From: an uncultured Candidatus Saccharibacteria bacterium | Lineage (GTDB): Bacteria > Patescibacteriota > Minisyncoccia > Sungbacterales > SURF-37 | Direction of reading: 5' to 3' | NCBI GenBank assembly: GCA_964363965.1 | Contig: CAYIKH010000001.1 | Coordinates: 727-64,726, forward strand | Length of the DNA stretch: 64,000 bases | In this document: piece after piece, positions 1 to 64,000 of the stretch | Layout: every line of letters starts with the position of its first letter | How positions within the stretch are numbered: position 1 is the first letter of the stretch | Notes under the pieces: model-generated | Databases searched by the model: none | What the model was told of the DNA's origin: nothing | Seen by the model: the letters and a program-made list of their open reading frames with translations, nothing else | Made by a program: the position numbers and the translations under genes

Positions 1-732
1 GCCATATATATCAACGATGTCTTTTTCCATAAGATCTGCCGGTTTTCCGTCAAAAATGATTTCTCCCCCCTTTAATCCGACTATTCTTGACCCGTATGTT
101 TTGGCAAAATCAAGAAAGTGCAAACATGAGATTAACGTTATTTTTTTTTCCGCACATATGTTTTTCAATAAATCCATTATTTCCTTCATCAATTTCGGGT
201 CTAAATTAGAAACGGGTTCGTCGGCAAGAATAATATCCGGTTTCTGCGATAAGGCCCGGGCAATAGCCACTCTTTGTTTTTCTCCTCCGCTTAATTCGGC
301 TACTCTTTTTTTCTCATAATGTTCCAAACCAACAGTTTTAATATTGTCTCGGACTATAAGATAATCCTCTTCAGAAAATCTTCCCAACAATGTATCAAAA
401 CTACTGTGATATCTCAATCTGCCGTTCATAACATTTTTAAAAACGCTCTCCCTGTCAATAAGGTTAAAATGCTGGAAAATCATTCCGATTTTTCCCCTTA
501 TTCTATGAACTTCTTTCGGGCCGGCTTTCAGAATATTATCATTATCAATGAAAATATTTCCTAACGACGGTTCTATCAATCTGTTTATAGATCTCAACAA
601 CGTTGTTTTGCCCGACCCACTCGAACCCACCAATATCAAACTCTCGCCCCTGCCAATGCGAAGTGTGATATTTTTTATGGCTTTCTTTTCGCTGTTTTTG
701 TATTGGTGGGTTAAATTTTCTATTTTTATCAC
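1..732 (-). CDS. phnC: Phosphonate ABC transporter ATP-binding protein, C-terminus cut by window edge
   Basis: Minus-strand translation reads VIKIENLTHQ...GESLILVGSSGSGKTTLL (Walker A)...LSGGEKQRVAIARAL (ABC signature)...ILADEP (Walker B). GTG start at 732 overlaps the phnD stop. The + strand ORFs in the track here are shadows. Confidence 0.8.
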   Translation of the reverse strand, partial: MIKIENLTHQYKNSEKKAIKNITLRIGRGESLILVGSSGSGKTTLLRSINRLIEPSLGNIFIDNDNILKAGPKEVHRIRGKIGMIFQHFNLIDRESVFKNVMNGRLRYHSSFDTLLGRFSEEDYLIVRDNIKTVGLEHYEKKRVAELSGGEKQRVAIARALSQKPDIILADEPVSNLDPKLMKEIMDLLKNICAEKKITLISCLHFLDFAKTYGSRIVGLKGGEIIFDGKPADLMEKDIVDIYG

Positions 733-733
733 T

Positions 734-1642
734 TTATTTTGCGCTTTTGGCGCTGGTAACATCCATACCCAATGCCTTTGCCGTTTGCCTAATAATATCG
801 TAATCGCTATCAGACACTTTTTGATATTTTGCGATATCTCCCCATCCACTAACTTTAAGAATTGTCTGTTCGTCCATTCCAATTAGAGCGTTCTGAATAG
901 ATTGCTTTAATGCTTCTGGTAAATCGCCTCTTACCGCAATAGGAGAGCCTGGAATCGGGTTGGAGGTGTATATAATTTTATTAACCAGCGGGTCTATTTC
1001 TCCCGCTTTTACCATTCTGTTATATGAACTGTCGCTGTCGGCGCCCGCGTCTACTTTTCTGTTGGCAATTGAATACTCTACTGCATTATGAGTTCCGGCG
1101 TAATATGTCACGCTAAAATCTTTATCTGGATTTATTCCGTTTTCTATTAATATTTTTCTTGGGATAAGGTTGCCTGAAGTGGAAGCCGGATCAACAAAAG
1201 CAAATTTCTTGCCCTTTAAATCTTGTAAGGTTTTTATCCCGCTATCCGCCCTTACGACAATAATTGAATGATAATCTGATTTTCCATCGCTTCTTCTTAT
1301 GCCGTTGACAATAGCCTCTGCGTTTGCAACGTTTGCGGCAATAATATAAGAAAACGGGCCAAACCAAGCCATGTCTATATGCTTGGCCCTCATTGCCTCA
1401 ATCGCGGCTGTATAATCTGAAGTTACCTGTATTTCAACCGGAATACCCAATTTTTCTGACAAGTAATCCCTTACCGGCTCATAGTTTCTCAACATTTCTT
1501 CTGCATCGTCTGCCGGGATAAGTCCCATTTTCAAAACTTGAATTTTTTCTTGGCTGCCCTCGCTTTTATTGCCGGTTTGCACTTGCCAGGCAATAAAAAT
1601 TATAACGAAAAGAGTAGTTAATCCTAGTATTATTTTTTTCAT
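734..1642 (-). CDS. phnD: Phosphonate/phosphite ABC transporter periplasmic substrate-binding protein
   Basis: 302 aa with an N-terminal signal/TM segment. PhnD-family hallmarks are present (KMGLIP, DMAWFGPFSY, ASTSGNLIPR). It lies directly upstream of phnC in the same orientation. Confidence 0.85.
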   Translation of the reverse strand: MKKIILGLTTLFVIIFIAWQVQTGNKSEGSQEKIQVLKMGLIPADDAEEMLRNYEPVRDYLSEKLGIPVEIQVTSDYTAAIEAMRAKHIDMAWFGPFSYIIAANVANAEAIVNGIRRSDGKSDYHSIIVVRADSGIKTLQDLKGKKFAFVDPASTSGNLIPRKILIENGINPDKDFSVTYYAGTHNAVEYSIANRKVDAGADSDSSYNRMVKAGEIDPLVNKIIYTSNPIPGSPIAVRGDLPEALKQSIQNALIGMDEQTILKVSGWGDIAKYQKVSDSDYDIIRQTAKALGMDVTSAKSAK

Positions 1643-1856
1643 ATTTTATATTTTAGTTAATCACTAATTCTATTCTTTTAAAATTTTCAAGATATTTTAT
1701 AAATCGCTCACTTAGCGTTCTTTTCGCCCACCAAAATAACATTTTTTGTCCTTACGATACAATCTCCGCCTTTAGTCCGCATATTATAAACTTCTTTATT
1801 TGCGGCCCGAATCTTCCAGAAATTTTGGTTATTATCAGAATTGTTCATACGTGTGC
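1643..1856 (-). promoter_or_regulatory. AT-rich intergenic region upstream of phnD-phnC, likely promoter
   Basis: A 214-bp, very AT-rich non-coding stretch sits between the phnD start and the upstream gene end. No specific boxes were verified. Confidence 0.3.
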
Positions 1857-2669
1857 CTACAATGGTCTATAAATATTCAAGCCTCGGCGAGCGCGAATCA
1901 AAGTTTGGATGCACTCAAATATGAAATGAATAAAAGATGCAACCCAACGAATAAGCAAGAAAACGCTCATAATGTTAAAAATCGCGAAAAGCATGATACC
2001 GCCGAGCATAAAGTAGGCCTCTCTCCTAAGAAAAAAAACTGTATAATTGGCGAAACGTTGTAAAGCCTTTGGCTGGTCATAGTCAGGAGATCGCGAATTT
2101 ACCGATGTCGGCTTTATGCCTGTCTTAATGCTCTCGACCTCCAGTAATGCTGCGTGGAGACGATATGACAAAATCGCCTGAAAAGAAATCACAAGCGACG
2201 CAGTAGCGCCAATAATAAGAATGAGGCCATGAGGCACTTGATTATTTAAAGAAATGAGCAAATAATCCGCCCGCATATACAATCCAATCGAAACCGCTAA
2301 GGGAATGATTGCCTTAATAACCGTATCTGTTACATCCTCCAAAAATTTACCAAAGTGACTCGTCTCCTTGCGAAACCTGGCAATATTGCCGTCAACAAAA
2401 TCTAGAAGAGCGCTGAAAAAAAGCACAACACTTCCCGCGACCATCAAAGCATATCCCCCCACGGCCAAAAGAAAAAATCCGATTATTGCAATTAGAAATC
2501 TAAGCAAGGTTACGCCGTTGGCGGAAAAGCCCAGCCGCACGAAGGGAACCGCCAAATAAAAAGAAAGCGGCCGGTACACAAAACGTGAGACGGAAATTTT
2601 TCTGTCTATGCTCTCTTTAAGCCCATAGGCTTCCCTCAACTGACTAATAATCGAATTATTACGATTCAT
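1857..2669 (-). CDS. CDP-alcohol phosphatidyltransferase family membrane protein
   Basis: 270 aa polytopic protein carrying the D-x2-DG-x2-AR...G-x3-D-x3-D motif (DFVDGNIAR...GKFLEDVTD). Confidence 0.75.
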   Translation of the reverse strand: MNRNNSIISQLREAYGLKESIDRKISVSRFVYRPLSFYLAVPFVRLGFSANGVTLLRFLIAIIGFFLLAVGGYALMVAGSVVLFFSALLDFVDGNIARFRKETSHFGKFLEDVTDTVIKAIIPLAVSIGLYMRADYLLISLNNQVPHGLILIIGATASLVISFQAILSYRLHAALLEVESIKTGIKPTSVNSRSPDYDQPKALQRFANYTVFFLRREAYFMLGGIMLFAIFNIMSVFLLIRWVASFIHFIFECIQTLIRARRGLNIYRPL

Positions 2670-2928
2670 TTAACGTTTTAAAACATAAAGATATTTCAAA
2701 CCATCATATCATAGTTATGTTAAATAACAAGACACGCAAATTGAGAGCGATCCGCTGAAGTGGCAGATAGAGATCGTATTGTCTCCGGCTACCGGGAGGA
2801 TGATACCATCGTCGGGCTCAGGCGTCGCGAGGTCCGCAGCCGCTGTTTTTATTTCCGGAGTTGTTATATATAGTAGAAGTGAAGTATTCGTTCAGAAACA
2901 GATTCTCACTGGGTGATGTTGTATTAAC

Positions 2929-3744
2929 ATGGATAGTCCCGAAAAACTCTTTTCGGTCAAGAACAAGGTCGTCATCATTACCGGCGGCGCAGGCATGCTG
3001 GGCATGGAGTATGCGACCGTTCTTGCTCGTGCCGGAGCGCGTGTGGTGCTCTTCGATATTGCCGATGAGCCCGTCCTCCGCGCCAAGGCCGCCGAGGTGC
3101 GTCGCCGCACCGGTCGCCGGCCCCTGGCGCTCCGCGTGGACATTACCGATGAGCGGGCGGCGAAGAATGCGGTGCGTCTGGTCATCCGGCGCTACGGGCG
3201 CGTTCACGCCCTTGTGAATAATGCGGCCATTAATCCTGAGGTGGAAGGCGGCAGCTCGCGTGCGCAGTTTTCCCCCTACGAACGCTATCCCATTGATCTC
3301 TGGCGCAAGGAGCTTGAAGTTGGGCTTACCGGCGCTTTCATCGTTACCCAGGCCGTGATTCCGGCTATGAAACGGCGGCGGGAAGGCGTCATCGTCAACA
3401 TTGGGTCCATCTACGGCGAGACCGCGCCCGACAACCGCATCTACCCGAAGGGGCAGTTTAAATCTATCGCCTATGCAACGGCGAAAGGCGCGATGCGGAA
3501 CTTCACCCGCGCGCTTGCCTCGTATTTGGCGCCGTTCCAGATCCGCGTGAACCAGCTGACGCCGGGCGGCGTCTGGGCCGGGCAGCCGCCGGCGTTCGTC
3601 AAGAAGTATTCAAGCCGCACCATGCTCGGGCGCATGGCCGAGCGCAATGATTTTAACGGCGCACTCCTCTTCCTCCTCTCCGATGCTTCGCGCTACATGA
3701 CCGGCGCCAATCTCGTGGTGGACGGCGGCTGGAGTGCGTGGTAA
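2929..3744 (+). CDS. Short-chain dehydrogenase/reductase (SDR) family oxidoreductase
   Basis: TGGAGMLG Rossmann motif, NNAAI, and the YATAKGA catalytic Y-x3-K. Confidence 0.8.
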   Translation: MDSPEKLFSVKNKVVIITGGAGMLGMEYATVLARAGARVVLFDIADEPVLRAKAAEVRRRTGRRPLALRVDITDERAAKNAVRLVIRRYGRVHALVNNAAINPEVEGGSSRAQFSPYERYPIDLWRKELEVGLTGAFIVTQAVIPAMKRRREGVIVNIGSIYGETAPDNRIYPKGQFKSIAYATAKGAMRNFTRALASYLAPFQIRVNQLTPGGVWAGQPPAFVKKYSSRTMLGRMAERNDFNGALLFLLSDASRYMTGANLVVDGGWSAW

Positions 3745-3886
3745 TACTTGTTATGTCAGAAAATTCGTCCAAAGTTCTCGGAATTGTCCCGCTGGATTTC
3801 ACCCGCGTGCCGATTCAGAAGCATTTCGTGGATTGAAGAGCGTCGGGCAATGTTCTCGGTGGTGATCCGAAGTTTCTGGCATCTCT

Positions 3887-4573
3887 ATGAAGTTTTCCTT
3901 GGTCATTCCGGCATATAATGAAGAGGAGAGTATCGGGGCGGCGGTGCGCGGTCTTCGGGATGCTCTCGGGCGCGTCGAGCATTCGTTCGAGATCATCGTG
4001 GTCAACAATGGTTCGACCGACGGGACTCCCCGCGTTCTCGAGGAGCTCCGAGCCGATGTTCCGGAGCTTGCGGTCGTGCGGGTAGACGTGAATCGCGGTT
4101 ACGGCAACGGGGTCATTGCTGGCCTCCGCGAAGCCCAAGGGGAAATTCTGGGTTGGGTGGATGCCGACAATCAGGTCGCGCCGGAAGACGTCGCGGCCGT
4201 ATATCGGGAAATCCTGCATGGGGGCGCTGATCTTGTCAAAGCCGTCCGGACGACGCGCCGTGAGTCGCGTTTCCGGAGGCTCCAGAGTGTTGTCTATAAT
4301 GCTATCTTCCGCATCCTTTTCGGCGGCAGATACCGCGATATCAACGCGAAACCGAAAATGTTTCGGCGCTCGCTTTGGGAGTCGCTCCACGTCACATCGC
4401 TTGATTTTTTCATCGATGCCGAGGTAATGATAAGGGTGATACGCGCTCGGCGTCAGATTCGGGAAGTCGAGGTATCGTGGGCGGCCCGCACCTCCGGCCG
4501 ATCGAGCGTGCAGCCGTCCGCGGCGGTCGAATTTTTGAAGAACTTGCTCCGCTATAAATTTTTTAGAGATTAA
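3887..4573 (+). CDS. GT2 glycosyltransferase, DPM1/GtrB-like polyprenyl-phosphate sugar synthase
   Basis: Begins SLVIPAYNEEESIGAAV... with a VNNGSTDGT DxD-region and a 228-aa architecture typical of Dpm1/ArnC-like enzymes. Confidence 0.75.
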   Translation: MKFSLVIPAYNEEESIGAAVRGLRDALGRVEHSFEIIVVNNGSTDGTPRVLEELRADVPELAVVRVDVNRGYGNGVIAGLREAQGEILGWVDADNQVAPEDVAAVYREILHGGADLVKAVRTTRRESRFRRLQSVVYNAIFRILFGGRYRDINAKPKMFRRSLWESLHVTSLDFFIDAEVMIRVIRARRQIREVEVSWAARTSGRSSVQPSAAVEFLKNLLRYKFFRD

Positions 4574-4578
4574 TTCGT

Positions 4579-5415
4579 ATGGAATCTCGTGCTTCCGCGT
4601 CGCTTCAGGATTCAAAGAGTGTCCATGCCGATATGCCGGTCGTGATTTTTTGCGGCGGGCGGGGCACGCGCCTCAAAGAGGAAACGGGCGCGATCCCGAA
4701 GCCCCTCGTGAAAATCGGCACGCATCCGATCCTGTGGCACATTATGAAGGGTTACCACGCCCAGGGATTCCGGAAGTTCGTGCTCTTAGTCGGGTATCTC
4801 GGTGAGAAGATAAAAGAGTATTTCTATACGTATCCGGTTTATCATGGCAGTTTCACGATCCGACCCGGTGCGAACGGGCCCAGGATCGATTACCATGACG
4901 TCCCGCCCGAAGACTGGGAGGTCACAGTGCTTGATACCGGCATTGACGTCGAAACCGGCGGACGGCTCCAGCGCGCGAAATCACATCTTGGGCAAGGGAG
5001 ATTTCTGCTCACCTACGGGGACGGCGTTGCCGATGTGAACGTAGAGGAGCTCATCCGGTTCCATGACACTCACCGTCCGGTCGTGACCATCACCGGGGTT
5101 CATCCGCCGAGCCGTTTCGGAGCCCTGGAGATGGATGGTCCGCTCGCCAAAACGTTTTTCGAAAAGCCGAGCACCCAGTCTTCCTACATCAACGGAGGTT
5201 TTTTCGTTGTGGAGCCGTCAATATTCATGTTTCTTTCCGATGACCCAAAACTGAATTTCGAGAAAGACGTTTTGCGCAAGCTCGCGCGCGAGTCAAACCT
5301 CGCGGTCTATCCCCATCACGGCTATTGGCAGTGCATGGATACCATTCGCGACGTCGAGTTCTTGAACGAGGAATGGGCCAAGAACCAAGCGCCCTGGAAA
5401 GTATGGAACGACTAA
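4579..5415 (+). CDS. rfbF: Glucose-1-phosphate cytidylyltransferase
   Basis: VIFCGGRGTRLKEETGAIPKPLV and GYHAQGF are RfbF signatures. The true start may be the ATG at 4633 (MPVVIF...). Confidence 0.8.
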   Translation: MESRASASLQDSKSVHADMPVVIFCGGRGTRLKEETGAIPKPLVKIGTHPILWHIMKGYHAQGFRKFVLLVGYLGEKIKEYFYTYPVYHGSFTIRPGANGPRIDYHDVPPEDWEVTVLDTGIDVETGGRLQRAKSHLGQGRFLLTYGDGVADVNVEELIRFHDTHRPVVTITGVHPPSRFGALEMDGPLAKTFFEKPSTQSSYINGGFFVVEPSIFMFLSDDPKLNFEKDVLRKLARESNLAVYPHHGYWQCMDTIRDVEFLNEEWAKNQAPWKVWND

Positions 5416-6410
5416 CACGCCACGCCGCCACCCCAAGGGGTGGTTTCTGGAGCAAGCGCCGAGTGCTGGTCACCGGCGGCGCGGGGTTCATTGGTTTTAA
5501 GCTCGCTTGTCATCTTCGCGATAGGGGAGCCGAGGTTACGCTCCTTGACATTAAAAAAGCATTGCCGAGCTTTGCCAACCCCGTCGACAAACGTACGTTC
5601 GTATATGTGCGCGGCAGCGTGACATCCCGGAAAACGGTTGCATCACTTCTTAAGCGCCGCAACGTCCAGACCGTATTCCATCTTGCCGCGGAGGCGATCG
5701 TGGGCCGGGCACTCCGCGATCCCGCGGCGGCGCTTGAAGCGAATGTCCGCGGCACGTGGGTGCTCCTCGAATGCGTGCGTCAAAATCCGAACGTGGCCGA
5801 GGTCGTTGTCGCGTCTTCAGACAAGGCGTACGGATCTCATGCGCGCCTTCCGTACCGCGAAGATGCCAAACTCGCCGGGCTGAATCCGTATGACTGCTCA
5901 AAAAGCTCGGCTGACCTCATTGCGCAAATGTATGCGCGTACCTATGCGTTGCCGGTTGCCGTTGCCCGGTGCGGGAACGTCTACGGCGGAGGGGACCTCA
6001 ACTGGAGTCGCCTTGTTCCCGATGCCCTCCGATCGCTCGCGAGCGGCACGCCGCTTCAGTTGAGGAGTGACGGCACGCATACACGGGATTACGTGTACGT
6101 GGATGATGTTCTCGACGGCTACCGCGTCCTAGCCGAGAATATTCGCCGGAAAAAACTCTCCGGCGAAGCGTTTAACTTCGGAACGAATGAACCGCTTTCG
6201 GTGCGCGATGTTTTGGGCCTAATCGCCCGCGCCGCGGGCCGAATGGTGCCCTCGAGAATCGCGAACACGCCCTCGCGCGAAATTCGTTCGCAGTATTTGG
6301 ATTGGAGTAAGGCTCGGCGCGTTCTGGGTTGGCGCCCGAATGTGCGGCGAACAATCGGTTTCAAGAAAACTGCCGACTGGTACACGGATTTTTTCAGCCG
6401 GCCAACATGA
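5403..6410 (+). CDS. rfbG: CDP-glucose 4,6-dehydratase
   Basis: FWSKRRVLVTGGAGFIGFKL, DKAYG and YDCSKSSADLI (Y-x3-K) are present. The start was chosen at MERLTR, so the full ORF frame extends further upstream; the gene overlaps the rfbF end. Confidence 0.75.
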   Translation: MERLTRHAATPRGGFWSKRRVLVTGGAGFIGFKLACHLRDRGAEVTLLDIKKALPSFANPVDKRTFVYVRGSVTSRKTVASLLKRRNVQTVFHLAAEAIVGRALRDPAAALEANVRGTWVLLECVRQNPNVAEVVVASSDKAYGSHARLPYREDAKLAGLNPYDCSKSSADLIAQMYARTYALPVAVARCGNVYGGGDLNWSRLVPDALRSLASGTPLQLRSDGTHTRDYVYVDDVLDGYRVLAENIRRKKLSGEAFNFGTNEPLSVRDVLGLIARAAGRMVPSRIANTPSREIRSQYLDWSKARRVLGWRPNVRRTIGFKKTADWYTDFFSRPT

Positions 6411-7690
6411 TGAATCTTGAATATCCCAAACACCACTTGGTGAACGTCGGGCATATACCCAATTGCCAAATATGCAATTCCGCGAAACTCCACACGGTCT
6501 TAGACCTCGGGCACCAGCCGTTATGCGACACGTTGCTCACCGACGCGATGCTTAACGAACCCGAGAAAACGTATCCGCTGCGGATGATGTGGTGCGAAGA
6601 GTGCACCGGCGCTCAAATTGATTACTGCGTTGACGGGAGTGAAGTGTACTATCCGGGTTATCCCTATAAGAGCGGTGTTACGAAGGAGCTCGTCGAGTAT
6701 CAAGTAAACATCGCGCGCGGTCTCGTGGGAAAATATGGATTAAAAGCTGGCGATCTCGTCGTTGATGTCGGTTCGAACGACGGAACGTTGCTCAGCGGGT
6801 TCACGGGTACGGGCATTCGGACGCTCGGAGTCGAGCCAACCAATATCGCGAAGATGGCCAAAGCCAGCGGCATCGAAACTGTGCAGTCCTTTTTCGACAT
6901 CAAGACGTCGCAGGCGATCAAGGAGCAATACGGTTCGGCCTCCGTAGTTATCACGACAAATACATTCGCCCACATGCGCACGATCGGAGAGTTCATCATG
7001 GGGGCCTATAATCTCCTGAACGATGACGGCGTATTCATGTCCGAAACCCATTATCTATTGGACGTCGTTCGGGGAGGGCAATTCGACACGATATATCACG
7101 AACATTTGCGGACGTACTCGCTCGCGTCCTTGATTCGATTGTTCGATCAGTATGATTTTACCCTGACCGATGCGGAACGGGGGGAGAGATACGGCGGCAA
7201 TATTCGCGTGTATGTTGCGAAGGGGAAGGGGAGGCCCGTCTCCCCGGCAGTCGCGGCGTTATTGCAACTGGAACAATCATCCGGGCTTGGAGAATATAAA
7301 ACGTATGCGGCATTTGCCGAGCGCGTGAAAAAAGCGCGCCTCGAATTCATGGATTTTCTCATTCATGCTAAAAAGGCCGCGAAGTCCATTGTCGGGAACT
7401 CGTGCCCGGGGCGATCCGTGACGCTTCTCAATTACTACGGGGTAGATCCGGAATTGCTGCCGTACGTCGCCGAACAGCCCGCTTCTTTGAAGTTGGGCAT
7501 GTACGTGCCGGGCACGCATCAGCCGGTGGTCGCGAACCAGCGGCTCATTGACGAGCAGCCGGATTTTGTCGTGCTGTTGGCGTGGCACTACGCAGAACCC
7601 ATTATGGAGCAATTGAAAGCTCGGGGACTGAAGTCGGATTTCATCATTCCGCTGCCCGATTTTCGAATCGTGAAAAATTCCGAGGTGTGA
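6407..7690 (+). CDS. NDP-hexose C-methyltransferase (TylC3/Methyltransf_13+14 type), CDP-pathway associated
   Basis: An N-terminal Cys-rich Zn motif (CQICNS...CDTLL...CEEC) precedes the SAM fold (VVDVGSNDGTLL) and a C-methyltransferase C-terminal domain. Its ATGA overlaps the rfbG stop. Confidence 0.7.
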   Translation: MMNLEYPKHHLVNVGHIPNCQICNSAKLHTVLDLGHQPLCDTLLTDAMLNEPEKTYPLRMMWCEECTGAQIDYCVDGSEVYYPGYPYKSGVTKELVEYQVNIARGLVGKYGLKAGDLVVDVGSNDGTLLSGFTGTGIRTLGVEPTNIAKMAKASGIETVQSFFDIKTSQAIKEQYGSASVVITTNTFAHMRTIGEFIMGAYNLLNDDGVFMSETHYLLDVVRGGQFDTIYHEHLRTYSLASLIRLFDQYDFTLTDAERGERYGGNIRVYVAKGKGRPVSPAVAALLQLEQSSGLGEYKTYAAFAERVKKARLEFMDFLIHAKKAAKSIVGNSCPGRSVTLLNYYGVDPELLPYVAEQPASLKLGMYVPGTHQPVVANQRLIDEQPDFVVLLAWHYAEPIMEQLKARGLKSDFIIPLPDFRIVKNSEV

Positions 7691-7720
7691 GCTGACGGCG
7701 CTTACCAGCGCCTCCTCGAC

Positions 7721-8647
7721 ATGGCCCAGTTAAAAATCGCAATTCTCGGAGCGAGCGGCATCGGAAGATTTCATTTCAGAGAGTTTGCGCGCGCGGGAGT
7801 CAAAGTCACCGCCATTCTCGGAAGCAGTTACGAAACCGCCGAGAGGACTGCCGTCATGCTCTCTTCGGAATTCGGCCTGCGTCCGAAAGCGTATTCGGAA
7901 TTGGGCGTCCTTATTGAAGCCGAGCGCCCGGATGCCGCGAGCGTTTGCACTCCTCCCGAACTTCACTATGACCAGGTAAAGATGTGCCTCGCGGCGGGAT
8001 TGCATGTTCTTTGCGAAAAGCCGTTTGTCCTTAACTCCGATGGCGATGCGAGCGGTCTCGCGACCGAGCTCGTTCGGTTGGCGAAGAAACGGGGGCGAGT
8101 CATTACGGTGAACACCCAATGGCCTTCCGTTTTACGGTACGTACAGCCGTTCGTTGATGTTTCCAAAATCCGGGACTTTTTCATGTATACCCAGCCGGGC
8201 GTCCGGGGGGCAGGCATATTGAGGGATCACCCGCCGCATGCGAACAGTATGCTGGTAAAACTCGTTCCGGATGGACGAGCGGAAGACATAGAATTTCTGG
8301 TATCTTCTCCAGAAGAGATGGATGTCAATTTCGAATATCGCGCGCGCGGCTCACGTTGCGCCGTCCGCTACAAATTCAAATTCAAAGCCGCGAGGCCCCG
8401 CGATCTTGAATTTTCCATCAACGGGGTTGCGTTCAAGCGGCATATCGGGGAAGGCTATAGCCAGAAACTCGTTACGGGTAAAACGGAAATTGATATCGAG
8501 GATCCGTTCAAAACTTCGATTGGAATGTTCGTTGGCGCCATCGAGGGGAGGAGTTCGCCATTGATCAGCACGCAAGAGATAATTGAAAATGTGCGGCTGC
8601 AGGACAGAATCATCAAGGCGTATGTAGCGGAAAAGGGCAAGCAGTAA
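7721..8647 (+). CDS. Gfo/Idh/MocA family NAD(P)-dependent oxidoreductase (candidate sugar 4-ketoreductase)
   Basis: The N-terminal Rossmann motif IAILGASGIGRFH is followed by LHVLCEKP. Confidence 0.75.
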   Translation: MAQLKIAILGASGIGRFHFREFARAGVKVTAILGSSYETAERTAVMLSSEFGLRPKAYSELGVLIEAERPDAASVCTPPELHYDQVKMCLAAGLHVLCEKPFVLNSDGDASGLATELVRLAKKRGRVITVNTQWPSVLRYVQPFVDVSKIRDFFMYTQPGVRGAGILRDHPPHANSMLVKLVPDGRAEDIEFLVSSPEEMDVNFEYRARGSRCAVRYKFKFKAARPRDLEFSINGVAFKRHIGEGYSQKLVTGKTEIDIEDPFKTSIGMFVGAIEGRSSPLISTQEIIENVRLQDRIIKAYVAEKGKQ

Positions 8648-8787
8648 CGTTTATCGTTTGGGAGCCGGGCGGTGAGTTCGAGGAGATCGCCCACTGACCT
8701 TCGTGAAAGAATCAACATCATCATGGTTAGGTACGACATTCCAACATTCTTGATAATGTGAGAATATCGCTTCATTAAAGTACGAAG

Positions 8788-10749
8788 TTGTTCATGTTTA
8801 CCCTGCTGATATTGAGTCTTTTTTTCGCCGCCACCCTTGCTTTCGGATGCGTTGTTGCCGCTGTTTTTTTGCCGAGCTCCGAACGGCGTTGGTACGTTGT
8901 GGCGCCGATCGTGCTCATTATTGGCCTGAACGGCTACGTAATGATCCTGAACCTCGTTGCATATTTGGTCCCTGTCCAGCGCGCGTTCTGGGTGGTGCTT
9001 ACGGGGATGAGTTTGGCCGCAGCGGCGGGATTGATGGCGATGCGGCGCCGGAAAACATCCCTGATTGCGCCGGATGACTTGAAACCTCGCCAACGGCAAT
9101 TCCTCGTGTTCACGACATTCGTTGTCATGCTCCTTGCCGGGTTCGTTTCCTACCTCACACTTGGAGATGATATCTATCTCGTGAATATGCCGCTTGCATC
9201 AACCATCAGCGAGGGAAACTTCCCCGTGCTCGATCCATCCGATCCGAGTTTTCGCGTCGCCTACCATTACGGGCCCGACCTGCTCATCGCGGCCCTTCAC
9301 CGTACGGCCCATATACCGCTCTGGCTCGGCTATGATATTCAAACCTTCCTTTTCATTGGTGCGGCGTTCCTCATGGCGTTTGCCCTCGCGCGTTCCGTTG
9401 TTTTGCGTTTCCGGAGCGCGTTCCTTGCCGCATTGCTGATGCTCTATGGGAGCGGCCTCGTCTGGATGAAGGGGTTCCACGGCATTGCCGTATTTTGGCA
9501 AAAATTAAGCGGCGGAAGCGCCGGCCCGGCCCCATGGAAATTCTTTGCCGACATGGCATTTCCTAATTTTGATTCGAGCATTGCGGCCACCACGAGCCAT
9601 ACCGTTATCATGGGCATGCCAATCGTCCTGCTCGTGTTGTATCTCTATAACCAGGCCATTGACGCCGAGCGCGATGCTTGGCTTCGGCCGACACTGCTTG
9701 CTGGCGTGCTTTACGGCTACACCGCTTTCATAGTCGAAACGCATTTCATCGTGATGTTCGCGGCATTTATCGGCATGCTGTTTCTCGAGGGAACGCGGTA
9801 CCTCTGGTCCGGGCGGCCTGCCGCTCGGCGCGATCAACTTCTGCGCCTTGCCGGCGTTACGGGTATTGTCATCGTCGTCGCCCTGCCCCTCGCATTTCTC
9901 CAGGGCGGGATACTCACGACCGTGAGCGATCCCGGCGCGACGCATCGATTCGAGCTGGTCAAACATTTTTGGAGCCAAGGCATTACCGATAAGCAGGTGC
10001 TTCCGTTCCGCTGGGCATTCTTCCAGGACTTCGGTTTGCCCCTTATCTTGTTTCTCCCCGCCCTTTATTTTTTCCGGAATGATCGGCGCGTTCAGTTCAT
10101 TGCGCTTATCGCCCTCGGAGCATTCCTGGTGCCGCTCCTTATCCGCTACACGCCATCACCCCGGGAAATGGAACGGCTTTTCGGTTTTGCGACACCGCTC
10201 TTTGCGTTTCTTGCCGGTCTTTTTCTTTCGGAGGTCGCTGCGGCATTCACGCTCAATCGTCATAGAAAAATGATCTCGTTCGCATTGCTTCTCCCCATCT
10301 TTGCCATGGTTGGCACCGCTCTTGCGGCCCAGGCCTTCGGTATTGCGTACCCGCTTGTGCGGCCCCAGGGCAGACATTATATGCTTGCCGCCGTTCCTCC
10401 CGAAGTTCCGGCAATTGACCAGAAGGCCTACGTCTGGATTCGGGAGCACACCATCCTTCAGGATTGGTTTTTCCCCTACAGTCAGGATTTTATCCGGGAA
10501 GTCGGGCGCTTCACTCCCGGGCCGTATTTTCCGGGCGTGACTCGGCCGAGTGTCATTACTGACTACGAGGAGGCCGTTCGTTCATGCAGTCGCGAGTCGT
10601 TTGCAAAACTCGGGGTTACCTACCTCTACGTTTCACCGCGGTTTCCGATCGCCGATTTTAAAATCCGGTGTCTGCCGAATCTTCACGCGACTCCGCTCTA
10701 TCAAGATGGTGTGGGCCCAGAAATGCGGAGCGTGTATCGGCTTGAATAA
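8788..10749 (+). CDS. Large polytopic membrane protein with C-terminal soluble domain; candidate GT-C-type glycosyltransferase
   Basis: 653 aa with more than 10 predicted hydrophobic helices, then a ~150-aa non-hydrophobic tail. No motif was confidently assigned. Confidence 0.45.
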   Translation: MFMFTLLILSLFFAATLAFGCVVAAVFLPSSERRWYVVAPIVLIIGLNGYVMILNLVAYLVPVQRAFWVVLTGMSLAAAAGLMAMRRRKTSLIAPDDLKPRQRQFLVFTTFVVMLLAGFVSYLTLGDDIYLVNMPLASTISEGNFPVLDPSDPSFRVAYHYGPDLLIAALHRTAHIPLWLGYDIQTFLFIGAAFLMAFALARSVVLRFRSAFLAALLMLYGSGLVWMKGFHGIAVFWQKLSGGSAGPAPWKFFADMAFPNFDSSIAATTSHTVIMGMPIVLLVLYLYNQAIDAERDAWLRPTLLAGVLYGYTAFIVETHFIVMFAAFIGMLFLEGTRYLWSGRPAARRDQLLRLAGVTGIVIVVALPLAFLQGGILTTVSDPGATHRFELVKHFWSQGITDKQVLPFRWAFFQDFGLPLILFLPALYFFRNDRRVQFIALIALGAFLVPLLIRYTPSPREMERLFGFATPLFAFLAGLFLSEVAAAFTLNRHRKMISFALLLPIFAMVGTALAAQAFGIAYPLVRPQGRHYMLAAVPPEVPAIDQKAYVWIREHTILQDWFFPYSQDFIREVGRFTPGPYFPGVTRPSVITDYEEAVRSCSRESFAKLGVTYLYVSPRFPIADFKIRCLPNLHATPLYQDGVGPEMRSVYRLE

Positions 10750-10905
10750 ATCAGCGAGAGGCTCAATAAAAAGAGCCGCGATCGTGCGGTTCGTGTTGGT
10801 CTGCGTCTGGCCGAGGGCCTTGGCTCCGTTACGATTGGCCCGGAGTGCGTTTCAGCTCGGAACGAGGAGGGGATCGGGATATGACCAGCGAGGAAATCGA
10901 GCATC

Positions 10906-11283
10906 TTGCCGAGTGGCTTAGGTATTATGGAGTTCCTGGCGTGCTACGCCTCGAGCTTATCGGTGGACGCCGCAAGGTTTGACAAGCTGGTCATAAATGT
11001 GGCTTTCGAGATTTCGCCGCCGCGCCTTGCCTGCAAAGCCCCGTCGCGGCTCTACGGCTTGAATCATTACAAAAAAGCGTTGAAAGTAGAGGGCGTTCGT
11101 CTTGTCCAGAGCCAGGAGGAATTGCTATTCTGGATTCATCGTTACCTTGATGATTCTGCTCTTGATAGGGAAGGGCGGCGGCGGCTTGTCCAGGCGCAGT
11201 GCTGGCAGACCGACGGCCGCGCCGTAGAGCGGATAGCCCGACGCATCCTGCGTGCTGCAGGTGTCATAACTCAAGCGTCATAA
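10906..11283 (+). pseudogene. 3' remnant of a TagF-like transferase paralogue
   Basis: The 125 aa align with the last ~125 residues of the proteins at 24722, 26128 and 36906 (for example YASSLSVDAARFDKLVINV and HYKKALKVEGVRLVQSQEELLFWIHRYLDDSALDREGRRRL match paralogue 2). No N-terminal ~330 aa is present upstream in any frame. Confidence 0.6.
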
Positions 11284-11302
11284 TAAGGGATGCGGACGCG
11301 TC

Positions 11303-13210
11303 ATGAACGCAATGTTTCAGTTGCGACTAAAATTTCCGTGGTGGTTGTGGCTGGCCGGCCTCGCTTTTTTGGTCGGCGCACTACACCTCGCGCCGAGCTT
11401 GTTCATCAAGGCCGCCATTGAGCGCATTGGGGGCTTGTATCTCCTTCCGCAAGTTGTCCATCCCACCCATTCCGACAGCGTCATGTGGTATGTTCCGGCG
11501 AGCCGCGAAGTGGCCGAAGGCCACCTCGTGCCATCGGACATCTATATTCCTACAAACAAGCGGCTTCCCTTTTTCCTCCCTCCGTTGCCGCTCATTTTCT
11601 TCGGCGCGCTCATCGCCCTTGCCGGAGATGCAAATTACGCCTACCTCGCGGCTTTGTTTGTATTTCCCGTAATCACGTTTTTCCTTTTCTATTGGCTGGG
11701 TCGGTTGTTCTTGGCATCGCGCCTTGGCAGCGCGGCGTTTGCCCTGGTCGGGACCTTAACGCCCGTGGCTCTCGCCTACCTGGGGCGAACCACGGAAACG
11801 CTGCAGCTTACCCCGCTCATAACCCTGAAGAGTTTTCTCCCGTTCGTCAGGACGCCCATTCCCGAACTCTATCTTTCGCGGATTACCGAGCCGCTTCTGA
11901 CCATTCCGCTCCTCATCCTGGGTTTCGGGTTTCTCTGGCGCTTTTGGATCCAGCCCTCGCCGCGGCGCGGGGCGCTCGCCGGCGGCGCGATGGCTTTGAC
12001 ACTCTACACGTATCTGCATTACTTTGCGTTCCTGGCGGGGTTCGGCGCAGTGCTCTTTTGTTTTTCGTTTGCGGTATCGCGCGAGCGCGCGAATCTCCGG
12101 GTATGGGCGATTTTCTTCGGCGCGATGGCCATCGGTATTCTGCCGTTTCTTTTCAATTACCTCGAACTCCGCGCTCTCCCGCAGTTCGGCGATTGGGCCG
12201 CTCGTTTGAGCGGGGCGTTTGAGCGCTGGCGCGGCATCCGCCTCTCGGCCTGGCGCGACTACATCCTCTACGCTATTCTCGCGATACCGCTGATACCGCT
12301 TTGGCGGCGCGACCGCAGATTGGCGATGTTCTTCGGGGCGGCTCTGGTTGCGATGGTGATGCTGTGGAATATTCAAATCGTCACCGGTTTTTCCATCATC
12401 CCGACGCACTGGCATAAGGCCTTTGGCGTCCCGCTCTATACCCTGGTGGCCGTTGAGCTCGCCTACGCGGCGGCCTCGATCAGCCAACATCCGCGTTGGC
12501 GCGTTAGGCGCCGGGCCATCGCGGCTGGTTTGACGGTTCTCCTCGTTTTCCTCGTTGCCAAGCGCATCATGAATGCCGCGGCTTACCTCTATCCCGACCG
12601 GCGTACCATGGCCGCCTTTTCGTTCCCAGCCGAGATTTACGATTCATGGCAGTGGCTGAATCAAAATGTTCCTTCCGAATCAGTGGTCCTCTCGACGTCC
12701 TATGTAACGTCGCTCTATCTCGCGGGTTATACGGACACGAATCACTACTTGCCGTTCGGCGACCTGACCCTGACTTCACGCCGCGATCTTGAGGAGCGAT
12801 TCCTTACCGCCCACAAGCTCTTCGGCGTTCCGGAAGAGCGGGTGCGCTTGCTCCTCCGCGGCAAGTACTATCCGCCCACGATATGCGATGTCGGCGGCGA
12901 GTGCGGCAACGAGCATAGCGAGCGAAATCTCCTGCGCGTGCCCCAGATGCTCTACAACGGCGCGTTCGATCCACGGCAGCACGGCCAGGATCAGCTTGAG
13001 CTTTCTTACGAGCCGCTGATTCCGCTTGCGGTGATTGATGATCTTATGGGACGCTACGAAAACGCCCGGCCCGATTGGAAGGATTTCCGGGGCGACTATG
13101 TCTACTATGGCCCGTGGGAGCGCGAGATTCATTCGGTCAACCTTAAGACCAATCCTCGCCTTGAGCTCTTGTATAATCGGGGCGGGGTTGAGATTTACAA
13201 GGTGAGGTAA
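11303..13210 (+). CDS. Large polytopic membrane protein with C-terminal soluble domain; candidate GT-C-type glycosyltransferase
   Basis: 635 aa with more than 10 hydrophobic helices and a C-terminal soluble domain. It sits next to the DPM1-like GT2. Confidence 0.45.
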   Translation: MNAMFQLRLKFPWWLWLAGLAFLVGALHLAPSLFIKAAIERIGGLYLLPQVVHPTHSDSVMWYVPASREVAEGHLVPSDIYIPTNKRLPFFLPPLPLIFFGALIALAGDANYAYLAALFVFPVITFFLFYWLGRLFLASRLGSAAFALVGTLTPVALAYLGRTTETLQLTPLITLKSFLPFVRTPIPELYLSRITEPLLTIPLLILGFGFLWRFWIQPSPRRGALAGGAMALTLYTYLHYFAFLAGFGAVLFCFSFAVSRERANLRVWAIFFGAMAIGILPFLFNYLELRALPQFGDWAARLSGAFERWRGIRLSAWRDYILYAILAIPLIPLWRRDRRLAMFFGAALVAMVMLWNIQIVTGFSIIPTHWHKAFGVPLYTLVAVELAYAAASISQHPRWRVRRRAIAAGLTVLLVFLVAKRIMNAAAYLYPDRRTMAAFSFPAEIYDSWQWLNQNVPSESVVLSTSYVTSLYLAGYTDTNHYLPFGDLTLTSRRDLEERFLTAHKLFGVPEERVRLLLRGKYYPPTICDVGGECGNEHSERNLLRVPQMLYNGAFDPRQHGQDQLELSYEPLIPLAVIDDLMGRYENARPDWKDFRGDYVYYGPWEREIHSVNLKTNPRLELLYNRGGVEIYKVR

Positions 13211-13227
13211 AGCAAATATTAGCCATC

Positions 13228-13986
13228 ATGTGGAACGGCAAAACCGTATCCGTGGTGCTAACCAGCTACCGAGAGAAGGACTCCATCCGCGAGGTTATCG
13301 AAGGTTTTTTTGCCACCGGCGTTGTGGATGAAGTAGTGGTAGTGGATAACAATGCCGAGCCGGGAAGCGTAGAGGAAGTCCGGAAAACGCGCGCCCGCCT
13401 CGTCTTCGAAAAAAAACAAGGACACGGTTATGCTTTGCAGGCCGGTATGAGGGAGTCGAGCGGCGACTACATAATTCTTTGCGAGGCCGACGGCACGTTC
13501 CAGCCGCGCGACGTAAGGATATTTCTGGTCTATGCCGAGGCGTTTCCGGTGGTTTTCGGCACCCGCACCAACAAAAGCATGATTGGCGCCGGTACGGGGA
13601 TGTTTTTCTTGCGGCGTATTGCAGATGTCATCGAGGCGAAGTTCATCGAGTATTTCTTCTGGACGTCGAACCTCACCGACATCGGCTGCACCTACAAGCT
13701 CCTCCGTCGCGAGGTGGTTGAGTTCCTCGAGCCCAAGTGGATCAAGGGCGACTCCCATTTCGTCACCGAGATTACTCTGCAGATTGCCGCAGCGAAAATT
13801 CCCTTCGTCGAAATTCCCGTCACCTTCCGGAAGCGCGTGGGCAAGTCGCTCGTTACTGGGAATTTCGTGAAGATCGCGACGTGGGGCATCAAGCTTTTCC
13901 TCTTTATCTGGCTATTCTGGTTTCGATGGCTACTCTCTCGAAAAATGCGGAGTGTCCGATTTGCGGCAGGAGTTCCTCGCCGCTAA
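13228..13986 (+). CDS. GT2 glycosyltransferase, DPM1-like polyprenyl-phosphate sugar synthase with C-terminal TM
   Basis: VSVVLTSYREKDSI...VVVVDNNAEPGS...ILCEADGT, with a hydrophobic C-terminal helix. Confidence 0.75.
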   Translation: MWNGKTVSVVLTSYREKDSIREVIEGFFATGVVDEVVVVDNNAEPGSVEEVRKTRARLVFEKKQGHGYALQAGMRESSGDYIILCEADGTFQPRDVRIFLVYAEAFPVVFGTRTNKSMIGAGTGMFFLRRIADVIEAKFIEYFFWTSNLTDIGCTYKLLRREVVEFLEPKWIKGDSHFVTEITLQIAAAKIPFVEIPVTFRKRVGKSLVTGNFVKIATWGIKLFLFIWLFWFRWLLSRKMRSVRFAAGVPRR

Positions 13987-14852
13987 GTTCGCGGCGGTTT
14001 CCGAAGTTTGTCGCCTGCGCCCGGTGCGGCGGTTTTTTTCTGGCTGATCCTGCCGCGGTGGGGACAGAATATGATGATGAGTATTTCGAGGCCTCCGGCG
14101 CGCCAACGCTCGCGAGCCGCTTGGCGCGACCGATATTCAATTTCTTTCTCTACCTTCGTTTTCGGAAGGTGCGTTCATTCCTCGGGGAGGGGCGTGCTCG
14201 CGTACTCGATTACGGCGCGGGCTCGGGGGCGCTGGTCGGCTACCTTCGCGCACGCGGAATTGATGCCGTTGGCTATGACCCCTCGCCAGCGGCAGTTATG
14301 GCTGCCGTTTCGAAGGGCATCCCGGTTTCCCGCGACCTTCCGCCGGGGCCGTATGACCTCATTATGTTTTGGCATAGTTTGGAGCATAGCGATAGGCCAA
14401 AACAAGTTCTCGATGAGGCGCGCGGACTGTTCGCTCCCGGCGGGAAACTCCTCATCGCCGTTCCCAATGCGGCGAGTTGGGAAGCCCGCCTCGCCGGTGA
14501 ACGCTGGTTTCACTATGATTATCCGTTTCATCGGGTTCAATTTACTCCCACTGCGATTACCATGCTACTGGAGCGCATCGGCTTCCGTGCCCTCAGCATC
14601 GATTTCTTCAATCCTGAATATACTGTCTCAGGATTTTTACAAACCTTTCTTAACTTCCTTTTTCTAAAAAATGCGCTCTACACGGTGGTCAGCCACCGAC
14701 GGGCGAACGTGTCGCAACAGAAGGCGATGTTTTCGGCAATGGCGGGGTTGCTCTTCCTCGTGGTGTTCTCGCCGCTCATCGGCGCATTCTTTATTCTCGA
14801 ATTCATTTTTCATAAAACCGGGGCCATAATCGTTACCGCAGAGCGACTATGA
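13926..14852 (+). CDS. Class I SAM-dependent methyltransferase with N-terminal Cys4 motif
   Basis: CPICG...CARCG is followed by VLDYGAGSGAL and a C-terminal hydrophobic segment. The start at MATLSK overlaps the GT2 end, and the longer ORF frame begins at 13737. Confidence 0.65.
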   Translation: MATLSKNAECPICGRSSSPLSSRRFPKFVACARCGGFFLADPAAVGTEYDDEYFEASGAPTLASRLARPIFNFFLYLRFRKVRSFLGEGRARVLDYGAGSGALVGYLRARGIDAVGYDPSPAAVMAAVSKGIPVSRDLPPGPYDLIMFWHSLEHSDRPKQVLDEARGLFAPGGKLLIAVPNAASWEARLAGERWFHYDYPFHRVQFTPTAITMLLERIGFRALSIDFFNPEYTVSGFLQTFLNFLFLKNALYTVVSHRRANVSQQKAMFSAMAGLLFLVVFSPLIGAFFILEFIFHKTGAIIVTAERL

Positions 14853-14919
14853 ACATGGAGCTCCGCGCAGCAGACCTGCCCGCCGGCAGGCGGGGCTGCC
14901 CAGTATCTCCAGTTCACCC

Positions 14920-15076
14920 AGCACATAAATTTACATCCGTCTCTGTCAAGACATTGATTTTGTGCGCGGTGAACTTCATTTTACGTTTGAGACCGTTGCA
15001 AATTTATGTGCTGGGTTTATTTGTTTGTCGTCATTCATCCCCGCCCCGACCGCGGTCGGGGCGGGGTATTCTGGGC
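14920..15076. repeat. Long-range inverted repeat plus GC-rich perfect hairpin in a 340-bp intergenic region
   Basis: Arm 14920-14932 (agcacataaattt) is the reverse complement of 15000-15012 (aaatttatgtgct). Separately, 15049-15076 is ccccgccccgacc-gc-ggtcggggcgggg, a 13-bp perfect stem. Confidence 0.6.
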
Positions 15077-15191
15077 AAACAAATAATCACTGGCAAAGAA
15101 GTTGCACGCTGCGTTTTCGTGCGCTAAGCTTGGAAATTGAGTGCAAGCCGTATGACTGGTCTTTCTTAGGATTTACGGTGAGTCACAAACT

Positions 15192-16253
15192 ATGGAAATA
15201 GATGCAGCGGTTTTAGATGCGATGATGGCGGAGCTTGAGCAGGCTCCGCGGCTCTGGCGTCCCTCCGCTTTCTGGGAGCGACTGAGCCGGATTCACGCCG
15301 AGCGCATTGCCAAGGTCGGCCTTTTGAATTTCAAACGCTCGATAAATCTGAAATATTTTAACTGGCGTATCAGCGCAATTCTGGCACATCAACTCTGGCC
15401 GGTGGCGGCGGAGCTTGTCCGCGGGAATTTTTCTCCGTTCCTCCATGCCGAATTTCCAGGCTACGCGCCACAGCCAGAGGTATGGACCAAGGGGTTCAAT
15501 TCTTTTTCGGCCTATATCTACAAAGTGTTCGTGGCCATGTTTGCGGATTACGTGTCGCGGCGTGACGTCCTTCGTCTTCTTGAAGTCGTCGAGGAACCAG
15601 AGCTCGGAAATCCCTTCTCAATAATCTATCGCGGGCGGCGCATCTCACAGGACCTCCTTAATTCCATACTTGAGTTCTACAGCGCAACGGAAGACATAGA
15701 TCCGCGAGGCAAGATTGGTTCCGCCGCCGAGATCGGGGCCGGTTATGGTCGCCTGGCTTACGCGTTTATGAAAGCGCTCCCGAGAGCGACGTATTGCATC
15801 GTAGATATCCCGCCAGCGCTCTTTGTTTCCCAGACATACCTTTCGCAGATATTTCCCGGAGAGCGTATATTCCGCTTCCGCCCCTTCGGCTCTTTCGGTG
15901 AGGTCCGGCAGGAGTTCGAATCCTCCCGCATCCGTTTCCTTATGGCTCATCAGATTGAGCTTTTACCGCCGAAATATTTTGATCTCATCTTGAATGTGAG
16001 CTCGCTCCATGAGATGACGCGCGACCAGATTGCAAACTACATCCGCTCTGTCGAGCGGATCGGACGGCGCCATTTTTATACCAAACAGTGGAAGAGGTCT
16101 CATGCGCGGGATAACAACTTTATTACGGAGCATGAATATCCGATTCCCGCAGGGTGGCAGATGGTCCACCATCGTACTCACCCCGTACAGCGCCCGTTCT
16201 TCGAGGCCCTCTACCGTGCTCGCGCGGTACGGGAGACCGACAAGTCCGTTTAA
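15192..16253 (+). CDS. Putative SAM-dependent (sugar O-)methyltransferase, paralogue A
   Basis: 353 aa with the glycine-rich EIGAGYGRLAY motif. It is ~70% identical to the protein at 20651..21700. Confidence 0.55.
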   Translation: MEIDAAVLDAMMAELEQAPRLWRPSAFWERLSRIHAERIAKVGLLNFKRSINLKYFNWRISAILAHQLWPVAAELVRGNFSPFLHAEFPGYAPQPEVWTKGFNSFSAYIYKVFVAMFADYVSRRDVLRLLEVVEEPELGNPFSIIYRGRRISQDLLNSILEFYSATEDIDPRGKIGSAAEIGAGYGRLAYAFMKALPRATYCIVDIPPALFVSQTYLSQIFPGERIFRFRPFGSFGEVRQEFESSRIRFLMAHQIELLPPKYFDLILNVSSLHEMTRDQIANYIRSVERIGRRHFYTKQWKRSHARDNNFITEHEYPIPAGWQMVHHRTHPVQRPFFEALYRARAVRETDKSV

Positions 16254-16316
16254 TCTCATGATTTGGGAGTTGCTGTTTCGGCGGACCGGTGCTATGGTAG
16301 TCACTGCCGAATTTCT

Positions 16317-17543
16317 ATGAGGACCAACCTTGCTTGCCGCATCTGCAGGAGCGATAAGTTGCGCGAATTTTTAAATCTCGGCGAACATCCCCTGGCCAAC
16401 GCCCTAGTCTCCAGAGAAAAGCTGGCAGAACCGGAGATGAGATACCCCCTGCGGGTTCTCTTTTGCCAAGAATGCGGCCTTTCGCAGCTCGGTGAGGTGA
16501 TAAGTCCGAAAATACTCTTCCGGGATTACGTCTATCTCACTTCCGGCATGCCTCGAGTTTCGGAGCACTTCCGAAATTACGCCAACGACATTGTTGATCG
16601 TTTTTCCAGGCCGGGAGGCCTGGTGGTAGAAATCGGATCAAACGATGGCATTCTCCTTGCGGCGGTCAAGGAGCGCGGAACACGCGTCTTGGGCATTGAC
16701 CCGGCTTTGAACATTGCCAAGGTGGCCAACGACCGGGGGGTTGAGACCATTCCCGATTTCTTTAGTCAGCATCTCGCTACTGACATCGCACGAAAGTATG
16801 GCCAAGCTGATGTTGTGATAGGAAATAATGTAGTTGCCCACATTGACGACCACCACGATCTCCTTCGGGGAGTGATAACCTTTTTGAAGCCGGACGGCGC
16901 TTTCATTTTTGAAGCTCCATATCTCCTGGATATGTTTGAGCGCTTGGCCTTTGATAGCATCTACCACGAGCACCTCTCCTACCTCTCCATTCGTCCGCTC
17001 CGGCGACTTATGCAGGATCACGAGATGGAGATATTTGATGTCAGGATGTTCCCGGTGCAGGGGGAATCAATTCGTGTCTTTGCCGGTCTTGCCGGGAAGC
17101 ATGCCATCATGCCGAGCGTTGCGAAGTTTCTTGAATTAGAAGAGAAGAGCGGCCTTGATGATTTTGAAAGCTACCAGGAGCTTTCCTCACGCATCCAGCA
17201 ACTAAAATCAGAGGTCGTTTCAACCCTCCACGATTTTAAGCGTCAAGGCAAACGCATCGCCGGCTATGGCGCCCCGGCGCGCGGCAATACCATTTTGAAT
17301 TACTACGGTATAGGCCCGGACATGCTAGAGTATGCGACCGAGGAGTTGCCGACAAAGATTGGTCGCTTCACTCCGGGCACGCATATCCCCGTCATTCACG
17401 TCGAGGAATCGAGGAAGAACCCGCCGGATTATTATCTGCTGTTGGCGTGGAATTATCTTGATGCCGTGCTCGAAAAGGAACGGGCCTTTCGCGAGCGTGG
17501 CGGTAAATTCATTCTGCCGGTGGGGGAAACGCGTATCATGTAG
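16317..17543 (+). CDS. NDP-hexose C-methyltransferase (second paralogue)
   Basis: CRICRS...CQECG Zn motif, VVEIGSNDGILL, and the same architecture as 6407..7690. The ORF frame opens at 16263. Confidence 0.7.
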   Translation: MRTNLACRICRSDKLREFLNLGEHPLANALVSREKLAEPEMRYPLRVLFCQECGLSQLGEVISPKILFRDYVYLTSGMPRVSEHFRNYANDIVDRFSRPGGLVVEIGSNDGILLAAVKERGTRVLGIDPALNIAKVANDRGVETIPDFFSQHLATDIARKYGQADVVIGNNVVAHIDDHHDLLRGVITFLKPDGAFIFEAPYLLDMFERLAFDSIYHEHLSYLSIRPLRRLMQDHEMEIFDVRMFPVQGESIRVFAGLAGKHAIMPSVAKFLELEEKSGLDDFESYQELSSRIQQLKSEVVSTLHDFKRQGKRIAGYGAPARGNTILNYYGIGPDMLEYATEELPTKIGRFTPGTHIPVIHVEESRKNPPDYYLLLAWNYLDAVLEKERAFRERGGKFILPVGETRIM

Positions 17544-17557
17544 CATAATGCGCAAGT

Positions 17558-18622
17558 ATGGCGGAACCTCGGCGTAATTTCCAAAACATTCTTGTCTGCG
17601 GCGGGTCCGGCTTCATGGGCTCGCATTTTGTCAATCATCTCTATCATAAGTATCCGCAGTATAAAATTTTCAATCTTGATCTTCTAACCTACGCCGGCAA
17701 TAACGCCAATGTCCGGGATGTTGAGCTGCATAAGATCGGCCTTCCGCCGGATGACCAGCGTTATCATTTCATCCATGGTGATATCTGCGATCGAGATCTT
17801 CTTAATTCGCTTTTCAGCGCCAATCGCTTTGCCACAGTAATCAACTTTGCCGCCGAATCTCATGTTGATCGTTCCATCATTGACTCCCAGGATTTCATCC
17901 GTACCAACATCCAAGGAGTGCATACCCTATTGGAGATGACCAGGAAATACAGCATTCCTAAGTTCATCCAAATTTCAACTGATGAAATCTACGGCGATGT
18001 GCCGGACGGCTGCTCGCACGAGGAAAGCCCCATCCGGCCGTCCAATCCCTACTCGGCGTCAAAGGCCAGCGCCGACGTGCTGGTCCAGGCATTTATTCGT
18101 ACCCACCGCGCACCGGCCCTGATCGTGCGCGGGTCGAATAACTTCGGTCCGTATCAGTACCCCGAAAAATTGATCCCGCTCGCGATCACGAGTTACCTCG
18201 AGGGCGGGAAGATTCCGGTTCACGGCAACGGCCGGCACGTTCGCAGCTGGGTTTACGTAAAGGATTTCACGAATGCCGTTGACCTCGTGATGCACCACTC
18301 ACCTCTCTATTCAATCTGGAACATCGGCGGCATGCAAAAGACAAACCTGGAGGTCATTCACAAAATCGGGGAGCTCCTTGGCAAAGAGCCGTCCGGGCAC
18401 ATCGAGCACATCTCCGACCGACCGGGGGCCGACCTCCGCTATGCGCTTGACAGCGGGAAAATTCGCCGGGAGCTCGGCTGGCAGCCAGCCTACGATTTCG
18501 ACACCGCTCTTGCCGAGACCGTCGCGTGGTATCGCGACAATCCCCAGTGGTGGAAGGCGATTCGGGCATCGGATACCTTCCGGCGCCACTACGAGAAGCA
18601 GTCCAAAGCGCAGTATTACTAG
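17558..18622 (+). CDS. rfbB: dTDP-glucose 4,6-dehydratase family
   Basis: ILVCGGSGFMGSHFV and YSASKASAD (Y-x3-K) at a length typical of RfbB. NDP specificity cannot be proven from sequence. Confidence 0.8.
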   Translation: MAEPRRNFQNILVCGGSGFMGSHFVNHLYHKYPQYKIFNLDLLTYAGNNANVRDVELHKIGLPPDDQRYHFIHGDICDRDLLNSLFSANRFATVINFAAESHVDRSIIDSQDFIRTNIQGVHTLLEMTRKYSIPKFIQISTDEIYGDVPDGCSHEESPIRPSNPYSASKASADVLVQAFIRTHRAPALIVRGSNNFGPYQYPEKLIPLAITSYLEGGKIPVHGNGRHVRSWVYVKDFTNAVDLVMHHSPLYSIWNIGGMQKTNLEVIHKIGELLGKEPSGHIEHISDRPGADLRYALDSGKIRRELGWQPAYDFDTALAETVAWYRDNPQWWKAIRASDTFRRHYEKQSKAQYY

Positions 18623-18629
18623 GCTTAAT

Positions 18630-19484
18630 ATGGCAAAGATTGCGGTGATCGGCGCAAGCGGCATGCTCGGCTATGACCTGATGAATGCTGGCCGGCCTGA
18701 CGACACGCTTGTGGGTTTGGCCCATGCCGATATTGAGATTACTGATCCGGCGAGCGTTGCTGTGGCATTAGAACGATGCCGGCCGGAGGTGGTCATCAAT
18801 GCTGTGGCCATCATCAAAACCGAGCTTTGCGAGACCGAGCCGGATCGCGCTTTTTTGGTCAACGCAGTCGGCGCTTACAATGTGGCCAAAGCCGCGGCTG
18901 GACTAGGGGCCGCAGTCGTTTTCATAAGCACGGATTACGTCTTCGACGGCTCCAAACCCTCTTTTACCGAAGAAGATGCGCCTTACCCCTTGAACGTTTA
19001 CGGCGCCTCCAAGCTTGCCGGCGAGATTTTGACAAAAATCGCAAACCCAAAGCATTTCATTATCCGCACCGGCTGGCTCTTCGGCAAAAAAGTGAGCCAC
19101 AAGGGATATAACTTTGTCACCCTCATGCTCGAGCGCGCCAAATCCGAGGCCGAAGTTCGGGTGGTCAATGATCAGACCGGCTCGCCCACCTATACGCTTG
19201 ATTTAGCACTGAAGATTTACGAGCTCATTAGACATCAAGCTCCCTTTGGTATCTATCACATCACCAATCAGGGCGGCGCCACGTGGTACGAATTCGCAAA
19301 AAAAATCTTTGAACTTTCGGGGGTAAGCCCACAACTCATCCCCATCACCACTGCTGAAAGCGGAACAAAAATCGCGCGGCCAGCGTTTTCCGTTCTCGAG
19401 AATCAAGGACTGCCAGAGTTCGGCATCTCACCGCTTCGTCCGTGGCAGGAAGCGCTCCGGGCGTACCTTGACGAAATAATGTAG
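18630..19484 (+). CDS. rfbD: dTDP-4-dehydrorhamnose reductase family
   Basis: MAKIAVIGASGMLG...YGASKLAGE. The start was chosen at MAKIAV, and the ORF frame overlaps the rfbB end. Confidence 0.75.
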   Translation: MAKIAVIGASGMLGYDLMNAGRPDDTLVGLAHADIEITDPASVAVALERCRPEVVINAVAIIKTELCETEPDRAFLVNAVGAYNVAKAAAGLGAAVVFISTDYVFDGSKPSFTEEDAPYPLNVYGASKLAGEILTKIANPKHFIIRTGWLFGKKVSHKGYNFVTLMLERAKSEAEVRVVNDQTGSPTYTLDLALKIYELIRHQAPFGIYHITNQGGATWYEFAKKIFELSGVSPQLIPITTAESGTKIARPAFSVLENQGLPEFGISPLRPWQEALRAYLDEIM

Positions 19485-19565
19485 TTGCTGTACAATTTTA
19501 GCTGCGCTATTTGGGCGTAGCGTTTGTTCTTTTCAAAAATATTCTAAGAGAGGAGGTGAGCGGCG

Positions 19566-20120
19566 GTGCGCTTCCTGCGGATGCTCTGGGAGTGCATCAC
19601 ACTATGGCGGCCAGAACCAGCCACTGAGGAGGAGCTGAGAAAATGCGACGCGGTGTTCGCGTTCGCGGACTCGCGGATGCGGGATGGTTCACCGGGACCA
19701 GGCAATGAGTTCATAGCCGCAGGATGTCGGGAGCTTCGCGAGCGGTACGGGTTACCACTCCTCGTCCAGGATGAGGTGGCGCTTGCGGCGGAGGATCTTG
19801 AATGCCGCTATGTCGCGCGCGGACCTCAGCATGGTAAATCGGGGCGTCGGTGGAATACGGCGACTATCACCGATGAATTTGCCGCCATCTGTCGGCAGGA
19901 GCGATGGTGCCGAATCGTCATCGTCTCCACTCCTGACCATCTCCTGCGCTGCTGCTGGGTTGCGCGTAAGCGCGGCTTCGAAGCGGTATGTGCCGAGATG
20001 CCCGAGGGGCATTACTTCCATCCCGATTTGGCCCTCTGGGCCTGCCGTGGCGGAAAGTACCGCTTCCGGGCGCGCGATTTCCTCGTGCGGCTCTACTTTC
20101 TCTTTCGTGGCGATATATGA
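19566..20120 (+). CDS. Hypothetical protein, DUF218 (YdcF/ElyC)-like
   Basis: IVIVSTPDHLLRC resembles the DUF218 core motif. It has a GTG start with a strong SD (gagaggaggtga) at 19548-19559. Confidence 0.4.
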   Translation: MRFLRMLWECITLWRPEPATEEELRKCDAVFAFADSRMRDGSPGPGNEFIAAGCRELRERYGLPLLVQDEVALAAEDLECRYVARGPQHGKSGRRWNTATITDEFAAICRQERWCRIVIVSTPDHLLRCCWVARKRGFEAVCAEMPEGHYFHPDLALWACRGGKYRFRARDFLVRLYFLFRGDI

Positions 20121-20255
20121 CGGGTGGCCGTGGCCTCGCTACCTTTGATGAGCTCTTCGGGTACGGTGCCGGAAGAGCATCCGGTAGTCGTGAGCACGAG
20201 GCGGCTTCGCACGCGCGAAGCCGCCTTTCTTTTTGTCGATTTTTGAGTTAGATTT

Positions 20256-20648
20256 TTGGATATGCAGTTTCACGAATACCGATTCCACGAGGACGACCGC
20301 CGCAAAGGGCGTTACGACATTGTTTCCGGCCTTGTCGGAGAGATGAATTTTTCCGTACACCCTGCCGGAGTGGTTCCTGAAGAGTGGCACATGCATAAAA
20401 TTCATACCGACTATTTCACGGTGGCCAAAGGCCGGGCACTGTTTCGGCTTCTATATGAGGATGGACGTGAGGAGAAAATCATTTTGAGCGAAAGAGATGC
20501 CAAGACCCTGATCGTGCCTCCTGGCGTTTGGCATAACTACACGGCGCTCGAGCCGACGATTATGATTTTCTACATTGACCGTAAATTCGATGCCGCCGAT
20601 GAATTTCGGAAGCCATGTGATGCCGACGGCTGGAGCGTTGATAGATAG
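20256..20648 (+). CDS. Cupin-fold NDP-4-keto-6-deoxyhexose 3,4-ketoisomerase/epimerase (FdtA/WxcM-like)
   Basis: 130 aa with the WHMHK...TDYFTVAKG...VWHNY His-containing cupin motifs. Confidence 0.55.
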   Translation: MDMQFHEYRFHEDDRRKGRYDIVSGLVGEMNFSVHPAGVVPEEWHMHKIHTDYFTVAKGRALFRLLYEDGREEKIILSERDAKTLIVPPGVWHNYTALEPTIMIFYIDRKFDAADEFRKPCDADGWSVDR

Positions 20649-20650
20649 AT

Positions 20651-21700
20651 ATGAAAGTTGATCCAGTAATTTTAAGCTCGATGTTCGAGGAGCTTAAACG
20701 AGCTCCTCAAATTTATCATCCTTCCGAATACTGGGAGCGGCTGAATAAACGACACGCCGAGCGCATCATCGCCTCCGGTCTTGGTAGTTTCAAGCGATCG
20801 GTGAATTTGAAGTATTTTAGCTGGCGGGTCAGACCTATTCTGCGCCAGCAGCTTTGGCCGGTTTTGGCCGCATTGGCGCGCCTCAATTTATCGCCATTTT
20901 TCAGGAGTGAGTTTAAAAACTATGAAGCGCGACTGGAAGAAGGAGCAAAAGGCTTTGGTCGCTGGTCAGCATTTGTCTATCGGGTTTTTGTTTCGGCCTT
21001 TGCTGATTACCTATCGCGACAAGATCGTATGAAACTGCTTAAGACGATTGATGAGCCGATGTTAGGTAACCCCTTTGCTATTAGTTATCACGGTCGGCTT
21101 ATTTCGCAGGACCTCATAAATTCCATTCTCGAATTTTATAGCGCCACCCAAGCAAGTGACCCTCGGCGCGATATTGGGTCGGTGGCGGAGATTGGAGCCG
21201 GGTACGGGCGCCTGGCTTATGTTTTTTTGGAAGCCCTACCCAAATCAACGTATTGTATTATTGATATTCCACCGGCACTATATATTTCGCAGGAGTATTT
21301 AAGTCAGTTGTTCCCCGGTGAGCGAATTTTTCGTTTCCGGCCTTTTCGTTCTTTCGCCGATGTCAGGGAGGAGTTCGAAACTTCGCGCATACGCTTTTTG
21401 ATGGCCCATCAGATCGAGCTTCTTCCGCCAAAAGGTTTTGATTTGGTGCTGAATGTAAGTTCATTCCAGGAGATGTCGCGCGATCAGATTGCCAATTACA
21501 CCAAGCAATTTGAGCGCATCGGCCGCCGCTATTTTTACACCAAGCAGTGGAAGCGATCACACGTGCGCGACAATGATTTTATCACCGAACATGAATATCC
21601 TGTGCCCGCCGGATGGCAGGCCATCTACCATCGACGCCATCCAATCCAGTCCAAGTTCTTCGAGGTCCTTTACCGCGCCAATCCCGACGGGAAACTCTAG
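20651..21700 (+). CDS. Putative SAM-dependent (sugar O-)methyltransferase, paralogue B
   Basis: 349 aa, co-linear with 15192..16253 at ~70% identity (EIGAGYGRLAY, FYTKQWKRSH). Confidence 0.55.
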   Translation: MKVDPVILSSMFEELKRAPQIYHPSEYWERLNKRHAERIIASGLGSFKRSVNLKYFSWRVRPILRQQLWPVLAALARLNLSPFFRSEFKNYEARLEEGAKGFGRWSAFVYRVFVSAFADYLSRQDRMKLLKTIDEPMLGNPFAISYHGRLISQDLINSILEFYSATQASDPRRDIGSVAEIGAGYGRLAYVFLEALPKSTYCIIDIPPALYISQEYLSQLFPGERIFRFRPFRSFADVREEFETSRIRFLMAHQIELLPPKGFDLVLNVSSFQEMSRDQIANYTKQFERIGRRYFYTKQWKRSHVRDNDFITEHEYPVPAGWQAIYHRRHPIQSKFFEVLYRANPDGKL

Positions 21701-21757
21701 CATTCAAGGTATAAGTAGTAAAGGGCGTGCGCTCGCCGGCGAGGGGCGAAGGCACTC

Positions 21758-22747
21758 TTGATTACTATGACAAAACTCATTGCCGAGGTCTGTCAGAACC
21801 ATAAGGGGAACCGGGGGCTCTTGAAGGAGCTAATTTTTGCCGCAGCCGAAGCCGGCGCTGACATCGTGAAGGGCCAGGTTATTTTTTCCGATGACCTTAC
21901 CTACCGTGAACGCTTTGAAGGGGGAGTCGTGGAACATAATGGAGTTCGCAAGACCATCCAGCGTCCGTACGGCCCGGAGCGCGAACGGCTCTCCAAACTC
22001 GATCTTAACGAGGACGATTACCGCTTTTTTATTGAGGAGTGCTATCGCGCCGGAGTCCGGCCGATGCTTACCGTATTTTCGCGCAAGCGCATTCCCTTTG
22101 CGGCGTCCTTGCCGTGGCAGGGCGAGAAACTGTTTAAGGTGGCCAGCTACGATTGCGCGAGTTTCCCCATGCTCCGCGAACTGGCCGGATATTTCGATCG
22201 TCTCATCGTGTCCACCGGCGGAACGTTCGATGATGAAATCAAACAGGCCGCCGAAATTTTACGATCATCGGCCAAACCTTATGCGCTTCTACACTGCGTG
22301 ACCAGTTATCCCAATACTTTGGCCATGGCTAACCTGGCCCGTATCCGATGGCTGAAGCAGTTTGCGCCTGAGACGGGATGGTCGGATCATACCCTGGTCG
22401 AGCGTGACGGCATCAAGGCAGCCAAGGTCGCGATCATGCTCGGGGCTGATTACGTTGAACGACACTTCACCGTCCTCCCGTCAGAGGAGACAAAGGACGG
22501 ACCGGTTTCGATCACTCCACAGCTCCTGGCCGACCTGAAAGCATTCAGCCGCCTTAGTGGGGAGGAACAGCGCGAAGCCGTAAAGCAAGACATCCCGGAG
22601 TGGCCGATCATGATCGGAGCTTCCGAACGCGAGCTCATCCATACCGAGATGCTTAACCGCGATTACTACCGCGGTCGTTTCGCCAGCCGTGTCGGTGAGG
22701 AATGGGTGTATAACTGGGAGGATGGGTTGGAGAGAGAGAAGGTTTGA
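21758..22747 (+). CDS. NeuB-family (PEP-condensing ulosonic acid synthase-like) enzyme lacking SAF domain
   Basis: IAEVCQNHKGNRGLLKELIFAAAEAGADIVKGQ parallels the NeuB N-terminus. LHCVTSYP and WSDHT parallel the NeuB HC..YP / FSDHS motifs. Confidence 0.5.
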   Translation: MITMTKLIAEVCQNHKGNRGLLKELIFAAAEAGADIVKGQVIFSDDLTYRERFEGGVVEHNGVRKTIQRPYGPERERLSKLDLNEDDYRFFIEECYRAGVRPMLTVFSRKRIPFAASLPWQGEKLFKVASYDCASFPMLRELAGYFDRLIVSTGGTFDDEIKQAAEILRSSAKPYALLHCVTSYPNTLAMANLARIRWLKQFAPETGWSDHTLVERDGIKAAKVAIMLGADYVERHFTVLPSEETKDGPVSITPQLLADLKAFSRLSGEEQREAVKQDIPEWPIMIGASERELIHTEMLNRDYYRGRFASRVGEEWVYNWEDGLEREKV

Positions 22748-23904
22748 TGCGCTACATCGTCACAAACTTTGCCTATGGTACCGGGCCGTACCTGCGGACT
22801 ACGGAATTGGCCATCGCGCTGAACCAACGATTGTTCGAGCTTGGTCGCGAGCGGCTCGGTATCATCGTTCCCTGGGTCTACGGCGAGAAGCAGCGCAGTA
22901 TCATGCGTGAGGAGTTTGGGGGCTACAATACCGTCCATCCCGGGGAGATTCTCCTTGATTCGCACCTCGGTGTGCTCTTAAGAAGCGTTTTCTACGGGAA
23001 TAACACCTACGAGCAGGCGCTTTCCCTTTGGGTGGAGCGGGGCGATGCGGCCAGCCGCGAAGCCCAGTCACATCTCTTGGGGATACTCGAACTTGAAGAT
23101 TTATCCGGCCGGCGCGTTACGGTTGCAGGTGGAGAAATCGTACTAGAACTCAATCGCGCCCCGCGTCTCACTTACGCCGTAGCGCCCAGTTACTCAGCGA
23201 CTTTCGCTCATATCTCGGCCATTCTCCGCGCGGTACTCGAGGTGCCGGAAGCCGAGATCCGGGTGGATCGCGAGCTGGTGCGCCGAGCCATACCGCTTGC
23301 CGAGCGGATCGAGCGGCTCCAGCGGCTGCACTTCGTTGCCGAACCAGGGACTTTCTCCTATTTAGGCACACGTATGCGCTACCCGAACGAAGAATCTTCT
23401 CCTCCCATTGCCCGGCCCCTCGCCACGAACAATAAACCCCTGGCCCCGGGGATCTACGTCACCGTCACTGGCATCCCGGGGCTTGAGCGGCTCTACCAGG
23501 AGGCCCGCGGGCTCGGCCTCACCATTTACACCAATGACCCGGAGGCGGTGCCGGGGGCGAAGCGGCTTCTCCCGCATGTCATACCCAATCCGGCGATCAA
23601 ATTTCAGTTTGCGCGGAGCGGTTGGGGTTCGATCTGGAACTCGCAGCTCTCCGGTACCCCCTTCGTCACCCCAGCCTACGATCCTACCGACGATCCGGAG
23701 ATTTACTTCAATAATCGCTGTCTCGAGGAATTGGGACTGGGCATTAGCTATCGCCGTGAATCTTTTAAGAAACTTCTCGAGCTCGCCGAGGCGTTGCGCC
23801 CGCGAATCAAAGCTATCAACCGCGCGATCCTGGCGCGATTCGGCACTTACGATGGTAACCGTTACATCGCCGAGCGCATCGTTGACAGGCATTTCACCGA
23901 GTGA
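22744..23904 (+). CDS. GT-B fold protein, MurG/PseG-like (glycosyltransferase or UDP-sugar hydrolase)
   Basis: The C-terminal FARSGWGSIWNSQLSGTPFV resembles the Glyco_tran_28_C motif. Confidence 0.4.
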   Translation: MMRYIVTNFAYGTGPYLRTTELAIALNQRLFELGRERLGIIVPWVYGEKQRSIMREEFGGYNTVHPGEILLDSHLGVLLRSVFYGNNTYEQALSLWVERGDAASREAQSHLLGILELEDLSGRRVTVAGGEIVLELNRAPRLTYAVAPSYSATFAHISAILRAVLEVPEAEIRVDRELVRRAIPLAERIERLQRLHFVAEPGTFSYLGTRMRYPNEESSPPIARPLATNNKPLAPGIYVTVTGIPGLERLYQEARGLGLTIYTNDPEAVPGAKRLLPHVIPNPAIKFQFARSGWGSIWNSQLSGTPFVTPAYDPTDDPEIYFNNRCLEELGLGISYRRESFKKLLELAEALRPRIKAINRAILARFGTYDGNRYIAERIVDRHFTE

Positions 23905-23993
23905 GAGGTTGGGGTTGAAATTCCTTCGCGGTAGTCGAGGCCGAGACCTCGATGCCGGTGGAGAAGTATTCTTAAAAGAGGCACATCTGCTAT

Positions 23994-24725
23994 ATGTTTA
24001 ACAACACCCACATTCTCGCGATCATCCCGGCCCGTGGCGGTTCGAAGGGTATTCTCCGGAAGAACCTCCGGTTAGTGGCTGGATTGCCGCTAGTTGTCCA
24101 TAGCATTCTTGCCGCCAAAGCTTCACGCTTAATTGAGCGCACTATTGTCTCTACTGACGACGAGGAGATCGCCGAGGTGGCGCGGAGCTACGGGGCCGAA
24201 GTTCCTTTTCTCCGGCCGGCGGATCTGGCTCTCGACACCACTCCGGATTTCCCGGTTTTCGAGCACTGTCTGAATTGGCTTGAGGAGAGTGAGGAGTACC
24301 GGCCCGATATCGTGGTTCATCTCCGGCCCACCGGCCCCCTTCGCACCGGGTTAGAAATCGACGAGGCGGTCGAGCTCCTGGAGCGTCATCCCGAGGCCGA
24401 CTCGGTCCGCTCGGTGCACGAGCCGGATAAATCTCCCTACAAAATGTGGCGGCTCGAAGGTTCGTACATGGTGCCTTTTTTACGTGATCCCGACTACCCC
24501 GAGCACTATAACGCCCCCCGCCAACTCCTGCCCAAGGTCTACGCTACTAATGCCAACATCGGGGTGGTCCGCTACCGGACACTCCGGGAGAAAGGTTCGG
24601 TCATAGGAGAGCGCGTTTTGCCCTATCCTGTCTCCGGGCCGCACGTGGACATTGATACTGAACTCGATCTTGAACTCGCCGAGCTTCTCTTTCGGAAGCG
24701 CGCGCGGGAGGGCCGCGGGTATTGA
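23994..24725 (+). CDS. CMP-ulosonic acid / acylneuraminate cytidylyltransferase family (CTP_transf_3)
   Basis: AIIPARGGSKGILRKN...VSTDDEEIA is the canonical NeuA/KdsB-family N-terminus. Confidence 0.7.
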   Translation: MFNNTHILAIIPARGGSKGILRKNLRLVAGLPLVVHSILAAKASRLIERTIVSTDDEEIAEVARSYGAEVPFLRPADLALDTTPDFPVFEHCLNWLEESEEYRPDIVVHLRPTGPLRTGLEIDEAVELLERHPEADSVRSVHEPDKSPYKMWRLEGSYMVPFLRDPDYPEHYNAPRQLLPKVYATNANIGVVRYRTLREKGSVIGERVLPYPVSGPHVDIDTELDLELAELLFRKRAREGRGY

Positions 24726-26131
24726 TGCAGCGGCGTTTTATGTCGACGGTCTTCCTCGCCCTAGCCAACTCCAGCCACTACTCGGGTGTCCTCCGGACGC
24801 GCTTTATTGCTGAACTCGCCCGGCACTTTCGCGTCCTCGTTCTCACTCCGCAGCTGGATGATGCGATCGTCAAACGCGATCGCTATTTTCGGAATGGAGG
24901 CGTTTCTTACCATCGTTTCCCTATTACCTATCCGCGTTTCTGGAATGTTTTGGACAGGTATCTGCGCGTGCCGCTTGTCTCCTCCTTCGACCACCTCACC
25001 TACATGCGCTATTTCTATCAGCGGTCCCACGCGCCGATCCGGAAACTCCTCATGGCCTCCCGACGGCTCTTCCCGGCATTCCTCTTCACCACCGATCGGT
25101 TGACGCTCTGGGAGGTGCGTTGGGCTCCGCAGGGTAAGGTACTAGCCGAGCTCTTTCGCACTCACACCCCGATCCTCGTCCTCACCGCCACCCCTGGATT
25201 CACGCCCTTCGAAGCCGAAATCATCGTCGCGGCTAAGCGCTTAGGGGTTCAGACCGCGGCTATCAGCATCAACTACGACAACTTGACTTCCAACGGCAAG
25301 CTCATCCGTAAAACCGACTATCTCGCCGTCTGGAACAATCTCATGCGGCGCGAAGCTAAAGTTTTGCATCGCTATTCGGATGAGCGTTTAGGCCTAGTCG
25401 GGTGTCTGCGCTTTGACCATTATTTTTATGATGAGGAGAATCCGCGTTTCCCCTCGCGCGAAGATTTTCTGAAAGCCAAGGGCCTTGATCCCGGCCGGAA
25501 AACACTGGTCTTTGCCGGCCCGACCCCAACCAATTACCCTCCGCGGCGTGAGTTTATTGCCGAGCTCTTGCGTCTTAAACGCGATGGGCACCTTGACGGC
25601 GATCCAAATATCCTGGTTCGCATTCATCCTAACGATAGTCTGGCAACGTATCGCGAGTTCCTTGGGATGCCGGGCATGCATTTTGAAGGCGCAAGTCGCA
25701 ACGTGCGTCTGGATGGCGGCAAGGGGGTGAGCATGGACGAGGAAGACCTTCTGAACCTTACCGCCACCCTTAAATACGCTGATGTTGTTTTGAATTTCGC
25801 CTCGACCGTGGCCATGGAGGCAGCTATCTTTGACCGGCCGGTCATCAATGTCGCCTTTCCCGACTACCGCCGAATCGTGTATCAATATGAATACAATAAA
25901 CACATCGTTGATACTGGCGGCGTGCGTTTAGCCCGAAGCCCGGAGGAGCTTAGTGAACTAGTAAACATGTATTTCCGCAACCCGGCTCTTGATCGCGAAG
26001 CGCGGGCCAAACTCCTTGAATTTTTTATCCCGTTTCGCGACGGCCGGAGCTGGGCGCGAACTATGGACTTCATTGTGAAAATTACCAAGCCCGGTAGTGA
26101 GAGCTTCTCTCTACTACCGGGCAAGCCGTGA
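24722..26131 (+). CDS. TagF-like CDP-polyol phosphotransferase family protein (GT-B), paralogue 1
   Basis: The C-terminus VVLNFASTVAMEAAIFDRPVINVAFPDYRR...YEYNKHIVDTGGVRLARSPEEL parallels the TagF motif region (..ITDYSS...KP.I....D.EEY...YDYE...GP...T.EEL). Confidence 0.55.
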   Translation: MMQRRFMSTVFLALANSSHYSGVLRTRFIAELARHFRVLVLTPQLDDAIVKRDRYFRNGGVSYHRFPITYPRFWNVLDRYLRVPLVSSFDHLTYMRYFYQRSHAPIRKLLMASRRLFPAFLFTTDRLTLWEVRWAPQGKVLAELFRTHTPILVLTATPGFTPFEAEIIVAAKRLGVQTAAISINYDNLTSNGKLIRKTDYLAVWNNLMRREAKVLHRYSDERLGLVGCLRFDHYFYDEENPRFPSREDFLKAKGLDPGRKTLVFAGPTPTNYPPRREFIAELLRLKRDGHLDGDPNILVRIHPNDSLATYREFLGMPGMHFEGASRNVRLDGGKGVSMDEEDLLNLTATLKYADVVLNFASTVAMEAAIFDRPVINVAFPDYRRIVYQYEYNKHIVDTGGVRLARSPEELSELVNMYFRNPALDREARAKLLEFFIPFRDGRSWARTMDFIVKITKPGSESFSLLPGKP

Positions 26132-27501
26132 AGATGAGAACCGTCCTGATCACAATCTATCAGGCCGTGGAGGCCAAAAACATTCTTCGGACTGATATCA
26201 TACGCTCTTTACTCGCCGAGCCGGATGTCCGTGCAGTATGCCTTACTAAATTTAAGGAGCGGGCTGATTATTACCGGCAGGAGATTCCGCATGAGCGGAT
26301 AATTTATGATTACTGCGACCAGGAACCTGGCGGGGCGCTGGAGCGATACTTCAGCGCTTTAAAGTTTCATCTTATCCGCACGGCCACTACTGATCTCAGG
26401 CGCCGCATGAATTTTGAGGAATCTGGAAATTATTTTTCTTATCTCATTGGTCGAGCTCTAAACTTCCTGCTGGCCCGTGGATCAATACGGAGGCTGGCGC
26501 GGTTTTTGGATTATCACCTAGTTTCTGATTCGGGGTTTGGCGATATTCTTAGGCGCTATCAGCCGGATGTTGTTTTTTTTGCTCATCTTTTTGATGATGC
26601 TGAAATTGCGCTTCTTCGCCAGGCCAAAAAGCGCGGAATCCCAACAGTCGGCTTTATTAATTCATGGGATAAATTGACGGCCCGTTCGGCTGTGCGCCTG
26701 CTTCCGGACAGGCTGGTGGTTTATAACGACATTGTAAAGCAAGAGGCCGTGGAGCACGCCGACATGCCGCCGGAGAAGATCGTGGTTTCGGGCATACCGC
26801 AGTATGATCAATATTTTACCCCAGGACCCGTTTCACGACAGGAATTTTGCGCCAAGGCCGGACTTGATCCAAAACGCGCAATTGTGTTATTGGCGCCCAT
26901 GGGTCGGGCTTTTTCCAACTCGGATTGGGAGATGATTGATATGCTTCATGAAATTATTTCTCCAAGCCAAGGTCTGCCGTTATCCCAGCTTTTGGTGCGC
27001 TTCCAGCCCAATGACTTTATTGATGAGGTTGAAATTTCGCGCCGGCCATGGCTGAGATATTCATTGCCCGGGATTCGCTTTGGAACCAGGCGCGGAGGAG
27101 ACTGGGACATGAGATTTGAAGAGCTAACTCATCTTAATGATACCCTTTTTCATTCCAGTCTCCTGGTTTCCTATGCTTCCAGCATGAGCGTGGATGCGGC
27201 CATATTCGGCAAGCCGGTGATCAACATTGATTTTGAATTGAAGCCCGGGGAGTCCATGTCAAAATCGCCAACTTTTTATTACCAGACCGATCATTATAAA
27301 AAAGCCCTTTTAACCGGCGGCATCAGGTTAGTGAAGAGTCGCGATGAGCTGATACAATGGCTCCGGCGTTACCTCCAAGATCCGAGCCTTGATCGTGAAG
27401 GACGGGAGCGGTTGGTTAAAGAGCAGTGCGGTTTAGTTGACGGTAAGGCCGGAGAGCGAATCGCCAGAGCCATTTTCGGGGTATTACAAGTATTACAATA
27501 A
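26128..27501 (+). CDS. TagF-like CDP-polyol phosphotransferase family protein, paralogue 2
   Basis: VSYASSMSVDAAIFGKPVINIDF...YYQTDHYKKALLTGGIRLVKSRDEL. It overlaps paralogue 1 by ATGA. Confidence 0.55.
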   Translation: MKMRTVLITIYQAVEAKNILRTDIIRSLLAEPDVRAVCLTKFKERADYYRQEIPHERIIYDYCDQEPGGALERYFSALKFHLIRTATTDLRRRMNFEESGNYFSYLIGRALNFLLARGSIRRLARFLDYHLVSDSGFGDILRRYQPDVVFFAHLFDDAEIALLRQAKKRGIPTVGFINSWDKLTARSAVRLLPDRLVVYNDIVKQEAVEHADMPPEKIVVSGIPQYDQYFTPGPVSRQEFCAKAGLDPKRAIVLLAPMGRAFSNSDWEMIDMLHEIISPSQGLPLSQLLVRFQPNDFIDEVEISRRPWLRYSLPGIRFGTRRGGDWDMRFEELTHLNDTLFHSSLLVSYASSMSVDAAIFGKPVINIDFELKPGESMSKSPTFYYQTDHYKKALLTGGIRLVKSRDELIQWLRRYLQDPSLDREGRERLVKEQCGLVDGKAGERIARAIFGVLQVLQ

Positions 27502-27511
27502 GAGTGATATT

Positions 27512-28327
27512 ATGTCCGATTGGGTTTCTAATTTTCCGTTGGTTCGGCATATCCGCGAGCTACGCGAAAAGACCGGTGGATCAGCCAGCATCGGCTGGAT
27601 GTACGATGAGCCGGCGTTTCTTTTATATGCTCTTGCCAAGTGGTATAAGCCCGAACTCGTGATTCAGACCGGGCATCTTTGGGGCAAGTCGGCCATGGTG
27701 GTGCTTGAGGCGCTCCATGACGGTTTTCTCATGTCTGCCGAAGGCATGATGGAGGAGGAGCAGGACGCGGATAAGAAGCTAGGCGCTTTCATCGCCGCAA
27801 ACCGCCCTTCGCCTCCGCAGCGGCCGAAAGTCATCAGCATTGATCCATTGCCAAAAGGCGTCCCGGATTCTGACGCCGGCATACGGTATCTTCGCGAGTA
27901 CGATCCGAATTTTGAGTTCTACCAGATGAAGAGCGACGAGTTTTTTCGAGCGCACGGTGGGCGGCTGGCCAAAGAATTCTCCGGCAGGCGCATCATGGGC
28001 ATTGTTGATGGCGATCACACTTGGGAAGGTTGTATGCAGGATCTCGAGTCATTGGCCAAGCTGGGAGCGCAATTCATCGTCGTTGATGACATGGCCTGGC
28101 TGCCGCACCTTAGGCGCGCCGCAGGAGAGTTTGGCCGCCGGAACGGCTACGAATTTTTCACTCTGCCTTTCTTCACCGGGATGGGCCTTCTTTGGCGGCG
28201 CGGTGAGATATCAATATCGCCGAAAGTTAGGAAGTTCCCGTATTCGCTGAAGGAATTTTTTTACGCCATCGGAGGTTTGGGACTCATCAATTTTGCGCGG
28301 CGGCTTAAGCATCTTATCGTTGGCTAG
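27512..28327 (+). CDS. Class I SAM-dependent methyltransferase, TylF/Methyltransf_24-like
   Basis: VIQTGHLWGKSAMVV and IVDGDHTWEGCMQDLE resemble macrocin-O-methyltransferase-type motifs. Confidence 0.5.
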   Translation: MSDWVSNFPLVRHIRELREKTGGSASIGWMYDEPAFLLYALAKWYKPELVIQTGHLWGKSAMVVLEALHDGFLMSAEGMMEEEQDADKKLGAFIAANRPSPPQRPKVISIDPLPKGVPDSDAGIRYLREYDPNFEFYQMKSDEFFRAHGGRLAKEFSGRRIMGIVDGDHTWEGCMQDLESLAKLGAQFIVVDDMAWLPHLRRAAGEFGRRNGYEFFTLPFFTGMGLLWRRGEISISPKVRKFPYSLKEFFYAIGGLGLINFARRLKHLIVG

Positions 28328-28328
28328 C

Positions 28329-29264
28329 ATGAAAAAGGTTCTTGTTGCTGGTGCAAGTGGTCTTATCGGCGGACATTTAGTGAAGCGGCTGCTCGCCGAT
28401 GGTCATCAGGTCCGCGCAGTTGGGCGCAGGTCGCTTCCGGAATGGCGGCAGTTGCATCCGGCGGCAGAAAACCTGCAGCTTGATTTACGCAAAAAAGAAA
28501 ACTGCTACCGCGCCGTTGAAGGGATGGATGAGGTGTATAATCTTGCCGCGGACATCGGTGGGGCGCGTTACATTGAGTCGAAAAAGGCTGAGCTTATGCT
28601 CTCCGTCCTCATCAATACCCATCTTCTCATGGCCGCTCGCGACCTCGGCGTCAAGCGCTACTTTTATTCTTCGGCCTATGCGGTTTCGGCCGCGGATCAC
28701 GAGCCGGCCGGCGTTCTTGGCGACGGCCACATCTGGGAAAAACTTTTTTCCGAGAAACTTTGCCAATATTTTCGCGAGGATTTTGGGATCCAGACCCGCG
28801 TGGCGCGGCTCCAGAATGTCTATGGTCCCTACGAAACGTACGGCGGGGACCGCGAGCGCGCGACTTCGGCCATGTGTCGCAAGGCTATCGAAGCCAGGCG
28901 TTCCGGCAATCATGAGTTTGAAATTTGGGGTGACGGAACTCAAGAGCGAAATTTTCTATATGTCGATGATGCGCTAGACGGTATTATAAAGCTTTTACCA
29001 AGCGACATCACCGAGCCGGTCGCGTTGGGGAGTTCGGAGTTCATCACCATTAACCAACTCGTGGATATTGTTGAAGGTATCGCCGGCATCAAGTTTGAAC
29101 GCCGCTATAATTTATCTGCTCCGGTAGGCACGCCTCGCCGCCCAGGCCCTCCGCCCGGCCATCCACGCCTTGATTGGCAGTCAAAAATATCGCTCCGCGA
29201 GGGCATGACGCGCCTCTATCGGTGGATGGAGCAGGATATGGAGCGAAAATTAGTAAAGGTATGA
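28329..29264 (+). CDS. NAD-dependent epimerase/dehydratase (extended SDR)
   Basis: VLVAGASGLIGGHLV; ...YSSAY... Confidence 0.7.
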   Translation: MKKVLVAGASGLIGGHLVKRLLADGHQVRAVGRRSLPEWRQLHPAAENLQLDLRKKENCYRAVEGMDEVYNLAADIGGARYIESKKAELMLSVLINTHLLMAARDLGVKRYFYSSAYAVSAADHEPAGVLGDGHIWEKLFSEKLCQYFREDFGIQTRVARLQNVYGPYETYGGDRERATSAMCRKAIEARRSGNHEFEIWGDGTQERNFLYVDDALDGIIKLLPSDITEPVALGSSEFITINQLVDIVEGIAGIKFERRYNLSAPVGTPRRPGPPPGHPRLDWQSKISLREGMTRLYRWMEQDMERKLVKV

Positions 29265-30292
29265 GGCTTGTCATCATCGGCACAACCATCAACGGTGAAA
29301 AGGGTTATTTGTCCTTGGATCGTCTTGCGGCCAAAAGCAAATTTCCCGATGTTACATTTGTCATTGCCGGAGACAAAAATTCTAAGCCTTTTGATACTTC
29401 CGGCTTCCAATGCCGGGTCGAGTATCTCGAGCCCAAAGATCAGGAGCGGTTCGAATCAAGCGTGCCTATCGGCTGGAAAACTCCGCGCCGCAGGCCAATT
29501 GCCTGGTTGCGGGCCATTGAGTTAAAGCCCGATGTTATTATCTCCGTTGATGATGACAATATCCCGCCCGATGATTACTTCGACACTTGGTATTCCGTTC
29601 TTACGAGTTCGGTCACTCAAACCGTCCTTCCGGTGCCAGGCGCCCGCGAGCCTGTTTGGCATAACTATCTCCGCTCCAGCGACGCGCCGATTGAGTTTTA
29701 TCCTCGCGGGTTTCCGATTCCTTTCCGCGGTCCTGCCAAGACCGTGATCGCGGCCGCCGCTAAGCCCATCCCGCAGCAGGAAATTGGTCTTTTCCAGGGA
29801 ATCTCCCTTGGCGATCCGGACATTGATTCTCTCACACGGATGGTTTATCCGAAGCGGATGCCGCTTAAAGCCATCAGCGAAAAGAACTACTGCCTCCGCG
29901 ATGTCTGGTCGCCGTATAATATGCAGAGCACCGCTTATCGGCCGATCCTATTTGGCCTGCCTATCCTCTGGCCGCATAATGGCCGCTTCGATGATATCTA
30001 CGCATCATTCGCGTTTCAAAAACTTCTTTTCAACAACCGGAAGTATGCATATGTGGGCGATCCCATCAATTTGCAGGATCGCGGGGTTCGTAATACTCTG
30101 AAACTCGATTTCCCGGAGGAAATCCACGGCCATCTTGGCTCGCACGAGGTCTGGTCGCGCCTCAATGAAATTGAGGAAACCGATTCGGCGCGTTTCCTCG
30201 AAAAGCTGATGGCCATTGATCACGAGCACATTCAACGTGATCTAGAGTTTTTCAAGGCGTTTCGCCAAGATATTTCAATGGTTCTGAAATAG
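29261..30292 (+). CDS. RGP/GT75-like protein (reversibly glycosylated polypeptide / UDP-arabinopyranose mutase-like)
   Basis: VIISVDDDNIPPDDYF, FYPRGFPIPFRG and GRFDDIYASFAFQ resemble the plant RGP/UAM DDDCF, FVRGYPFSLREG and GRYDDMWAGWC motifs. These are recalled from memory and were not searched. Confidence 0.4.
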   Translation: MRLVIIGTTINGEKGYLSLDRLAAKSKFPDVTFVIAGDKNSKPFDTSGFQCRVEYLEPKDQERFESSVPIGWKTPRRRPIAWLRAIELKPDVIISVDDDNIPPDDYFDTWYSVLTSSVTQTVLPVPGAREPVWHNYLRSSDAPIEFYPRGFPIPFRGPAKTVIAAAAKPIPQQEIGLFQGISLGDPDIDSLTRMVYPKRMPLKAISEKNYCLRDVWSPYNMQSTAYRPILFGLPILWPHNGRFDDIYASFAFQKLLFNNRKYAYVGDPINLQDRGVRNTLKLDFPEEIHGHLGSHEVWSRLNEIEETDSARFLEKLMAIDHEHIQRDLEFFKAFRQDISMVLK

Positions 30293-30293
30293 C

Positions 30294-31229
30294 ATGACAA
30301 AAGTTCTTGTTACCGGAGGAGCAGGATATCTCGGGTCAATTTTAACCGAGCATCTTTTGGATGCCGGATTTGACGTCATTGTCTTAGACAATCTGATGTA
30401 CGGGCAGGGGAATCTTGGTCATCTTGCTGCAAACCCACGCTTCGAATTTATTCGCGGCGATGGTCGGGACGAGCGTCTAATGAAAGAGCTTATCTCCAAA
30501 GCTGATGTCCTAATCCCGCTTGCGGCCATTGTCGGCGCTCCGGCCTGTGACCGCGATCCGTCGCTGGCCACGTCAGTGAACCTCGAGGCGATTCGGCTCG
30601 TAAATCGCCTCCGCAGCCCGAATCAGCTCGTTGTTTTTCCGAATACCAATAGCGGCTACGGAACGAAGTCCGGCGAGGTCTATTGCACCGAAGATACGTC
30701 ACTTGAGCCGATCACCCTTTATGGCCGGCTGAAAGTCGAGGCCGAAAAAGAGCTTTTGAGCTCGCTGAACACCGTCATACTTCGCCTGGCCACGGTCTTT
30801 GGCCTGTCCCCGCGAATGCGGCTTGATTTGCTGGTTAATGACTTTGTCTACAAGGCTGTCACCGACGGCTATCTCGTGATCTTTGAGAAGGATTTCAAGA
30901 GAAATTACATCCACATCCGCGACGTGGCCGACTGCTTCATCCACTCCATCAAGAACGCGCAAAAAATGGCTGGCCGGCCTTATAACGCCGGACTCGATGA
31001 CGCAAATCTTTCCAAAGAGGAACTTGCGCTCAAGGTCAAGGAATACGTTCCCAAGCTCTACATCCACTTTGCCGAGATCGGTAGCGATCCGGACAAGCGT
31101 AATTACATCGTTTCCAACGAGCGGCTGCGACAGGCCGGGTTTGAGGCCAAGCGCACGATTGACCAGGGCATTCAGGAGCTTATCAAAGGTTACAGAATGA
31201 TGGGCCGCCATCCGTTTAAGAATGTATGA
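30294..31229 (+). CDS. NAD-dependent epimerase/dehydratase (extended SDR)
   Basis: VLVTGGAGYLGSIL; YGRLK (Y-x3-K). Confidence 0.75.
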   Translation: MTKVLVTGGAGYLGSILTEHLLDAGFDVIVLDNLMYGQGNLGHLAANPRFEFIRGDGRDERLMKELISKADVLIPLAAIVGAPACDRDPSLATSVNLEAIRLVNRLRSPNQLVVFPNTNSGYGTKSGEVYCTEDTSLEPITLYGRLKVEAEKELLSSLNTVILRLATVFGLSPRMRLDLLVNDFVYKAVTDGYLVIFEKDFKRNYIHIRDVADCFIHSIKNAQKMAGRPYNAGLDDANLSKEELALKVKEYVPKLYIHFAEIGSDPDKRNYIVSNERLRQAGFEAKRTIDQGIQELIKGYRMMGRHPFKNV

Positions 31230-31948
31230 CCGAGCCGGCTCGACACGGCCTTTCCGGAATCACGGCGGCAATTCTTGCCGGCGGACTCGGAACTCGCCTG
31301 CGTTCGGTCCTTGCCGACAAGCCAAAGGTCTTGGCCGAAATCTACGGTCGACCGTTTCTTAGCTATCTTTTGGACCAGCTCAACGATGCGGGAGTGAGGC
31401 GGGTCGTTCTCCTGATTGGCTACCGCGGCGATGAGATACGAAACGTGTTCGGTGATTATTACAAGAATCTTAAGATTCGTTATTCCGAAGAGTCCTCACC
31501 CCTTGGCACTGGCGGCGCAGTGCGCTTGGCTTTGCCGATACTCGACTCTGATCCGGCGTTTATCATGAACGGCGATTCCTTCTGCGATGCGGATATCATG
31601 ACATTTTATGCTTGGCATTGCGCCAAAGACCGCTCCGGCTCTCTCCTGCTTGCTGAAGTTACTGATTCATCACGTTACGGCCGGGTGGCGCTCGATGCAG
31701 CTGGCGTCGTGCTGCGCTTTGAGGAAAAGGGCGGGCATGCCGGCCCCGGATTGATTAACGCCGGTGCTTATCTCCTCAGCCGCCGCGTGCTCGAATCCAT
31801 ACCCGAAGGGCGAGCGGTTTCGATTGAGCATGAGGTTTTTCCAAGTTGGATCGGACAAGGCCTTTACGGCTATCAAACGAGCGGCCGATTCATTGACATC
31901 GGCACGCCGGAGTCGTACGCCGAGGGCCTAAAATTCTTTGCAAGGTGA
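31226..31948 (+). CDS. hddC: Sugar-1-phosphate nucleotidyltransferase (HddC-like, D-glycero-D-manno-heptose-1-P guanylyltransferase candidate)
   Basis: AAILAGGLGTRLRSV..DKPK is the nucleotidyltransferase motif. The ~240-aa size fits, and it sits just before hddA/gmhB/gmhA. Confidence 0.6.
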   Translation: MTEPARHGLSGITAAILAGGLGTRLRSVLADKPKVLAEIYGRPFLSYLLDQLNDAGVRRVVLLIGYRGDEIRNVFGDYYKNLKIRYSEESSPLGTGGAVRLALPILDSDPAFIMNGDSFCDADIMTFYAWHCAKDRSGSLLLAEVTDSSRYGRVALDAAGVVLRFEEKGGHAGPGLINAGAYLLSRRVLESIPEGRAVSIEHEVFPSWIGQGLYGYQTSGRFIDIGTPESYAEGLKFFAR

Positions 31949-32046
31949 GAGGTCTTAGCTGGTGAGCGATTAGTCGGCCGATGACCGAAACCTATTCTTG
32001 TGAGGTATTTCTATCTGGATATGCATCGGCAACATTCGAACTCAAC

Positions 32047-33051
32047 ATGGTAATTTCCAAAACCCCGTGGCGAATATCGTTTTTCGGCGGCGGCACGGAT
32101 TTGCCGGCCTGGTACCGCGAGCACGGCGGAGCGGTTTTGAGCACCACCATTGATAAATACGGCTACATCACCTGTCGCTTCTTGCCGCCTTTTTTTGAGC
32201 ATAAAAACCTTGTTGTTTGGTCGCATATCGAGAAGACAAAAAGCGTGGATGAGATTCTTCATCCTTCGGTGCGCGAAACCCTGAAGTTCCTTAATTTTCA
32301 CGATGGCTTGGGCATACACTTTGACGGCGATCTTCCGGCGCGCACCGGTCTAGGCTCAAGCTCGTCTTTTACCGTTGGCCTTTTGAATGCTCTTTATGCC
32401 TTGCGTGGGCAGGAGACAACTAAAAAACAGCTTGCGCTTGATGCCATTCACATCGAGCAGAATCTCATTCGGGAAAACGTCGGCTCGCAGGATCAGGTGG
32501 CCGCCGCTTTCGGAGGGCTAAACCGCATCACCTTTGATAAAAGCGGGGAGATTGATGTTACTCCGATTCCAATCAAGCCCGAGCGGCTCGAAGAACTTCA
32601 AAATCATCTTATGCTTGTTTTCACCGGACTCTTGCGCAGTGCTTCGAGCGTCGAGGGCGAAAAAATCCAAAATATGTCCCAACGGGTTCGCGAATTTACT
32701 GCGATGCACGAGATGGTGGGTGAGGCGTTTGGTATCCTTACTGACGAGCGCGACCGACTTCATGATTTCGGCAAACTGCTTCACGAGATGTGGCAGCTTA
32801 AACGGACTTTGGCTTCATCTGTCGCCAATGACCACATTGACGGAATATACGAAGAGGCGCGGCAAACCGGCGCCATCGGTGGCAAGCTTTTGGGTGCTGG
32901 CGGAGGCGGATTCATGCTTTTATTCGCACCGCCTGAAGTTCAACCCAAAATCCGCGAGCGATTAAAGGGTTTGATGCAGGTTCCATTTCGTTTTGAATCC
33001 CAAGGCAGCCATATCATCCATCAAACCCCGCACTCGCCTTATCTGGTATAA
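32047..33051 (+). CDS. hddA: GHMP kinase, D-glycero-D-manno-heptose 7-phosphate kinase-like
   Basis: KTPWRISFFGGGTDLP, and the GHMP motif PARTGLGSSSSFTVG. Confidence 0.7.
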   Translation: MVISKTPWRISFFGGGTDLPAWYREHGGAVLSTTIDKYGYITCRFLPPFFEHKNLVVWSHIEKTKSVDEILHPSVRETLKFLNFHDGLGIHFDGDLPARTGLGSSSSFTVGLLNALYALRGQETTKKQLALDAIHIEQNLIRENVGSQDQVAAAFGGLNRITFDKSGEIDVTPIPIKPERLEELQNHLMLVFTGLLRSASSVEGEKIQNMSQRVREFTAMHEMVGEAFGILTDERDRLHDFGKLLHEMWQLKRTLASSVANDHIDGIYEEARQTGAIGGKLLGAGGGGFMLLFAPPEVQPKIRERLKGLMQVPFRFESQGSHIIHQTPHSPYLV

Positions 33052-33064
33052 GTTTAAGTAGACC

Positions 33065-33634
33065 ATGTCAAAACGCCGTTTTGTGATTTTGGACCGCGAC
33101 GGCACGATTATTGAAGGCGTGCAGCCTTATGTTTTGCATCCGGATCAGGTGGCACTTTTGCCGGGCGCGGCTCGGACGCTCCGAGAACTAAAATCTCAAG
33201 GTTTTGGGCTTATAGTAGTTACCAATCAGTCTGCAGTTGGCCGTGGCCTGATCGATTCCAGCCGCCTCGAGGAGATTCATCAGCGTTTCATCGGGCTCCT
33301 GGCTAGGGAAGGAGTTGAACTCGACGGTATTTATGTATGTACTCATCATCCCGATGACAAGTGTGTCTGTCGTAAGCCGCTACCCGGTCTCGTTGATCAG
33401 GCGGTGAGTGAGCACGGTTTTGACCTGAAGCAATCATTTCTGATCGGCGATGATGCCAAAGATATCGAACTTGGGCATGCAATCGGCGCCACGACATTTC
33501 TCGTTCGTACTGGACACGGCGAGTCTTTTTTAGCTGGGGGTCTTGGGATACAACCGCATCACGTCGTAGCCGACTTACCTTCGGCCGCAAGCGTGATTCA
33601 TACCTTAACCGTTGACCGGTCAAATGCGGCGTGA
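33065..33634 (+). CDS. gmhB: D,D-heptose 1,7-bisphosphate phosphatase (HAD family)
   Basis: FVILDRDGTI (DxDGT), VVTNQSAVGRG, and the CTHHPDDKCVCRKP Zn-binding loop typical of GmhB. Confidence 0.75.
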   Translation: MSKRRFVILDRDGTIIEGVQPYVLHPDQVALLPGAARTLRELKSQGFGLIVVTNQSAVGRGLIDSSRLEEIHQRFIGLLAREGVELDGIYVCTHHPDDKCVCRKPLPGLVDQAVSEHGFDLKQSFLIGDDAKDIELGHAIGATTFLVRTGHGESFLAGGLGIQPHHVVADLPSAASVIHTLTVDRSNAA

Positions 33635-34356
33635 AATCAATGGAAAAGAATAACGATTTTCTTCACAATATAGTGCGCTCGCATCTTGTCGAAAGCGCGC
33701 TCGTAAAACGGCGTCTCCTCGGAGCGACTGGCGGTTTTGATTATTCTAAGGTTCAAGTTGTTAGTGCCGGTCTTTCCATGCCGCAATACTCGAGTGATGT
33801 CGTGTCCGGGAGCGATGCGGTTGATGCGGTAGTGCAGGCAGTCTCGACCATTGCTGCCTCTTTTCGGAACGGCGGCAAGCTGATGCTCTGCGGAAATGGC
33901 GGGAGCGCTGCGGATTGCCAGCACATGGCTGCGGAGTTTACAAACATTCTTGAGCGCTCGTTCGACCGCGGGCCACTCCCCGCCATATCGCTCACTACCG
34001 ATACGTCGTTTCTCACTTCGTTCATAAACGATTCGCGGCTGTTCGCCCAGATTTTCTCGCGTCAGGTGGAGGCGCTCGGCCGGAAGGGGGACGTTCTCAT
34101 CGGCATCTCAACGAGCGGCGGCTCCGAGAACGTAATTCGCGCTGTCAGGAAGGCCCAAGAGATGGGCATGGCAACGATTGCCTTCACCGGAGAGGGCGGG
34201 CCGCTTGCTGAAGTCGCGGACATCGCGATTCGGGTGCCGAGCGCGCGGACAAGCCATATCCAGGAGGCGCATCTGGCTATTGAACATGCCATCTGTGATG
34301 CCGTGGAGCATCTTATGTTTCCGGAGAAAGGTTCGGCATTAAGGGAGGCAGTGTAA
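33631..34356 (+). CDS. gmhA: Phosphoheptose (sedoheptulose-7-phosphate) isomerase, SIS domain
   Basis: LCGNGGSAADCQHMAAEF and GISTSGGSENV. Confidence 0.75.
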   Translation: MKSMEKNNDFLHNIVRSHLVESALVKRRLLGATGGFDYSKVQVVSAGLSMPQYSSDVVSGSDAVDAVVQAVSTIAASFRNGGKLMLCGNGGSAADCQHMAAEFTNILERSFDRGPLPAISLTTDTSFLTSFINDSRLFAQIFSRQVEALGRKGDVLIGISTSGGSENVIRAVRKAQEMGMATIAFTGEGGPLAEVADIAIRVPSARTSHIQEAHLAIEHAICDAVEHLMFPEKGSALREAV

Positions 34357-34373
34357 ATTCAACCTGATTTTTC

Positions 34374-35231
34374 ATGAACATTACCGTTGTTGGCGGAAAG
34401 GGTTTTATCGGCAAGCCGCTTGTGGCCGAACTTAGCAAGCGTCATCGCGTCGAGACTTGGGATCTTCCGGAAGTTGATCTCCGCGATCCGGCCGCAATTG
34501 CCAAACGACTTGAAGAGAGGAGGCCAGATATGGTGGTCAATTTAGCTGCAGTGCTGGGAACGATGTATTCTAAAAACATCCAGGAGATTTTTGCGACAAA
34601 TGTTGTTGGGAATATAAATCTTGTAGAGGCCTGTCTCGCGCATGGGATAAAAAGATTCGTATTTGCAAGTTCCTTGACTGTGCACGGTCCGAACGAAATA
34701 GGAAAACATCATACGTCGCACTCACCCTTTAATCCTATCCAGGCCTATGCCGCCAGCAAAGCCGCTGCGGAATACAGTCTAATGCAATATTCGAAACATA
34801 ACGGTGTGACGACCGTGGTATTGCGGCCTGCAAGTGTACTGGGGGAGGGCACGCCAATGAATCATGCGCCTAGTGATTTTGTAAAAACACTACTTCGCGG
34901 CGATTCGATTGAGCTTTTTGGCGGAGGGGAACATGAAAGAGAGTGGCTATGGATTGATGATGTTGTATCTGGGTTTTGCAAGGCGGTAGATTTTTGCGCC
35001 AAAGCTCCAGCTGGCTACCACCCGTTTTTTATTTCCGCAAACCGCATCTCAATGAAGGATCTTGCCGAAAGATGCGTTAGCTTTATTGGTGGTTCAGTAA
35101 AAGTCGCTGCTGGTACTGCTCAAGCTTTTTCGTTGACATGCGATGCATCAGATACCCAAAAAATACTTGGTTGGAGAGTCGAGTATACTATAGACGATAT
35201 CATTCAAAACCTGATTAAAATTTTTAAATAG
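34374..35231 (+). CDS. NAD-dependent epimerase/dehydratase (extended SDR)
   Basis: ITVVGGKGFIGKPL; YAASKAAAE (Y-x3-K). Confidence 0.7.
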   Translation: MNITVVGGKGFIGKPLVAELSKRHRVETWDLPEVDLRDPAAIAKRLEERRPDMVVNLAAVLGTMYSKNIQEIFATNVVGNINLVEACLAHGIKRFVFASSLTVHGPNEIGKHHTSHSPFNPIQAYAASKAAAEYSLMQYSKHNGVTTVVLRPASVLGEGTPMNHAPSDFVKTLLRGDSIELFGGGEHEREWLWIDDVVSGFCKAVDFCAKAPAGYHPFFISANRISMKDLAERCVSFIGGSVKVAAGTAQAFSLTCDASDTQKILGWRVEYTIDDIIQNLIKIFK

Positions 35232-35247
35232 ATCGTGAGACCCTCTT

Positions 35248-35763
35248 ATGGTAAAAGTTTCTAAAACAAAACTCCCCGGCCTGCTCCTGATTCAGCTTGA
35301 CGCCTTTCGCGACCATCGCGGGGTGTATGTCGGGACCTATGACGAGGCGCGCTACCGCAAGCTCGGCATCCGGGTGAAGTTCGTGGAGGACGATTATTCG
35401 CGCTCGCGCCGGCGGGTGCTCCGCGGCATCCACGCCGATTCCAAATCGTGGAAACTCATTTCCTGCCCGCTTGGTAGAATTCTCGTTGTCATCGTCAATT
35501 GCAACCGCCGATCGCGGCGTTTCGGCCGATGGCAGGCCTTTGAACTTTCGGAGAAGAACTGCCGCCAGCTCCTCGTTCCCCCCAAGCACGGCGTAGTGCA
35601 TCTTGTCCTCTCTCGCCAGGCCATGTTCAGTTACAAGCAGTCCGAGTATTACGATCCCAAGCGCCAAGCCACGTATCGCTGGGACGATCCCGCCTTCAAG
35701 ATCCGCTGGCCGGTGCGAAACCCCATTCTCTCGAAGCGTGATCGGCTCGGTCACTACGTGTAG
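35248..35763 (+). CDS. NDP-4-keto-6-deoxy sugar 3,5-epimerase, RfbC-like cupin
   Basis: The dTDP-4-dehydrorhamnose 3,5-epimerase fold is recognisable from RGIHAD...KLISCPLGRILVV...YDP. In this context it may act on GDP-heptose intermediates. Confidence 0.7.
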   Translation: MVKVSKTKLPGLLLIQLDAFRDHRGVYVGTYDEARYRKLGIRVKFVEDDYSRSRRRVLRGIHADSKSWKLISCPLGRILVVIVNCNRRSRRFGRWQAFELSEKNCRQLLVPPKHGVVHLVLSRQAMFSYKQSEYYDPKRQATYRWDDPAFKIRWPVRNPILSKRDRLGHYV

Positions 35764-35784
35764 CTTGCGCGAGAGTGTATTTCC

Positions 35785-36909
35785 ATGAAAATCAAAAGAC
35801 TCCTCGTGGTCCCGTGCGACACGCTGGTACAAGGAAAGGAGGTTGCCAGGCGAACCTCCTTTTTTGGCGAGGCGGCCTCGTTCTTGGCTATCAAGCTTGG
35901 CCGGAGCGGCTTTAGCTATGACGGCGAGATACAGTTTTACGGCGATTTTCCGGCTCTGCTCGGCAAAGAACACGTGTTTGTCTACGGACGATTCCATCCC
36001 CATCTTTATGTGAAGCACGTTCCAAAAAACTGCCCTTACCCCTCCTGCCACGGCCTGCCGAAAGGGACGGCGATAGGATCAAAGGATCTTAGTGCGGTCA
36101 TGAGCCAGGTGGATGCGGTGTTTGTTTCCTTGCGCGGCGGCGAGAGGGCCCAGGAGGTGCTCGCCGAGGCTGGGCGGCGCGGCATTCCCAGAGCGCTCTT
36201 TGATTTTGAGGATTATCCGGAAATCTACGGCCGGGCGCTTGCCGCAAAAGAACTCACGGCTGGCTATGCGCACGGCAAGGACTTTGAGCTTTATTTCAAG
36301 AAAGAATTGCCGCTCGGCTTTCGCACGGATACCATCTTGCCGCTTGCGCCAAGTCCGGTGCGGCCCGAATCTTATCGCTTTCCGAACGCTAACAAGCGTC
36401 ATGCTATTTTTTATAGCGGCCGTTCGCGTCCGGGCTGTCAGGCGGATCGCGAGGAGGCTGTGGCGCTTCTCGGGAAGTTTCCCGGCGGCGAATTTATTGA
36501 CCACGATCGGCGGCGCCGGAGCTTTTTGACCACGCATGAATACTGGCGGCATCTTGCCGAAAGCCGCATGGCTCTTTCGCCGTCCGGCAAGTCCTGGGAT
36601 TCTTACCGGCACTGCGAGGTCGGGCTTGCTCCGCAAACTCTCCTCATTGCGCCCAAACCCTTCATCGAAACTGCTGGTCCGCAGCTTATAGATGGCCGAA
36701 ATGCAATTCTCTACGACACCGAGTTTCGCGACGGGAAATATCATCTTAAAGACGCCGGCGCGCTTGCCGATGCGGTCCGTTATTATCTCAGCCACGACGA
36801 CGAGAGGAAAAAAATTGCCGATGCGTGGCAGCGCGATGTCCTTTCGGGACATACGGTATTAGGCCGCTCGTGCTATATACTCGAGAGTATGGAGCGAGCC
36901 TTCTCATGA
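35785..36909 (+). CDS. Hypothetical protein, possible GT-B-like glycosyltransferase
   Basis: 374 aa. The C-terminal region (RMALSPSGKSWDSYRHCEVGLAPQTLLIAP) is reminiscent of GT-B donor-binding domains. No firm assignment. Confidence 0.3.
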   Translation: MKIKRLLVVPCDTLVQGKEVARRTSFFGEAASFLAIKLGRSGFSYDGEIQFYGDFPALLGKEHVFVYGRFHPHLYVKHVPKNCPYPSCHGLPKGTAIGSKDLSAVMSQVDAVFVSLRGGERAQEVLAEAGRRGIPRALFDFEDYPEIYGRALAAKELTAGYAHGKDFELYFKKELPLGFRTDTILPLAPSPVRPESYRFPNANKRHAIFYSGRSRPGCQADREEAVALLGKFPGGEFIDHDRRRRSFLTTHEYWRHLAESRMALSPSGKSWDSYRHCEVGLAPQTLLIAPKPFIETAGPQLIDGRNAILYDTEFRDGKYHLKDAGALADAVRYYLSHDDERKKIADAWQRDVLSGHTVLGRSCYILESMERAFS

Positions 36910-38243
36910 AAACTGTATTCATCACCTGCATCCGCGGCATTATATCGCGGAACATCCTTTCGACCGCGGCTTTTGAGTTACTGGCCTCGAGGAACGATTT
37001 GCGTCTGGTTATCATTGTGCCGGAAAGCCGGACTGTGGCCATGAAAAAAGAGTTCGGCGGAGAAAATGTGTTTATCGAGGGCGTCCCCAACCCGCCGCCG
37101 AAAGGCCTTGGCCGGTTTCTTTGGGTCCTGGCTACCAATCTCCTAGCCACCCGCACCCGCGAAGTCCAGCGTCGAGCCAAGTTCGAGTATGATAAAAACC
37201 TCTTTGATTACCTGGCCTCGCGGCTGGTGGGCTTCATCGGCCGCTTCCGCGCGCTGCGACGGCTTTTCCGCCTTCTTTACGGCCTGTTTGATTCCGGCTC
37301 GGAGTTTGACAACTTGTTCAAGCGCTATCAGCCTTCGCTCCTTTTTGGCACCGATGTTTACGAGCTTGCCGATGTCCGGATTATGAGGGCCGCAAGGCGA
37401 TTGGGCGTAACAACCATAGGCATGGTGAGATCGTGGGATAACCCGACATCCAAAACCATTTTGAATTTTATTCCCGATCATGTTGTGGTTAATGCCGAGC
37501 GCATCCGCGCCGAGGCCATTGAATACGGCGATGTTCCGGCCAATCGCATATCCATCTCTGGTGTGCCGCATTATGATTGCTATCTAGACACATCTTTAAG
37601 AACGCCGCGCGATGAATTCTGCCGCCGAGTAGGTCTTGATCCAGCTAAGCCCTTTATGCTTTTTACACCGCCGGCGGACACTTATTTACAGCATGATCCG
37701 GTTGCTCCAGTTGTATTGAAGGCGCTTGAAACCAGCCGCATACAGGTATTGGTGAGAATGCCGCTTGTTGGCAAGACGGAACTCGCCGGTATGATTCCGC
37801 CGCCCAATGCTGTTTTTGATATGCCGTCAAACTCTCCGGATTTCGTTGATGTGCATCTTGACCGCGCGGCTGATCGGCACCTTGCCGATTCAATCTATCA
37901 CAGCGCCCTGGTCATCACCTGGGCTTCAACCATGGTTATTGACGCTGCGGCTTTTGACAAACCCATAATCCTTGTCGGTTTTGATGCTTCGCCCCGACCC
38001 TACGGCCGGAGCATCCAGCAATACTACGATTATGACCACCAGCGGGCCATAATTGAGAGTCGGGGAGTTAGGTTTGCGAGAACCCCGGAGGAGTTAAGTC
38101 GTATGGCTAAACTTTATCTGGACGATTCCACTCTTGATAAGATCGGACGCGAAAAAATCCGCCAGGATTACTGCGGAGATCTTGATGGTCATGACGGAGA
38201 GCGGCTGGGAAAGTTCTTATTGGAGAGGCTTGACGCTTTGTAG
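36906..38243 (+). CDS. TagF-like CDP-polyol phosphotransferase family protein, paralogue 3
   Basis: LVITWASTMVIDAAAFDKPIILVGFDASPRPY...YYDYDHQRAIIESRGVRFARTPEEL. ATGA overlap with the upstream gene. Confidence 0.55.
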   Translation: MKTVFITCIRGIISRNILSTAAFELLASRNDLRLVIIVPESRTVAMKKEFGGENVFIEGVPNPPPKGLGRFLWVLATNLLATRTREVQRRAKFEYDKNLFDYLASRLVGFIGRFRALRRLFRLLYGLFDSGSEFDNLFKRYQPSLLFGTDVYELADVRIMRAARRLGVTTIGMVRSWDNPTSKTILNFIPDHVVVNAERIRAEAIEYGDVPANRISISGVPHYDCYLDTSLRTPRDEFCRRVGLDPAKPFMLFTPPADTYLQHDPVAPVVLKALETSRIQVLVRMPLVGKTELAGMIPPPNAVFDMPSNSPDFVDVHLDRAADRHLADSIYHSALVITWASTMVIDAAAFDKPIILVGFDASPRPYGRSIQQYYDYDHQRAIIESRGVRFARTPEELSRMAKLYLDDSTLDKIGREKIRQDYCGDLDGHDGERLGKFLLERLDAL

Positions 38244-39566
38244 ATCAGTTGAAATGTCGTAGTTGGCCTCGCTTTGCAGTATTTGATCGAGACTGGCGGC
38301 GAGTGCGGCAATGGAGTCTATGTGGTAGCGTTCGGGGATGGGAATGGCGAATTCTCGTTTGCCTCGCAGTTTCGCGGTTGCGGTTTGGCGTTTTTCGCGC
38401 CAGAGCGCGATCGGCCCGACAAAAGCTCTCCAGAGGTGATGCAGCTTCATGCGCCTTGAAATAAGCACCAGCGGCACTCCCAGCGCCCGGATTACGGCCT
38501 CGAGCTTAAGCCGTTTTTTTTCTGCCGCCGGCAAGGTTTCGAGGAAGCCGAATAAATTCAACCAATTGGCTAGAGCCGTAAAAAAATCAGTGTCGAGGTA
38601 GAAAAGTTCCCTAAGATATAATTCGGCGAATCGAGCGTAATTTATCTTGAAGCCGCCGACGAGATCCGGAAGCAATTGTTGAACCCGGAGGTAATTTTCC
38701 AGAATTCCGTTGACTCTTGTGTAGGCGGAAACAGGACTGAATTCAGGCTTGAACGGTCGGGCTTGAAAGCGCCGGTGCGCCGCGGTTGACCAGGCTTGAC
38801 TCATTGATACGCCGAGCCGGCCGACAATAACCACCGGCCGATCGATGAAAAAGCACGATTTGGCAAAAGCAAACATAATTGGCTGAAGGGAATGGATGTT
38901 GGGCATATCGGCGAGTAGGAGAAATCCCAGTCGCATGATGGCTCGTTCTATAACCTGACGGGATATCACCGTGGCCGAAAAATGGAAGCGCGGCAAAGTC
39001 TGTCCCGGTCCTCGCTTCCCAAAGTCATAGAGGCTCCTGATGGTTTCCCTAAGGTCAATTTTCCGGCTTTGGCCGGTAAAGGGTATAATGCCAAGACCGT
39101 TTCTTAGGAAACGGCGCGGATGGTTTTGGTCGTAATAGTAGAAGTGGCTCGCGGTTATGATTTCCGATCCGTCCTGCCGTATTGCCTCGCGAAAAAGTTC
39201 AAGGGCCTGCGGCAGAAGGTAATTGTCGTCATCAAACCACATTACGTATTCGCCCCGCGCTTCTTTTGCGGCGTGGTCCCAGGTTATAAGTCCGGGGCCA
39301 GGCGGGGGATGGAGATAGCGGATGCGCGGATCTCCAGAGTCGGTGGCCGCGCGTTCGGATTCAGGAGACGTGCTCAAATCCGAGATGACAATTTCAAAAT
39401 CCTGAAAGCTTTGCTCCAGAACCGATTTGACGGCCATGCGGATGAGTTCAGGCCGGCCGGTGGTCGGAATAAGTATTGAGAAAAACGGCCTTTTCGTTTT
39501 ACTTTCATTGCTCATAGCAATAAATTCACCATACATTAATACCAAAATGCGCGCCATTATTCTCAC
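38217..39566 (-). CDS. GT2 family glycosyltransferase with extended C-terminal domain
   Basis: FSILIPTTGRPELIRMAVKSVLEQSFQDFEIVISD...WFDDDN. The start is uncertain among GTG 39566, ATG 39557 and ATG 39515. Confidence 0.65.
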   Translation of the reverse strand: MRIMARILVLMYGEFIAMSNESKTKRPFFSILIPTTGRPELIRMAVKSVLEQSFQDFEIVISDLSTSPESERAATDSGDPRIRYLHPPPGPGLITWDHAAKEARGEYVMWFDDDNYLLPQALELFREAIRQDGSEIITASHFYYYDQNHPRRFLRNGLGIIPFTGQSRKIDLRETIRSLYDFGKRGPGQTLPRFHFSATVISRQVIERAIMRLGFLLLADMPNIHSLQPIMFAFAKSCFFIDRPVVIVGRLGVSMSQAWSTAAHRRFQARPFKPEFSPVSAYTRVNGILENYLRVQQLLPDLVGGFKINYARFAELYLRELFYLDTDFFTALANWLNLFGFLETLPAAEKKRLKLEAVIRALGVPLVLISRRMKLHHLWRAFVGPIALWREKRQTATAKLRGKREFAIPIPERYHIDSIAALAASLDQILQSEANYDISTDLQSVKPLQ

Positions 39567-40533
39567 CGAACCGAAAGGTTACTCGAAAACGGCAATAGCC
39601 GTTTTGAACAAGCTCGGCCGGGTGTATCCCTGGTCGGAGGCAAGGAAAAAGCCGGCCATTCTCAAAAGAGCCGGCATCTTGGTGGTCAAACTCGGTATTA
39701 AAATATCAAAACCGCTTCTGGATAAACTTCCGAATTTGAAAATAATCGGCACTTCGACCACCGGACTCAACCACATTGATATAGAAGAAGCCAGACAGCG
39801 GGAGATTCAGGTTATCTCACTTCGTGGAGAGATGCGATTTTTAAAAACCATATTTCCCACAGCCGAGGAGACGATCGGGCTCATAATCATGCTTATTCGC
39901 AAGTTGCCTTGGGGGTTTGACGCGGTTAGGGCCGGCAAGTGGCAAAAGGAGAAGTTTTACGGCCATGAGCTTTTTGGCAAGACATTGGGCATCATCGGCT
40001 TCGGCCGCTTGGGTTCAATGGTTGCAGGTTTTGGCCGGGCTTTGGGCATGAGCGTGATTGCCTGCGACCCTTATGTTTCTGCGGCCGTGATGCGGCGGGC
40101 GGGAGTGAAAAAAGTTTCCATGGATGCTGTTTTCAAACGCGCTGATGTTGTCTCTATCCACGTTCTCCTCACGGGCAAAACCCATAACCTCATCAAACGC
40201 CGCCACTTCCGCCTGATGAAGCCGACGGCTTATTACATTAACACCGCCCGCGGTGAGATAAATAACGAGAAGGCTCTACTCGAGGCCTTGGAGAAAAAAT
40301 GGATTGCCGGTGCCGCTCTCGATGTTCTCGCCAATGAAGATCCGAAGGGGCGCCATGTAAAACGCCATCCGCTTGTGCGCTACGCCAAACGCCATAGGAA
40401 TCTGATTATCGTCCCGCACCTCGGCGGCGCCACATTCGAATCCATGGCGCGTACCGAGGAATTTATCGCCGAGAAGATCGCTCACTTCGTCCAGAAACGC
40501 CGCTCTCCTCTGAGTCGGTATAAAGGGATGTAA
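39547..40533 (+). CDS. D-isomer-specific 2-hydroxyacid dehydrogenase family (glycerate/phosphoglycerate DH-like)
   Basis: GKTLGIIGFGRLGSMVA; the start was chosen at MRAIIL. Confidence 0.75.
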   Translation: MRAIILTEPKGYSKTAIAVLNKLGRVYPWSEARKKPAILKRAGILVVKLGIKISKPLLDKLPNLKIIGTSTTGLNHIDIEEARQREIQVISLRGEMRFLKTIFPTAEETIGLIIMLIRKLPWGFDAVRAGKWQKEKFYGHELFGKTLGIIGFGRLGSMVAGFGRALGMSVIACDPYVSAAVMRRAGVKKVSMDAVFKRADVVSIHVLLTGKTHNLIKRRHFRLMKPTAYYINTARGEINNEKALLEALEKKWIAGAALDVLANEDPKGRHVKRHPLVRYAKRHRNLIIVPHLGGATFESMARTEEFIAEKIAHFVQKRRSPLSRYKGM

Positions 40534-40541
40534 GGAATCGC

Positions 40542-41678
40542 ATGATTGCCACGAAACCCGCCCCCACCGCTTCCCTCATGGACCTGATTGCCTCAGGTCA
40601 TGTTTTTGTGGTGGCCGAGATCGGAAAGAATTTCATCCAAACCCAGGAAGAACGGCCGATCGCAGAATATTTAGAAAACGCCAAAGCTCTGGTGAAGGCC
40701 GCGCATGAAGCCGGGGCTGATGCGGTGAAATTCCAGACCCACAATGTTGAGGATGAGCAGTTGAATATCCTTGTGGTCTCGCCGCATTTTAAGGGTGTGG
40801 ATCGCTATTCGTGGTTGACGAGAAACACCAAAGCCACGCCGCTTGAACACTTCTGGCGCCCGCTCAAGACCTATTGCGACGAACTCGGTATAATTTTTCA
40901 CTCAACGCCGATGTCGCGGGGCGCGGCTCAAAAACTGAATGAGCTTGGCGTTGAACTCTGGAAAGTCGGCTCCGGAGATATTTTGGATTTTGTTGCGCTT
41001 GATTTTCTTACCTCCACCGGCAAACCCATTATCATGTCTTCGGGGATGTCCACAATAGAAGAGCTTGATCAGGCCATTGATTTTCTCAAGCGTCGGGAGG
41101 CATCAGTAATTTTGCTCCACTGCGTCTCAAAGTATCCCTGCCCACCGGAGCATCTCAACCTTGCGACCATCGGGTTTTTGCGTGAGCGCTACGGGATTCC
41201 AGTCGGTTTCTCCGACCACTCTATTGGCATTGATTCGGCTCTGGCCGCCGTTGCCCTTGGCGCTCAAGTCATTGAAAAACATTTTTCATTCTCCCGGGAC
41301 CTCTGGGGTGCGGATCACAAGGTTTCAATGACGCCGGAGGAATTGAAGGCGCTGGTTAGCGGCATCCGTGAACTTGAACGCGACCCGTCAAAAAAGGCCG
41401 CCTATTTGGAGAAGGACAGCGTGAAAGCCGGCATGGGTTCCGGCACAAAAGTCCTGCAGGAAGATGAAGCTGTTTTCCGGCCTTATTTCCGAAAATCCCT
41501 CATGGCTGGCCGCGATATCCCGGCCGGCACGGTGATTACCGCTGATATGCTCTATGCCATGCGTCCTCAGCAATACGCCGGAGGATTGCCGTCGGAGGAG
41601 TACGGGAACGTCCTCGGCAAAGTGACCAAGGTAGGCTTGAAGAAGTATGATCCAATTCGGTGGGAGAATTTCAGCTAG
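40542..41678 (+). CDS. neuB: N-acylneuraminate (nonulosonic acid) synthase
   Basis: AEIGKNF...AGADAVKFQTH, LHCVSKYPCPPE, VGFSDHSIG and a C-terminal SAF-like domain. Confidence 0.8.
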   Translation: MIATKPAPTASLMDLIASGHVFVVAEIGKNFIQTQEERPIAEYLENAKALVKAAHEAGADAVKFQTHNVEDEQLNILVVSPHFKGVDRYSWLTRNTKATPLEHFWRPLKTYCDELGIIFHSTPMSRGAAQKLNELGVELWKVGSGDILDFVALDFLTSTGKPIIMSSGMSTIEELDQAIDFLKRREASVILLHCVSKYPCPPEHLNLATIGFLRERYGIPVGFSDHSIGIDSALAAVALGAQVIEKHFSFSRDLWGADHKVSMTPEELKALVSGIRELERDPSKKAAYLEKDSVKAGMGSGTKVLQEDEAVFRPYFRKSLMAGRDIPAGTVITADMLYAMRPQQYAGGLPSEEYGNVLGKVTKVGLKKYDPIRWENFS

Positions 41679-41681
41679 ATT

Positions 41682-42923
41682 ATGGTGCTCGTAAAAACGC
41701 GCAAACAAAAGGTTAAGGAGTTTTTAAAGGAAATTCCGATAAAGACCGGTCTTATTCCGCCACGGCAGAAGCGGAAGGTCTGTTTTATTATTACCAACCG
41801 CATCCATTACGCCCGCCAGGAAATTCTTTTGAAGCAGCTTAGAGGCGATCCTGATTTTGAGTTGCAGTTGATTGTTGGTGGAGCCGCGCTTTTGGAAAAA
41901 TATAGCGAGGTTCCGGCGGCTCTGGCCCGCCGCGGGTTTGAAATCCAGGAGACAATGCTTAATCTCATTGAAGGCGGGAATCACGTGGCCATGGCGAAGA
42001 CCGCCGGCCTGGCCGTGCTCGAGCTCGCCAACACCTTCCAGAAGCTGAATCCGGACATTGTTTTGATCCGCGGCGACCGGTTTGAACAGCTGGCCGCGGC
42101 CATGACCGCCGCCTACCTGAACAAGACCGTGGCCCATATTGAGGGCGGGGACGTGACCGGTACTATTGACGAGAGCGTGAGGCATGCTATCACCAAACTC
42201 GCTCATATCCACTTTGTGACCAATGATGATGCCTACCGCCGGGTGTTGCAGATGGGCGAAAATCCGGCCTATGTTTTTCACGTAGGCTCGCCGGATCTTG
42301 AATTCGCGGCCGCGGTGAAACGAAAACCGGATCAGGCCATGATGAATCGGATTGGTGTTGGCGGGCACATTGACTTTTCAAAGCCCTATATCCTGGTCAT
42401 CCAGCACCCGGTGACCAGCGAAACCGAGAACCTGGAAAACGTTATTAAAACGCTTCAGGCCGTGAGCAGCCTTGGGGTGCAAGCGCTTTGGTTCTGGCCC
42501 AATCCCGATGCCGGCACGGATGAAATTTCAAAAGGCATACGGCGCTTTCGTGAGCATACCCCCAGCCCACATATTCGCTTTGTCGTTGACATCCATCCTC
42601 GGGATTTTGTCGCGCTTCTGGGCGCATCGGCATGCCTGGTTGGCAATTCTTCATCCGGCATCAAGGAAGCATCGTTTTTCGGCGTGCCGGTGGTCAATAT
42701 CGGAACGCGCCAGCAGGGGAGGACGCGGGCCGAGAACGTGATGGATGTGGGTTATGATACTGATGGGGTCAAACGCGCCATATTCTTGCAGATGGGCCAC
42801 GGTCTTTATTCGCCTTCGCACCTCTACTACAAAACCGAGACCTCCAAGCACATCCGCAAAGTGTTGAAGACCGTGCCTCTTTACACTCAAAAGCGGTTTC
42901 ACGACCAATCTTTTGTCGCATGA
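41682..42923 (+). CDS. neuC: UDP-N-acetylglucosamine 2-epimerase (hydrolysing), NeuC-like
   Basis: KVCFIITNRIHYAR...HIEGGDVTGTIDESVRHAITKLAHIHF. Confidence 0.75.
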   Translation: MVLVKTRKQKVKEFLKEIPIKTGLIPPRQKRKVCFIITNRIHYARQEILLKQLRGDPDFELQLIVGGAALLEKYSEVPAALARRGFEIQETMLNLIEGGNHVAMAKTAGLAVLELANTFQKLNPDIVLIRGDRFEQLAAAMTAAYLNKTVAHIEGGDVTGTIDESVRHAITKLAHIHFVTNDDAYRRVLQMGENPAYVFHVGSPDLEFAAAVKRKPDQAMMNRIGVGGHIDFSKPYILVIQHPVTSETENLENVIKTLQAVSSLGVQALWFWPNPDAGTDEISKGIRRFREHTPSPHIRFVVDIHPRDFVALLGASACLVGNSSSGIKEASFFGVPVVNIGTRQQGRTRAENVMDVGYDTDGVKRAIFLQMGHGLYSPSHLYYKTETSKHIRKVLKTVPLYTQKRFHDQSFVA

Positions 42924-43636
42924 AAATACTAGGGGTTATAACTGCAAGAGGAGGCTCGAAGTCTATTCCTAGGAAAAACATCAGGGAACTCGCCGGTAAG
43001 CCGCTCATCGCTTGGACCATCGAGGCGGCCAAGGAATCCGGCGTTTTCGACCGCATTATTCTCTCAACCGATGACCCAGAGATTGCCGAGGTGGGACGCA
43101 AGTGGGGGATTGATGTCCCATTCATGCGTCCGGCTGAACTAGCCGAGGACACGACCCCGCATCTTCCAGTGATGCAGCATGCGGTCACGTGGTTGAAAGA
43201 ACAGGAGGGTTACGAGCCGGATTTCGTTGCCATTCTTCAGCCGACTGCGCCGCTCCGCCAGGCTTTTCATCTCCGTGAGGCCGTGGAGCTCTTAAGGAAA
43301 ACCGGCGCCGATTCAGTGGTCAGCATGGTGGAGATTCCCGGGCACTTCAGCCCGTATTGGGCGGTCGAAGTTGACGAGAACGGTTTGGGCACGCTTCTCG
43401 TCTCGGGTGAGCCGATTAAAAAGCGTATCCCGCGTCGCCAGTCCCTACCCAAGGCCTATGCGCATTCAGGCGCGATTTATTTATTCCGCACTGGTTTGCT
43501 GTTTGATCCGGCCGAGCCGAATTTCTACGGGGATAAAGTCGCGGCCTACGTGATGGAAGATAAATACAACGTCAACATTGACGGCCCCGAGGATTGGGAA
43601 CGCGCCGAAATTGCCGTCAAGAAACTTAGTAGCTAG
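42920..43636 (+). CDS. neuA: CMP-N-acylneuraminate (nonulosonic acid) cytidylyltransferase
   Basis: GVITARGGSKSIPRKN...LSTDDPEIA; overlaps neuC by ATGA. Confidence 0.75.
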   Translation: MKILGVITARGGSKSIPRKNIRELAGKPLIAWTIEAAKESGVFDRIILSTDDPEIAEVGRKWGIDVPFMRPAELAEDTTPHLPVMQHAVTWLKEQEGYEPDFVAILQPTAPLRQAFHLREAVELLRKTGADSVVSMVEIPGHFSPYWAVEVDENGLGTLLVSGEPIKKRIPRRQSLPKAYAHSGAIYLFRTGLLFDPAEPNFYGDKVAAYVMEDKYNVNIDGPEDWERAEIAVKKLSS

Positions 43637-43674
43637 ACTCATAACTCATAACTGGTAACCATTAACTACACCCG

Positions 43675-44532
43675 ATGGGGTTTCTCGTAGCCATCGCAAA
43701 CGCCGCGGCGGTCTCGCTCCAGGATGTCTTCGTCAAGAAGCTCACCGGCGAGAATAAGTTTTTCCTCATTTGGGTTCGGATTGCGGGCGCACTCCCGCCG
43801 CTCGCCGTGCTTGTCACCGTTTTCGCCGCCTGGTCGGTGCCGTCGTGGCAGTTCTGGGCGCTTATCATCGGGGTGAGCGTTCCGCTCGAAACCTTTGCCT
43901 TCTGGCTCGGCTACACCGCGCTCCAGAAGATGCCCCTCTCGCTTGCCGCGCCTCTCCACGGCTTCACCGGTGTGTTCCTGGTTCCGGTGGGCTACCTCAT
44001 GCTCGGCGAGGTGCCGAGCGTATTCGGCCTCATGGGCATCCTCTCGGTTTTCGTCGGCGCCTTTTTCCTCGGACGCGCTGGCTCGACAAGCGGAATCCTC
44101 GGTTCCTTCCAGAATCTTCTTCGGACGCCGGGCTCGTGGATCGTGCTCGCCGCCGCGTTCATTGTTACCATCCCGATCTCGATTGCGAAAATTTCCTTCC
44201 AGTACGCGCCGCCGCTCCTCACGGCTTTCTATATCGCAGCCGCGATGGCCTTAGCGCTGATTCCCTTTGCTCTTCGCGGCGGCGCGAGCATCCGGATCCG
44301 GGGCAATGGCCGTTTCATCGCGGCCTCGGCAGTGGTCTCGGGTGCCTCGCTCGGCCTCCACTACACCGGCCTTTCACTCCTGCCCGCGGCCTACTTCATT
44401 TCGACAAAGCGCCTCTCCATTCTCTTCAATGTCCTTTACGGGAAGTTTCTCTTCAGCGAGGAGCATATCGGCGAGCGCTTCATCGGCGCCGCTCTTATGG
44501 TCGCCGGCGTCGCTCTGATCGCGCTGGGGTAG
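43675..44532 (+). CDS. DMT/EamA-family membrane transporter
   Basis: 285 aa with about 10 hydrophobic helices in a duplicated EamA-like arrangement. Confidence 0.55.
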   Translation: MGFLVAIANAAAVSLQDVFVKKLTGENKFFLIWVRIAGALPPLAVLVTVFAAWSVPSWQFWALIIGVSVPLETFAFWLGYTALQKMPLSLAAPLHGFTGVFLVPVGYLMLGEVPSVFGLMGILSVFVGAFFLGRAGSTSGILGSFQNLLRTPGSWIVLAAAFIVTIPISIAKISFQYAPPLLTAFYIAAAMALALIPFALRGGASIRIRGNGRFIAASAVVSGASLGLHYTGLSLLPAAYFISTKRLSILFNVLYGKFLFSEEHIGERFIGAALMVAGVALIALG

Positions 44533-44551
44533 GCTTGCGAGATCCTTGACA

Positions 44552-44581
44552 CCGTAGCACCGCCGTGCTACGGTTTTTTTG
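44552..44581 (+). terminator. Intrinsic terminator after the DMT transporter gene
   Basis: ccgtagcac-cgcc-gtgctacgg stem-loop followed by tttttttg. Confidence 0.65.
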
Positions 44582-44644
44582 CTCTTCGACAATTTAAGTA
44601 TGCTTGGGTACTGCACACTTGCAACGGCATGAGGAGGAAAACAA

Positions 44645-45748
44645 ATGACTTTAACAGCAGGAATTCTCGGTTACGGTGAACGCGGAAAGACCTTAGCAAA
44701 AGTCATTCGCGAGAATATTCCGGAAGTCAGGCTCGTCGCGGCCGCGGATCCCGCCATCGAAAGGCGGGACGAAGCCGTAAAAAGCGGTTTGGGTGGATAC
44801 GAAAGTGCAGAAGAGCTCTTTGATAGGGCCCGTCCTCAGATCGCCGTTATCGCCACCAACCCGCCACAGCACTGTGAGCAGGTGTTGATGGCTGCGGAGC
44901 ACGGATGCCACATTTTCTGTGAGAAGCCGTTGGCGCTCTCGCCGGAAGAAGCCGATCGGATGGTCGCGGCTGTGCGCCGGGCCGGCGTCGTGTGCACCGT
45001 GGACTTCGAGACCATCTTCGCGGACTCGTTCGCTGTGCTTCGCGTGCAGCTCCAGCGTGAGGGATTCGGCAAACTGCTCCGTTTCGACGCGGTGGACAAA
45101 GGTAGGCCGCCGGCTTACGACATCGAGACCTGCATGCCGCATTTCCTCCACGCGTTCATGACCCTCACCGGCTCGAAACCTGTGGAGGTGTTTGGTCGGG
45201 TCGTCGTGGATGGCAGAAAGGCGACCCTCGGCGATGTCGTGCCGATCAGGGAGCTTTATCCGCAGGGCCGCACGCACGATATCGGAATGCGGGCGGATAC
45301 GATCGAAGCCACGTACCTCTTGGCAAATGGCGTAACGGTCCGCTACTTCCTGGCCGAGCTGGATGAGGCCTACGTCGTTGAGGCAGGCAGGAGGGCAAAG
45401 CCCGGAAGTGAGTTCATGAATTTCATCGCGTGCGGCACGCGCGGGCAGGTGAAGTGGCACCAGACCTCAACCGGTTACGTCTATCGCAAAGACGTGCCGC
45501 AGGATACGCTCTCGGTCATGGACTGGGAGTTGGTGTGCGCCCCGGAGAAGCCGGATCCGACATGGGTAGCGCCGACTACTCGGTTGGCACAGGATTTCGT
45601 GGATGCCATCGTACGCGGCCGTGAGCCTGCCACGACCATCGAGGACGCCGCATCCGTCGTTGATCAGACCTACGGCATCTACGTCTCGCATCTCGTCGGG
45701 CGGCCGGTCAAGCTCCCGCTCGAAGATCGGAAGCACCCGCTCCTATAG
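44645..45748 (+). CDS. Gfo/Idh/MocA family oxidoreductase
   Basis: GILGYGERGKT...VAAADP...HIFCEKP; a strong SD (gaggagg) lies upstream. Confidence 0.75.
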   Translation: MTLTAGILGYGERGKTLAKVIRENIPEVRLVAAADPAIERRDEAVKSGLGGYESAEELFDRARPQIAVIATNPPQHCEQVLMAAEHGCHIFCEKPLALSPEEADRMVAAVRRAGVVCTVDFETIFADSFAVLRVQLQREGFGKLLRFDAVDKGRPPAYDIETCMPHFLHAFMTLTGSKPVEVFGRVVVDGRKATLGDVVPIRELYPQGRTHDIGMRADTIEATYLLANGVTVRYFLAELDEAYVVEAGRRAKPGSEFMNFIACGTRGQVKWHQTSTGYVYRKDVPQDTLSVMDWELVCAPEKPDPTWVAPTTRLAQDFVDAIVRGREPATTIEDAASVVDQTYGIYVSHLVGRPVKLPLEDRKHPLL

Positions 45749-45772
45749 TTCTCTTTATGCTTCAGCAGTCAC

Positions 45773-45804
45773 GCGGCGGCAGAGCCTTCTGCCGCCGTTT
45801 TTTT
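45773..45804 (+). terminator. Intrinsic terminator
   Basis: cggcggcaga-gcct-tctgccgccg followed by a T7 run. Confidence 0.7.
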
Positions 45805-45922
45805 CAATGTTAGTCTGCGAGCGCACCAATTTTTCCCAGCACGCACTATGTCATTCTGAGCTCCGCTGAAAGCGGGGCGAAGAATCTCGAGATCCTTCGG
45901 GCTCCGCCCTCAGGATGACGGA

Positions 45923-48253
45923 ATGAAAAACAACCGCTTACGCGTTGTGGCAAATTGGTTCGGGGTTATACAGCTCATTGTCAGATCTTACGGCGATATG
46001 TTAAAGTGGTTTGGTATGTCCCCAACCGAAAAATATCTCTCCTGGATTTTAAAAGGCGGATTATTACTCACGCCTTTTCTTGTTTTCATCGTGACGCGCT
46101 CGCTCTATTTTCCGTTCATCACCGGCAAGAATTTCGCCTTCAGGATTCTCATTGAAATCCTGGCGGTGATTTGGGTTTATGCTGCCTTGCGATATGAGCG
46201 CTTCCGGCCGCGCTTCTCGTGGCTAGGTGCGGCTGTAGTGGTGTTCATTGCCGTGATGGGTTTGGCCGTTATTTTCTCGCTTTCGCCCTACCGCAGCTTC
46301 TGGTCAAACTTCGAGCGGATGGAGGGCTACATCGGCCTTTTACACTTTCTTGCCTACTTCCTGATTCTGGGGAGCGTATTTGCGGGCGAACGCGATTGGC
46401 GGATATTTTTTTCAACTTCACTTGCGGCAAGCGTCGCCATCTCGTTTTATGCGGTGTTGCAGCTTGCCGGCAGACTTGCCATTCATCAGGGCGGGACGCG
46501 AGTAGATGCCACCTTGGGCAATGCCACATATCTTGCTGCCTACCTTCTCTTCCATATTTTTTTCCTGCTTTGGTTTTTACTCCGCTCCCGCGAGCTCTGG
46601 CTCCGCGTCGGCCTTGGCGCAGTCTTAGCATTCGAGCTTGTCATCCTCTACTTCACCGCCACCCGCGGGGCAATACTCGGGCTTCTGGGCGGGTTTATTG
46701 TCCTTGGGCTACTGCTGGCTTTGCTGGAACGCGGAACTCTACGCCGCATCGCCTTGGCCGGCCTGGGAATTGTTGTTCTAATTCCGGCGGTATTTTTCTT
46801 TATCCGGGACACTTCGCTGGTGAAGTCAAGCGATGTTCTAATCCGTTTCGCTTCAATATCGCCCTCCGAGACCACCACCCAGGCGCGCTTCACCATCTGG
46901 AACATGGCCCTGCAGGGTTTTAAGGAACGGCCTATTCTCGGCTGGGGTCAGGAAAACTTCATCTATGTTTTTTCGAAATACTACGACCCATCGCTGTGGC
47001 GTCAGGAGCCGTGGTTTGACCGCGCTCATAACGTCTTTCTGGATTGGCTCACCGCCGGCGGGGTGCTGGGACTTTTGAGTTATCTTGCCATGTTTGCGGC
47101 CGCGGGCTGGCTCCTGGTCTCGGCCCTCCGGGCGCGGACGATTGATGCGGTAACCTTCGGCATCTTTTCCTCGCTCCTGGCGGCCCATTTTTTCCAGATT
47201 CTTTTTGTTTTTGATAATCTTACAAGCTACCTTCTATTTTTCGGAGTGCTTGCCTATGTGCACTCGACAGCGGCCGGGTTCGCTAGCGGTGCGGAGATTG
47301 CGGCCTCTGGCGGCCGGTCAAAGCCAAAAGCCGTCAGCTTGCGAGGGCTCGAGCTTCCCTTGGGTGCTACGGTCGGGGTGACGGCGCTTGTCGCGGCCGG
47401 GATGATCCTGCTTCTTTACTTTGCAAACATCAGGCCGATTATGGCCGCAAAGTCAATTTTGGACGCGCTTCGCTTAAACCAGGTTCATGAGCCGGCCGGA
47501 AAGGTTGATGCCATGATGTTGGAATTCCGGCAAGGGCTTGAATTACGCACCTTTGGCACCATGGAACTCCGCGAGCAGATTTCTCAGACGTCAAACTTCA
47601 TCCTGCGAGATTCGTCGATTGCGCTACAGGATAAAGAAAAATATATCGAGTTTGCCATTCAGGAGCTCGAGGCCCAGCGCACCGCCGTTCCTTCAGATGT
47701 CCGGGCTAAAGCCTTCCTTTCTACGCTTTATGTGGCCGGGGGGCGTCCGGCCGATGCCATCCGCGTCGTTGACGAGGCGCTGGCCATCAGCCAGCGCCGC
47801 CAGCAATTTTACTTTATTGCCGCGGAGGCCTACTTGAACGCCGGCGATAACCAGCGAGCCGTTGAGGTTCTATCCCGCGCCTATGATCTGGCCCCTGATT
47901 ACCCCGAAGCCATTACCAACCTTGCCGTAGTCTATATCTTGAGCGGAAAAGACGAGGAGGCAGAGTTGCTGTTTGAGAAACACTTTGGAACGCGCGTTGT
48001 GGCCAGGGAGCAATATGCCCAGGCGTATCTGCAGATTGGACGATTTGATAAAGCCGCAGAAATATGGGAGGTTATGGCCGCCGCGAACCCCAACGATGCC
48101 AGACTCCACGCTGCGCTCGGCGTGGCTTATGCCCGTTCCGGCCGGCCGCAAGAAGGGATTCGGGAGATTGAAAAAGCCATTGAGCTTGAGCCTAATTTCA
48201 AGTCAGACGGAGAGATGATTATTCAAAGCATCAGAAGCGGACAAATCAGATAA
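45923..48253 (+). CDS. O-antigen ligase/polymerase-like (Wzy_C) membrane protein fused to C-terminal TPR repeats; candidate O-oligosaccharyltransferase
   Basis: The multi-TM N-terminal region carries the Wzy_C signature RAHNVFLDWLTAGGVLGLL. The C-terminal ~300 aa hold TPR-like repeats (AEAYLNAGDNQRAVEVLSRAYDLAPDY...). The start is uncertain; alternative Met codons lie downstream. Confidence 0.65.
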   Translation: MKNNRLRVVANWFGVIQLIVRSYGDMLKWFGMSPTEKYLSWILKGGLLLTPFLVFIVTRSLYFPFITGKNFAFRILIEILAVIWVYAALRYERFRPRFSWLGAAVVVFIAVMGLAVIFSLSPYRSFWSNFERMEGYIGLLHFLAYFLILGSVFAGERDWRIFFSTSLAASVAISFYAVLQLAGRLAIHQGGTRVDATLGNATYLAAYLLFHIFFLLWFLLRSRELWLRVGLGAVLAFELVILYFTATRGAILGLLGGFIVLGLLLALLERGTLRRIALAGLGIVVLIPAVFFFIRDTSLVKSSDVLIRFASISPSETTTQARFTIWNMALQGFKERPILGWGQENFIYVFSKYYDPSLWRQEPWFDRAHNVFLDWLTAGGVLGLLSYLAMFAAAGWLLVSALRARTIDAVTFGIFSSLLAAHFFQILFVFDNLTSYLLFFGVLAYVHSTAAGFASGAEIAASGGRSKPKAVSLRGLELPLGATVGVTALVAAGMILLLYFANIRPIMAAKSILDALRLNQVHEPAGKVDAMMLEFRQGLELRTFGTMELREQISQTSNFILRDSSIALQDKEKYIEFAIQELEAQRTAVPSDVRAKAFLSTLYVAGGRPADAIRVVDEALAISQRRQQFYFIAAEAYLNAGDNQRAVEVLSRAYDLAPDYPEAITNLAVVYILSGKDEEAELLFEKHFGTRVVAREQYAQAYLQIGRFDKAAEIWEVMAAANPNDARLHAALGVAYARSGRPQEGIREIEKAIELEPNFKSDGEMIIQSIRSGQIR

Positions 48254-48439
48254 CCGAAATTCTAAATCCGAATATCGAAATCCGAAACAAATTCGAATTT
48301 TCAAATTCTAAATTTCAAACACGTTTCGGTTTTTAGAGTTTAGGTATTGGGATTTGTTTCGAATTTCGTGCTTCGTGCTTCGGATTTCAGTCTTGGTATA
48401 AACCTGGTTTCCTGGATTAAGGTAATAACTAATGGAAGC
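48254..48439. repeat. Low-complexity intergenic repeat region
   Basis: Degenerate repeats of aaattctaaat / cgaaatccgaa, plus a tandem tcgtgct x2 (48366-48379). Confidence 0.5.
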
Positions 48440-49324
48440 ATGAATAAAATCCCCATTGGCATCATCGGCGTAGGCATGGTCGGCGGCGCCTATGCCGATT
48501 GGTTCGAAACCCAGGGGCATCCCATCCGTAGATACGATCTTTTCAAAAGGATCGGCTCGCTCGAGGAGGTGAACGGCGTTGAGCTTGTACTCATCGCCGT
48601 GCCTACGCCATTTGATGAGGCCACGGACCGATTTGACGGGAGAGCCGTCGAGAGCGCCGTCTCTTCGCTGGTTGGTATGAAGACCGTGATCATCAAGTCA
48701 ACGGTTCTTCCCGGGACGACCGAGATGCTCCAGCAAAGATACCCCCAGCACCGCATTCTTTTTTCGCCGGAATTTCTTACGGAATCAAGCGCCGCCGATG
48801 ACGTTAGTCATCCAAAGATAAACCTCATCGGTTATACCGAAGCATCCCGTTCCGTTGCGCCGGATGTCTTGTCCCTCTTCGCGCGTGCGCCCTTTGAGAA
48901 GATAATGCCGAGCGGCGAGGCCGAATTATTCAAGTACCTCCGTAACGCCTTCTTCGCCACGAAAGTTATCTTTTTCAATCAGATGTATGATCTTTGCACG
49001 AAGCTCGGCATTGACTACGAGGCCATCCGCGAATGCGTAGCGCACGACCCCTGGATCGGGGGACAACACACGATCATCCGGCACAAGGGCTACCGCGGCT
49101 ACGGCGGCAAGTGCCTGCCCAAGGACACGCGCGCATTCCTCCGATTCTCGGCGGAGCATGGCGTCAACCAGCAGCTCCTCGATGTAGTGGATGAGATCAA
49201 CCAGAAGATCACCGCCATTCCCGGCTCATCGACAGAACGTGAAGGTGAAAGGATGGGTGTGAAAGAGAAGTTTGAGTCCCGAGTCCTGAATCAGGAATCC
49301 CGTCAGAGGCGAGGCTCGCCCTGA
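48440..49324 (+). CDS. UDP-glucose/GDP-mannose dehydrogenase family protein, short form lacking C-terminal UDP-binding domain (possibly truncated)
   Basis: IGIIGVGMVGG NAD motif and the GGKCLPKD catalytic Cys motif. At 294 aa it ends in a non-homologous tail where the ~100-aa C-terminal domain would be. Confidence 0.55.
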   Translation: MNKIPIGIIGVGMVGGAYADWFETQGHPIRRYDLFKRIGSLEEVNGVELVLIAVPTPFDEATDRFDGRAVESAVSSLVGMKTVIIKSTVLPGTTEMLQQRYPQHRILFSPEFLTESSAADDVSHPKINLIGYTEASRSVAPDVLSLFARAPFEKIMPSGEAELFKYLRNAFFATKVIFFNQMYDLCTKLGIDYEAIRECVAHDPWIGGQHTIIRHKGYRGYGGKCLPKDTRAFLRFSAEHGVNQQLLDVVDEINQKITAIPGSSTEREGERMGVKEKFESRVLNQESRQRRGSP

Positions 49325-49332
49325 TGGGCGGC

Positions 49333-49374
49333 AGGAATCAGGAATGTTGATGCGCTTCATGATTCCTGATTCTT
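49333..49374. terminator. Hairpin at convergent gene junction (possible bidirectional terminator)
   Basis: gaatcaggaat (49335-49345) pairs with attcctgattc (49362-49372). There is no clean U-tract. A third copy of aatcaggaat lies at ~49292 inside the upstream gene tail. Confidence 0.4.
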
Positions 49375-49384
49375 AGTTCCCGTA

Positions 49385-50803
49385 CTATCGGCCGCTCCGC
49401 TGCAAGAGCTTAAGAGTAGTTTTTAGCAAGATGGTGAGATCGAGAAAAAGAGAGCGATTTTTAATATAGTAAAGATCGTATTGGATTTTAGTCGGGGCAT
49501 CGGCCACTGAGGCATCGTTTTCCATGTTGGTCTGGGCCCAGCCGGTGAGGCCTGGTAAAACTAGCTCGCGCATGCGGTAGAATGGTATTTCATTCTCGAG
49601 GGCAGATACGAATTCCGGACGCTCCGGCCGCGGGCCGACGAATGACATCTCGCCTAAAATGATGTTCCAAAACTGAGGTAGCTCATCAAGGTAGGTTTTG
49701 CGCAAGAACTCGCCAACCCGGTAGGATCGCGGATCTGGACCAACGGCGCTTTTTTCATGCCCCATCTTCTCCGCGCCAAGCACCTGACTTCTAAATTTCA
49801 GGAAATTGAAAATACGGCCGTTTTTGCCGACTCTGGCCTGGCGGAAGAAAATGATGCCGTCGCCTTCACGGGCGCGGCGCTTTTTGTAATTAACGATGTC
49901 GAGGGGCGTGGAGAGGATAATACCCAAAGCAATAAACGGCAGGAGTATAAGAGCCACAACTCCCAGGATAGTGACCAGCATCAAGTCGAGTATGCGCTTA
50001 GCGAATTCATACCTGGGACGATGCATGCCGACAAGATTCTCCAGGAACCACGTTTCGGTGATGAGCGAGACCGGAACTTTTCCAGTTACGTTTTCATAAA
50101 AGCGCCTGAGATCAACTATGCTTACACCCAGCGGCACGACTCCAAAAGGCGTTTTGGCTAAAGTCGGGGCGCGCCTGGCTTCATGAGCCACGACGATCCG
50201 GCCTATCCGCTTTTCGCGAATAATCCTGCCCAGTTCCCCGCTGAATACCGGCACTCCAGCCGGAAGCGGCGGCTGTGAGGCGCGGTTATTATTTTCAAGG
50301 AAGAATGTGGGGATGAACCCAAGCTGGGGATTGACCGTAAGAAAAGCCGCCAGTTCCAGCACCTCGGGAGCAAAGCCCCAAAAAAGCACCCGTTCTTTGG
50401 TTCTTTGAATGAGGAGGGTGTTGTAAATCTTTCGCCACCCAAAAAGAAATACGGTCAAGGTAAAAAAGATAATTATAAGGGTGGCCAGGGGCCGCAGGCG
50501 GAATTCAGGAATAAGATAGAAGAGCAGGACCGTGACGACAAAATTAAAGGCCATGGCTCTGGCCAGGCGCTCGAAGAACGGCGGTTCGTTTTTAGCTATT
50601 TTGAGGTCATAAAGGCCAAAGGCGGCCAGCCCCCCGAACCAAAGCGCCATCAGGAACGGCGCGGCAAAAAGATAAAGCTTGGTTATCGTCGGCTCAGGCC
50701 TGCCGCCGTAGCGCAAGATAAGCGAGGCGGCGAGCGCCGCGGCAAAGATCACAAGGTCGCAAAGGACGAGAATGAAATTTTTGAGTGCAATCGGCCGGTG
50801 CAT
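49385..50803 (-). CDS. Polyprenyl-phosphate sugar-1-phosphate transferase (WbaP/WcaJ-like initiating phosphoglycosyltransferase)
   Basis: An N-terminal multi-TM region precedes the Bac_transf C-terminus MSFVGPRPERPEFV...LPGLTGWAQ. Confidence 0.8.
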   Translation of the reverse strand: MHRPIALKNFILVLCDLVIFAAALAASLILRYGGRPEPTITKLYLFAAPFLMALWFGGLAAFGLYDLKIAKNEPPFFERLARAMAFNFVVTVLLFYLIPEFRLRPLATLIIIFFTLTVFLFGWRKIYNTLLIQRTKERVLFWGFAPEVLELAAFLTVNPQLGFIPTFFLENNNRASQPPLPAGVPVFSGELGRIIREKRIGRIVVAHEARRAPTLAKTPFGVVPLGVSIVDLRRFYENVTGKVPVSLITETWFLENLVGMHRPRYEFAKRILDLMLVTILGVVALILLPFIALGIILSTPLDIVNYKKRRAREGDGIIFFRQARVGKNGRIFNFLKFRSQVLGAEKMGHEKSAVGPDPRSYRVGEFLRKTYLDELPQFWNIILGEMSFVGPRPERPEFVSALENEIPFYRMRELVLPGLTGWAQTNMENDASVADAPTKIQYDLYYIKNRSLFLDLTILLKTTLKLLQRSGR

Positions 50804-50819
50804 TTTAGGCAGTGAAGTT

Positions 50820-51980
50820 TTAGCGGTTTTGATAAACTGTGATGGTCTTGGCGATCATGGCCTCAATGTCAAAACCTGTGGCGATGCGTTTTTGGGCTTC
50901 TTGGGCCATGGCTTGACATCGGTCGGGTCTGTCGATTAGAGCCAAGATGGCCTTGGCTATAGCTCCAGCGTTTTTGGGCGGCACGATCAGGCCGCTTTTG
51001 CCGTCAGAGATGAGATCAGGGATGCCGCCGACATTCGTGGCTACAACCGGCAAACCGGCGGCCATAGCTTCCATAATAGAATAGGGCAGACCTTCTTTCA
51101 CTGACGGCAGTACGAAAATATCAAGTCCCTTGAGGTAGCGCGCTGCATCTGGCATGAAGCCAATGAGATGCACGATATTGCCGAGGCCAAGCGTCTGAAT
51201 TTGCCGTTCGATGGCAACGCGATCTTCGCCTTCACCGATGACCATAACTTTGAACTTTAAATTTTGAGCTTTGGATTTTATTAGCTTGATGGCATCAATC
51301 AGGTAAGTCAGGCCCTTATTTTTAGTGAGTTCGGCAATAGTGCCAATAAGAACTAAATCGTGATCCTCTTCCTGCCCAATGGCCTGCATAAAAAAGGCCC
51401 GGGCTGATTCTCGGGGCCGGAAGTCAATTGGGGCGATGCCATGGGCAATGAGATAAAGCTTGGTTTCCGGAATAAACCAGCGCGCCGTTGCAAGATCCGC
51501 CCGATCTATGAGGATTATTTTATTCTGGAAAAGCGACGAAAGCCAGCTCAGGAAAGAGATGGTCAATTTCTGCCACCATGCCCGATCTTCTCTAAACGGC
51601 CAGCCATGTACCGTGAAAGTCACCAGTGACCAGTGACCAGTAACCAGTGACGCAAGCTTGGCCGCTATGGCGCCGAGGCCGCCGACTTTTGAGCTATTAA
51701 GGTGGACGATATCCGGTTTTTCGCGGTAAATAATTTTTATAAATGAAAAGAACGTCAGCAACTCTTTGGCGAAGTTGATGTCGCGTTCTAGGCCGGCTAT
51801 TGAAATAATACGGACACGTCGCTCTTCAAGACGCTTCACCAGCGCTCCTCCGCCGCCGCAGACCACAGCAATATCAAATTGATCCGGCGGCAGGCGAGTA
51901 GCCAGGTCATAAATATATTTTTGGGCGCCGCCCCAATTAGATTTTGTGATTACATATAGAATTTTTTGACGCTGATTCAT
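50820..51980 (-). CDS. GT4 (GT1-fold) glycosyltransferase
   Basis: VLPSVKEGLPYSIMEAMAAGLPVVATNVGGIPDLI is the E-x7-E region of GT4. Confidence 0.8.
   Translation of the reverse strand: MNQRQKILYVITKSNWGGAQKYIYDLATRLPPDQFDIAVVCGGGGALVKRLEERRVRIISIAGLERDINFAKELLTFFSFIKIIYREKPDIVHLNSSKVGGLGAIAAKLASLVTGHWSLVTFTVHGWPFREDRAWWQKLTISFLSWLSSLFQNKIILIDRADLATARWFIPETKLYLIAHGIAPIDFRPRESARAFFMQAIGQEEDHDLVLIGTIAELTKNKGLTYLIDAIKLIKSKAQNLKFKVMVIGEGEDRVAIERQIQTLGLGNIVHLIGFMPDAARYLKGLDIFVLPSVKEGLPYSIMEAMAAGLPVVATNVGGIPDLISDGKSGLIVPPKNAGAIAKAILALIDRPDRCQAMAQEAQKRIATGFDIEAMIAKTITVYQNR
51622..51651 (-). repeat. Heptanucleotide tandem repeat (ACCAGTG)x4 inside GT4 coding sequence
   Basis: accagtg accagtg accagta accagtg ac encodes SLVTGHWSLVT on the minus strand. 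The unit length is not a multiple of 3. Confidence 0.8.
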
Positions 51981-52183
51981 ATAGAAATCCTCATAGATAC
52001 TGGTTATTCCTTAGCAACAAGTTATCCACACTTAGTAGTGTTGTAATACCGCAGGGGGGGTAATAAAATGAGCTCAACGCCCAGTAAGAGGTTGTCGAAC
52101 CTTTTCAATCAATAATACTGGAGCGGAGTCACGTTCGTTCCTTAGACAACGTTGATTCTGGTTTAATTTTTCATACTAAGCAT

Positions 52184-52978
52184 ATGGGTGCTAAAACAAT
52201 TCGGTATTCGCATCGTGATGCCGCGATGGTCATTTTTGTCGCGGCGATTTTCATACTGGCAGTAGTCTATAGCGTCTTTTCAACTACTATCGGTGAAAGT
52301 GTTAACACCGGCGGAACGCTGACCGTGAGTGGGGCCTCAACCTTAACTGGAGCAATCAATGCTTCTTCAACCTTGCAGGTTACTGGTGACGGGCTTTTCT
52401 ATGATCAGCTCTCGGCTGGCGCCTCCACCAACACTCCGACCACGACCTTCAACGTCACTGGTTCGGGCTACTTTACAGGCGGTCTTGGCGTAGGTTATGC
52501 CACCACAGGAACGGGCAACCTCCTTGTCTCGAATTTGGGTGTCTTTCAGCACCGCTTAGGGGTGGCATCCACCTCGCCGGTGCGCAGTTTTGAAGTCGGC
52601 GGCTCCGGCCTCTTTTCTGACGGACTCGGCGTTGGCTACGCTACCACCAGCGGATTCCGGGTCGCCGGCACCGGCCTCTTTGACAACCGCGTCGGGGTTA
52701 CGGCAACGACGGCTCCTTACCAGGAGCTCGGCGTCGGGGGTGACATTGCCGCGAGTTCTAACGCCACGACGACCGTTTCGGCAGAATCAACCGGAACGGA
52801 GATCGGCAGTTGCATAGAGTTGAAAGGCGGCAGGGCCCAGGGCGAGATGAGGTGGATACGCATCTACGTCGGCGGATCGGGCGCCACCAACACTACTGCG
52901 GCCGGTACTATTCCTTCGGCGGTGATCCAGGCCGGCGGGGTTGGACTCTTAGTCATCCAGGAAGGTCGCTGTCAGTAA
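52184..52978 (+). CDS. Thr/Gly/Ser-rich repeat-containing surface protein with N-terminal membrane anchor/signal
   Basis: N-terminal hydrophobic helix (VIFVAAIFILAVVYSVF), then ~40-aa internal repeats (GLGVGYATT...GTGLF...) with very high T/G/S content. Confidence 0.5.
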   Translation: MGAKTIRYSHRDAAMVIFVAAIFILAVVYSVFSTTIGESVNTGGTLTVSGASTLTGAINASSTLQVTGDGLFYDQLSAGASTNTPTTTFNVTGSGYFTGGLGVGYATTGTGNLLVSNLGVFQHRLGVASTSPVRSFEVGGSGLFSDGLGVGYATTSGFRVAGTGLFDNRVGVTATTAPYQELGVGGDIAASSNATTTVSAESTGTEIGSCIELKGGRAQGEMRWIRIYVGGSGATNTTAAGTIPSAVIQAGGVGLLVIQEGRCQ

Positions 52979-53043
52979 TCTCTTAACTGGGCGACCTATA
53001 ATGGTTTGACTTTGTCGGCATTAGGTCGCTCTATTGGCTAATT

Positions 53044-54177
53044 ATGGGACACTTTTTCTTTCGTCTTGGGATTTATGTAGGGTTGCTTGGCGCTCCGCTG
53101 TTAGCCTTTGGTGCCACGGTGGAGCTGTCAATCACTGCTCAAGCTGCAGGCAAAAATTACACGGTTAGCGGCAGTATGACTTCCATTGTTCTTTCCGGCA
53201 ATGACTTTCAGGTAACTCTCGTGAATGGCGAAAACATTACGGTTGAATCACCGGACAAATCCAAGCTGACTTTTGCCGACGCGCCGACCACCTTTACCGA
53301 GACCTGCGGTTCAAGCACTTATTCGGTCCGCATTGAGAAATCAAGCGGCGCGTCCCAGACATTCACTATGACGCCTACGGCCACCACTTGCGGCGCAGCC
53401 ACCGGCAGCGGCGGAGGAGGAACCGGCACAACCGGAGGAGGAGGCGGAGGAGGCGGGGGCGGCGGCGGTCCTTCTTATGCGGCAATAACAACGCCAACTA
53501 CTGCCCCGGCACCTGCACCAGCCCCGGCTCCAGCATTTGGCATAACTTCGGATCTGGCCGCCGGTTCGCAGTCAAACGAAGTAGCGCAACTCCAAGCTTA
53601 TTTAGCTTCTGATTCATCCCTCTATCCTGAAGGTCTGGTCACCGGCTATTACGGTCAGCTAACAGCGGCCGCGGTCAGACGTTTCCAAGCCAAGTACGGC
53701 TTGCCACAGGTTGGCCGAGTTGGCCCTCTTACGCGAGTCAAGTTGGCTGAAATTTTTGGGCCCGTGGCTACGCCAGCACCAACTCCGGCTCCAGCACCAA
53801 CACCCACTCCAGCTCTCCCAGCCGGAGCCGCTATTACCAAGACGCTTCAGCGCGGCTCACAAAACGATGAAGTCTCAACCCTTCAGGCCTTCTTAGCTAA
53901 AGATCCGGCTATTTATCCGGAGGGACTGGTTACTGGTTACTTTGGTCCAGCCACCGAAGGGGCGGTAAAGCGCTTCCAAGAAAAATACGGCATTGATTCT
54001 ATTGGCGTTGTCGGGCCCAAGACGCGTTCTAAGCTCAACGAACTCCTCGGCGCCGCCACGGCGCCAACCCCAGCGCCTACTCCGGCGCCTGCCGGCGATG
54101 ACGCGGCCAAGATCAAGGCGCTTCAGGAACAGCTTAAGGCCTTAGAGGACCAATTGAAAACCCTGCAAGGCCAGTAA
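53044..54177 (+). CDS. Secreted protein with poly-Gly tract, PT-rich linkers, two PG_binding_1-like peptidoglycan-binding domains and C-terminal coiled coil
   Basis: Signal-like N-terminus, G-run (GGGGTGTTGGGGGGGGGGGG), TPAPAPAPAP / PAPTPAPAPTPTP linkers, two copies of ...LQA(Y/F)LA.D...YPEGLVTGY(Y/F)G..T..AV.RFQ.KYG(L/I)...G.VGP.T..KL, and a terminal KALQEQLKALEDQLKTLQ. Confidence 0.6.
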   Translation: MGHFFFRLGIYVGLLGAPLLAFGATVELSITAQAAGKNYTVSGSMTSIVLSGNDFQVTLVNGENITVESPDKSKLTFADAPTTFTETCGSSTYSVRIEKSSGASQTFTMTPTATTCGAATGSGGGGTGTTGGGGGGGGGGGGPSYAAITTPTTAPAPAPAPAPAFGITSDLAAGSQSNEVAQLQAYLASDSSLYPEGLVTGYYGQLTAAAVRRFQAKYGLPQVGRVGPLTRVKLAEIFGPVATPAPTPAPAPTPTPALPAGAAITKTLQRGSQNDEVSTLQAFLAKDPAIYPEGLVTGYFGPATEGAVKRFQEKYGIDSIGVVGPKTRSKLNELLGAATAPTPAPTPAPAGDDAAKIKALQEQLKALEDQLKTLQGQ

Positions 54178-54255
54178 TTGGCTCTTGTTGACAGGATTGT
54201 TAATAACATCCTTGACAGCAACCGCATTCCCTGCTACTAATCAAATGTGAGTGCT

Positions 54256-54324
54256 TTCTCCGCCGCTTGGCGGAGAAATCCACCTATTTGTCGGTATAAA
54301 GCCCCCGTAAGGGGGTTTTATACG
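54256..54324 (+). terminator. Two tandem intrinsic-terminator-like hairpins
   Basis: ttctccgcc-gctt-ggcggagaa (54256-54277), then aaagccccc-gtaa-gggggtttt followed by ata (54298-54324). Confidence 0.55.
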
Positions 54325-54599
54325 TTATTATACATGGTTGCCACTTGCTTTTACGCCAAGTATTATAGATTAGGTACATGAACAGAACCCACAAAAGATC
54401 CCGCACCTTTTTTGAATTGGGTCATAGAGGCTGGCACTCACAAAAGACAAATAGAATTGGAGTCTACCCCTCTATGGCCCTCTTGAGAGAAGGTGCGGGG
54501 GAGTCAAGCCTTCTTGGCCCTCTAGAGGAAGATGTAGTTTTTTGTCCTCCAACGGGGGGTTTCCATTTTTTGTGGCTAACCCCGTAGCCTGCGAGTGTC

Positions 54600-55550
54600 A
54601 TGGCTATCGCCGTCAAAGAATACGAACCACTGGCCCGCCACACTGTATTCAATATTGGCGGGTCGGCACGATTTTTTATTGATATCGTCTCGCGGGACGA
54701 GCTCTCCGCGGCCATTGATTTTGCCGTCGAGCGCCATCTCCCATGGCGGGTCCTAGGGGCGGGCTCAAATGTTTTGATTTCCGATGCCGGCTTTAATGGC
54801 GCGGTCATTCATCCGGCTGGTGGAAGTATTGCGGTTCAAAAGAACCGCATAACCGCCGAAGCTGGCGTTGCCATGGCCCGCGTGGTGGCCGAAGCGCTGA
54901 AACATGGACTCTCCGGGTTTGAATGGGCCGTGGGCATTCCCGGCACCATAGGCGGATCGGTCCGCGGCAATGCCGGCTGTTTTGGTAGTGAGATGTCAAA
55001 CGTCGTCGCGGCGATTGAAGTGTTTAATGCCAAAAGCGGCAAGATCGAGGAATGGCCGGGGACTAAGGCTGAATTTTATTATCGTGACAGCGTCTTTAAA
55101 CGGCGTCCGGAGCTCGTCGTTCTGGCCGTGACGCTAGAGCTTAAGCCCGGCAACAGGGAAGATGGCGAGAAGCTGGTGCGCGACTATATTAGCCATCGCG
55201 ATAAGACTCAGGACATCGGTTCGCGGTCAGCCGGCTGCATTTTCAAAAATATTCCATGGAAGCGGCGCGACATTGATGCCCCGGAACTGGTGTCGCGCTT
55301 CCCGGAACTTAGCGCATTTAGTGGAAGTCATGGCATTCCGGCCGGCTTCCTGGTTGACCGCGTCGGCCTTAAAGGGCGGAGTCTCGGCGGAGCCAAAATA
55401 TCCGAGCGCCATGGCAATTTTATTATCAATACCGGCGGGGCCACCGCCGAGGATGTTCTGATACTTATTGGTATTGCCAAAGAGCATGTGCATCGCACCT
55501 ACGGATTGCTTCTCGAAGAAGAGATTCAGTATATCGGATTTGAGGAGTAA
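54600..55550 (+). CDS. murB: UDP-N-acetylenolpyruvoylglucosamine reductase
   Basis: An FAD-binding domain is followed by GNAGCFGSEMS and SAGCIFKN, with the MurB C-terminal domain. Confidence 0.85.
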   Translation: MAIAVKEYEPLARHTVFNIGGSARFFIDIVSRDELSAAIDFAVERHLPWRVLGAGSNVLISDAGFNGAVIHPAGGSIAVQKNRITAEAGVAMARVVAEALKHGLSGFEWAVGIPGTIGGSVRGNAGCFGSEMSNVVAAIEVFNAKSGKIEEWPGTKAEFYYRDSVFKRRPELVVLAVTLELKPGNREDGEKLVRDYISHRDKTQDIGSRSAGCIFKNIPWKRRDIDAPELVSRFPELSAFSGSHGIPAGFLVDRVGLKGRSLGGAKISERHGNFIINTGGATAEDVLILIGIAKEHVHRTYGLLLEEEIQYIGFEE

Positions 55551-55630
55551 TCGTGGATATACGAATGTTCACAAATATACGAATTCTTGAACTTGGAAGC
55601 TAAGCTCCCAAGTTGGTTAATTGGTCAATC

Positions 55631-55660
55631 AAAAACTCCGCGCTTGGCGCGGAGTTTTTG
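55631..55660 (+). terminator. Intrinsic (bidirectional) terminator after murB
   Basis: aaaaactccgcgc-ttgg-gcgcggagttttt is a perfect stem flanked by an A-run and a T-run. Confidence 0.8.
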
Positions 55661-55836
55661 TGATGCGGCTTTAGCGCTTCTTGCCCTTTTTTGCCGCCTT
55701 GCGTCGTTTTGCCATTTTTCTTTTTGACTCGGCTTAACGGTGGGGCCGACTGGTTACCACCTAAATTTTTTTCATCGCCGAACGATGGAAATTTTTATCT
55801 TCGTCTCTTTATTTTAATTCTTTATATATATACTTT

Positions 55837-55942
55837 CAACTGTGGATAACTCGATTTCAGGGTTTCCCCTTTTCTTCCGGAAACGAGTTTAGTGAGTTCC
55901 ATAGTTATCCACAGTTGCAAATTTTTAAACTCACCATATAGT
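55837..55942 (+). promoter_or_regulatory. Inverted repeat plus sigma70-like promoter upstream of hpf
   Basis: caactgtggataact (55837-55851) is the reverse complement of agttatccacagttg (55903-55917), with a nested gtttcc..ggaaac between them. TTGCAA (55915-55920), a 16-nt spacer and TATAGT (55937-55942) put the predicted TSS within a few nt of the ATG at 55950. Confidence 0.45.
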
Positions 55943-55949
55943 AAAAGTA

Positions 55950-56366
55950 ATGAAGTTGGTGGTGAAGGGAGTCAATCTCACCTTGACGCCGAGCTTACGC
56001 CGCTACGTTGATGAAAAGCTTGTTGAGTCTGTGGAGAAACTTCTTTTGCACCATCCGGCTTATCCGGCTACCACACTTGAACTTGAGCTGATTTACGGCT
56101 CGCGGCATCACCGCAAAGGAAAGATATGGGAGGCGGTCGTGAATATGCGGCTGCCGCAAAAACAAGTGTGGCAGAAGGTCGTGGCCGAAGACATCCACGC
56201 GGCCATTGATGAGTTGGCCGATGTCTTAAAACGGGAACTCAAAAAATACAAAGAGCGCTCGCGCTCGCGACTTCTCCGCGGAGCCCGCCAAGCGAAAAAA
56301 GACCTGAAATTCAGCCGCTTGGCCCGACTCTACCGCAAGGGCCGCATCCGACAGGAAGGCATGTAG
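55950..56366 (+). CDS. hpf: Ribosome hibernation promoting factor / ribosome-associated inhibitor (RaiA/HPF family)
   Basis: MKLVVKGVNLTLTPSLRRYVDEKL is the canonical HPF/YfiA N-terminus. Confidence 0.8.
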   Translation: MKLVVKGVNLTLTPSLRRYVDEKLVESVEKLLLHHPAYPATTLELELIYGSRHHRKGKIWEAVVNMRLPQKQVWQKVVAEDIHAAIDELADVLKRELKKYKERSRSRLLRGARQAKKDLKFSRLARLYRKGRIRQEGM

Positions 56367-56380
56367 AGCGCCAGGGTTAG

Positions 56381-56806
56381 TTGAAGAAACTCCGTCCCGG
56401 CTCGCCGGGACTCAAAATAAGCCGCCATTTTGGCCTCCATCTTACACTGGACGGCTATTTGGCCAGCCGCCAAAAATTGAATGATATGGCCTTAGTGGCC
56501 AAGGCCTTGAAAGAATTGCCGGAGAGATTGGGTATGACGCGCCTTACTCCGCCCTATGTTGTGGAAGTGGCCTCCAACAACAAAAAAGATCCGGGCGGCT
56601 ATTCCGGATTTGTCATAATCCAAGAGTCACATATATCAATTCACACCTTTCCCAGCAGGCGTTTCGTTTCCATTGACGTCTACTCCTGCCGCGATTTTGA
56701 TCCTCGGCCCATCCGCCGCTATTTTCGGCGGATATTTAGCATTCGCAAATTAGAAAACCATCTCATTATTCGCGGAACCGAATATCCGATGAAGGACTTC
56801 ATTTAG
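56381..56806 (+). CDS. speH: S-adenosylmethionine decarboxylase proenzyme family (class 1b, pyruvoyl-dependent), copy 1
   Basis: GFVIIQESHISIHTFPSRRFVSIDVYSC holds the ES|H self-cleavage motif; the N-terminus has H...D..Y/C. Confidence 0.7.
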   Translation: MKKLRPGSPGLKISRHFGLHLTLDGYLASRQKLNDMALVAKALKELPERLGMTRLTPPYVVEVASNNKKDPGGYSGFVIIQESHISIHTFPSRRFVSIDVYSCRDFDPRPIRRYFRRIFSIRKLENHLIIRGTEYPMKDFI

Positions 56807-56809
56807 CTT

Positions 56810-57181
56810 ATGAGTCGTTCATTACACATCCTGGCTGATCTTTACGGCTGCCAAGGCGATCCGGTCTACCTCACTCACAAAAGCAAAACGCGGACAAAAA
56901 CCCTGCTTCTGGTTCGCCGCGCCGGATTTCAGATCGTGGCCTCGCGCTTCCATAAATTTCCCACCCATCCTCAAGGCGAAGGCGGGATTACCGGCGTGGT
57001 CATTGTTTCAGAATCGCATCTTACCATTCATACCTGGCCGGAGCGAAGATACGTAAATCTTGACGTCTTTTTCTGCAACTACACCCGCGACAACACGCGT
57101 AAAGCCCGGGCGGTGTTAACGGAGTTCAAAAAGATCTACCGGCCCAAGCGCGTCAAGCAGCGTGCGGTGTGGAGGGATTAG
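56810..57181 (+). CDS. S-adenosylmethionine decarboxylase-family pyruvoyl enzyme, copy 2 (possible neofunctionalised paralogue)
   Basis: GVVIVSESHLTIHTWPERRYVNLDVFFCN and an N-terminal LHILADLYGCQGD. Confidence 0.65.
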   Translation: MSRSLHILADLYGCQGDPVYLTHKSKTRTKTLLLVRRAGFQIVASRFHKFPTHPQGEGGITGVVIVSESHLTIHTWPERRYVNLDVFFCNYTRDNTRKARAVLTEFKKIYRPKRVKQRAVWRD

Positions 57182-57326
57182 CATTTGTTTAGCCAGAGGG
57201 CGTGCGAGGCGCGAAGTCCGAACAGCAACGGGGTTAACGTCAACGTCTACGTGTGAGTTGGCGCTCTACGGTGGCGCTTTTTTTGTTCGGTGTTTTGCGC
57301 TACAATAGCGGGGTTATTCTCCCGAT

Positions 57327-59999
57327 ATGGCCATTCTCTCTAAAATTTTTGGCGATTCCAATGAGCGGTTTTTGCGCTCACTCCAACCCCTTGTCGAGCG
57401 GATAAATGCGCTTGAACTGGAGTTGGGAAAGCTTTCGGCTGACGTCCTCCGGACCAAGACGGTCGAATTTAGGGAACGCCTGGCCAAAGGCGAGACCCTG
57501 GATGACATTCTCCACGAAGCTTTTGCTACAGTTCGCGAGGCGGCCAAACGCGCGATCGACCAGCGCCACTTTGACGTCCAGCTCGTCGGCGGGATTGTGC
57601 TTCACCGCGGCGTCATCGCCGAGATGAAAACGGGTGAAGGAAAAACGCTGGTGGCCACTCTGCCGCTATACTTGAACGCGCTTGCTGGCAAGGGTACGCA
57701 TCTCGTCACGCCCAATGATTATCTCTCGCGGGTCGGCGGCGGCTGGATGGGCCCGGTATATCATACTCTCGGTGTTTCGGTAGGCGTGATTTGTCATGAC
57801 TTTTCCGGAATCTATGACCCGTCTTATACCGAAACCACATCTCACGGTGATCCGCGTCTGGATCACTGGCGACCGGTTTCGCGCCGCGAAGCCTATCTTG
57901 CCGACATAACCTACGGCACCAACAATGAATTCGGCTTTGATTACCTTCGCGACAACATGGCCTATGCCATGGAGCAGGTTAGCCAGCGGGATCACTACTA
58001 TGCGATCGTTGACGAAGTTGACTCCATTTTGATTGACGAGGCCCGAACGCCGCTCATCATCTCGGCTCCGGATGAGGAATCGGCCGGCTACTACCAGACC
58101 TTTGCCCGCATCGTGCCCAATCTCAAGGAAAACTCGGATTACAACGTGGATGAAAAGATGAAGGCCGTGACCATCACCGAGGAGGGGATTGAGAAGGTTG
58201 AGCGGATTCTCGGCGTAAAGAACATCTACGAGGAGAAGGGATTCCGCTATGTCCGCTATTTAGAACAGGCCTTGCGGGCCCAAGCCCTTTTTCAGCGCGA
58301 TCGCGACTATGTTGTCCGCGACGGCGAAGTAATCATCGTGGATGAGTTTACCGGCCGCCTCATGCCCGGCCGCCGCTGGTCCGAAGGCCTGCATCAGGCC
58401 ATTGAGGCCAAGGAAGGCGTTCAAGTCCAGCGTGAATCGCGGACGCTCGCCACCATCACCTTTCAGAATTACTTTCGGATGTATGAGAAGCTTTCGGGCA
58501 TGACCGGCACGGCGGCGACTTCGGCCGAGGAATTCCATAAGGTCTATCACATGGATGTGGTGCTTATCCCGACTAACCAGCTCATGATTCGGCGTGATTT
58601 GCCGGATCTTGTTCTTCGTACGGAACACGGCAAGTTCTTGGCTGCGGCGCGGGAGATTAAAAAGCGGTATGAGCTTGGACAGCCTGTGCTGGTGGGGACG
58701 GTGTCCATCGAAAAAAGCGAAAGATTTGCAGAGTACTTGAAGCGCGAAGGCATAGTCCATAACATCTTGAACGCCAAGAATCACGAAGCCGAGGCTATGG
58801 TCATTACCCAAGCCGGACGGCTGGGGGCGGTGACTCTGGCCACCAACATGGCCGGCCGCGGGGTGGACATTATTCTTGGTGGTAATCCGCCGGACGATCG
58901 TGAGGCTGGGCGAGTCCGGGAGCTGGGAGGTCTTTTTGTCTTGGGCACGGAGCGGCATGAGGCCCGGCGCATTGACAATCAGCTTCGCGGCCGCTCCGGC
59001 CGCCAGGGCGATTCCGGCTCCTCCCAGTTTTTCCTCTCGCTTGAGGATGATCTTATGCGCGTTTTCGGCGGGGGCCGCATCAAGGCGATGATGGAATCCT
59101 TCGGCATCCCCGAAGATCAGCCCATTGAGAACCGCATGGTGACCAAGGCCATAGAATCGGCCCAGTCCAAGATCGAAGGCTTCCACTTTGACGCCCGTAA
59201 ACACATCCTCGAATTTGATGACGTGATGAATAAGCAGCGTGATTATGCCTATCGGTTGCGCCGCGGAGTGCTTCAAGAGGGTGGACTTGCACCGGGAAAG
59301 CTCCTGGAGAGACTTGATGTGATGCTGGAGGAAGAAATTACAAAACTGGTCGCGTTCCATACTGCCGAGCGCTATCCTTCCGAGTGGAATATTGAAGAAA
59401 TCGTTGAGAACTCCCGGGCCATCGCTGATGTGCCGGCCTCGCTCCATGAGGAACTGTCCCGCATTGCCGGCAACGAGGAACAAGTTGGTGAAAAGCGTAA
59501 GGCCGTAAGCCGCCATCTCGTTCAAATCTTCAAGCGTCTCTTGGAAGAGCGCAAAAAAGCCATGGGCGAGAATACCATCGCCGCCGTGGCCAAAATAGTG
59601 ATGCTCCAATCCATTGATATGCTGTGGATGGATCACCTTGACCAGATGGAGCATCTTCGCGATTCGGTCAGGCTTCGCGCCTACGGCCAGCGCGATCCCC
59701 TGGTGGAATACAAAAACGAGGGGCTGCGGCTTTTCCGGCAGTTGCGATCAGCCATCAATTCCCAGATTGTTGGCACTATATTCAAAGTCGGAATGCGGCC
59801 GGCGGGTACCGCTGCGGCGGAGCCGGCGCGCTCACCAGCCCTGGTATTCCAATCGGCCAAGGACGAGCAAGGCCGAGCTCCGGTCGCTGCCGGCGCTGTG
59901 GCGGCCCCGAACCCCGCGCCAAAGAAGCCGCCGGTCGGCCGCAACGACCCCTGCCCATGCGGATCAGGCAAGAAATATAAGAAATGTCATGGAAAATAA
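57327..59999 (+). CDS. secA: Preprotein translocase ATPase SecA
   Basis: 890 aa with the DEAD-like motor (MKTGEGKTLVATL, DEVDSILIDEARTPLIIS) and a C-terminal Zn finger CPCGSGKKYKKCHG. Confidence 0.9.
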   Translation: MAILSKIFGDSNERFLRSLQPLVERINALELELGKLSADVLRTKTVEFRERLAKGETLDDILHEAFATVREAAKRAIDQRHFDVQLVGGIVLHRGVIAEMKTGEGKTLVATLPLYLNALAGKGTHLVTPNDYLSRVGGGWMGPVYHTLGVSVGVICHDFSGIYDPSYTETTSHGDPRLDHWRPVSRREAYLADITYGTNNEFGFDYLRDNMAYAMEQVSQRDHYYAIVDEVDSILIDEARTPLIISAPDEESAGYYQTFARIVPNLKENSDYNVDEKMKAVTITEEGIEKVERILGVKNIYEEKGFRYVRYLEQALRAQALFQRDRDYVVRDGEVIIVDEFTGRLMPGRRWSEGLHQAIEAKEGVQVQRESRTLATITFQNYFRMYEKLSGMTGTAATSAEEFHKVYHMDVVLIPTNQLMIRRDLPDLVLRTEHGKFLAAAREIKKRYELGQPVLVGTVSIEKSERFAEYLKREGIVHNILNAKNHEAEAMVITQAGRLGAVTLATNMAGRGVDIILGGNPPDDREAGRVRELGGLFVLGTERHEARRIDNQLRGRSGRQGDSGSSQFFLSLEDDLMRVFGGGRIKAMMESFGIPEDQPIENRMVTKAIESAQSKIEGFHFDARKHILEFDDVMNKQRDYAYRLRRGVLQEGGLAPGKLLERLDVMLEEEITKLVAFHTAERYPSEWNIEEIVENSRAIADVPASLHEELSRIAGNEEQVGEKRKAVSRHLVQIFKRLLEERKKAMGENTIAAVAKIVMLQSIDMLWMDHLDQMEHLRDSVRLRAYGQRDPLVEYKNEGLRLFRQLRSAINSQIVGTIFKVGMRPAGTAAAEPARSPALVFQSAKDEQGRAPVAAGAVAAPNPAPKKPPVGRNDPCPCGSGKKYKKCHGK

Positions 60000-60037
60000 A
60001 ACGGGGCCTACAGCTCATAAGAGCTTTCGGCCCGTTT

Positions 60038-60697
60038 ATGGCCAAAGATTCATTTGAAATGCGAAAAAAGCGGGCCGCAAAGATTGTTGCGGTATTAAAG
60101 AAGCTTTTCCCCAAAGCCAAGATCTTCCTGAACTACTCCAATAATTGGGAACTTTTGGTGGCCGTTGTTTTGTCGGCGCAGTGCACGGATAAAAAAGTCA
60201 ATGAAGTCACGGCCAAACTCTTTAAGAAATACAAAACTCCGAATGACTACGTAAAAGCAGACCCCAAGGAATTTGAAAAAGACATCAGACCCACCGGCTT
60301 TTTCCGCAACAAGGCCAAAAATATCCTGGCCGCGGCCAAGATGGTAAAAGATAAATTCGGCGGAAAAATACCGAGGACTATGCCTGAAATCCTCAAGATT
60401 CCCGGTGTGGCCCGAAAGACCGCAAATGTCGTCCTCGGAAACGCCTACGGCATCGTAGAGGGGATTGCCGTTGACACCCATGTCCGCAGGCTTTCAATTA
60501 AACTAGGTCTCACTGACCACAACGATCCCAACAAGATTGAGCAGGATTTGATGAAGCTCCTCCCGAAATCCGAGTGGTTCAGCTTTACTTACCGCATGAT
60601 TGAATACGGCCGCCAGATTTGTCCGGCCAGAAAGCATGAGTGTCCTGGTCATCCACTTACAAAAATATATCCGCCAGCCGCTAATCGCTGGCCGTAA
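60038..60697 (+). CDS. nth: Endonuclease III (HhH-GPD, 4Fe-4S)
   Basis: LLVAVVLSAQCTDKKVN, HhH GVARKTANVVL, and a C-terminal C-x6-C-x2-C-x5-C cluster. Confidence 0.8.
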   Translation: MAKDSFEMRKKRAAKIVAVLKKLFPKAKIFLNYSNNWELLVAVVLSAQCTDKKVNEVTAKLFKKYKTPNDYVKADPKEFEKDIRPTGFFRNKAKNILAAAKMVKDKFGGKIPRTMPEILKIPGVARKTANVVLGNAYGIVEGIAVDTHVRRLSIKLGLTDHNDPNKIEQDLMKLLPKSEWFSFTYRMIEYGRQICPARKHECPGHPLTKIYPPAANRWP

Positions 60698-60712
60698 AGT
60701 CATGTTTGAAAT

Positions 60713-61792
60713 ATGCGGATCATTATGCATCTAGATCTGGATGCCTTCTTCGCCGCGGTGGAGGAACGGTATAACCCGCAGTTTCGCGGGCGGCCGATTG
60801 TGGTCGGCGCGGATCCAAAGGCTGGGAAGGGCAGGGGAGTGGTTTCTACTGCCAACTACGCGGCGCGAAAATTTGGCATCAAATCGGCTGTGCCGATTTC
60901 GCAGGCTTGGCGGCTGGCTGAAGAAGCGCGGAGAAGGGGAGAGCCGGCCACGGTGTTCCTGCGCGGCAACTATTCGTTATATCGTGAGGTGTCAGAGCGA
61001 ATTATGGCTATCCTCGCCAGTGGCGGTGGCGCCTTTGAGCAATCGAGTATTGACGAGGCCTACCTCGAGTGGCAATTTTCAAATGATCCGTGGTGCGAAA
61101 CCGAAGAGCGAGCCAAGGTCATCAAGGGGAAAATTTTTGAGCAGGAGGGACTTACCTGCTCGGTGGGCATCGGCCCGAATAAGCTAATCGCCAAGATTGC
61201 CTCGGATTTCAAAAAGCCAGATGGGCTTACTGTTGTCCGTCCTGAGGGAGTCGAAATGTTTCTCGACCCGCTGCCCATCCGCGTAATTCCAGGCATCGGG
61301 CCAAAGTCAGAGATGCTCCTTCACCAAAAAAGTATCCGCACAATTGCCGATCTTCGCGCCGTGGATTCGGCGCGGCTCGTCGAATGGTTCGGCAAATGGG
61401 GCGAGGATTTATTCCACAAAGCCCGGGGCATAGATGATTCGCCTGTTTCCAATGAGTGGGAGCCGAAGTCTATAGGCGAACAGGAGACATTTGAACGGGA
61501 TACCCTGCAGGCGGCCTATATTTTAGAGCGGGCGAGAGACCTGGCGGCGAGTGTCCATCGCCGCTTTCGCCAGGAAGGCTTTAAATCCTTTCGTACTGTG
61601 GTAGTGACCGTCCGCTTCGCCGATTTTGAGACCTTCACCCGCTCTCATACCCCACCAAAGTCTTTGACCACCGCCGAGTCACTGCAGGGCGAGATTCTAC
61701 GCCTGCTCTTACCGTTTCTTGACCGCCGTCAAAACCCGCATCGGAAGAAAATCCGGCTCATCGGCGTACGGGTAGAGAAGCTCAGCCGGTAA
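60713..61792 (+). CDS. dinB: DNA polymerase IV (Y-family)
   Basis: MHLDLDAFFAAVE...SIDEAYLE. Confidence 0.85.
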   Translation: MRIIMHLDLDAFFAAVEERYNPQFRGRPIVVGADPKAGKGRGVVSTANYAARKFGIKSAVPISQAWRLAEEARRRGEPATVFLRGNYSLYREVSERIMAILASGGGAFEQSSIDEAYLEWQFSNDPWCETEERAKVIKGKIFEQEGLTCSVGIGPNKLIAKIASDFKKPDGLTVVRPEGVEMFLDPLPIRVIPGIGPKSEMLLHQKSIRTIADLRAVDSARLVEWFGKWGEDLFHKARGIDDSPVSNEWEPKSIGEQETFERDTLQAAYILERARDLAASVHRRFRQEGFKSFRTVVVTVRFADFETFTRSHTPPKSLTTAESLQGEILRLLLPFLDRRQNPHRKKIRLIGVRVEKLSR

Positions 61793-61855
61793 AGTATGTC
61801 CATTGCCGTCATTCGGTCATTGAAATTGTCACCTTTTATTTGTATACTTAGGACT

Positions 61856-62143
61856 ATGAAGTTTAAAAAATCTTCAATTCCAGAAAATTCCGGCCGGATT
61901 ATTGTCTCGCCGCATGGCGCGAATGTTGCCGTGTTTCGGGGTGCCAATGGCGGACTTCACGTTTTCTCGCCTCTTTGTACTCATCAGCACTGCGAGGTGA
62001 AATGGAACGATTCGGAAAAGACCTGGGACTGTCCCTGCCACGGCGCGCGGTTTGAGGCCACGGGCGAACTGAAACATGGTCCCGCGGAAAAGGGGCTCCA
62101 TCCCAAGCCCTTTCGTGAAGAAGGGGATGAGGTGCTAATTTAA
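61856..62143 (+). CDS. Rieske [2Fe-2S] domain protein
   Basis: CTHQHC...CPCHGARF. Confidence 0.7.
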   Translation: MKFKKSSIPENSGRIIVSPHGANVAVFRGANGGLHVFSPLCTHQHCEVKWNDSEKTWDCPCHGARFEATGELKHGPAEKGLHPKPFREEGDEVLI

Positions 62144-62150
62144 TCCAAAA

Positions 62151-62807
62151 ATGAACGCTGACAAAAAAATTTCACTTTCGGCATCGGCTTTGAACCTGTA
62201 TCGTGACTGCCCGCGCTGCTTTTGGTTGGAGCAAAACGGCATACGCAGGCGGCCCGAGGGCATTAAGTCCTCTTTACCTAACGGCATTGACGCGGTTCTG
62301 AAAAAATACTTTGATCGCTACCGCGGGACACTACCTCCGGAACTAAAAGGCCATATTCAGGGCCGGCTGATTGATGACCAGAATCTTCTCAATGCTTGGC
62401 GCAACCGTTGGCAGGGACTGATCTACGAAGATCCTTTTTTGAATGCCCGACTCAAAGGGCTTCTCGATGATTGCGTGGTGCACGATGCCACCTACGCGCC
62501 GCTGGATTACAAGACCAAGGGCTTTACGCCCAAAGACGATGCCCATAAGTGGAACCAGGATCAGCTGGATATCTACACGCTGCTCCTTGAAGCCAACCAG
62601 TATCCAACAGCGGGTCATGGCTATCTGATTTTCTACCATCCCATCCAGGCGCACGAGGGCGGCATGATCCAGTTTGAAATAACGCCGCGCAAGGTCGTCA
62701 CGGACAAGCAATCGGCGCTGCGCCTTTTTGAGGGTGCGGTGGGGTTTATTCGCGGTCCGGAGCCGACTCGCCAAGAGAAGTGCGAATACTGCTCCTGGAG
62801 CGGGTAA
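62151..62807 (+). CDS. PD-(D/E)XK nuclease superfamily protein, Cas4/RecB-like with Cys4 cluster
   Basis: An N-terminal CPRCFW and a C-terminal CEYCSW bracket a central DYKTK...QLDIYTLL core, matching the Cas4/AddB nuclease-domain architecture. Confidence 0.5.
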   Translation: MNADKKISLSASALNLYRDCPRCFWLEQNGIRRRPEGIKSSLPNGIDAVLKKYFDRYRGTLPPELKGHIQGRLIDDQNLLNAWRNRWQGLIYEDPFLNARLKGLLDDCVVHDATYAPLDYKTKGFTPKDDAHKWNQDQLDIYTLLLEANQYPTAGHGYLIFYHPIQAHEGGMIQFEITPRKVVTDKQSALRLFEGAVGFIRGPEPTRQEKCEYCSWSG

Positions 62808-62822
62808 ATGCCTTAGTAAGCA

Positions 62823-63722
62823 TTACTGCTGGGCGGAGGTGAGGGCTTCCACAATTGGGTCAAGTTCCCCCTCAAGTATTTTCTGGATGTTGTGGAAGCT
62901 TTTCTTAATTCGGTGGTCCGTAACTCGATCCTGCGGGAAGTTATAGGTGCGTATCTTCTCGGCTCTCTCGGCCGTGCCAATTTGTTCGCGCCGCGCGGCT
63001 CCGATTTTTTTGGACTCCTCCATGCGCTTGGCCTCAAGGAGCTTTGTGCGGAGGAGAGTGTAGGCTAGCTCCCTATTTTTTTGCTGGGAGCGCGATTCCT
63101 GTGAGCCTACTACCAAGCCGCTGGGAAGATGATGGATTCTCACTGCCGTCTCAACCTTATTGACGTTCTGTCCGCCCGGTCCGGAGGAGCGGAAAAATTC
63201 TATCTTAAGGTCCTGGGGCCTGATGGCGATATCCGTTTCCTCGGCCTCCGGCAGAACCGCCACTGAAGCGGTGGAAGTATGAATTCTTCCGGTTTTTTCA
63301 GTTTCGGGGATTCTCTGCACCCGGTGCACTCCGGCCTCATGCCTAAGCGCGTTCATCGCTCCTGGGCCGCTAATCTCAAATATGATTTCTTTGCAGCCGC
63401 CCAGGGCAGTTAGGTGTGAGTCAATGGGTGTGGGGTACCAGCCGCGTTGTTTGGCGTAATTGGAATACATCCGAAAGAGCCTTACGGCAAAGAGTGCCGC
63501 CTCTTCGCCCCCCGTGCCCGCCCGGATCTCCATGATTAGTTTATCGGAGGCTGGAGCGGCCGTAGAATGGGCGGCGGTTTGGATTTCCTTTTCTATTCTC
63601 CCGAGTTCAATGCTGATTTCTTTTATTTTCCCGGCATCATGAAGCACCACAGGGTCGCTGAGTTGTTTCTCCAATTCCTCTTTTCTCTGCTTTAATTTTG
63701 ATGCTTCAAGATTTTGTGCCAT
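62823..63722 (-). CDS. prfA: Peptide chain release factor 1 (short form)
   Basis: The GGQ motif (SGPGGQNVNK) and a PxT-type codon-recognition motif (RIPETEKTGRIHTS) are present. At 299 aa it is shorter than canonical RF1. Confidence 0.75.
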   Translation of the reverse strand: MAQNLEASKLKQRKEELEKQLSDPVVLHDAGKIKEISIELGRIEKEIQTAAHSTAAPASDKLIMEIRAGTGGEEAALFAVRLFRMYSNYAKQRGWYPTPIDSHLTALGGCKEIIFEISGPGAMNALRHEAGVHRVQRIPETEKTGRIHTSTASVAVLPEAEETDIAIRPQDLKIEFFRSSGPGGQNVNKVETAVRIHHLPSGLVVGSQESRSQQKNRELAYTLLRTKLLEAKRMEESKKIGAARREQIGTAERAEKIRTYNFPQDRVTDHRIKKSFHNIQKILEGELDPIVEALTSAQQ

Positions 63723-63799
63723 TTTGTGAGATTTTGGCCATATGTTAAGAGCCGTGCAAAACGCAAGGGAGCGCGTCAGTAAGCCATAGGGATTGACCT

Positions 63800-63967
63800 C
63801 TACGCTCTTTTCTTGGCCAGTCGTTGTCGAAATTTACCAACCCGACCGGCGGTGTCAACAATTTTGGAGCCGCCAGTGTAGAAGGGGTGGCAGTGAGAGC
63901 AGATTTCAACCTCAATCTTATCTTTGGTGGAGCCAAAACGAAAACTGTGGCCGCAGGCGCATTTCAT
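63800..63967 (-). CDS. rpmE: 50S ribosomal protein L31
   Basis: Manual minus-strand translation gives [55 protein letters not shown] with the Zn-binding C-x2-H...C-x2-H motif. It is absent from the ORF track, which is under 60 aa. Confidence 0.8.
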
Positions 63968-64000
63968 TGTGGTGGCGGGATAATAAGCGGGATGGATGTC

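Follow-up and report, generated by a model that had tools for sequence, protein, structure and literature searches.

A truncated and frameshifted remnant of a TagF-like gene within the mosaic surface-glycan locus of a groundwater Patescibacterium

Between two large membrane-protein genes in a Patescibacteria metagenome-assembled genome (MAG) from Hainich groundwater well H43 (dataset background in PMC8672522) lies an open reading frame (ORF) of 125 codons which resembles the end of a TagF-like protein. Is this a small gene in its own right or the residue of a larger one, and in the latter case, what happened at this position? The window, by which we mean the whole 64,000-nucleotide stretch of DNA analysed, also carries three intact TagF-like genes, here called TagF-A, TagF-B and TagF-C. 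The features discussed are the following.

8788-10749, plus strand: mem1, the upstream large membrane protein (651-653 aa); intact; right-hand end of a conserved left block
10750-10796, plus strand: left junction, 47 nt between the mem1 stop codon (TAA, 10747-49) and the first recognisable codon of the remnant
10797-10925, plus strand: putative pseudogene, upstream piece, in the frame of the 10845 ORF; equivalent to residues ~298-340 of an intact TagF-B-type enzyme
10925-10926, plus strand: one-base insertion; the extra T in TATTATG shifts the frame, and ATG 10927 follows directly
10906-11283, plus strand: the reported ORF, TTG start, 125 codons, between mem1 and mem2
10906-11283 from 10927 on, plus strand: putative pseudogene, downstream piece; equivalent to residues ~341-457, with the C-terminal helices
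11303-13210, plus strand: mem2, the downstream large membrane protein (635 aa); starts 19 nt past the remnant stop; the GT2 gene at 13228 accompanies it
24722-26131, plus strand: TagF-A paralogue, intact
26128-27501, plus strand: TagF-B paralogue, intact; no other gene in the window is closer to the remnant (53-56%)
36906-38243, plus strand: TagF-C paralogue, intact

BLASTP confirmed the preliminary description in that the 125-residue translation matches the C-termini of all three intact proteins. It is identical to TagF-B at 59 of 106 positions (56%; E 3e-37), to TagF-C at 37% over 103 aa (E 1e-19) and to TagF-A at 34% over 103 aa (E 5e-13), the match in each case covering the C-terminal ~105-117 residues of the intact protein. 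Given matches to three intact TagF-like C-termini, the similarity is real and far beyond chance. The motifs quoted in that description are present, except that the terminal block reads AVERIAR rather than GERIAR; the downstream piece includes the nucleotide-sugar-binding motif region CYASSLSVDAARFDKLVINV.

The remnant does not start at 10906, as had been thought. Tblastn reveals a second collinear segment in another frame, 10812-10919, which is 58% identical to residues 305-340 of TagF-B; with the TagF-B of contig L014 as the query, this segment grows to 10797-10925 (residues 298-340, 58%), and its translation includes RGPWLRYDWPGVRFSSERGGDRDMTSEEIEHLAEWLRY. In a DNA alignment of the remnant with its paralogue there is a single-base gap at the frame switch, and deletion of one T from AGGTATTATGG (10925/10926) fuses the segments into 156-161 codons, spaced exactly as in intact homologues. 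The first ~7-9 residues of the reported ORF (MPSGLGI..) are out-of-frame junk. The corrected remnant occupies 10797-11283, a total of ~160 codons equivalent to residues ~298-457, or the last ~35%, of a ~455-aa enzyme.

No frame within 9500-10796 gives a significant match to residues 1-297 (the N-terminal 65%), in agreement with the earlier statement that nothing upstream encodes the N-terminal two-thirds, and the left junction has no homology to any TagF-like protein. It had been considered that a frameshift or sequencing error might conceal a longer gene. Correction of the base adds ~43 codons, after which TAA 10767-10769, inside the left junction, closes the frame; since no frame upstream of 10797 matches residues 1-297, the correction rescues no gene, and the frameshift is found in three assemblies. 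A GAGGA motif lies 11 nt upstream of the TTG at 10906. An Rfam scan of 10500-11500 returned no RNA family, and in a promoter and terminator consensus scan of 10400-11600 nothing exceeded shuffled sequences.

The intact paralogues indicate what the complete gene product would have been. Pfam PF04464 (Glyphos_transf; curated gathering threshold 22.1 bits) scores TagF-B at 37.2 bits and TagF-A at 27.5, above the threshold, and TagF-C at 16.6, below it; the remnant also falls below, with 16.2 bits (E 0.005) over profile positions 317-366 of 367 only. NCBIfam gives sub-threshold matches of the intact paralogues to TarL/TarF and to the BFO_1060 glycosyltransferase family (NF046086), where the scores are 64.5, 61.3 and 24.5 bits against a curated cut-off of 200 bits, and the remnant has no match. 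The AlphaFold model of TagF-B (457 aa, pLDDT 94) has a GT-B fold, and Foldseek ranks UDP-GlcNAc 2-epimerases and GT4 enzymes first for it. A nine-sequence profile searched against the PDB found TarL alone, over the motif region kept in the remnant. From these Pfam, NCBIfam, profile and model results, "TagF-like" appears to be a fair label at the level of fold and family, donor specificity being left aside. Full-length members of the family, among those listed of 920 library representatives (E <= 0.001), are ~450-460 aa long. Natural fusions also occur, namely P0012 (897 aa), P0039 (962 aa), P0011 (623 aa) and P0014 (795 aa); some combine two TagF-like modules in one polypeptide, and one joins a GT2-like N-terminal domain to a TagF-B-type module.

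The polyol-phosphate transferases TagF and TarL (PF04464; PDB 3l7i and 8va1, respectively) resemble the window proteins in that two of the three paralogues exceed the PF04464 threshold and in the common motif D-x-L-x-x-S-x-L-L-x-S-Y-x-S-S...F-x-K-P, which the remnant retains except for P>L. They differ in that the similarity to TarL is marginal (E 0.003 with the nine-sequence profile), that in fold comparisons UDP-GlcNAc 2-epimerases and NeuC equal or exceed them in score, and that the remnant, with two-thirds of the protein missing, does not reach the Pfam threshold. The catalytic histidine of the TarL active site is H300, according to the title of PDB entry 8va1, and any N-terminal catalytic residue is necessarily missing from the remnant. 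The complete GT-B architecture comprises two Rossmann-like domains with an active-site cleft between them. Placed on the model, the remnant (residues 298-457) covers the second half of the C-terminal Rossmann domain and the terminal helices; the N-domain is missing, and so is the first beta-alpha-beta unit of the C-domain. With half of one Rossmann domain encoded, it is predicted to have no enzymatic role.

Our reading, to which we give a probability of roughly 0.9, is that 10797-11283 has lost its function and preserves the final ~35% of a fourth GT-B gene of the TagF-B type, which formerly stood directly upstream of mem2. The relic combines partial homology (residues 298-457 present, 1-297 absent from all frames) with disabling lesions that are reproducible in independent data (the window, L001 and L002, with more in L081 and L003) and with relaxed constraint relative to intact homologues. 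As regards the last, of 40 columns invariant among 13 intact TagF-B genes, the remnant deviates at 7; the intact genes themselves deviate at 0-3. The changes are E3A, R7G, W27R, T40W, P64L, G98E and G143V, so the clade-invariant residues lost include W, P and two G. Tajima relative-rate tests count 23-29 unique changes on the remnant lineage versus 6-11 on the intact partner (p 0.0004-0.008), the amino-acid changes being about threefold more numerous than on intact relatives.

The description of the ORF as decayed holds within its own clade, judging from these columns, but by the standard of the wider family the decay is slight. Across 34 conserved columns of a 101-member alignment, 6 mismatches are counted in the remnant versus a mean of 6.5 in intact members, although the remnant lacks the 99%-conserved proline of KPVIN. 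Conservation across the broad family was rejected as a test of decay, being uninformative where the remnant fares no worse than intact members; the clade-restricted test is informative. The dN/dS ratio of the remnant versus intact homologues was likewise unusable, with synonymous sites saturated against every one of them.

Contigs from other samples reveal three allelic states of one scar: that of the window, L001 and L002, that of L003, and that of L081. The last is a contig from Logan run SRR22388272, which belongs to a different study. Its mem1 gene is 96.7% identical to that of the window at the nucleotide level, and the same mem1-stop/remnant 5′ junction is kept up to window position 10779. 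A 258-nt deletion has removed window positions 10780-11037, and the rest of the remnant is affected by two smaller deletions, of 8 and 20 nt, and by a nonsense codon (CAG>TAG). Of mem2, ~25-28 homologous codons are kept (a 29-codon stub ORF), beyond which there is unrelated DNA and then a TagF-A gene of the L011/L014 type. Over the 189 nt of remnant retained, L081 and the window diverge by 8.5%, with dN 0.074; the adjacent mem1 has no indels, dN 0.023 and dS 0.064, so that overall divergence of the remnant is at or above mem1 dS. The G>E and G>V changes at conserved glycines are found in the window only and, being absent from L081, arose after the shared truncation. An AT-rich element of ~125 nt with perfect 17-nt inverted repeats (CCCCGTTAGAAGTCAGC / GCTGACTTCTAACGGGG) is located at L081:2366-2490, exactly where mem2 homology ends and before the TagF-A gene. 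Folded as RNA, the element reaches -46 kcal/mol (z -3.6); it has no counterpart in the window and could be a MITE-like junction element.

The third allele, in L003, comes from the same well, on a contig that starts at window position 11140. The 144 nt of remnant that it covers contain 14 differences from the window, a 2-nt deletion among them, and the following 5372 nt contain 7 (Fisher p = 4e-18). This 80-fold step in divergence falls exactly at the remnant/mem2 border.

On the left, genes for a GT2, an NTP-transferase, an epimerase, a C-methyltransferase, a GFO/IDH/MocA oxidoreductase and mem1 form a block whose synteny is kept in L082 (77% nucleotide identity), and there a methyltransferase gene follows 22 nt past mem1. 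The identity of mem1 is 95% in L081 and 73% in L082, with upstream synteny kept. On the right, a block of mem2, GT2, methyltransferase and epimerase genes is conserved in L005, L007 and, going by its listed genes, the contig of P0162, and its upstream neighbours vary. No TagF stump was found upstream of mem2 in the closer relatives L005, L006 and L007. The strain breakpoints are at ~10780, 11283-11303 and ~11385.

These comparisons, with L082, L005, L007, L081 and L003, support the view of the ORF as a footprint of gene turnover and recombination. The preliminary description had drawn the recombination-active zone as the whole of 8788-13210. Going by the alignments, it is better confined to the junction at 10750 to ~11385, as both membrane genes are intact and conserved. 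The flanking direct repeats that had been envisaged were not seen: direct matches are chance-level 14-17-mers, imperfect matches of 14-25 nt do not exceed chance either, and nothing brackets the remnant. Neither mobile-element signatures (IS element) nor long repeats were seen flanking the window copy.

As regards the two membrane proteins themselves, neither mem1 nor mem2 matches Pfam or NCBIfam. That the two genes are tandem paralogues was considered and rejected, the relationship being undetectable by BLASTP (E 0.1). The AlphaFold model of mem2 (pLDDT 55) was too poor for a structure search. In a scan of genome contigs mem2 as a single-protein query found no match, and an alignment query recovered only relatives of 27-34% identity. 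Between the window and L002, 12 of 41 differences (in 18.9 kb) fall within ~100 nt near the 3′-end of mem1 (window 10252-10352), a cluster which could reflect either a short tract of recombination or a loop that is hypervariable.

Relatives with complete genes suggest where the relic came from. An intact TagF-like gene lies directly upstream of a mem2 homologue in L004 and L067. The TagF-then-mem2 order occurs in only 2 of ~70 related loci and the opposite order in four (L042, L072, L076 and L077), while in L083 a TagF-like gene is directly upstream of the mem1 homologue. From these adjacencies, TagF-like genes and mem1- or mem2-like proteins appear to be habitual neighbours in Patescibacteria. 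Because the TagF-then-mem2 adjacency is rare and the reverse order is known, the ancestral arrangement is one that we infer; the 19-nt spacing between stump and mem2 would fit a former TagF-B-then-mem2 pair. Internal partial TagF copies are confined to the window population among 50 metagenomic TagF-B loci.

The sequence of events most consistent with these data would be as follows. An ancestral fourth TagF-B-type gene would have been situated directly upstream of the 635-aa mem2 gene, and a deletion or cassette replacement would have removed codons 1 to ~297, with its left end just past the mem1 stop codon and its right end within the enzyme gene. Since then the stump has drifted, acquiring the 1-nt insertion and losing clade-invariant residues, and in related strains further deletions, a nonsense codon and another frameshift are whittling it down; these lesions are observed directly. 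The stump now marks the boundary between the conserved left block (sugar-nucleotide genes and mem1) and a variable right part, and co-occurring strains have exchanged or lost DNA at this mem1/stump/mem2 boundary.

A more far-reaching proposal, which we offer as speculation and think rather doubtful, is that the mem1-stop/stump/mem2-start region is a preferred crossover for glycan cassettes among aquifer Patescibacteria. Conserved TagF 3′-ends would act as homology anchors, and the stump would be the scar of ongoing, possibly phage- or host-driven, diversification of nonulosonic-acid glycans in episymbionts.

A variant of the preferred history, differing in origin only, is that the stump was acquired horizontally. 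An L014-like donor block starting inside TagF-B would have brought in mem2, GT2 and methyltransferase genes, and the stump would be the donor's 5′ edge. The closest relative of the remnant is the TagF-B of L014, a different Hainich organism (well H51), at 61% versus 53% for the resident gene (among the 50 metagenomic TagF-B loci), and past the TagF-B gene of L014 a hydrophobic ORF begins. The mem2-GT2-methyltransferase block is kept as a unit with variable upstream neighbours, and the divergence step in L003 at the remnant/mem2 border is sharp. However, 61% identity is far from that expected of a recent donor, the grouping with L014 is moderately supported (neighbour-joining bootstrap 63%, versus 20% for a position basal to the clade) with long-branch effects likely, the L014 contig ends before its downstream gene can be identified, and an in-situ deletion accounts for the same data. 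We regard this transfer as possible, though hardly the probable course.

A functional small protein, a stand-alone C-terminal TagF-like subdomain serving, for example, as a regulator or a partner of the membrane proteins, is very improbable. The 125-codon frame is uninterrupted in the window population and open in three assemblies, with the GAGGA motif as a plausible ribosome-binding site, both intra-population SNPs inside the ORF (window versus L001/L002) are synonymous (n = 2, not significant), and several family members among the representatives are 105-160 aa long. As counter-evidence to pseudogene status, the open frame, the motif and the SNPs are weak. Several of the short database members have no Met start and so look like contig-end fragments, clade-invariant W, P and G residues are gone, and the fragment is half of a Rossmann domain only. 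In L081 the start codon and the initial 40% of the ORF are gone and an in-frame stop is present, and L003 has its 2-nt deletion within the ORF; as judged from the sequences of these two alleles, the small-protein reading is largely refuted.

Equally improbable is a recent partial duplication of the resident TagF-B by intralocus recombination, although that gene encodes the closest protein both in the window and in a library of 1.8 billion representatives (56% over 106 aa). (A word-indexed search with the reconstructed 156-aa remnant returned itself and one 38% match, and an exhaustive HMMER search was needed.) Nucleotide identity between the two is 54% and third-position identity 37%, from which synonymous sites are saturated. 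The resident gene and its L007 orthologue share 64-67% identity, so the remnant branched off before the two diverged. Since the L014 gene is closer, the bootstrap value for grouping with the resident TagF-B is 1% and synonymous sites are saturated, the alignments argue that the remnant is an old fourth paralogue or foreign DNA and no recent copy of 26128-27501.

An assembly chimera or a sequencing-error frameshift in a single MAG, the source being a metagenome-assembled contig, has a negligible probability, for L001 (1068 nt, a different filter fraction) and L002 (18.9 kb), independent assemblies from other samples of well H43 (filter fractions or replicates), are gapless 99.8% matches including the truncation and the extra T, and L081, from an unrelated run, has the same 5′ junction; the truncation and frameshift, common to three independent assemblies, are no artefact.

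The relic is an ordinary feature of its kind, a gene remnant at the mosaic junction of a surface-glycan locus. A comparable case is the truncated galE2 remnant in region D', which flanks the capsule island of Neisseria meningitidis (PMC5349592). The two cases are alike in having a partial, inactivated locus gene where the conserved part of a glycan locus meets the exchangeable part, an intact paralogue kept elsewhere in the locus, and strains that differ beyond the junction. They differ in that the host of the window is an uncultured groundwater Patescibacterium, that the window copy has neither an IS element nor a long repeat at its flanks, and that the window remnant, with its saturated synonymous sites, is no near-identical duplicate of a resident gene. 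Pneumococcal cps and enterobacterial O-antigen clusters likewise carry gene remnants, and strain-level variation of modules is well known in the capsule and O-antigen loci of pathogens.

The value of the finding is modest, lying in the correction of annotation and in a view of cassette turnover in CPR bacteria. A "hypothetical protein" of 118-125 aa at this position in public records should be annotated as a pseudogene fragment. The three scar alleles and the divergence steps at their edges show a strain-level mosaic surface-glycan locus, with modules gained and lost, in ultra-small groundwater bacteria, and the junction is a convenient marker for strain haplotypes in the Hainich time series.

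The chemistry of the intact paralogues may be approached through the BFO_1060/Tanf_01245 family of Tannerella forsythia, which are candidate pseudaminic- or legionaminic-acid transferases (NF046086; PMC5420450). The Tannerella proteins have a TagB-type domain and are required for nonulosonic acid addition (PMC5420450). The N-terminal halves of the window proteins match NF046086 (E 1e-17 for TagF-A and TagF-B, E 1e-5 for TagF-C), and the window locus, like the Tannerella locus, has genes for NeuB and CMP-sugar synthetase. The window proteins differ in that their 24-64 bits are far under the 200-bit cut-off and the profile is matched in part, the link being predicted from sequence. By analogy, from the BFO_1060 resemblance and the NeuB and CMP-sugar synthetase genes, a role for the TagF-like paralogues as nonulosonic-acid transferases is a plausible inference. 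Our literature searches on Patescibacteria/CPR found nothing on TagF-like enzymes or nonulosonic acids in these bacteria.

The window contains two NeuB-type synthase genes (21758-22747 and 40542-41678) and two CMP-sugar synthetase (CTP_transf_3) genes (23994-24725 and 42920-43636). Against L004 the second set shows 82-86% identity, and between the first and second sets identity is only 28-45%; because the two sets differ to this degree, the locus may encode two different nonulosonic-acid pathways.

The mem1-like and mem2-like proteins constitute unannotated polytopic families of ~620-660 aa, whose genes occur in either order relative to those of the TagF-like GT-B proteins, and mem2 homologues usually have a GT2 gene of ~250 aa alongside. 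This gene context suggests that TagF-like proteins, membrane proteins and GT2 enzymes form a functional module, possibly one that couples a lipid-linked sugar donor to a GT-C-like transferase. At L004:1243-4543, one open frame (P0015, 615 aa) runs from TagF-B through ~160 codons at the start of the mem2 homologue, whose remainder forms an overlapping gene call of its own (3077-4543); either the genes are truly fused and split, or the L004 assembly contains a frameshift. An additional mem2-like paralogue (45% over 88 aa) is located at L005:8349-8606, at the contig end, after the GT2 gene behind the mem2 orthologue, and L067 and L071 each have two mem2-like genes in tandem.

Follow-up and report, generated by a model that had tools for sequence, protein, structure and literature searches.

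The genes at positions 15192–21700, together with the methyltransferase gene at 13926, probably form a conserved cassette directing the synthesis of a 6-deoxy sugar with C- and O-methyl groups. The cassette is ordinary in kind and is located within a cell-surface glycan locus of about 49 kb in an uncultured Patescibacteria (CPR) bacterium. The analyzed stretch of DNA, referred to as the window, comprises 64 kb. All seven ORFs that the initial annotation placed in this interval were confirmed at their positions on the + strand, with family matches mostly above the cut-offs, and its general idea of a region making a C-methylated deoxysugar held up. Two methyltransferase paralogues, A and B, bracket a TylC3/MtmC-type C-methyltransferase, a dTDP-glucose 4,6-dehydratase, an RmlD-type reductase, a weakly DUF218-like protein and a small cupin. 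Contig L091, which comes from groundwater and was assembled independently, is collinear with the region (99.90% identity over 18,397 bp) and shows the same arrangement of A and B, which is therefore no assembly artefact.

Gene content and conservation of the cassette

The C-methyltransferase C-MT2 (16317–17543, + strand, 408 aa) matches PF08421, PF13489 and PF08484 and is an NDP-hexose C-methyltransferase of the TylC3/MtmC/TcaB9/KijD1 type. Its best solved relatives are the D-mycarose 3-C-methyltransferase MtmC (4rv9, E 7e-102), KijD1 and TcaB9, with E-values between 1e-80 and 1e-102. Since these best-matching solved enzymes are all 3-C-methyltransferases, C-3 would by analogy be the most likely target of C-MT2; methylation at C-5, as in NovU-type enzymes, is possible.

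The dehydratase RfbB/RmlB (17558–18622, + strand, 354 aa) reaches 386.7 bits in the equivalog model TIGR01181 (cut-off 365.1), and the product is named dTDP-glucose 4,6-dehydratase in an NCBI MAG record. The reductase (18630–19484, + strand, 284 aa) was identified as an RmlD-type dTDP-4-keto-6-deoxy-L-hexose 4-reductase by the equivalog model TIGR01214 (280.6 bits, cut-off 224) and by PF04321 (271.7 bits).

The small protein encoded at 19566–20120 (+ strand, 184 aa), for which translation probably begins at the ATG at 19581, had been labelled a DUF218 protein. The position was correct, whereas the family match is sub-threshold (PF02698, 14.3 bits, E 0.039, cut-off 27.6 bits). Weak DUF218 matches were also found for the proteins at the same position in the loci L001 (E 0.12) and L003 (E 7.7e-4). 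The L001 orthologue is 47% identical. The proteins of L003 and L009 are not similar to the 184-aa protein by BLAST but carry the VT/S-x-P-x-H-x-x-R motif as well. No relative was found in the PDB. Downstream of this gene, a strong terminator-like hairpin was detected at 20198–20227 (+ strand) by pattern matching in a consensus scan, with a 13-bp stem containing 9 G-C pairs and a subsequent T-run. Within the cassette, it separates the DUF218-like gene from the cupin gene, which counts against the proposed reading.

Upstream of A, a class I SAM methyltransferase of 308 aa (Methyltransf_23; PF13489, 85 bits) is encoded at 13926–14852 (+ strand), with the start as annotated on the 99.9%-identical contig L091. 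Its N-terminal part carries a CxxC..CxxC motif, and the C-terminal tail is hydrophobic. Homologues are located directly before the C-methyltransferase gene in L001 and between the RmlD and cupin genes in L023, and this protein is a conserved cassette neighbour that may be a further O-methyltransferase. As read from the sequence, it is followed by a non-coding spacer of 339 bp (14853–15191) with G+C-rich inverted repeats, e.g., CCCCGCCCCGACCGCGGTCGGGGCGGGG at about 15039–15066; an inverted repeat at 15017–15066 was also detected by blastn. The spacer probably represents a transcription-unit boundary. In L001, the equivalent Methyltransf_23 and C-methyltransferase genes overlap, without the spacer and without copy A.

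The genes for C-methyltransferase, dehydratase, reductase and cupin form a core set that was found as a unit in other metagenomic lineages too, in most cases accompanied by an O-methyltransferase gene. Each of these loci has either one A/B-like gene or an O-methyltransferase of another kind. The gene order in L001 is Methyltransf_23 gene, C-methyltransferase, RfbB, RmlD, 180-aa protein, cupin, methyltransferase and NanM-like gene, and in L003 it is RfbB, RmlD, 213-aa protein, cupin and NanM-like gene. In L023 (Ca. Giovannonibacteria), GT2, C-methyltransferase, RfbB, RmlD, Methyltransf_23 and cupin genes were found with a NanM-like gene nearby. L008 contains C-methyltransferase, RfbB, RmlD and cupin genes, and a rhamnosyl-O-methyltransferase/CmcI-type methyltransferase replaces the NanM-like gene. 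L009 and L010 contain C-methyltransferase, RmlD, a 238-aa protein and cupin. The loci are mosaic; for example, positions 21758–27501 of the window are missing from L003.

Function and age of the paralogues A and B

Paralogues A (15192–16253, + strand, 353 aa) and B (20651–21700, + strand, 349 aa) are putative sugar O-methyltransferases. With 129.7 and 149.9 bits, both score well above the cut-off of 44 bits for TIGR04371 (methyltran_NanM). Metagenomes yielded more than 1,290 homologues, few of which have a name from their source, and these are called 'putative sugar O-methyltransferase'. Neither a solved structure nor published biochemical work was found for any family member. The family name and the gene neighbourhood suggest that A and B act as O-methyltransferases on the cassette sugar. 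TIGR04371 genes were located at most 10 kb from a TylC3-type C-methyltransferase gene in 42 of 80 loci from many phyla, and in 29 of the 39 loci having at least 8 kb on both sides.

A loss of SAM-binding residues, which would have spoken against a methyltransferase role, was not observed. A and B both retain the invariant GxGxG motif as well as D205, an acidic residue that follows strand 2, and both have the class I SAM-methyltransferase fold, as seen in the AF2 model of B (pLDDT 89.5, pTM 0.91). Of the 102 family columns that are at least 90% conserved, A keeps 97 and B keeps 98. The identity between A and B is 52–53% for residues 1–125 and 78.5% for residues 171–300. The Rossmann cores are conserved and the N-terminal domains, presumably acceptor-binding, have diverged.

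Over the aligned length, 229 of 343 residues are identical (67%; 82% positives, zero gaps, 496 bits), which is far above chance and close to the approximately 70% estimated by eye in the initial annotation. The DNA identity is 66.3% overall and just 42.6% at third codon positions, with saturated dS and a dN of about 0.24. Identical runs do not exceed 14 nt, and the similarity is confined within the ORF borders, the flanks being dissimilar. B is nearer to proteins of other organisms (P0001, 80%; P0002, 73%) than to A. A bootstrapped NJ tree placed B with P0001 (99%) and P0002 (88.5%), whereas A joined P0003 from L001 (76.5%, moderate support for a clade of five sequences only). Because each is placed with proteins of other loci, A and B are not sisters. 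Judged from their sequences, they are old, diverged paralogues, both under purifying selection.

The start codon of B lies 2 bp past the cupin stop codon, and this position matches that of the single copy in L001 and L003. B occupies the ancestral cassette position, and A is an additional copy compared with related loci; a pair of copies occurs in 0 of the 80 other loci examined. An NCBI 'Patescibacteria group bacterium' MAG encodes a protein identical to A. With its own upstream spacer, A was probably added in this lineage, through either an old duplication or uptake from a related lineage.

In a specific form of the latter, A would be a xenologue instead of a product of duplication within this genome. 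A related Patescibacteria lineage with an 'A-type' gene in its cassette, like L001, would have supplied A by recombination, and A would have been placed before C-MT2 together with its promoter region. This origin is conceivable, and we consider it only tentatively. It fits the clustering of A with P0003 (72% identity), although P0003 occupies the B position of its cassette, as well as the hairpin-bearing spacer before A that L001 lacks and the mosaic nature of the loci. However, the tree support for this grouping is moderate, and the G+C content gives no sign of foreign origin. Furthermore, the DNA identity of A to L001 (71.8%) is in the range of the other cassette genes (74–77%), so that an old duplication with differential loss fits equally well.

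A single NanM-like copy is enough in 80 of 80 other loci and in L001 and L003, which could mean that one copy is redundant or decaying and the pair is without functional meaning. This is very improbable, as both ORFs are intact and keep 95–96% of the strongly conserved family columns with only conservative changes, dN is far under the saturated dS, and the same arrangement occurs in the independent assembly.

The initial annotation suggested a recent duplication that gave A and B, bracketing the module, and the duplication and divergence of a complete cassette. In a fuller form of this view, the first duplication would be tandem or segmental, A and B would perhaps mobilise the module, and the cassette would have been copied from the CDP-pathway module at 4579–8647; the gapless collinearity of A and B and the presence of a TylC3-type C-methyltransferase and an SDR 4,6-dehydratase in both modules agree with this, but the third-position identity, the saturated dS, the short identical runs, the dissimilar flanks and the tree already contradict it, and low-dS sisters are excluded by the sequences, which leaves hardly any room for it. 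C-MT2 and C-MT1 (6407–7690) are indeed homologues (E 5e-92), though with just 36% identity over 405 aa, whereas C-MT2 is 62% identical to its L001 orthologue and 43% to Streptomyces MtmC. The dehydratases of the two modules are 26% identical. Only these two gene families are in common, and the gene order and the remaining genes are unlike.

The small cupin and the nucleotide carrier

The cupin (20262–20648, + strand, 128 aa) was assigned by profile matches, an AF2 model and Foldseek to the three-His cupins of the NDP-4-keto-sugar epimerase/ketoisomerase structural group. Its earlier description as FdtA-like is not reached by sequence (22.2 bits, cut-off 23), and the scores for RmlC (17.5, cut-off 27) and WbuC (24.3, cut-off 42) are sub-threshold as well. 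Profile searches against the PDB gave RmlC 2b9u (3.8e-4) and QdtA 4zu7 (4e-4). The predicted structure (pLDDT 82) supports the NDP-sugar cupin group, with RmlC, CapF, StrM, FdtA, QdtA, ChmJ and NovW as the main top Foldseek matches. The family is narrow (14 protein clusters found), with H43, K46, D50 and H91 invariant and H45 nearly so. The RmlC lysine is absent in the profile alignment to PDB relatives.

The known FdtA/QdtA, CapF C-terminal/WbuC and RmlC cupins share the jelly-roll fold and act on NDP-4-keto-6-deoxy sugars, and their HxH...H histidine cluster and HxHK motif are found in the small cupin too. In contrast to them, it is under every family threshold and occurs with C-methyltransferase and RmlD-like reductase genes in every locus where found, never with the FdtB aminotransferase or the FnlA/CapE partners. 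From its modelled structure and this setting, the cupin probably stands in for rfbC (RmlC), and the earlier remark that no rfbC is adjacent is misleading. By sequence alone, it cannot be assigned to either epimerases or 3,4-ketoisomerases.

A true FdtA/QdtA-type 3,4-ketoisomerase would imply a 3-keto route to another branched sugar, either methylated at C-2 or C-4 or reduced at C-3. The HxHK motif aligned to YHSHK of QdtA, the L001 orthologue above the Pfam FdtA threshold (27.2 bits, cut-off 23) and the length of 128 aa, close to FdtA/QdtA (about 135–144 aa) and not to RmlC (about 180–200 aa), point in this direction. We consider it unlikely, since the cassette has no aminotransferase, the usual partner of FdtA/QdtA, and the reductase, as an RmlD equivalog, requires a 4-keto substrate of L-configuration. 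In addition, RmlC-type matches are equal or better, with the L003 orthologue at the RmlC threshold, and we know of no TylC3-type enzyme using a 3-keto sugar.

The lack of an adjacent rfbA was confirmed; no glucose-1-phosphate thymidylyltransferase gene was found in the 64 kb window or in any cassette locus. The only two nucleotidyltransferase-fold genes in the window encode a glucose-1-phosphate cytidylyltransferase-like (4579) and an HddC/ManC-like protein (31226). We infer that the carrier is most likely dTDP, the gene for the thymidylyltransferase being located beyond the window.

RfbB and RmlD score as rhamnose-pathway equivalogs and could, with the cupin, make plain dTDP-L-rhamnose, while C-MT2 and the NanM-like enzymes act on something else, e.g., a sugar linked to a lipid or a polymer. 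Several more distant loci, in which a NanM-like gene and a C-methyltransferase gene neighbour GT2 and GT-C-like membrane proteins and neither RfbB nor RmlD is found within 10 kb, would be consistent with this. Such a division is quite improbable, as the characterised TylC3-type enzymes MtmC, KijD1 and TcaB9 use NDP-4-keto sugars. Furthermore, the C-methyltransferase gene directly adjoins RfbB and/or RmlD in all cassette loci, never lies beside rmlA or a canonical rmlC there, and the cupin family was found in such cassettes only.

Known systems and the proposed pathway

The composition of the cassette resembles the dTDP pathways for C-methyl-branched 6-deoxyhexoses of actinomycete antibiotics, i.e., mycarose (MtmC/TylC3), nogalose and noviose (NovT/NovW/NovU/NovS). 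Both comprise a 4,6-dehydratase, a TylC3-type C-methyltransferase, a cupin epimerase, an RmlD-like 4-ketoreductase and subsequent O-methyltransferases, and NovW, ChmJ, EvaD and StrM are among the structural matches of the cupin. The actinomycete pathways belong to secondary-metabolite clusters, whereas the cassette lies in a CPR cell-surface glycan locus without an adjacent RmlA gene. Their cupin is a 200-aa RmlC-type enzyme instead of a 128-aa three-His protein, and their O-methyltransferases belong to TylF/NovP or other known sugar families instead of TIGR04371.

A C-methyl-branched deoxysugar for a surface polysaccharide is also found in Coxiella burnetii, where the LPS sugar virenose (6-deoxy-3-C-methylgulose) was proposed to be made by a nucleotidyltransferase, a 4,6-dehydratase, a TylC3-like 3-C-methyltransferase and a 4-ketoreductase/epimerase (PMC3539893). 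The favoured route is GDP-linked, with GMD and GMER (PMC3539893), whereas the cassette encodes a dTDP-type dehydratase and reductase (RmlB and RmlD equivalogs) and additional O-methyltransferases.

In the proposed pathway, RfbB would dehydrate an NDP-glucose, most likely dTDP-glucose, to the 4-keto-6-deoxy sugar. C-MT2 would then methylate the carbon adjoining the keto group, most likely C-3, and the cupin would epimerise the sugar at C-5, C-3 or both. Reduction of the 4-keto group by the RmlD-type enzyme would give a C-methyl-6-deoxy-L-hexose of the 3-C-methyl-rhamnose, nogalose or noviose type. O-methylation of different hydroxyls, either on the nucleotide sugar or after transfer, would be the task of A and B and perhaps also of the Methyltransf_23 enzyme. 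The likely product for this glycan locus is a dTDP-linked C-methyl-6-deoxy-L-hexose with one or more O-methyl groups.

Gene content and conservation of the cassette

The region between positions 15192 and 21700 contains seven closely spaced ORFs on the plus strand. The first (15192-16253, 353 aa) and the last (20651-21700, 349 aa) encode the methyltransferase paralogues A and B, both assigned to TIGR04371 ("putative sugar O-methyltransferase") with 129.7 and 149.9 bits, respectively, which is above the curated NCBIfam whole-protein cut-off of 44. A is followed by the C-methyltransferase C-MT2 (16317-17543), composed of the zinc-ribbon, SAM and C-terminal domains PF08421, PF13489 and PF08484, by the dTDP-glucose 4,6-dehydratase RfbB (RmlB; 17558-18622) and by RmlD (18630-19484). 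A 184-aa protein without significant family match (19566-20120) and a 128-aa cupin scoring below the family thresholds by sequence (20262-20648) complete the set, and the start codon of B is located 2 bp past the stop codon of the cupin gene. The presence of these ORFs and the similarity of A and B had been noted in the initial annotation and were confirmed, whereas its interpretation was supported only in part: the reading as a recent duplication bracketing a duplicated C-methyl sugar cassette did not hold, as detailed below.

The same gene order, with both A and B present, was found in an independently assembled groundwater contig (L091; 99.90% identity over 18,397 bp). The arrangement from A to B is therefore real, and an assembly chimera could be ruled out.

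Directly upstream of A, a spacer of 339 bp contains G+C-rich hairpins. A perfect G+C-rich inverted repeat was identified in this spacer at 15017-15066, and the stop codon of the Methyltransf_23 (PF13489) gene (13926-14852) is directly followed by another palindromic, G+C-rich stretch (about 14874-14900). Just past RmlD, a promoter-like site (19468-19496) and a weaker hairpin (19501-19521) were found. A strong terminator-like hairpin with a 13-bp stem followed by a T-run (20198-20227) is located between the gene of the 184-aa protein and that of the cupin.

The module is a conserved cassette, which was recovered in variable composition from other genomes. In the comparison locus L001 the order is Methyltransf_23, C-methyltransferase, RfbB, RmlD, a 180-aa protein, cupin, a short methyltransferase and one NanM-like (TIGR04371) gene; the position of A is empty and the genes of the Methyltransf_23 enzyme and the C-methyltransferase overlap. 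L003 contains RfbB, RmlD, a 213-aa protein, cupin and one NanM-like gene, and in L023, a Ca. Giovannonibacteria genome, a GT2 gene is followed by C-methyltransferase, RfbB, RmlD, Methyltransf_23 and cupin, and a NanM-like gene is found close by. A core of C-methyltransferase, RfbB, RmlD and cupin was found in L008 (254-6058), which was reached via the cupin, and in a 53-kb JGI contig. Here, a methyltransferase of the PF04989 rhamnosyl-O-methyltransferase/CmcI type replaces the NanM-like gene. Additional genes of the JGI contig encode a heptosyltransferase (Glyco_transf_9), an MBOAT protein and an FkbH/ACP set. Two further loci reached via the cupin (L009 and L010) contain C-methyltransferase, RmlD, a 238-aa protein and cupin.

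The association was also analyzed from the side of TIGR04371, using 80 loci bearing this family (L011-L090) from GTDB genomes of different species, which do not include the lineage of the window itself (best match 53% identity). They originate from CPR, Chloroflexota, Actinomycetota, Proteobacteria, Planctomycetota, Myxococcota and a Thaumarchaeota MAG (L056). In 42 of the 80 loci, a TylC3-type C-methyltransferase was located within 10 kb of the TIGR04371 gene; among the 39 loci whose flanks reach at least 8 kb on each side, the number was 29.

The TIGR04371 methyltransferases A and B

The three glycines of SAM motif I (G182, G184 and G186) and the acidic residue after strand 2 (D205) are invariant across 42 sequences of the family. 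In the AF2 model of B (pLDDT 89.5, pTM 0.91), which has a class I SAM-methyltransferase fold, a helical domain at the N-terminus is joined to a Rossmann core. All of the 50 top Foldseek matches of this model have a methyltransferase fold, and nearly all are SAM-dependent methyltransferases. Sequence searches with A and with the family profile yielded no significant match to a solved structure, and in the literature no biochemistry on members of TIGR04371 and nothing usable on NanM/nanchangmycin was found; motifs I and II of the A/B family align with those of 3dtn and PhzM. The methylation of sugar hydroxyls by A and B is putative, as suggested by the family name and the neighborhood of C-methyltransferase and deoxysugar genes.

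Of the 102 columns conserved to at least 90% in the other family members, A retains 97 and B 98. The identity between A and B amounts to 52-53% for residues 1-125 and to 78.5% for residues 171-300. This pattern would fit two functional enzymes that diverged in acceptor recognition.

Over 343 residues, the two proteins share about 67% identity without any gap. At the DNA level, the 343 aligned codons are 66.3% identical, with 75%, 81% and 43% (42.6%) at codon positions 1, 2 and 3, respectively. Synonymous substitutions are saturated (dS undefined by NG86 and 2.3 by LWL85), at a dN of about 0.24. The similarity ends at the ORF borders (15191-16219 versus 20650-21678) and the flanks are dissimilar.

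Among more than 1,290 homologues, just three further protein clusters (P0001-P0003) fall into the clade of A and B. Look-ups by exact sequence gave no entry for A or P0004. The nearest relatives of B are P0001 (80% identity) and P0002 (73%), those of A are P0003 (72%) and B (66%). In a bootstrapped neighbor-joining tree, the clade of all five was supported by 100%, B with P0001 by 99%, B with P0001 and P0002 by 88.5% and A with P0003 by 76.5%. Since the tree pairs B with P0001 and A with P0003, neither of the two proteins is the closest relative of the other. Their separation goes back at least to the divergence of the cassette-carrying lineages, whose remaining cassette genes show 69-77% DNA identity to the window.

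A recent origin of the pair, as initially assumed, is thus refuted by the third-position identity, the saturated dS, the dissimilar flanks and the non-sister placement in the tree. A role of A and B as a mobilizing repeat was ruled out as well, the longest identical run being 14 nt. Repeats of such divergence are unable to drive homologous recombination, so that the bracketing of the module by A and B has no mechanistic meaning.

None of the 80 loci from different GTDB species has a second TIGR04371 copy within 10 kb. A is an extra gene relative to the related cassettes, and with B it forms a pair of TIGR04371 paralogues that is old, has been retained and is unique among the loci examined.

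Cassette enzymes and the proposed pathway

All three parts of the C-MT2 architecture are present, namely the N-terminal zinc-binding domain PF08421 (79.1 bits), PF13489 (71.4 bits) and PF08484 (175.8 bits). The protein aligns over its full length with MtmC (4rv9; E 7e-102), and the alignments include the CxxC...CxxC and IYHEHLSY segments. Its best solved relatives MtmC, KijD1 and TcaB9 are all 3-C-methyltransferases, a comparison in which 5-C enzymes of the NovU type are not represented by a solved structure. C-MT2 probably methylates C-3 of an NDP-4-keto sugar.

RfbB passes the equivalog cut-off of TIGR01181 (386.7 bits, cut-off 365.1), compared to 89.9 bits for the CDP-glucose dehydratase model and 48.8 bits for the GMD model. 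RmlD likewise passes the equivalog cut-off of TIGR01214 (280.6 bits, cut-off 224.05; PF04321, 271.7 bits). The glucose-1-phosphate thymidylyltransferase RmlA (rfbA) was searched for by Pfam or NCBIfam on the main gene-like ORFs, mostly of the plus strand, and by tblastn with both nucleotidyltransferases. None was found across the 64-kb window, which bears out the initial statement that no rfbA is adjacent, nor in the related cassette loci L001, L003, L023, L008, L009 and L010. The substrate is most likely dTDP-glucose, provided by an RmlA encoded elsewhere.

By sequence, the small cupin stays just below the thresholds of several families. It reaches 22.2 bits against the FdtA/WxcM-like 3,4-ketoisomerases (PF05523, threshold 23) and 17.5 bits against RmlC (PF00908, threshold 27), and its score is also just under the WbuC threshold. 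The L001 orthologue scores 27.2 bits for PF05523 and the L003 orthologue 27.2 bits for PF00908. The family is small (14 clusters) and apparently dedicated to such cassettes. There is no variation at H43, K46, D50, H91 and Y104 and almost none at H45; these residues build the canonical motifs HxH-x4-D-x6-G and PG-x2-H. The literature yielded only resistance-plasmid annotations for WbuC and nothing usable on the cupin and zinc of CapF.

A function as ketoisomerase instead of epimerase would be in line with the alignment of H43 and H45 to the HSH of QdtA. Against solved structures, the family profile gave matches of equal quality to RmlC (3.8e-4) and QdtA (4e-4), and the structural matches of the predicted model (pLDDT 82) are mainly NDP-4-keto-sugar epimerases and ketoisomerases. 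The Foldseek match to RmlC is good (E about 3e-6), and in the profile alignment the catalytic histidine of RmlC is aligned, with D50 in the place of the RmlC lysine. RmlD-type reductases require an L-configured substrate. Because the RmlD equivalog needs such a substrate and the cassette contains no other epimerase, the most economical reading of the cupin would be that of an epimerase.

For the 184-aa protein, the gathering threshold of DUF218 (PF02698; 27.6 bits) was missed by the window protein (14.3 bits, E 0.039), by that of L001 (12.7 bits, E 0.12) and by that of L003 (19.8 bits, E 7.7e-4). The proteins in the same slot of L003 and L009 show no BLAST similarity to the window protein, yet all have a P-x-H-x-x-R motif in common. 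Owing to the consistency of the weak matches and this common motif, a remote relationship to DUF218 is plausible. A search of solved structures by sequence with the 184-aa protein gave nothing significant. The slot between RmlD and cupin (window 19566-20120; L003 2684-3325; L009 9173-9889) is occupied by small proteins that are mutually dissimilar by BLAST and all weakly DUF218-like. YdcF, an E. coli protein of the DUF218 family, reportedly binds SAM, which provides a lead for the 184-aa protein.

The identities of the genes, the fold and the conservation of the cassette are shown here, and from these assignments we infer the nucleotide carrier, step order, regiochemistry and methylation targets of a pathway. 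RfbB would convert NDP-glucose, most likely dTDP-glucose, to the 4-keto-6-deoxy sugar, which C-MT2 would then methylate, probably at C-3. The cupin would epimerize the methylated sugar and RmlD would reduce the 4-keto group. Different hydroxyls may then be O-methylated by A and B, perhaps also by the Methyltransf_23 enzyme. The predicted product is a methylated 3-C-methyl-6-deoxy-L-hexose for the surface glycan of the surrounding locus. The scheme is most closely paralleled by the routes to mycarose, nogalose and noviose in actinomycetes and by the virenose route proposed for the LPS of Coxiella (PMC3539893).

A more far-reaching combined reading is speculative and, taken as a whole, rather doubtful. 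It would regard the cupin as an undescribed narrow family of NDP-4-keto-sugar epimerases/isomerases for C-methyl-branched sugars, TIGR04371 as a family that is dedicated, in different bacterial phyla and in at least one archaeon, to O-methylation in partnership with TylC3-type C-methyltransferases, and the Methyltransf_23 enzyme, A, C-MT2 and B as building a heavily methylated, nogalose-like surface sugar. No description of such a branched deoxysugar in Patescibacteria was found in the literature, which also yielded nothing usable on glycosylation in this group.

The surrounding glycan locus and biological significance

A second C-methyl module is located upstream (4579-8647). It consists of a glucose-1-phosphate cytidylyltransferase-like gene (4579; 292.8 bits, just below the cut-off of 300.25), an SDR dehydratase with CDP-glucose 4,6-dehydratase as best match, below cut-off (5412), the TylC3-type C-methyltransferase C-MT1 (6407-7690) and a Gfo/Idh/MocA oxidoreductase (7721). 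Its product is possibly a CDP-linked 3-C-methyl-6-deoxyhexose of the vinelose type. Two gene families are common to both modules, with identities of 36% for the C-methyltransferases and 26% for the dehydratases. C-MT2 is nearer to its L001 orthologue (62%) and to MtmC of Streptomyces (43%) than to C-MT1. These values refute an origin of the cassette by duplication of the upstream module. The originally highlighted feature as such is not real. Judged by sequence, the two modules are independent and of separate ancestry within one large glycan locus.

This locus (2929-51980) comprises about 49 kb of nearly uninterrupted glycan-biosynthesis genes, mostly on the plus strand, and is a large share of a genome of probably about 1 Mb. 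Besides the CDP-sugar C-methyl module, it encodes GT2 and GT4 enzymes, large multi-pass membrane proteins, two NeuB-like synthases with cytidylyltransferases (CMP-transferases), a GmhA/HddA/GmhB/HddC-like heptose-nucleotide pathway, Glyphos_transf-like proteins, a Wzy_C-TPR fusion, a UDP-glucose dehydrogenase-like gene and a Bac_transf initiating transferase. On its left side, a CDP-alcohol phosphatidyltransferase gene (1860-2669) and a gene for a phosphonate-binding ABC-transporter protein (737-1642) are located on the minus strand. The G+C content of positions 1-2000 is 0.38, compared to about 0.54 elsewhere.

Two of the multi-pass membrane proteins (8788-10749, 653 aa; 11303-13210, 635 aa) lack a Pfam match, and no similarity between the two was detectable. 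They are candidate glycosyltransferases of the GT-C type, because PTPS_related/PMT (GT-C-like) proteins occupy the same place in distant loci. The ORF between them (10906-11283, 125 aa), at which a 118-aa gene is called in the independent assembly, faintly matches the C-terminal end of Glyphos_transf (E 0.005).

Downstream of B, the block 21758-27501 contains a NeuB-like gene below the equivalog cut-offs, a 386-aa protein without family match, a PseF-like cytidylyltransferase and two Glyphos_transf-like genes. L003 lacks this block; there, the NanM-like gene is joined to a homologue of 27437-28327 by a NUDIX gene. The compared loci are mosaics of swappable blocks.

Patescibacteria live as uncultured episymbionts, and next to nothing is known about the chemistry of their surface. 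The deoxysugar tailoring cassette is a known kind of system, found here in a group of organisms without described sugars of such type, and the understanding of deoxysugar biosynthesis is not altered by it. The link between TIGR04371 and sugar C-methyltransferases across phyla offers an entry point to this uncharacterized family, and the accompanying small cupin family is a second one that can be tested likewise. For the Patescibacteria, the conserved cassette allows the prediction of a specific, unusual surface sugar, namely a deoxysugar methylated at both carbon and oxygen, and supplies an expressible set of enzymes.

Follow-up and report, generated by a model that had tools for sequence, protein, structure and literature searches.

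A SAF-less NeuB-family synthase module shared by Patescibacteria and DPANN archaea, and a second CMP-activated nonulosonic-type acid as its possible product

The 64-kb stretch of DNA that was analyzed (the window) carries a groundwater Patescibacteria glycan locus, in which genes for a NeuB-family synthase lacking the SAF domain (NeuBs), a GT-B-fold protein (GTB), and a cytidylyltransferase lie together. The three open reading frames, 21758-22747, 22747-23904, and 23994-24725, are present at exactly the coordinates given in the first-pass annotation, and they are conserved genes rather than chance ORFs, because NeuBs has 2572 homologues (E<=1e-10) and GTB has 398. These genes, their surroundings, and a second gene set of related function comprise the following features.

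20198..20227, + strand: terminator-like hairpin upstream of the module (13-bp stem with 9 G-C pairs, then a T-run)
20256..20648, + strand: 130-aa cupin, weakly FdtA/WxcM-like (Pfam Cupin_2 6e-5, FdtA 1.3e-4, both below cutoff)
20651..21700, + strand: NanM-type putative sugar O-methyltransferase (TIGR04371, 149.9 bits versus a cutoff of 44)
21767..22747, + strand: NeuBs, SAF-less NeuB-family synthase, 326 aa (Pfam NeuB 1.4e-43, SAF absent)
22747..23904, + strand: GTB, 385-aa GT-B-fold protein of a small family, start overlapping the NeuBs stop (TGATG)
23994..24725, + strand: module-specific CMP-ulosonic acid synthetase, 243 aa (CTP_transf_3, PF02348, 9.5e-19, 68.5 bits versus 22.6)
24725..26131, + strand: TagB/TagF-like GT-B transferase 1, BFO_1060-like (Glyphos_transf 1.9e-6; NF046086 9e-18, below cutoff)
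26128..27501, + strand: TagB/TagF-like GT-B transferase 2, BFO_1060-like (Glyphos_transf 2.2e-9; BFO_1060 8.5e-17, below cutoff)
39427..40533, + strand: D-2-hydroxyacid dehydrogenase, PGDH-like, adjoining the second NeuB (2-Hacid_dh_C 1.2e-53)
40542-41678, + strand: SAF-containing NeuB (NeuB and SAF)
41682-42923, + strand: hydrolysing NeuC (Epimerase_2)
42920-43636, + strand: NeuA (CTP_transf_3)

The span originally assigned to the module, 21758-24725, proved too short; the module begins certainly from 21767 and probably at 20256, and it extends at least to 27501. The cupin gene comes first in what is a probable operon. The hairpin is the strongest terminator-like site within 19400-28500 in a consensus scan only, and the preceding transcription unit probably ends there. 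The methyltransferase gene lies directly 5' of the synthase gene and, like the cupin gene, is specific to the window, as neither was found close to the module in any of 82 related loci. A methyltransferase paralogue is encoded at 15192-16253. The synthase ORF can also be read from a TTG at 21758, but its start is probably the ATG at 21767, given an identical public 326-aa protein (P0001) and agreeing gene calls on L077 and L078. The NeuBs/GTB junction, previously described as ATGA coupling, is in fact TGATG, where the stop (TGA, 22745-22747) and the start (ATG, 22747-22749) share one base; the same overlap recurs at 24725 between the cytidylyltransferase and the first TagB-like gene. An alternative GTB start, TTG at 22744, would create a four-base overlap (TTGA) with the NeuBs stop. 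The cytidylyltransferase gene starts after an 89-nt gap 3' of GTB.

Profile searches bear out the description of NeuBs as a NeuB-like enzyme without a C-terminal SAF domain. The NeuB model PF03102 matches residues 25-261 of the ORF at 21758-22747 with 149.6 bits (cutoff 22.1; E 1.4e-43), and neither PF08666 (SAF) in the Pfam search nor a custom SAF HMM matches the protein. Across all six frames of the window, the custom model matches only 40524-41675 (E 1e-31), so that the window holds no stand-alone SAF gene. Structure modelling, which the first-pass annotation had proposed, confirmed the NeuB fold: the AF2 model (pLDDT 89.9) is a TIM barrel followed by a helical tail and one hairpin, again without SAF, and its best Foldseek match is Neisseria meningitidis NeuB (NmNeuB; PDB 1XUU/1XUZ/2WQP) at 27% identity, with NeuB, SpsE, and PseI as the top matches. 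NeuBs thus has the Pfam family and barrel of NeuB, LegI, and PseI, and like these adjoins a CMP-sugar synthetase gene. Its scores are below both equivalog cutoffs (TIGR03569, NeuB, 135 bits versus 399.65; TIGR03586, PseI, 104.8 versus 340.25).

Two metal-binding histidines and the PEP-binding Lys, Ser, Thr, Glu, and Gln residues are common to NmNeuB and NeuBs. In NmNeuB, H215 and H236 bind the metal, and K53, K129, S132, S154, S213, T110, E25, and Q55 bind PEP. Counterparts of NmNeuB E25, N29, K53, Q55, T110, F112, K129, S132, S154, Y186, S213, H215, E234, H236, D247, and S251 are kept in NeuBs, and most of them are invariant in 39 homologues; in NeuBs numbering, E10, K38, Q40, K127, S130, S152, S209, H211, and H236 are invariant and T105 is nearly so. 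The alignment therefore retains the catalytic residues that the first-pass annotation had allowed might be missing. Differences from NmNeuB include the replacement of E134 by Asp and of N184 by Thr.

The most pronounced differences lie outside this catalytic set. The SAF (antifreeze-like) domain of NmNeuB is shrunk to a vestige of about 25 residues in NeuBs, and R314, the SAF residue that contacts the substrate in NmNeuB, has no counterpart, as the alignment ends before it. NeuBs instead contains a conserved, Arg/Lys-rich insertion of 14 residues after beta2, a 4-residue insertion after the first metal-binding His, and an Arg-rich C-terminal tail; R50, R52, K65, R69, R77, R111, R291, R301, R305, and R307 are invariant basic residues of the NeuBs-specific insertion and tail. 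SAF loss combined with these basic elements suggests a substrate pocket built differently from that of NeuB, possibly for an anionic sugar. The architecture is a property of the clade: the best 120 homologues are 63-75% identical to NeuBs, besides one identical sequence, and the more than 100 in this identity range are all 303-345 aa long, with a SAF match in none.

NeuB homologues without SAF make up about 30% of UniProt NeuB entries and are mostly environmental (PMC8208679). Those homologues and a 290-aa Leptospira borgpetersenii protein (PDB 6NCS) resemble NeuBs in having the NeuB barrel without SAF, but 6NCS is only 25% identical to it. The NeuBs clade differs from the surveyed homologues in its own conserved tail, MTHTEMLNRDYYRGRFAS, and in its fixed GT-B partner, and it occurs in Patescibacteria and DPANN archaea, neither of which is mentioned in that survey (PMC8208679).

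GTB has no sequence match in Pfam, NCBIfam, or the PDB, and its family, with only about 265 sequence clusters worldwide, has no Pfam model. It was first described as a MurG/PseG-like GT-B protein. The fold is indeed GT-B, with two Rossmann-like domains and an inter-domain cleft, but the likeness to MurG and PseG was not supported by structure, in which the nearest family is GT1, a family of genuine transferases. A nucleotide-sugar motif reminiscent of PSPG (RSGWGS...DDPE) aligns with a plant UGT; this marginal profile match (8I0D, E 0.99) is the only sequence link to GT1, and no UDPGT, Glyco_transf_28, or MGT match was obtained. The G-loop of GTB (YGTGPYLR) has an invariant Pro15 and no His, whereas a GT28-like protein that occupies the GTB gene slot in L156 has His at this position. 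PseG and MurG also have a G-loop His, and His17 of PseG acts as a base. Both the L156 protein and a distant GTB family member, P0363, match the MurG-type family Glyco_tran_28_C. More distant homologues in DPANN archaea (25-35% identity) reside in ordinary glycan loci without NeuB. GTB may be an NDP-sugar hydrolase that feeds NeuBs or a true transferase; its likeness to GT1, the Pro in place of His, and the NeuB-free loci of its distant homologues make a transferase role at least as natural.

Directly 3' of GTB, a CMP-ulosonic acid cytidylyltransferase was found as expected. Besides CTP_transf_3, it matches PseF over model positions 1-221 of 222 (2.9e-42), although its 144.8 bits are below the equivalog cutoff of 205.7. 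KdsB models score only 37-46 bits against cutoffs of 155-281 and align with just the N-terminal 70-135 residues. Because the match is full-length on PseF/NeuA and only partial on KdsB, an 8-carbon product is disfavored, and the acid would probably be a 9-carbon, sialic-acid-like sugar rather than a Kdo-like one. The enzyme is only 44% identical to its NeuA paralogue at 42920.

The two genes that follow encode TagB-like proteins in which Glyphos_transf is above the Pfam cutoff (27.5 and 37.2 bits versus 22.1), while the BFO_1060 model NF046086 matches at 64.5 and 61.3 bits, far under its cutoff of 200. The protein encoded at 24725..26131 is a candidate ulosonic-acid transferase. BFO_1060/Tanf_01245 is the Pse/Leg transferase of Tannerella forsythia and has a TagB-like domain; its acceptor in the O-glycan is the uronic-acid sugar ManNAcA (PMC5420450). 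The locus in that organism resembles the window in that CMP-nonulosonic acid genes lie beside TagB/Glyphos_transf-like transferases and methyltransferases, but a GTB homologue is not described there. The Tannerella synthase is presumably a standard SAF-containing PseI or LegI.

A separate neuB-neuC-neuA set is present at 40542-43636, as first annotated. Its NeuB has a SAF match (4.5e-8, Pfam) and its NeuC is above the TIGR03568 cutoff, but "canonical" overstates the case, since this NeuB is under both equivalog cutoffs. The two NeuB proteins of the window are 29% identical. The SAF-containing NeuB type is found in related loci and often linked to a 2-hydroxyacid dehydrogenase, a recurrent neighbor of the module that is encoded no more than 5 kb from GTB in 18 of 49 loci. 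In a few relatives (L031, L040, L042, and L075), the SAF-containing type adjoins GTB in place of NeuBs, and the two sets may for that reason not be fully independent.

About 100 loci of Patescibacteria and DPANN archaea contain NeuBs, GTB, and the cytidylyltransferase as a recurring group, and the gene order NeuBs-GTB-CMP-TagF-TagF is shared by the window and L001/L009. Synteny was counted in 49 GTB-anchored and 20 NeuBs-anchored loci, each flanked by 5 kb or more on either side. GTB is accompanied by the cytidylyltransferase in 38, by NeuBs in at least 32, by a CBS-domain NDP-sugar 6-dehydrogenase in 32, and by NeuC in only 7 of the 49. The corresponding NeuBs-anchored figures are 20 for the cytidylyltransferase (within 5 kb), 17 for GTB, 16 for the dehydrogenase, 12 for a TagF-like protein, and 3 for NeuC, which indicates that NeuBs usually has GTB nearby but no NeuC-type enzyme to supply free sugar. 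The GTB-NeuBs adjacency is very tight, often overlapping, and occurs in both gene orders; GTB is absent from 10 of 36 NeuBs loci, three of which have a HAD hydrolase and a Man-1-P guanylyltransferase in its slot. NeuC is found near NeuBs without a SAF-type NeuB in L004/L027, L049, L062, L002, and L005, and NeuBs might thus simply use the NeuC product.

The CBS-domain dehydrogenase, encoded in about 80% of the roughly 100 loci, is a full nucleotide-sugar dehydrogenase of 571 aa (TIGR03026, 366 bits) in which the catalytic Cys is retained (motif GGACLEKD) and a CBS pair like that of KpsF lies at the N terminus. UDP-ManNAc dehydrogenase is its best equivalog, but it is far under every equivalog cutoff. 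It resembles WecC/WbpA-type NDP-sugar 6-dehydrogenases and the CBS pair of KpsF/KdsD; characterized WecC/WbpA-type enzymes lack the combination of CBS pair and dehydrogenase and the fusion to a GT-B protein. Such a fusion, of GTB, CBS, and UDPG_MGDP_dh, exists in the 985-aa Woesearchaeota protein P0265, whose gene follows those for a cytidylyltransferase and a 316-aa NeuB. The window itself has only a truncated UDPG_MGDP_dh (48347-49324) and no CBS-dehydrogenase, so the idea of an NDP-uronate precursor cannot be read from this locus.

On balance, the genes from about 20256 (certainly 21767) to 27501 would be a self-contained module for the synthesis and transfer of a second CMP-activated nonulosonic-type acid, a reading held with somewhat better than even confidence. 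That NeuBs keeps every metal- and PEP-binding residue of NeuB suggests that it acts as a Mn2+/PEP-dependent aldol-type synthase, joining PEP to a free sugar in its open-chain aldehyde form to yield a 3-deoxy-2-ulosonic acid. GTB, translationally coupled to it, would most likely strip the nucleotide from an NDP-sugar and supply NeuBs. This step is the weakest link; it would parallel the GT-B-fold hydrolases of the PseG-PseI and NeuC-NeuB pairs, to neither of which GTB has detectable sequence similarity, and GTB is a candidate hydrolase only. The adjacent dehydrogenase of most relatives would provide this NDP-sugar as an NDP-uronic acid. Family membership and co-occurrence in 20 of 20 loci suggest that the cytidylyltransferase converts the acid to its CMP ester. 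The two TagB/BFO_1060-like enzymes (24725-27501), weakly homologous to the Tannerella transferase, would then add the sugar to the surface glycan built by the rest of the window, and the methyltransferase may O-methylate the product in the window organism only. Two different CMP-ulosonic acids, as first proposed, remain the natural reading, since the NeuBs unit has its own cytidylyltransferase and recurs in relatives, often next to a second NeuB-NeuC-NeuA set that likewise has one; the suggested 8-carbon variant is not favored by the partial KdsB match.

The role of GTB is where the principal alternative departs. If GTB is a true glycosyltransferase, it would, with the dehydrogenase of relatives, install a uronic acid such as ManNAcA as the acceptor for an ulosonic acid added by the TagB-like enzymes; the sugar for NeuBs would come from NeuC or, as ManNAc, mannose, or a similar compound, from central metabolism, and a second CMP-ulosonic acid would still be made. 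This is a real but lesser possibility. The PSPG-like donor motif, the His-free G-loop, and the distant homologues in NeuB-free loci agree with it, as do the TagB-like Tannerella transferase with its ManNAcA acceptor (PMC5420450), NeuC immediately 3' of NeuBs in L004/L027, and GTB beside SAF-type NeuB in the four relatives noted above; the P0265 fusion equally fits a transferase using the product of the dehydrogenase. However, only 3 of 20 and 6 of 32 loci have NeuC at a distance of 5 kb or less from NeuBs, which would leave most modules without a source of free sugar, and the tight adjacency of GTB and NeuBs in both orders is not specifically predicted. In addition, the window retains GTB yet has no intact uronic-acid dehydrogenase.

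The basic residues of NeuBs would also fit a phosphate or another anionic group, and NeuBs could be a sugar-phosphate:PEP synthase like the animal Neu5Ac-9-P or Bacteroides Kdn-9-P synthases, using a sugar phosphate of central metabolism, for example Man-6-P, with a phosphatase acting before CMP activation and GTB and the dehydrogenase serving other parts of the glycan. The usual absence of NeuC nearby points the same way, as do HAD hydrolases, which directly adjoin NeuBs in L144, L154, and L159, all three without GTB, and lie near it in L005. This proposal is nevertheless improbable: a HAD phosphatase is not a conserved neighbor and does not appear among the most recurrent gene clusters, the HAD proteins found resemble phosphoglycolate phosphatase or beta-phosphoglucomutase types rather than KdsC, the phosphatase type for Kdn-9-P, and their pairing with a guanylyltransferase suggests NDP-sugar synthesis instead. 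The sole HAD protein of the window belongs to a heptose gene set 8 kb from the module. SAF loss and scores far under the equivalog cutoffs could, finally, be read as decay of a redundant duplicate of neuB-neuC-neuA, a fate the first-pass annotation had also considered, or as signs of a non-catalytic or regulatory paralogue. The ORFs are intact and NeuBs is conserved; its catalytic residues are invariant across 39 homologues, none of 44 clade members deviates in length or tail motif, and the module is conserved in two domains of life. The 29% identity to the other NeuB indicates an ancient paralogue rather than a recent copy, and this explanation is very improbable.

A more specific form of the module reading would be a pathway common to the ultra-small Patescibacteria and DPANN archaea and dedicated to an undescribed acidic sugar. 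An NDP-hexose would be oxidized to an NDP-uronic acid by the CBS-regulated dehydrogenase, released as free uronic acid by a new GT-B hydrolase family (the 385-aa GTB), and condensed with PEP by NeuBs to a dicarboxylic "nonulosaric" acid, such as 9-carboxy-Neu5Ac or 9-carboxy-Kdn, which would be CMP-activated and displayed at the cell surface. This version is speculative and rather unlikely. If it is true, such a surface sugar, specific to the lineage, could play a part in how these episymbionts attach to their hosts.

Nonulosonic acids are key surface determinants, and no paper linking them to Patescibacteria was found in the literature searched. The module described here is conserved across CPR bacteria and DPANN archaea, and its synthase is without the sugar-contacting domain of every characterized NeuB. 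Should the product of NeuBs be just Neu5Ac, Leg, or Kdn, the SAF domain would be dispensable for catalysis. If the product is instead a new sugar, the chemical repertoire of sialic-acid-like sugars would grow, a new enzyme family, NDP-sugar hydrolase or transferase, would be defined, and the surface glycans with which uncultivated episymbionts may contact their hosts would become open to concrete tests.

The SAF-less synthase is encoded within an open reading frame at 21758-22747 that matches the Pfam NeuB family over residues 25-261 (1.4e-43) and has no match to SAF; its paralogue at 40542-41678 contains both domains. In public gene calls, as in a 326-aa database protein of identical sequence, the synthase starts at the ATG at 21767. 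The first-pass annotation described a NeuB-family frame without SAF, a GT-B partner and a cytidylyltransferase, an observation confirmed by profile matches and by the AlphaFold fold. The ATGA coupling given for the first two genes was incorrect: the synthase stop codon (TGA, 22745-22747) shares one base with the GT-B start codon (ATG, 22747), and the junction reads TGATG. The module comprises the following genes:

21767-22747, + strand, SAF-less NeuB-family synthase, 326 aa
22747-23904, + strand, GT-B-fold protein, 385 aa
23994-24725, cytidylyltransferase (CTP_transf_3), 243 aa, after an 89-nt gap
24725-26131, TagF/TagB-like GT-B protein, weak match to the BFO_1060 family
26128-27501, TagF/TagB-like GT-B protein, weak match to the BFO_1060 family

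The cytidylyltransferase aligns end to end with the PseF model (2.9e-42, under the cutoff), matches KdsB models only partially, and is 44% identical to the NeuA paralogue of the window. Its stop codon overlaps the start of the first TagF/TagB-like gene, again by TGATG. BFO_1060/Tanf_01245 is the enzyme that transfers pseudaminic or legionaminic acid derivatives in Tannerella forsythia (PMC5420450). Upstream lies a strong terminator-like hairpin (20198-20227), which points to a transcription unit that begins with a cupin gene (20256), followed by a NanM-type methyltransferase gene (20651). Both were rejected as core parts of the module, since they occur in 0/82 related loci.

Loss of the metal- and PEP-binding residues, which would disqualify the synthase, is contradicted by alignment with Neisseria meningitidis NeuB, in which E25, N29, K53, Q55, T110, F112, K129, S132, S154, Y186, S213, H215, E234, H236, D247 and S251 are all kept, with substitutions at E134 (to Asp) and N184 (to Thr). 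The protein is intact and catalytically equipped, and the aligned catalytic positions are invariant or nearly so in 39 homologues. In its AlphaFold model (pLDDT 89.9), the TIM barrel gives way to four helices (254-307) and one hairpin (308-318). The top Foldseek matches were NeuB (27% identity), the SAF-less Leptospira protein 6NCS (25%), SpsE and PseI, above DAHP and KDO8P synthases. The enzyme belongs to the NeuB Pfam family while falling outside the SAF/R314 feature and the equivalog thresholds of the characterised synthases.

The tail motif of the synthase (EMLNRDYYRGRFAS) aligns with the linker and first strand of SAF in the window's other NeuB (EDEAVFRPYFRKSLMA). The chain stops shortly afterwards, which leaves a SAF vestige with no counterpart of R314. 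A custom SAF HMM, run over the window in six frames, revealed no stand-alone or split SAF domain, which, together with the missing Pfam match, upholds the reported lack of SAF. The architecture is uniform in the first locus set, where 44/44 members of the SAF-less clade are 312-355 aa long and extend ~94 residues past the ERHF motif, compared to 114-137 residues in SAF-bearing paralogues. Since SAF-less NeuB homologues, uncharacterised, are already known (PMC8208679), the absence of SAF is by itself not new. Specific to this clade are a 14-residue insertion after beta2 (RERFEGGVVEHNGVRKTIQRP) and invariant basic residues (R50, R52, K65, R69, R77, R111, R291, R301, R305 and R307), features that hint at an anionic substrate.

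The 385-aa partner has no match in Pfam, NCBIfam or PDB sequences, and its classification extends to fold class only. It had been described as a MurG/PseG-like GT-B protein; the AlphaFold model (pLDDT 93.8) confirms the GT-B fold, and the remainder of that label is only a loose description. Among 1.84 billion cluster representatives, a full HMMER scan recovered only 265 relatives, which indicates that the family of this GT-B enzyme is small and isolated. No sequence bridge to the very large GT1, GT4 or GT28 families was detectable beyond a marginal PSPG-motif match, the sole result of a profile search of solved structures, and a distant family member (P0363) with Glyco_tran_28_C matches. An hhalign comparison with a GT28-like protein from a related locus (L156) was marginal, and phmmer with the latter against solved structures returned only spurious armadillo-repeat matches. 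The family shares two invariant motifs, NFxYGxGPxLR, located in the first loop, and ARxGWxSxW...DxxDDxEIxxN, located in the donor-binding region.

A reciprocal scan of metagenome contigs anchored on the SAF-less NeuB yielded 80 loci. Species-representative genomes scanned with the GT-B profile yielded 71, mostly from Patescibacteria and many from DPANN archaea, with single Acidobacteriota, Bdellovibrio and Elusimicrobia MAGs. Among the synthase-anchored loci, the GT-B gene lies <=1.5 kb from the synthase in 24/36 with >=1.5 kb on both sides.

Neighbours of the SAF-less synthase (20 loci with >=5 kb on both sides) and, <=5 kb away, of the GT-B gene (49 loci with >=5 kb on both sides, from the 71 plus the window)
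Neighbour: near synthase; near GT-B gene
Cytidylyltransferase: 20/20; 38/49
GT-B protein: 17/20; not applicable
SAF-less NeuB: not applicable; at least 32/49
CBS-dehydrogenase (near GT-B: CBS + NDP-sugar 6-dehydrogenase, 571 aa): 16/20; 32/49
TagF-like transferase: 12/20; 17/49
2-hydroxyacid dehydrogenase (near GT-B: D-2-hydroxyacid dehydrogenase): 4/20; 18/49
SAF-type NeuB (synthase loci): 4/20
NeuC: 3/20; 7/49

The genes typically run in the order dehydrogenase, (cytidylyltransferase), (2-hydroxyacid dehydrogenase), GT-B, SAF-less NeuB, (cytidylyltransferase). Small frames of about 105 aa beside the synthase in L001, L002 and L005 are mutually unrelated and absent from the window. The CBS-dehydrogenase is a complete nucleotide-sugar dehydrogenase (TIGR03026, 366 bits; best equivalog, UDP-ManNAc dehydrogenase) that keeps the catalytic Cys and carries a KpsF-like CBS pair. 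On a Woesearchaeota contig (JACRKG010000019.1; locus L079, 8001-10958), the GT-B protein, the CBS pair and the NDP-sugar dehydrogenase form a natural 985-aa fusion (P0265), with a cytidylyltransferase and a 316-aa NeuB encoded upstream; a Capsule_synth (KpsC/KpsS-type) gene sits at the edge of that locus. Among species-representative relatives, the one closest to the window's GT-B protein (63% identity) is encoded at 10001-11152 of L047, a 20-kb locus with no SAF-less NeuB. There, a 23-residue copy of the GT-B N-terminus (9179-9247; 91% identical to the window protein) directly follows the dehydrogenase gene, ~750 bp upstream of the full GT-B gene, in what looks like a local rearrangement.

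The window itself represents a large surface-glycan locus; the genome is that of a groundwater, Parcubacteria/Paceibacteria-like member of the Patescibacteria. Hainich groundwater contigs carry proteins identical to those of the module, and the nearest homologues of the synthase and GT-B protein bear names such as Parcubacteria, Sungbacteria and Kaiserbacteria. From ~4.5 kb to 52 kb, nearly all genes are glycan-related; besides RmlB- and RmlD-like enzymes, several SDRs, GT2/GT4 enzymes and a Bac_transf initiating transferase, they include:

6329-7690 and 16263-17543, + strand, sugar C-methyltransferases (Methyltransf_13/14)
15192-16253 and 20651-21700, + strand, NanM-type O-methyltransferases
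31226-34356, + strand, complete-looking GDP-D-glycero-D-manno-heptose set (NTP-transferase, GHMP kinase, HAD phosphatase, SIS isomerase) with flanking SDR enzymes
39427-40533, + strand, PGDH-like D-2-hydroxyacid dehydrogenase, directly upstream of the SAF-containing NeuB
45923-48253, + strand, Wzy_C (O-antigen ligase-like) protein with a C-terminal TPR array, 776 aa
48347-49324, + strand, UDPG_MGDP_dh protein, 325 aa, with N-terminal and central domains and lacking the C-terminal UDP-binding domain

The four methyltransferases suggest that the sugars are heavily methylated. The Wzy_C-TPR protein is a candidate for the ligase or oligosaccharyltransferase of this glycan; 15 related loci encode homologues of it close to the module. 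The UDPG_MGDP_dh protein shares only 24% identity with the CBS-dehydrogenase found alongside the module in relatives and may be a truncated or pseudogenised nucleotide-sugar dehydrogenase; the gene after it is on the opposite strand and ends at 49385. Four + strand frames (8788-10749, 11303-13210, 27437-28327 and 29174-30292; 653, 635, 296 and 372 aa) have no Pfam match, and the last two have none in NCBIfam; L001 also encodes a 653-aa protein with no Pfam match. The first 2000 nt of the window (1-2000) have a G+C content of 0.378 and negative GC skew, compared to 0.51-0.59 in the remainder; this edge segment could be foreign or differ in some other way.

The second set had been called a canonical neuB-neuC-neuA set, a label that does not fit: its NeuB reaches neither equivalog cutoff and is part of a clade of 365-384 aa that, in these loci, often adjoins a 2-hydroxyacid dehydrogenase. 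The PGDH-like dehydrogenase recurs beside NeuB and cytidylyltransferase genes in 18/49 related loci; a literature search found no role for 2-hydroxyacid dehydrogenases in nonulosonic acid pathways. As listed, its frame overlaps the convergent GT2 gene at 38217-39566 (- strand), so its start is probably later. In L006, L007, L011 and L012, the SAF-less module directly adjoins a SAF-NeuB-NeuC-NeuA set, which has a cytidylyltransferase of its own. Together with synteny, clade uniformity and the gene fusion, these side-by-side sets rule out a pseudogene or a recent duplicate. That the genes form a separate, functional ulosonic-acid module is well supported, most strongly by comparative genomics, although this module may not be fully independent of the second set.

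A second CMP-ulosonic acid is the best reading of the module: synthase and cytidylyltransferase pair almost obligatorily, the PEP and metal site is intact, and TagB-like transferases are present. The proposal of two ulosonic acids in one locus is partly supported, namely as regards a separate second module; its 8-carbon variant is disfavoured: the cytidylyltransferase is NeuA/PseF-like, 44% identical to the NeuA paralogue, with weak and partial likeness to KdsB, which favours a predicted 9-carbon product over a Kdo-like one. A heptose substrate giving a 10-carbon product, raised by the GDP-heptose genes near the module in the window and L005, was rejected because such genes occur in 3-4/82 loci. 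Condensation of PEP onto an NDP-hexose 6-aldehyde from a stalled dehydrogenase was likewise rejected, as the catalytic Cys for full oxidation is kept.

By analogy with PseG and NeuC, we prefer to view the GT-B protein as an NDP-sugar hydrolase. It would remove the nucleotide from an NDP-sugar, in most relatives an NDP-uronic acid, and thereby feed the synthase. This role is preferred because the synthase requires a free reducing sugar, NeuC is mostly absent nearby, the GT-B protein is the tightest neighbour of the synthase, and it occurs in a fusion with the enzyme that would produce its substrate. Several observations weaken the hydrolase idea and make a uronic-acid transferase the main rival; such an enzyme would build the acceptor for the nonulosonic acid, as in the T. 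forsythia glycan, where the latter is attached to ManNAcA (PMC5420450). The closest likeness of the GT-B protein is to true transferases, its G-loop has Pro where the L156 GT28-like protein (GNGLGHIKR) has His, and distant homologues occur in NeuB-free glycan loci of DPANN.

Gene content also bears on this rival. Ten synthase loci lack the GT-B gene; three of them (L144, L154 and L159) have a HAD hydrolase and a Man-1-P guanylyltransferase-like enzyme in its slot, between dehydrogenase and synthase, and L156 has the 352-aa Glyco_tran_28_C protein there (4376-5452), arrangements that may represent non-orthologous replacement. NeuC directly follows the SAF-less NeuB in some loci (L004/L027), a few loci pair a SAF-type NeuB with the GT-B gene, and the window has no intact dehydrogenase, only the truncated one at 48347-49324.

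In the literature library searched, no paper on nonulosonic acids in CPR/Patescibacteria was found. The module resembles the classical PseG-PseI-PseF and NeuC-NeuB-NeuA trios followed by a nonulosonic acid transferase. The familiar part is this overall route from ulosonic acid synthesis through CMP activation to transfer; the new part is a conserved, lineage-restricted module with an unassigned GT-B enzyme family.
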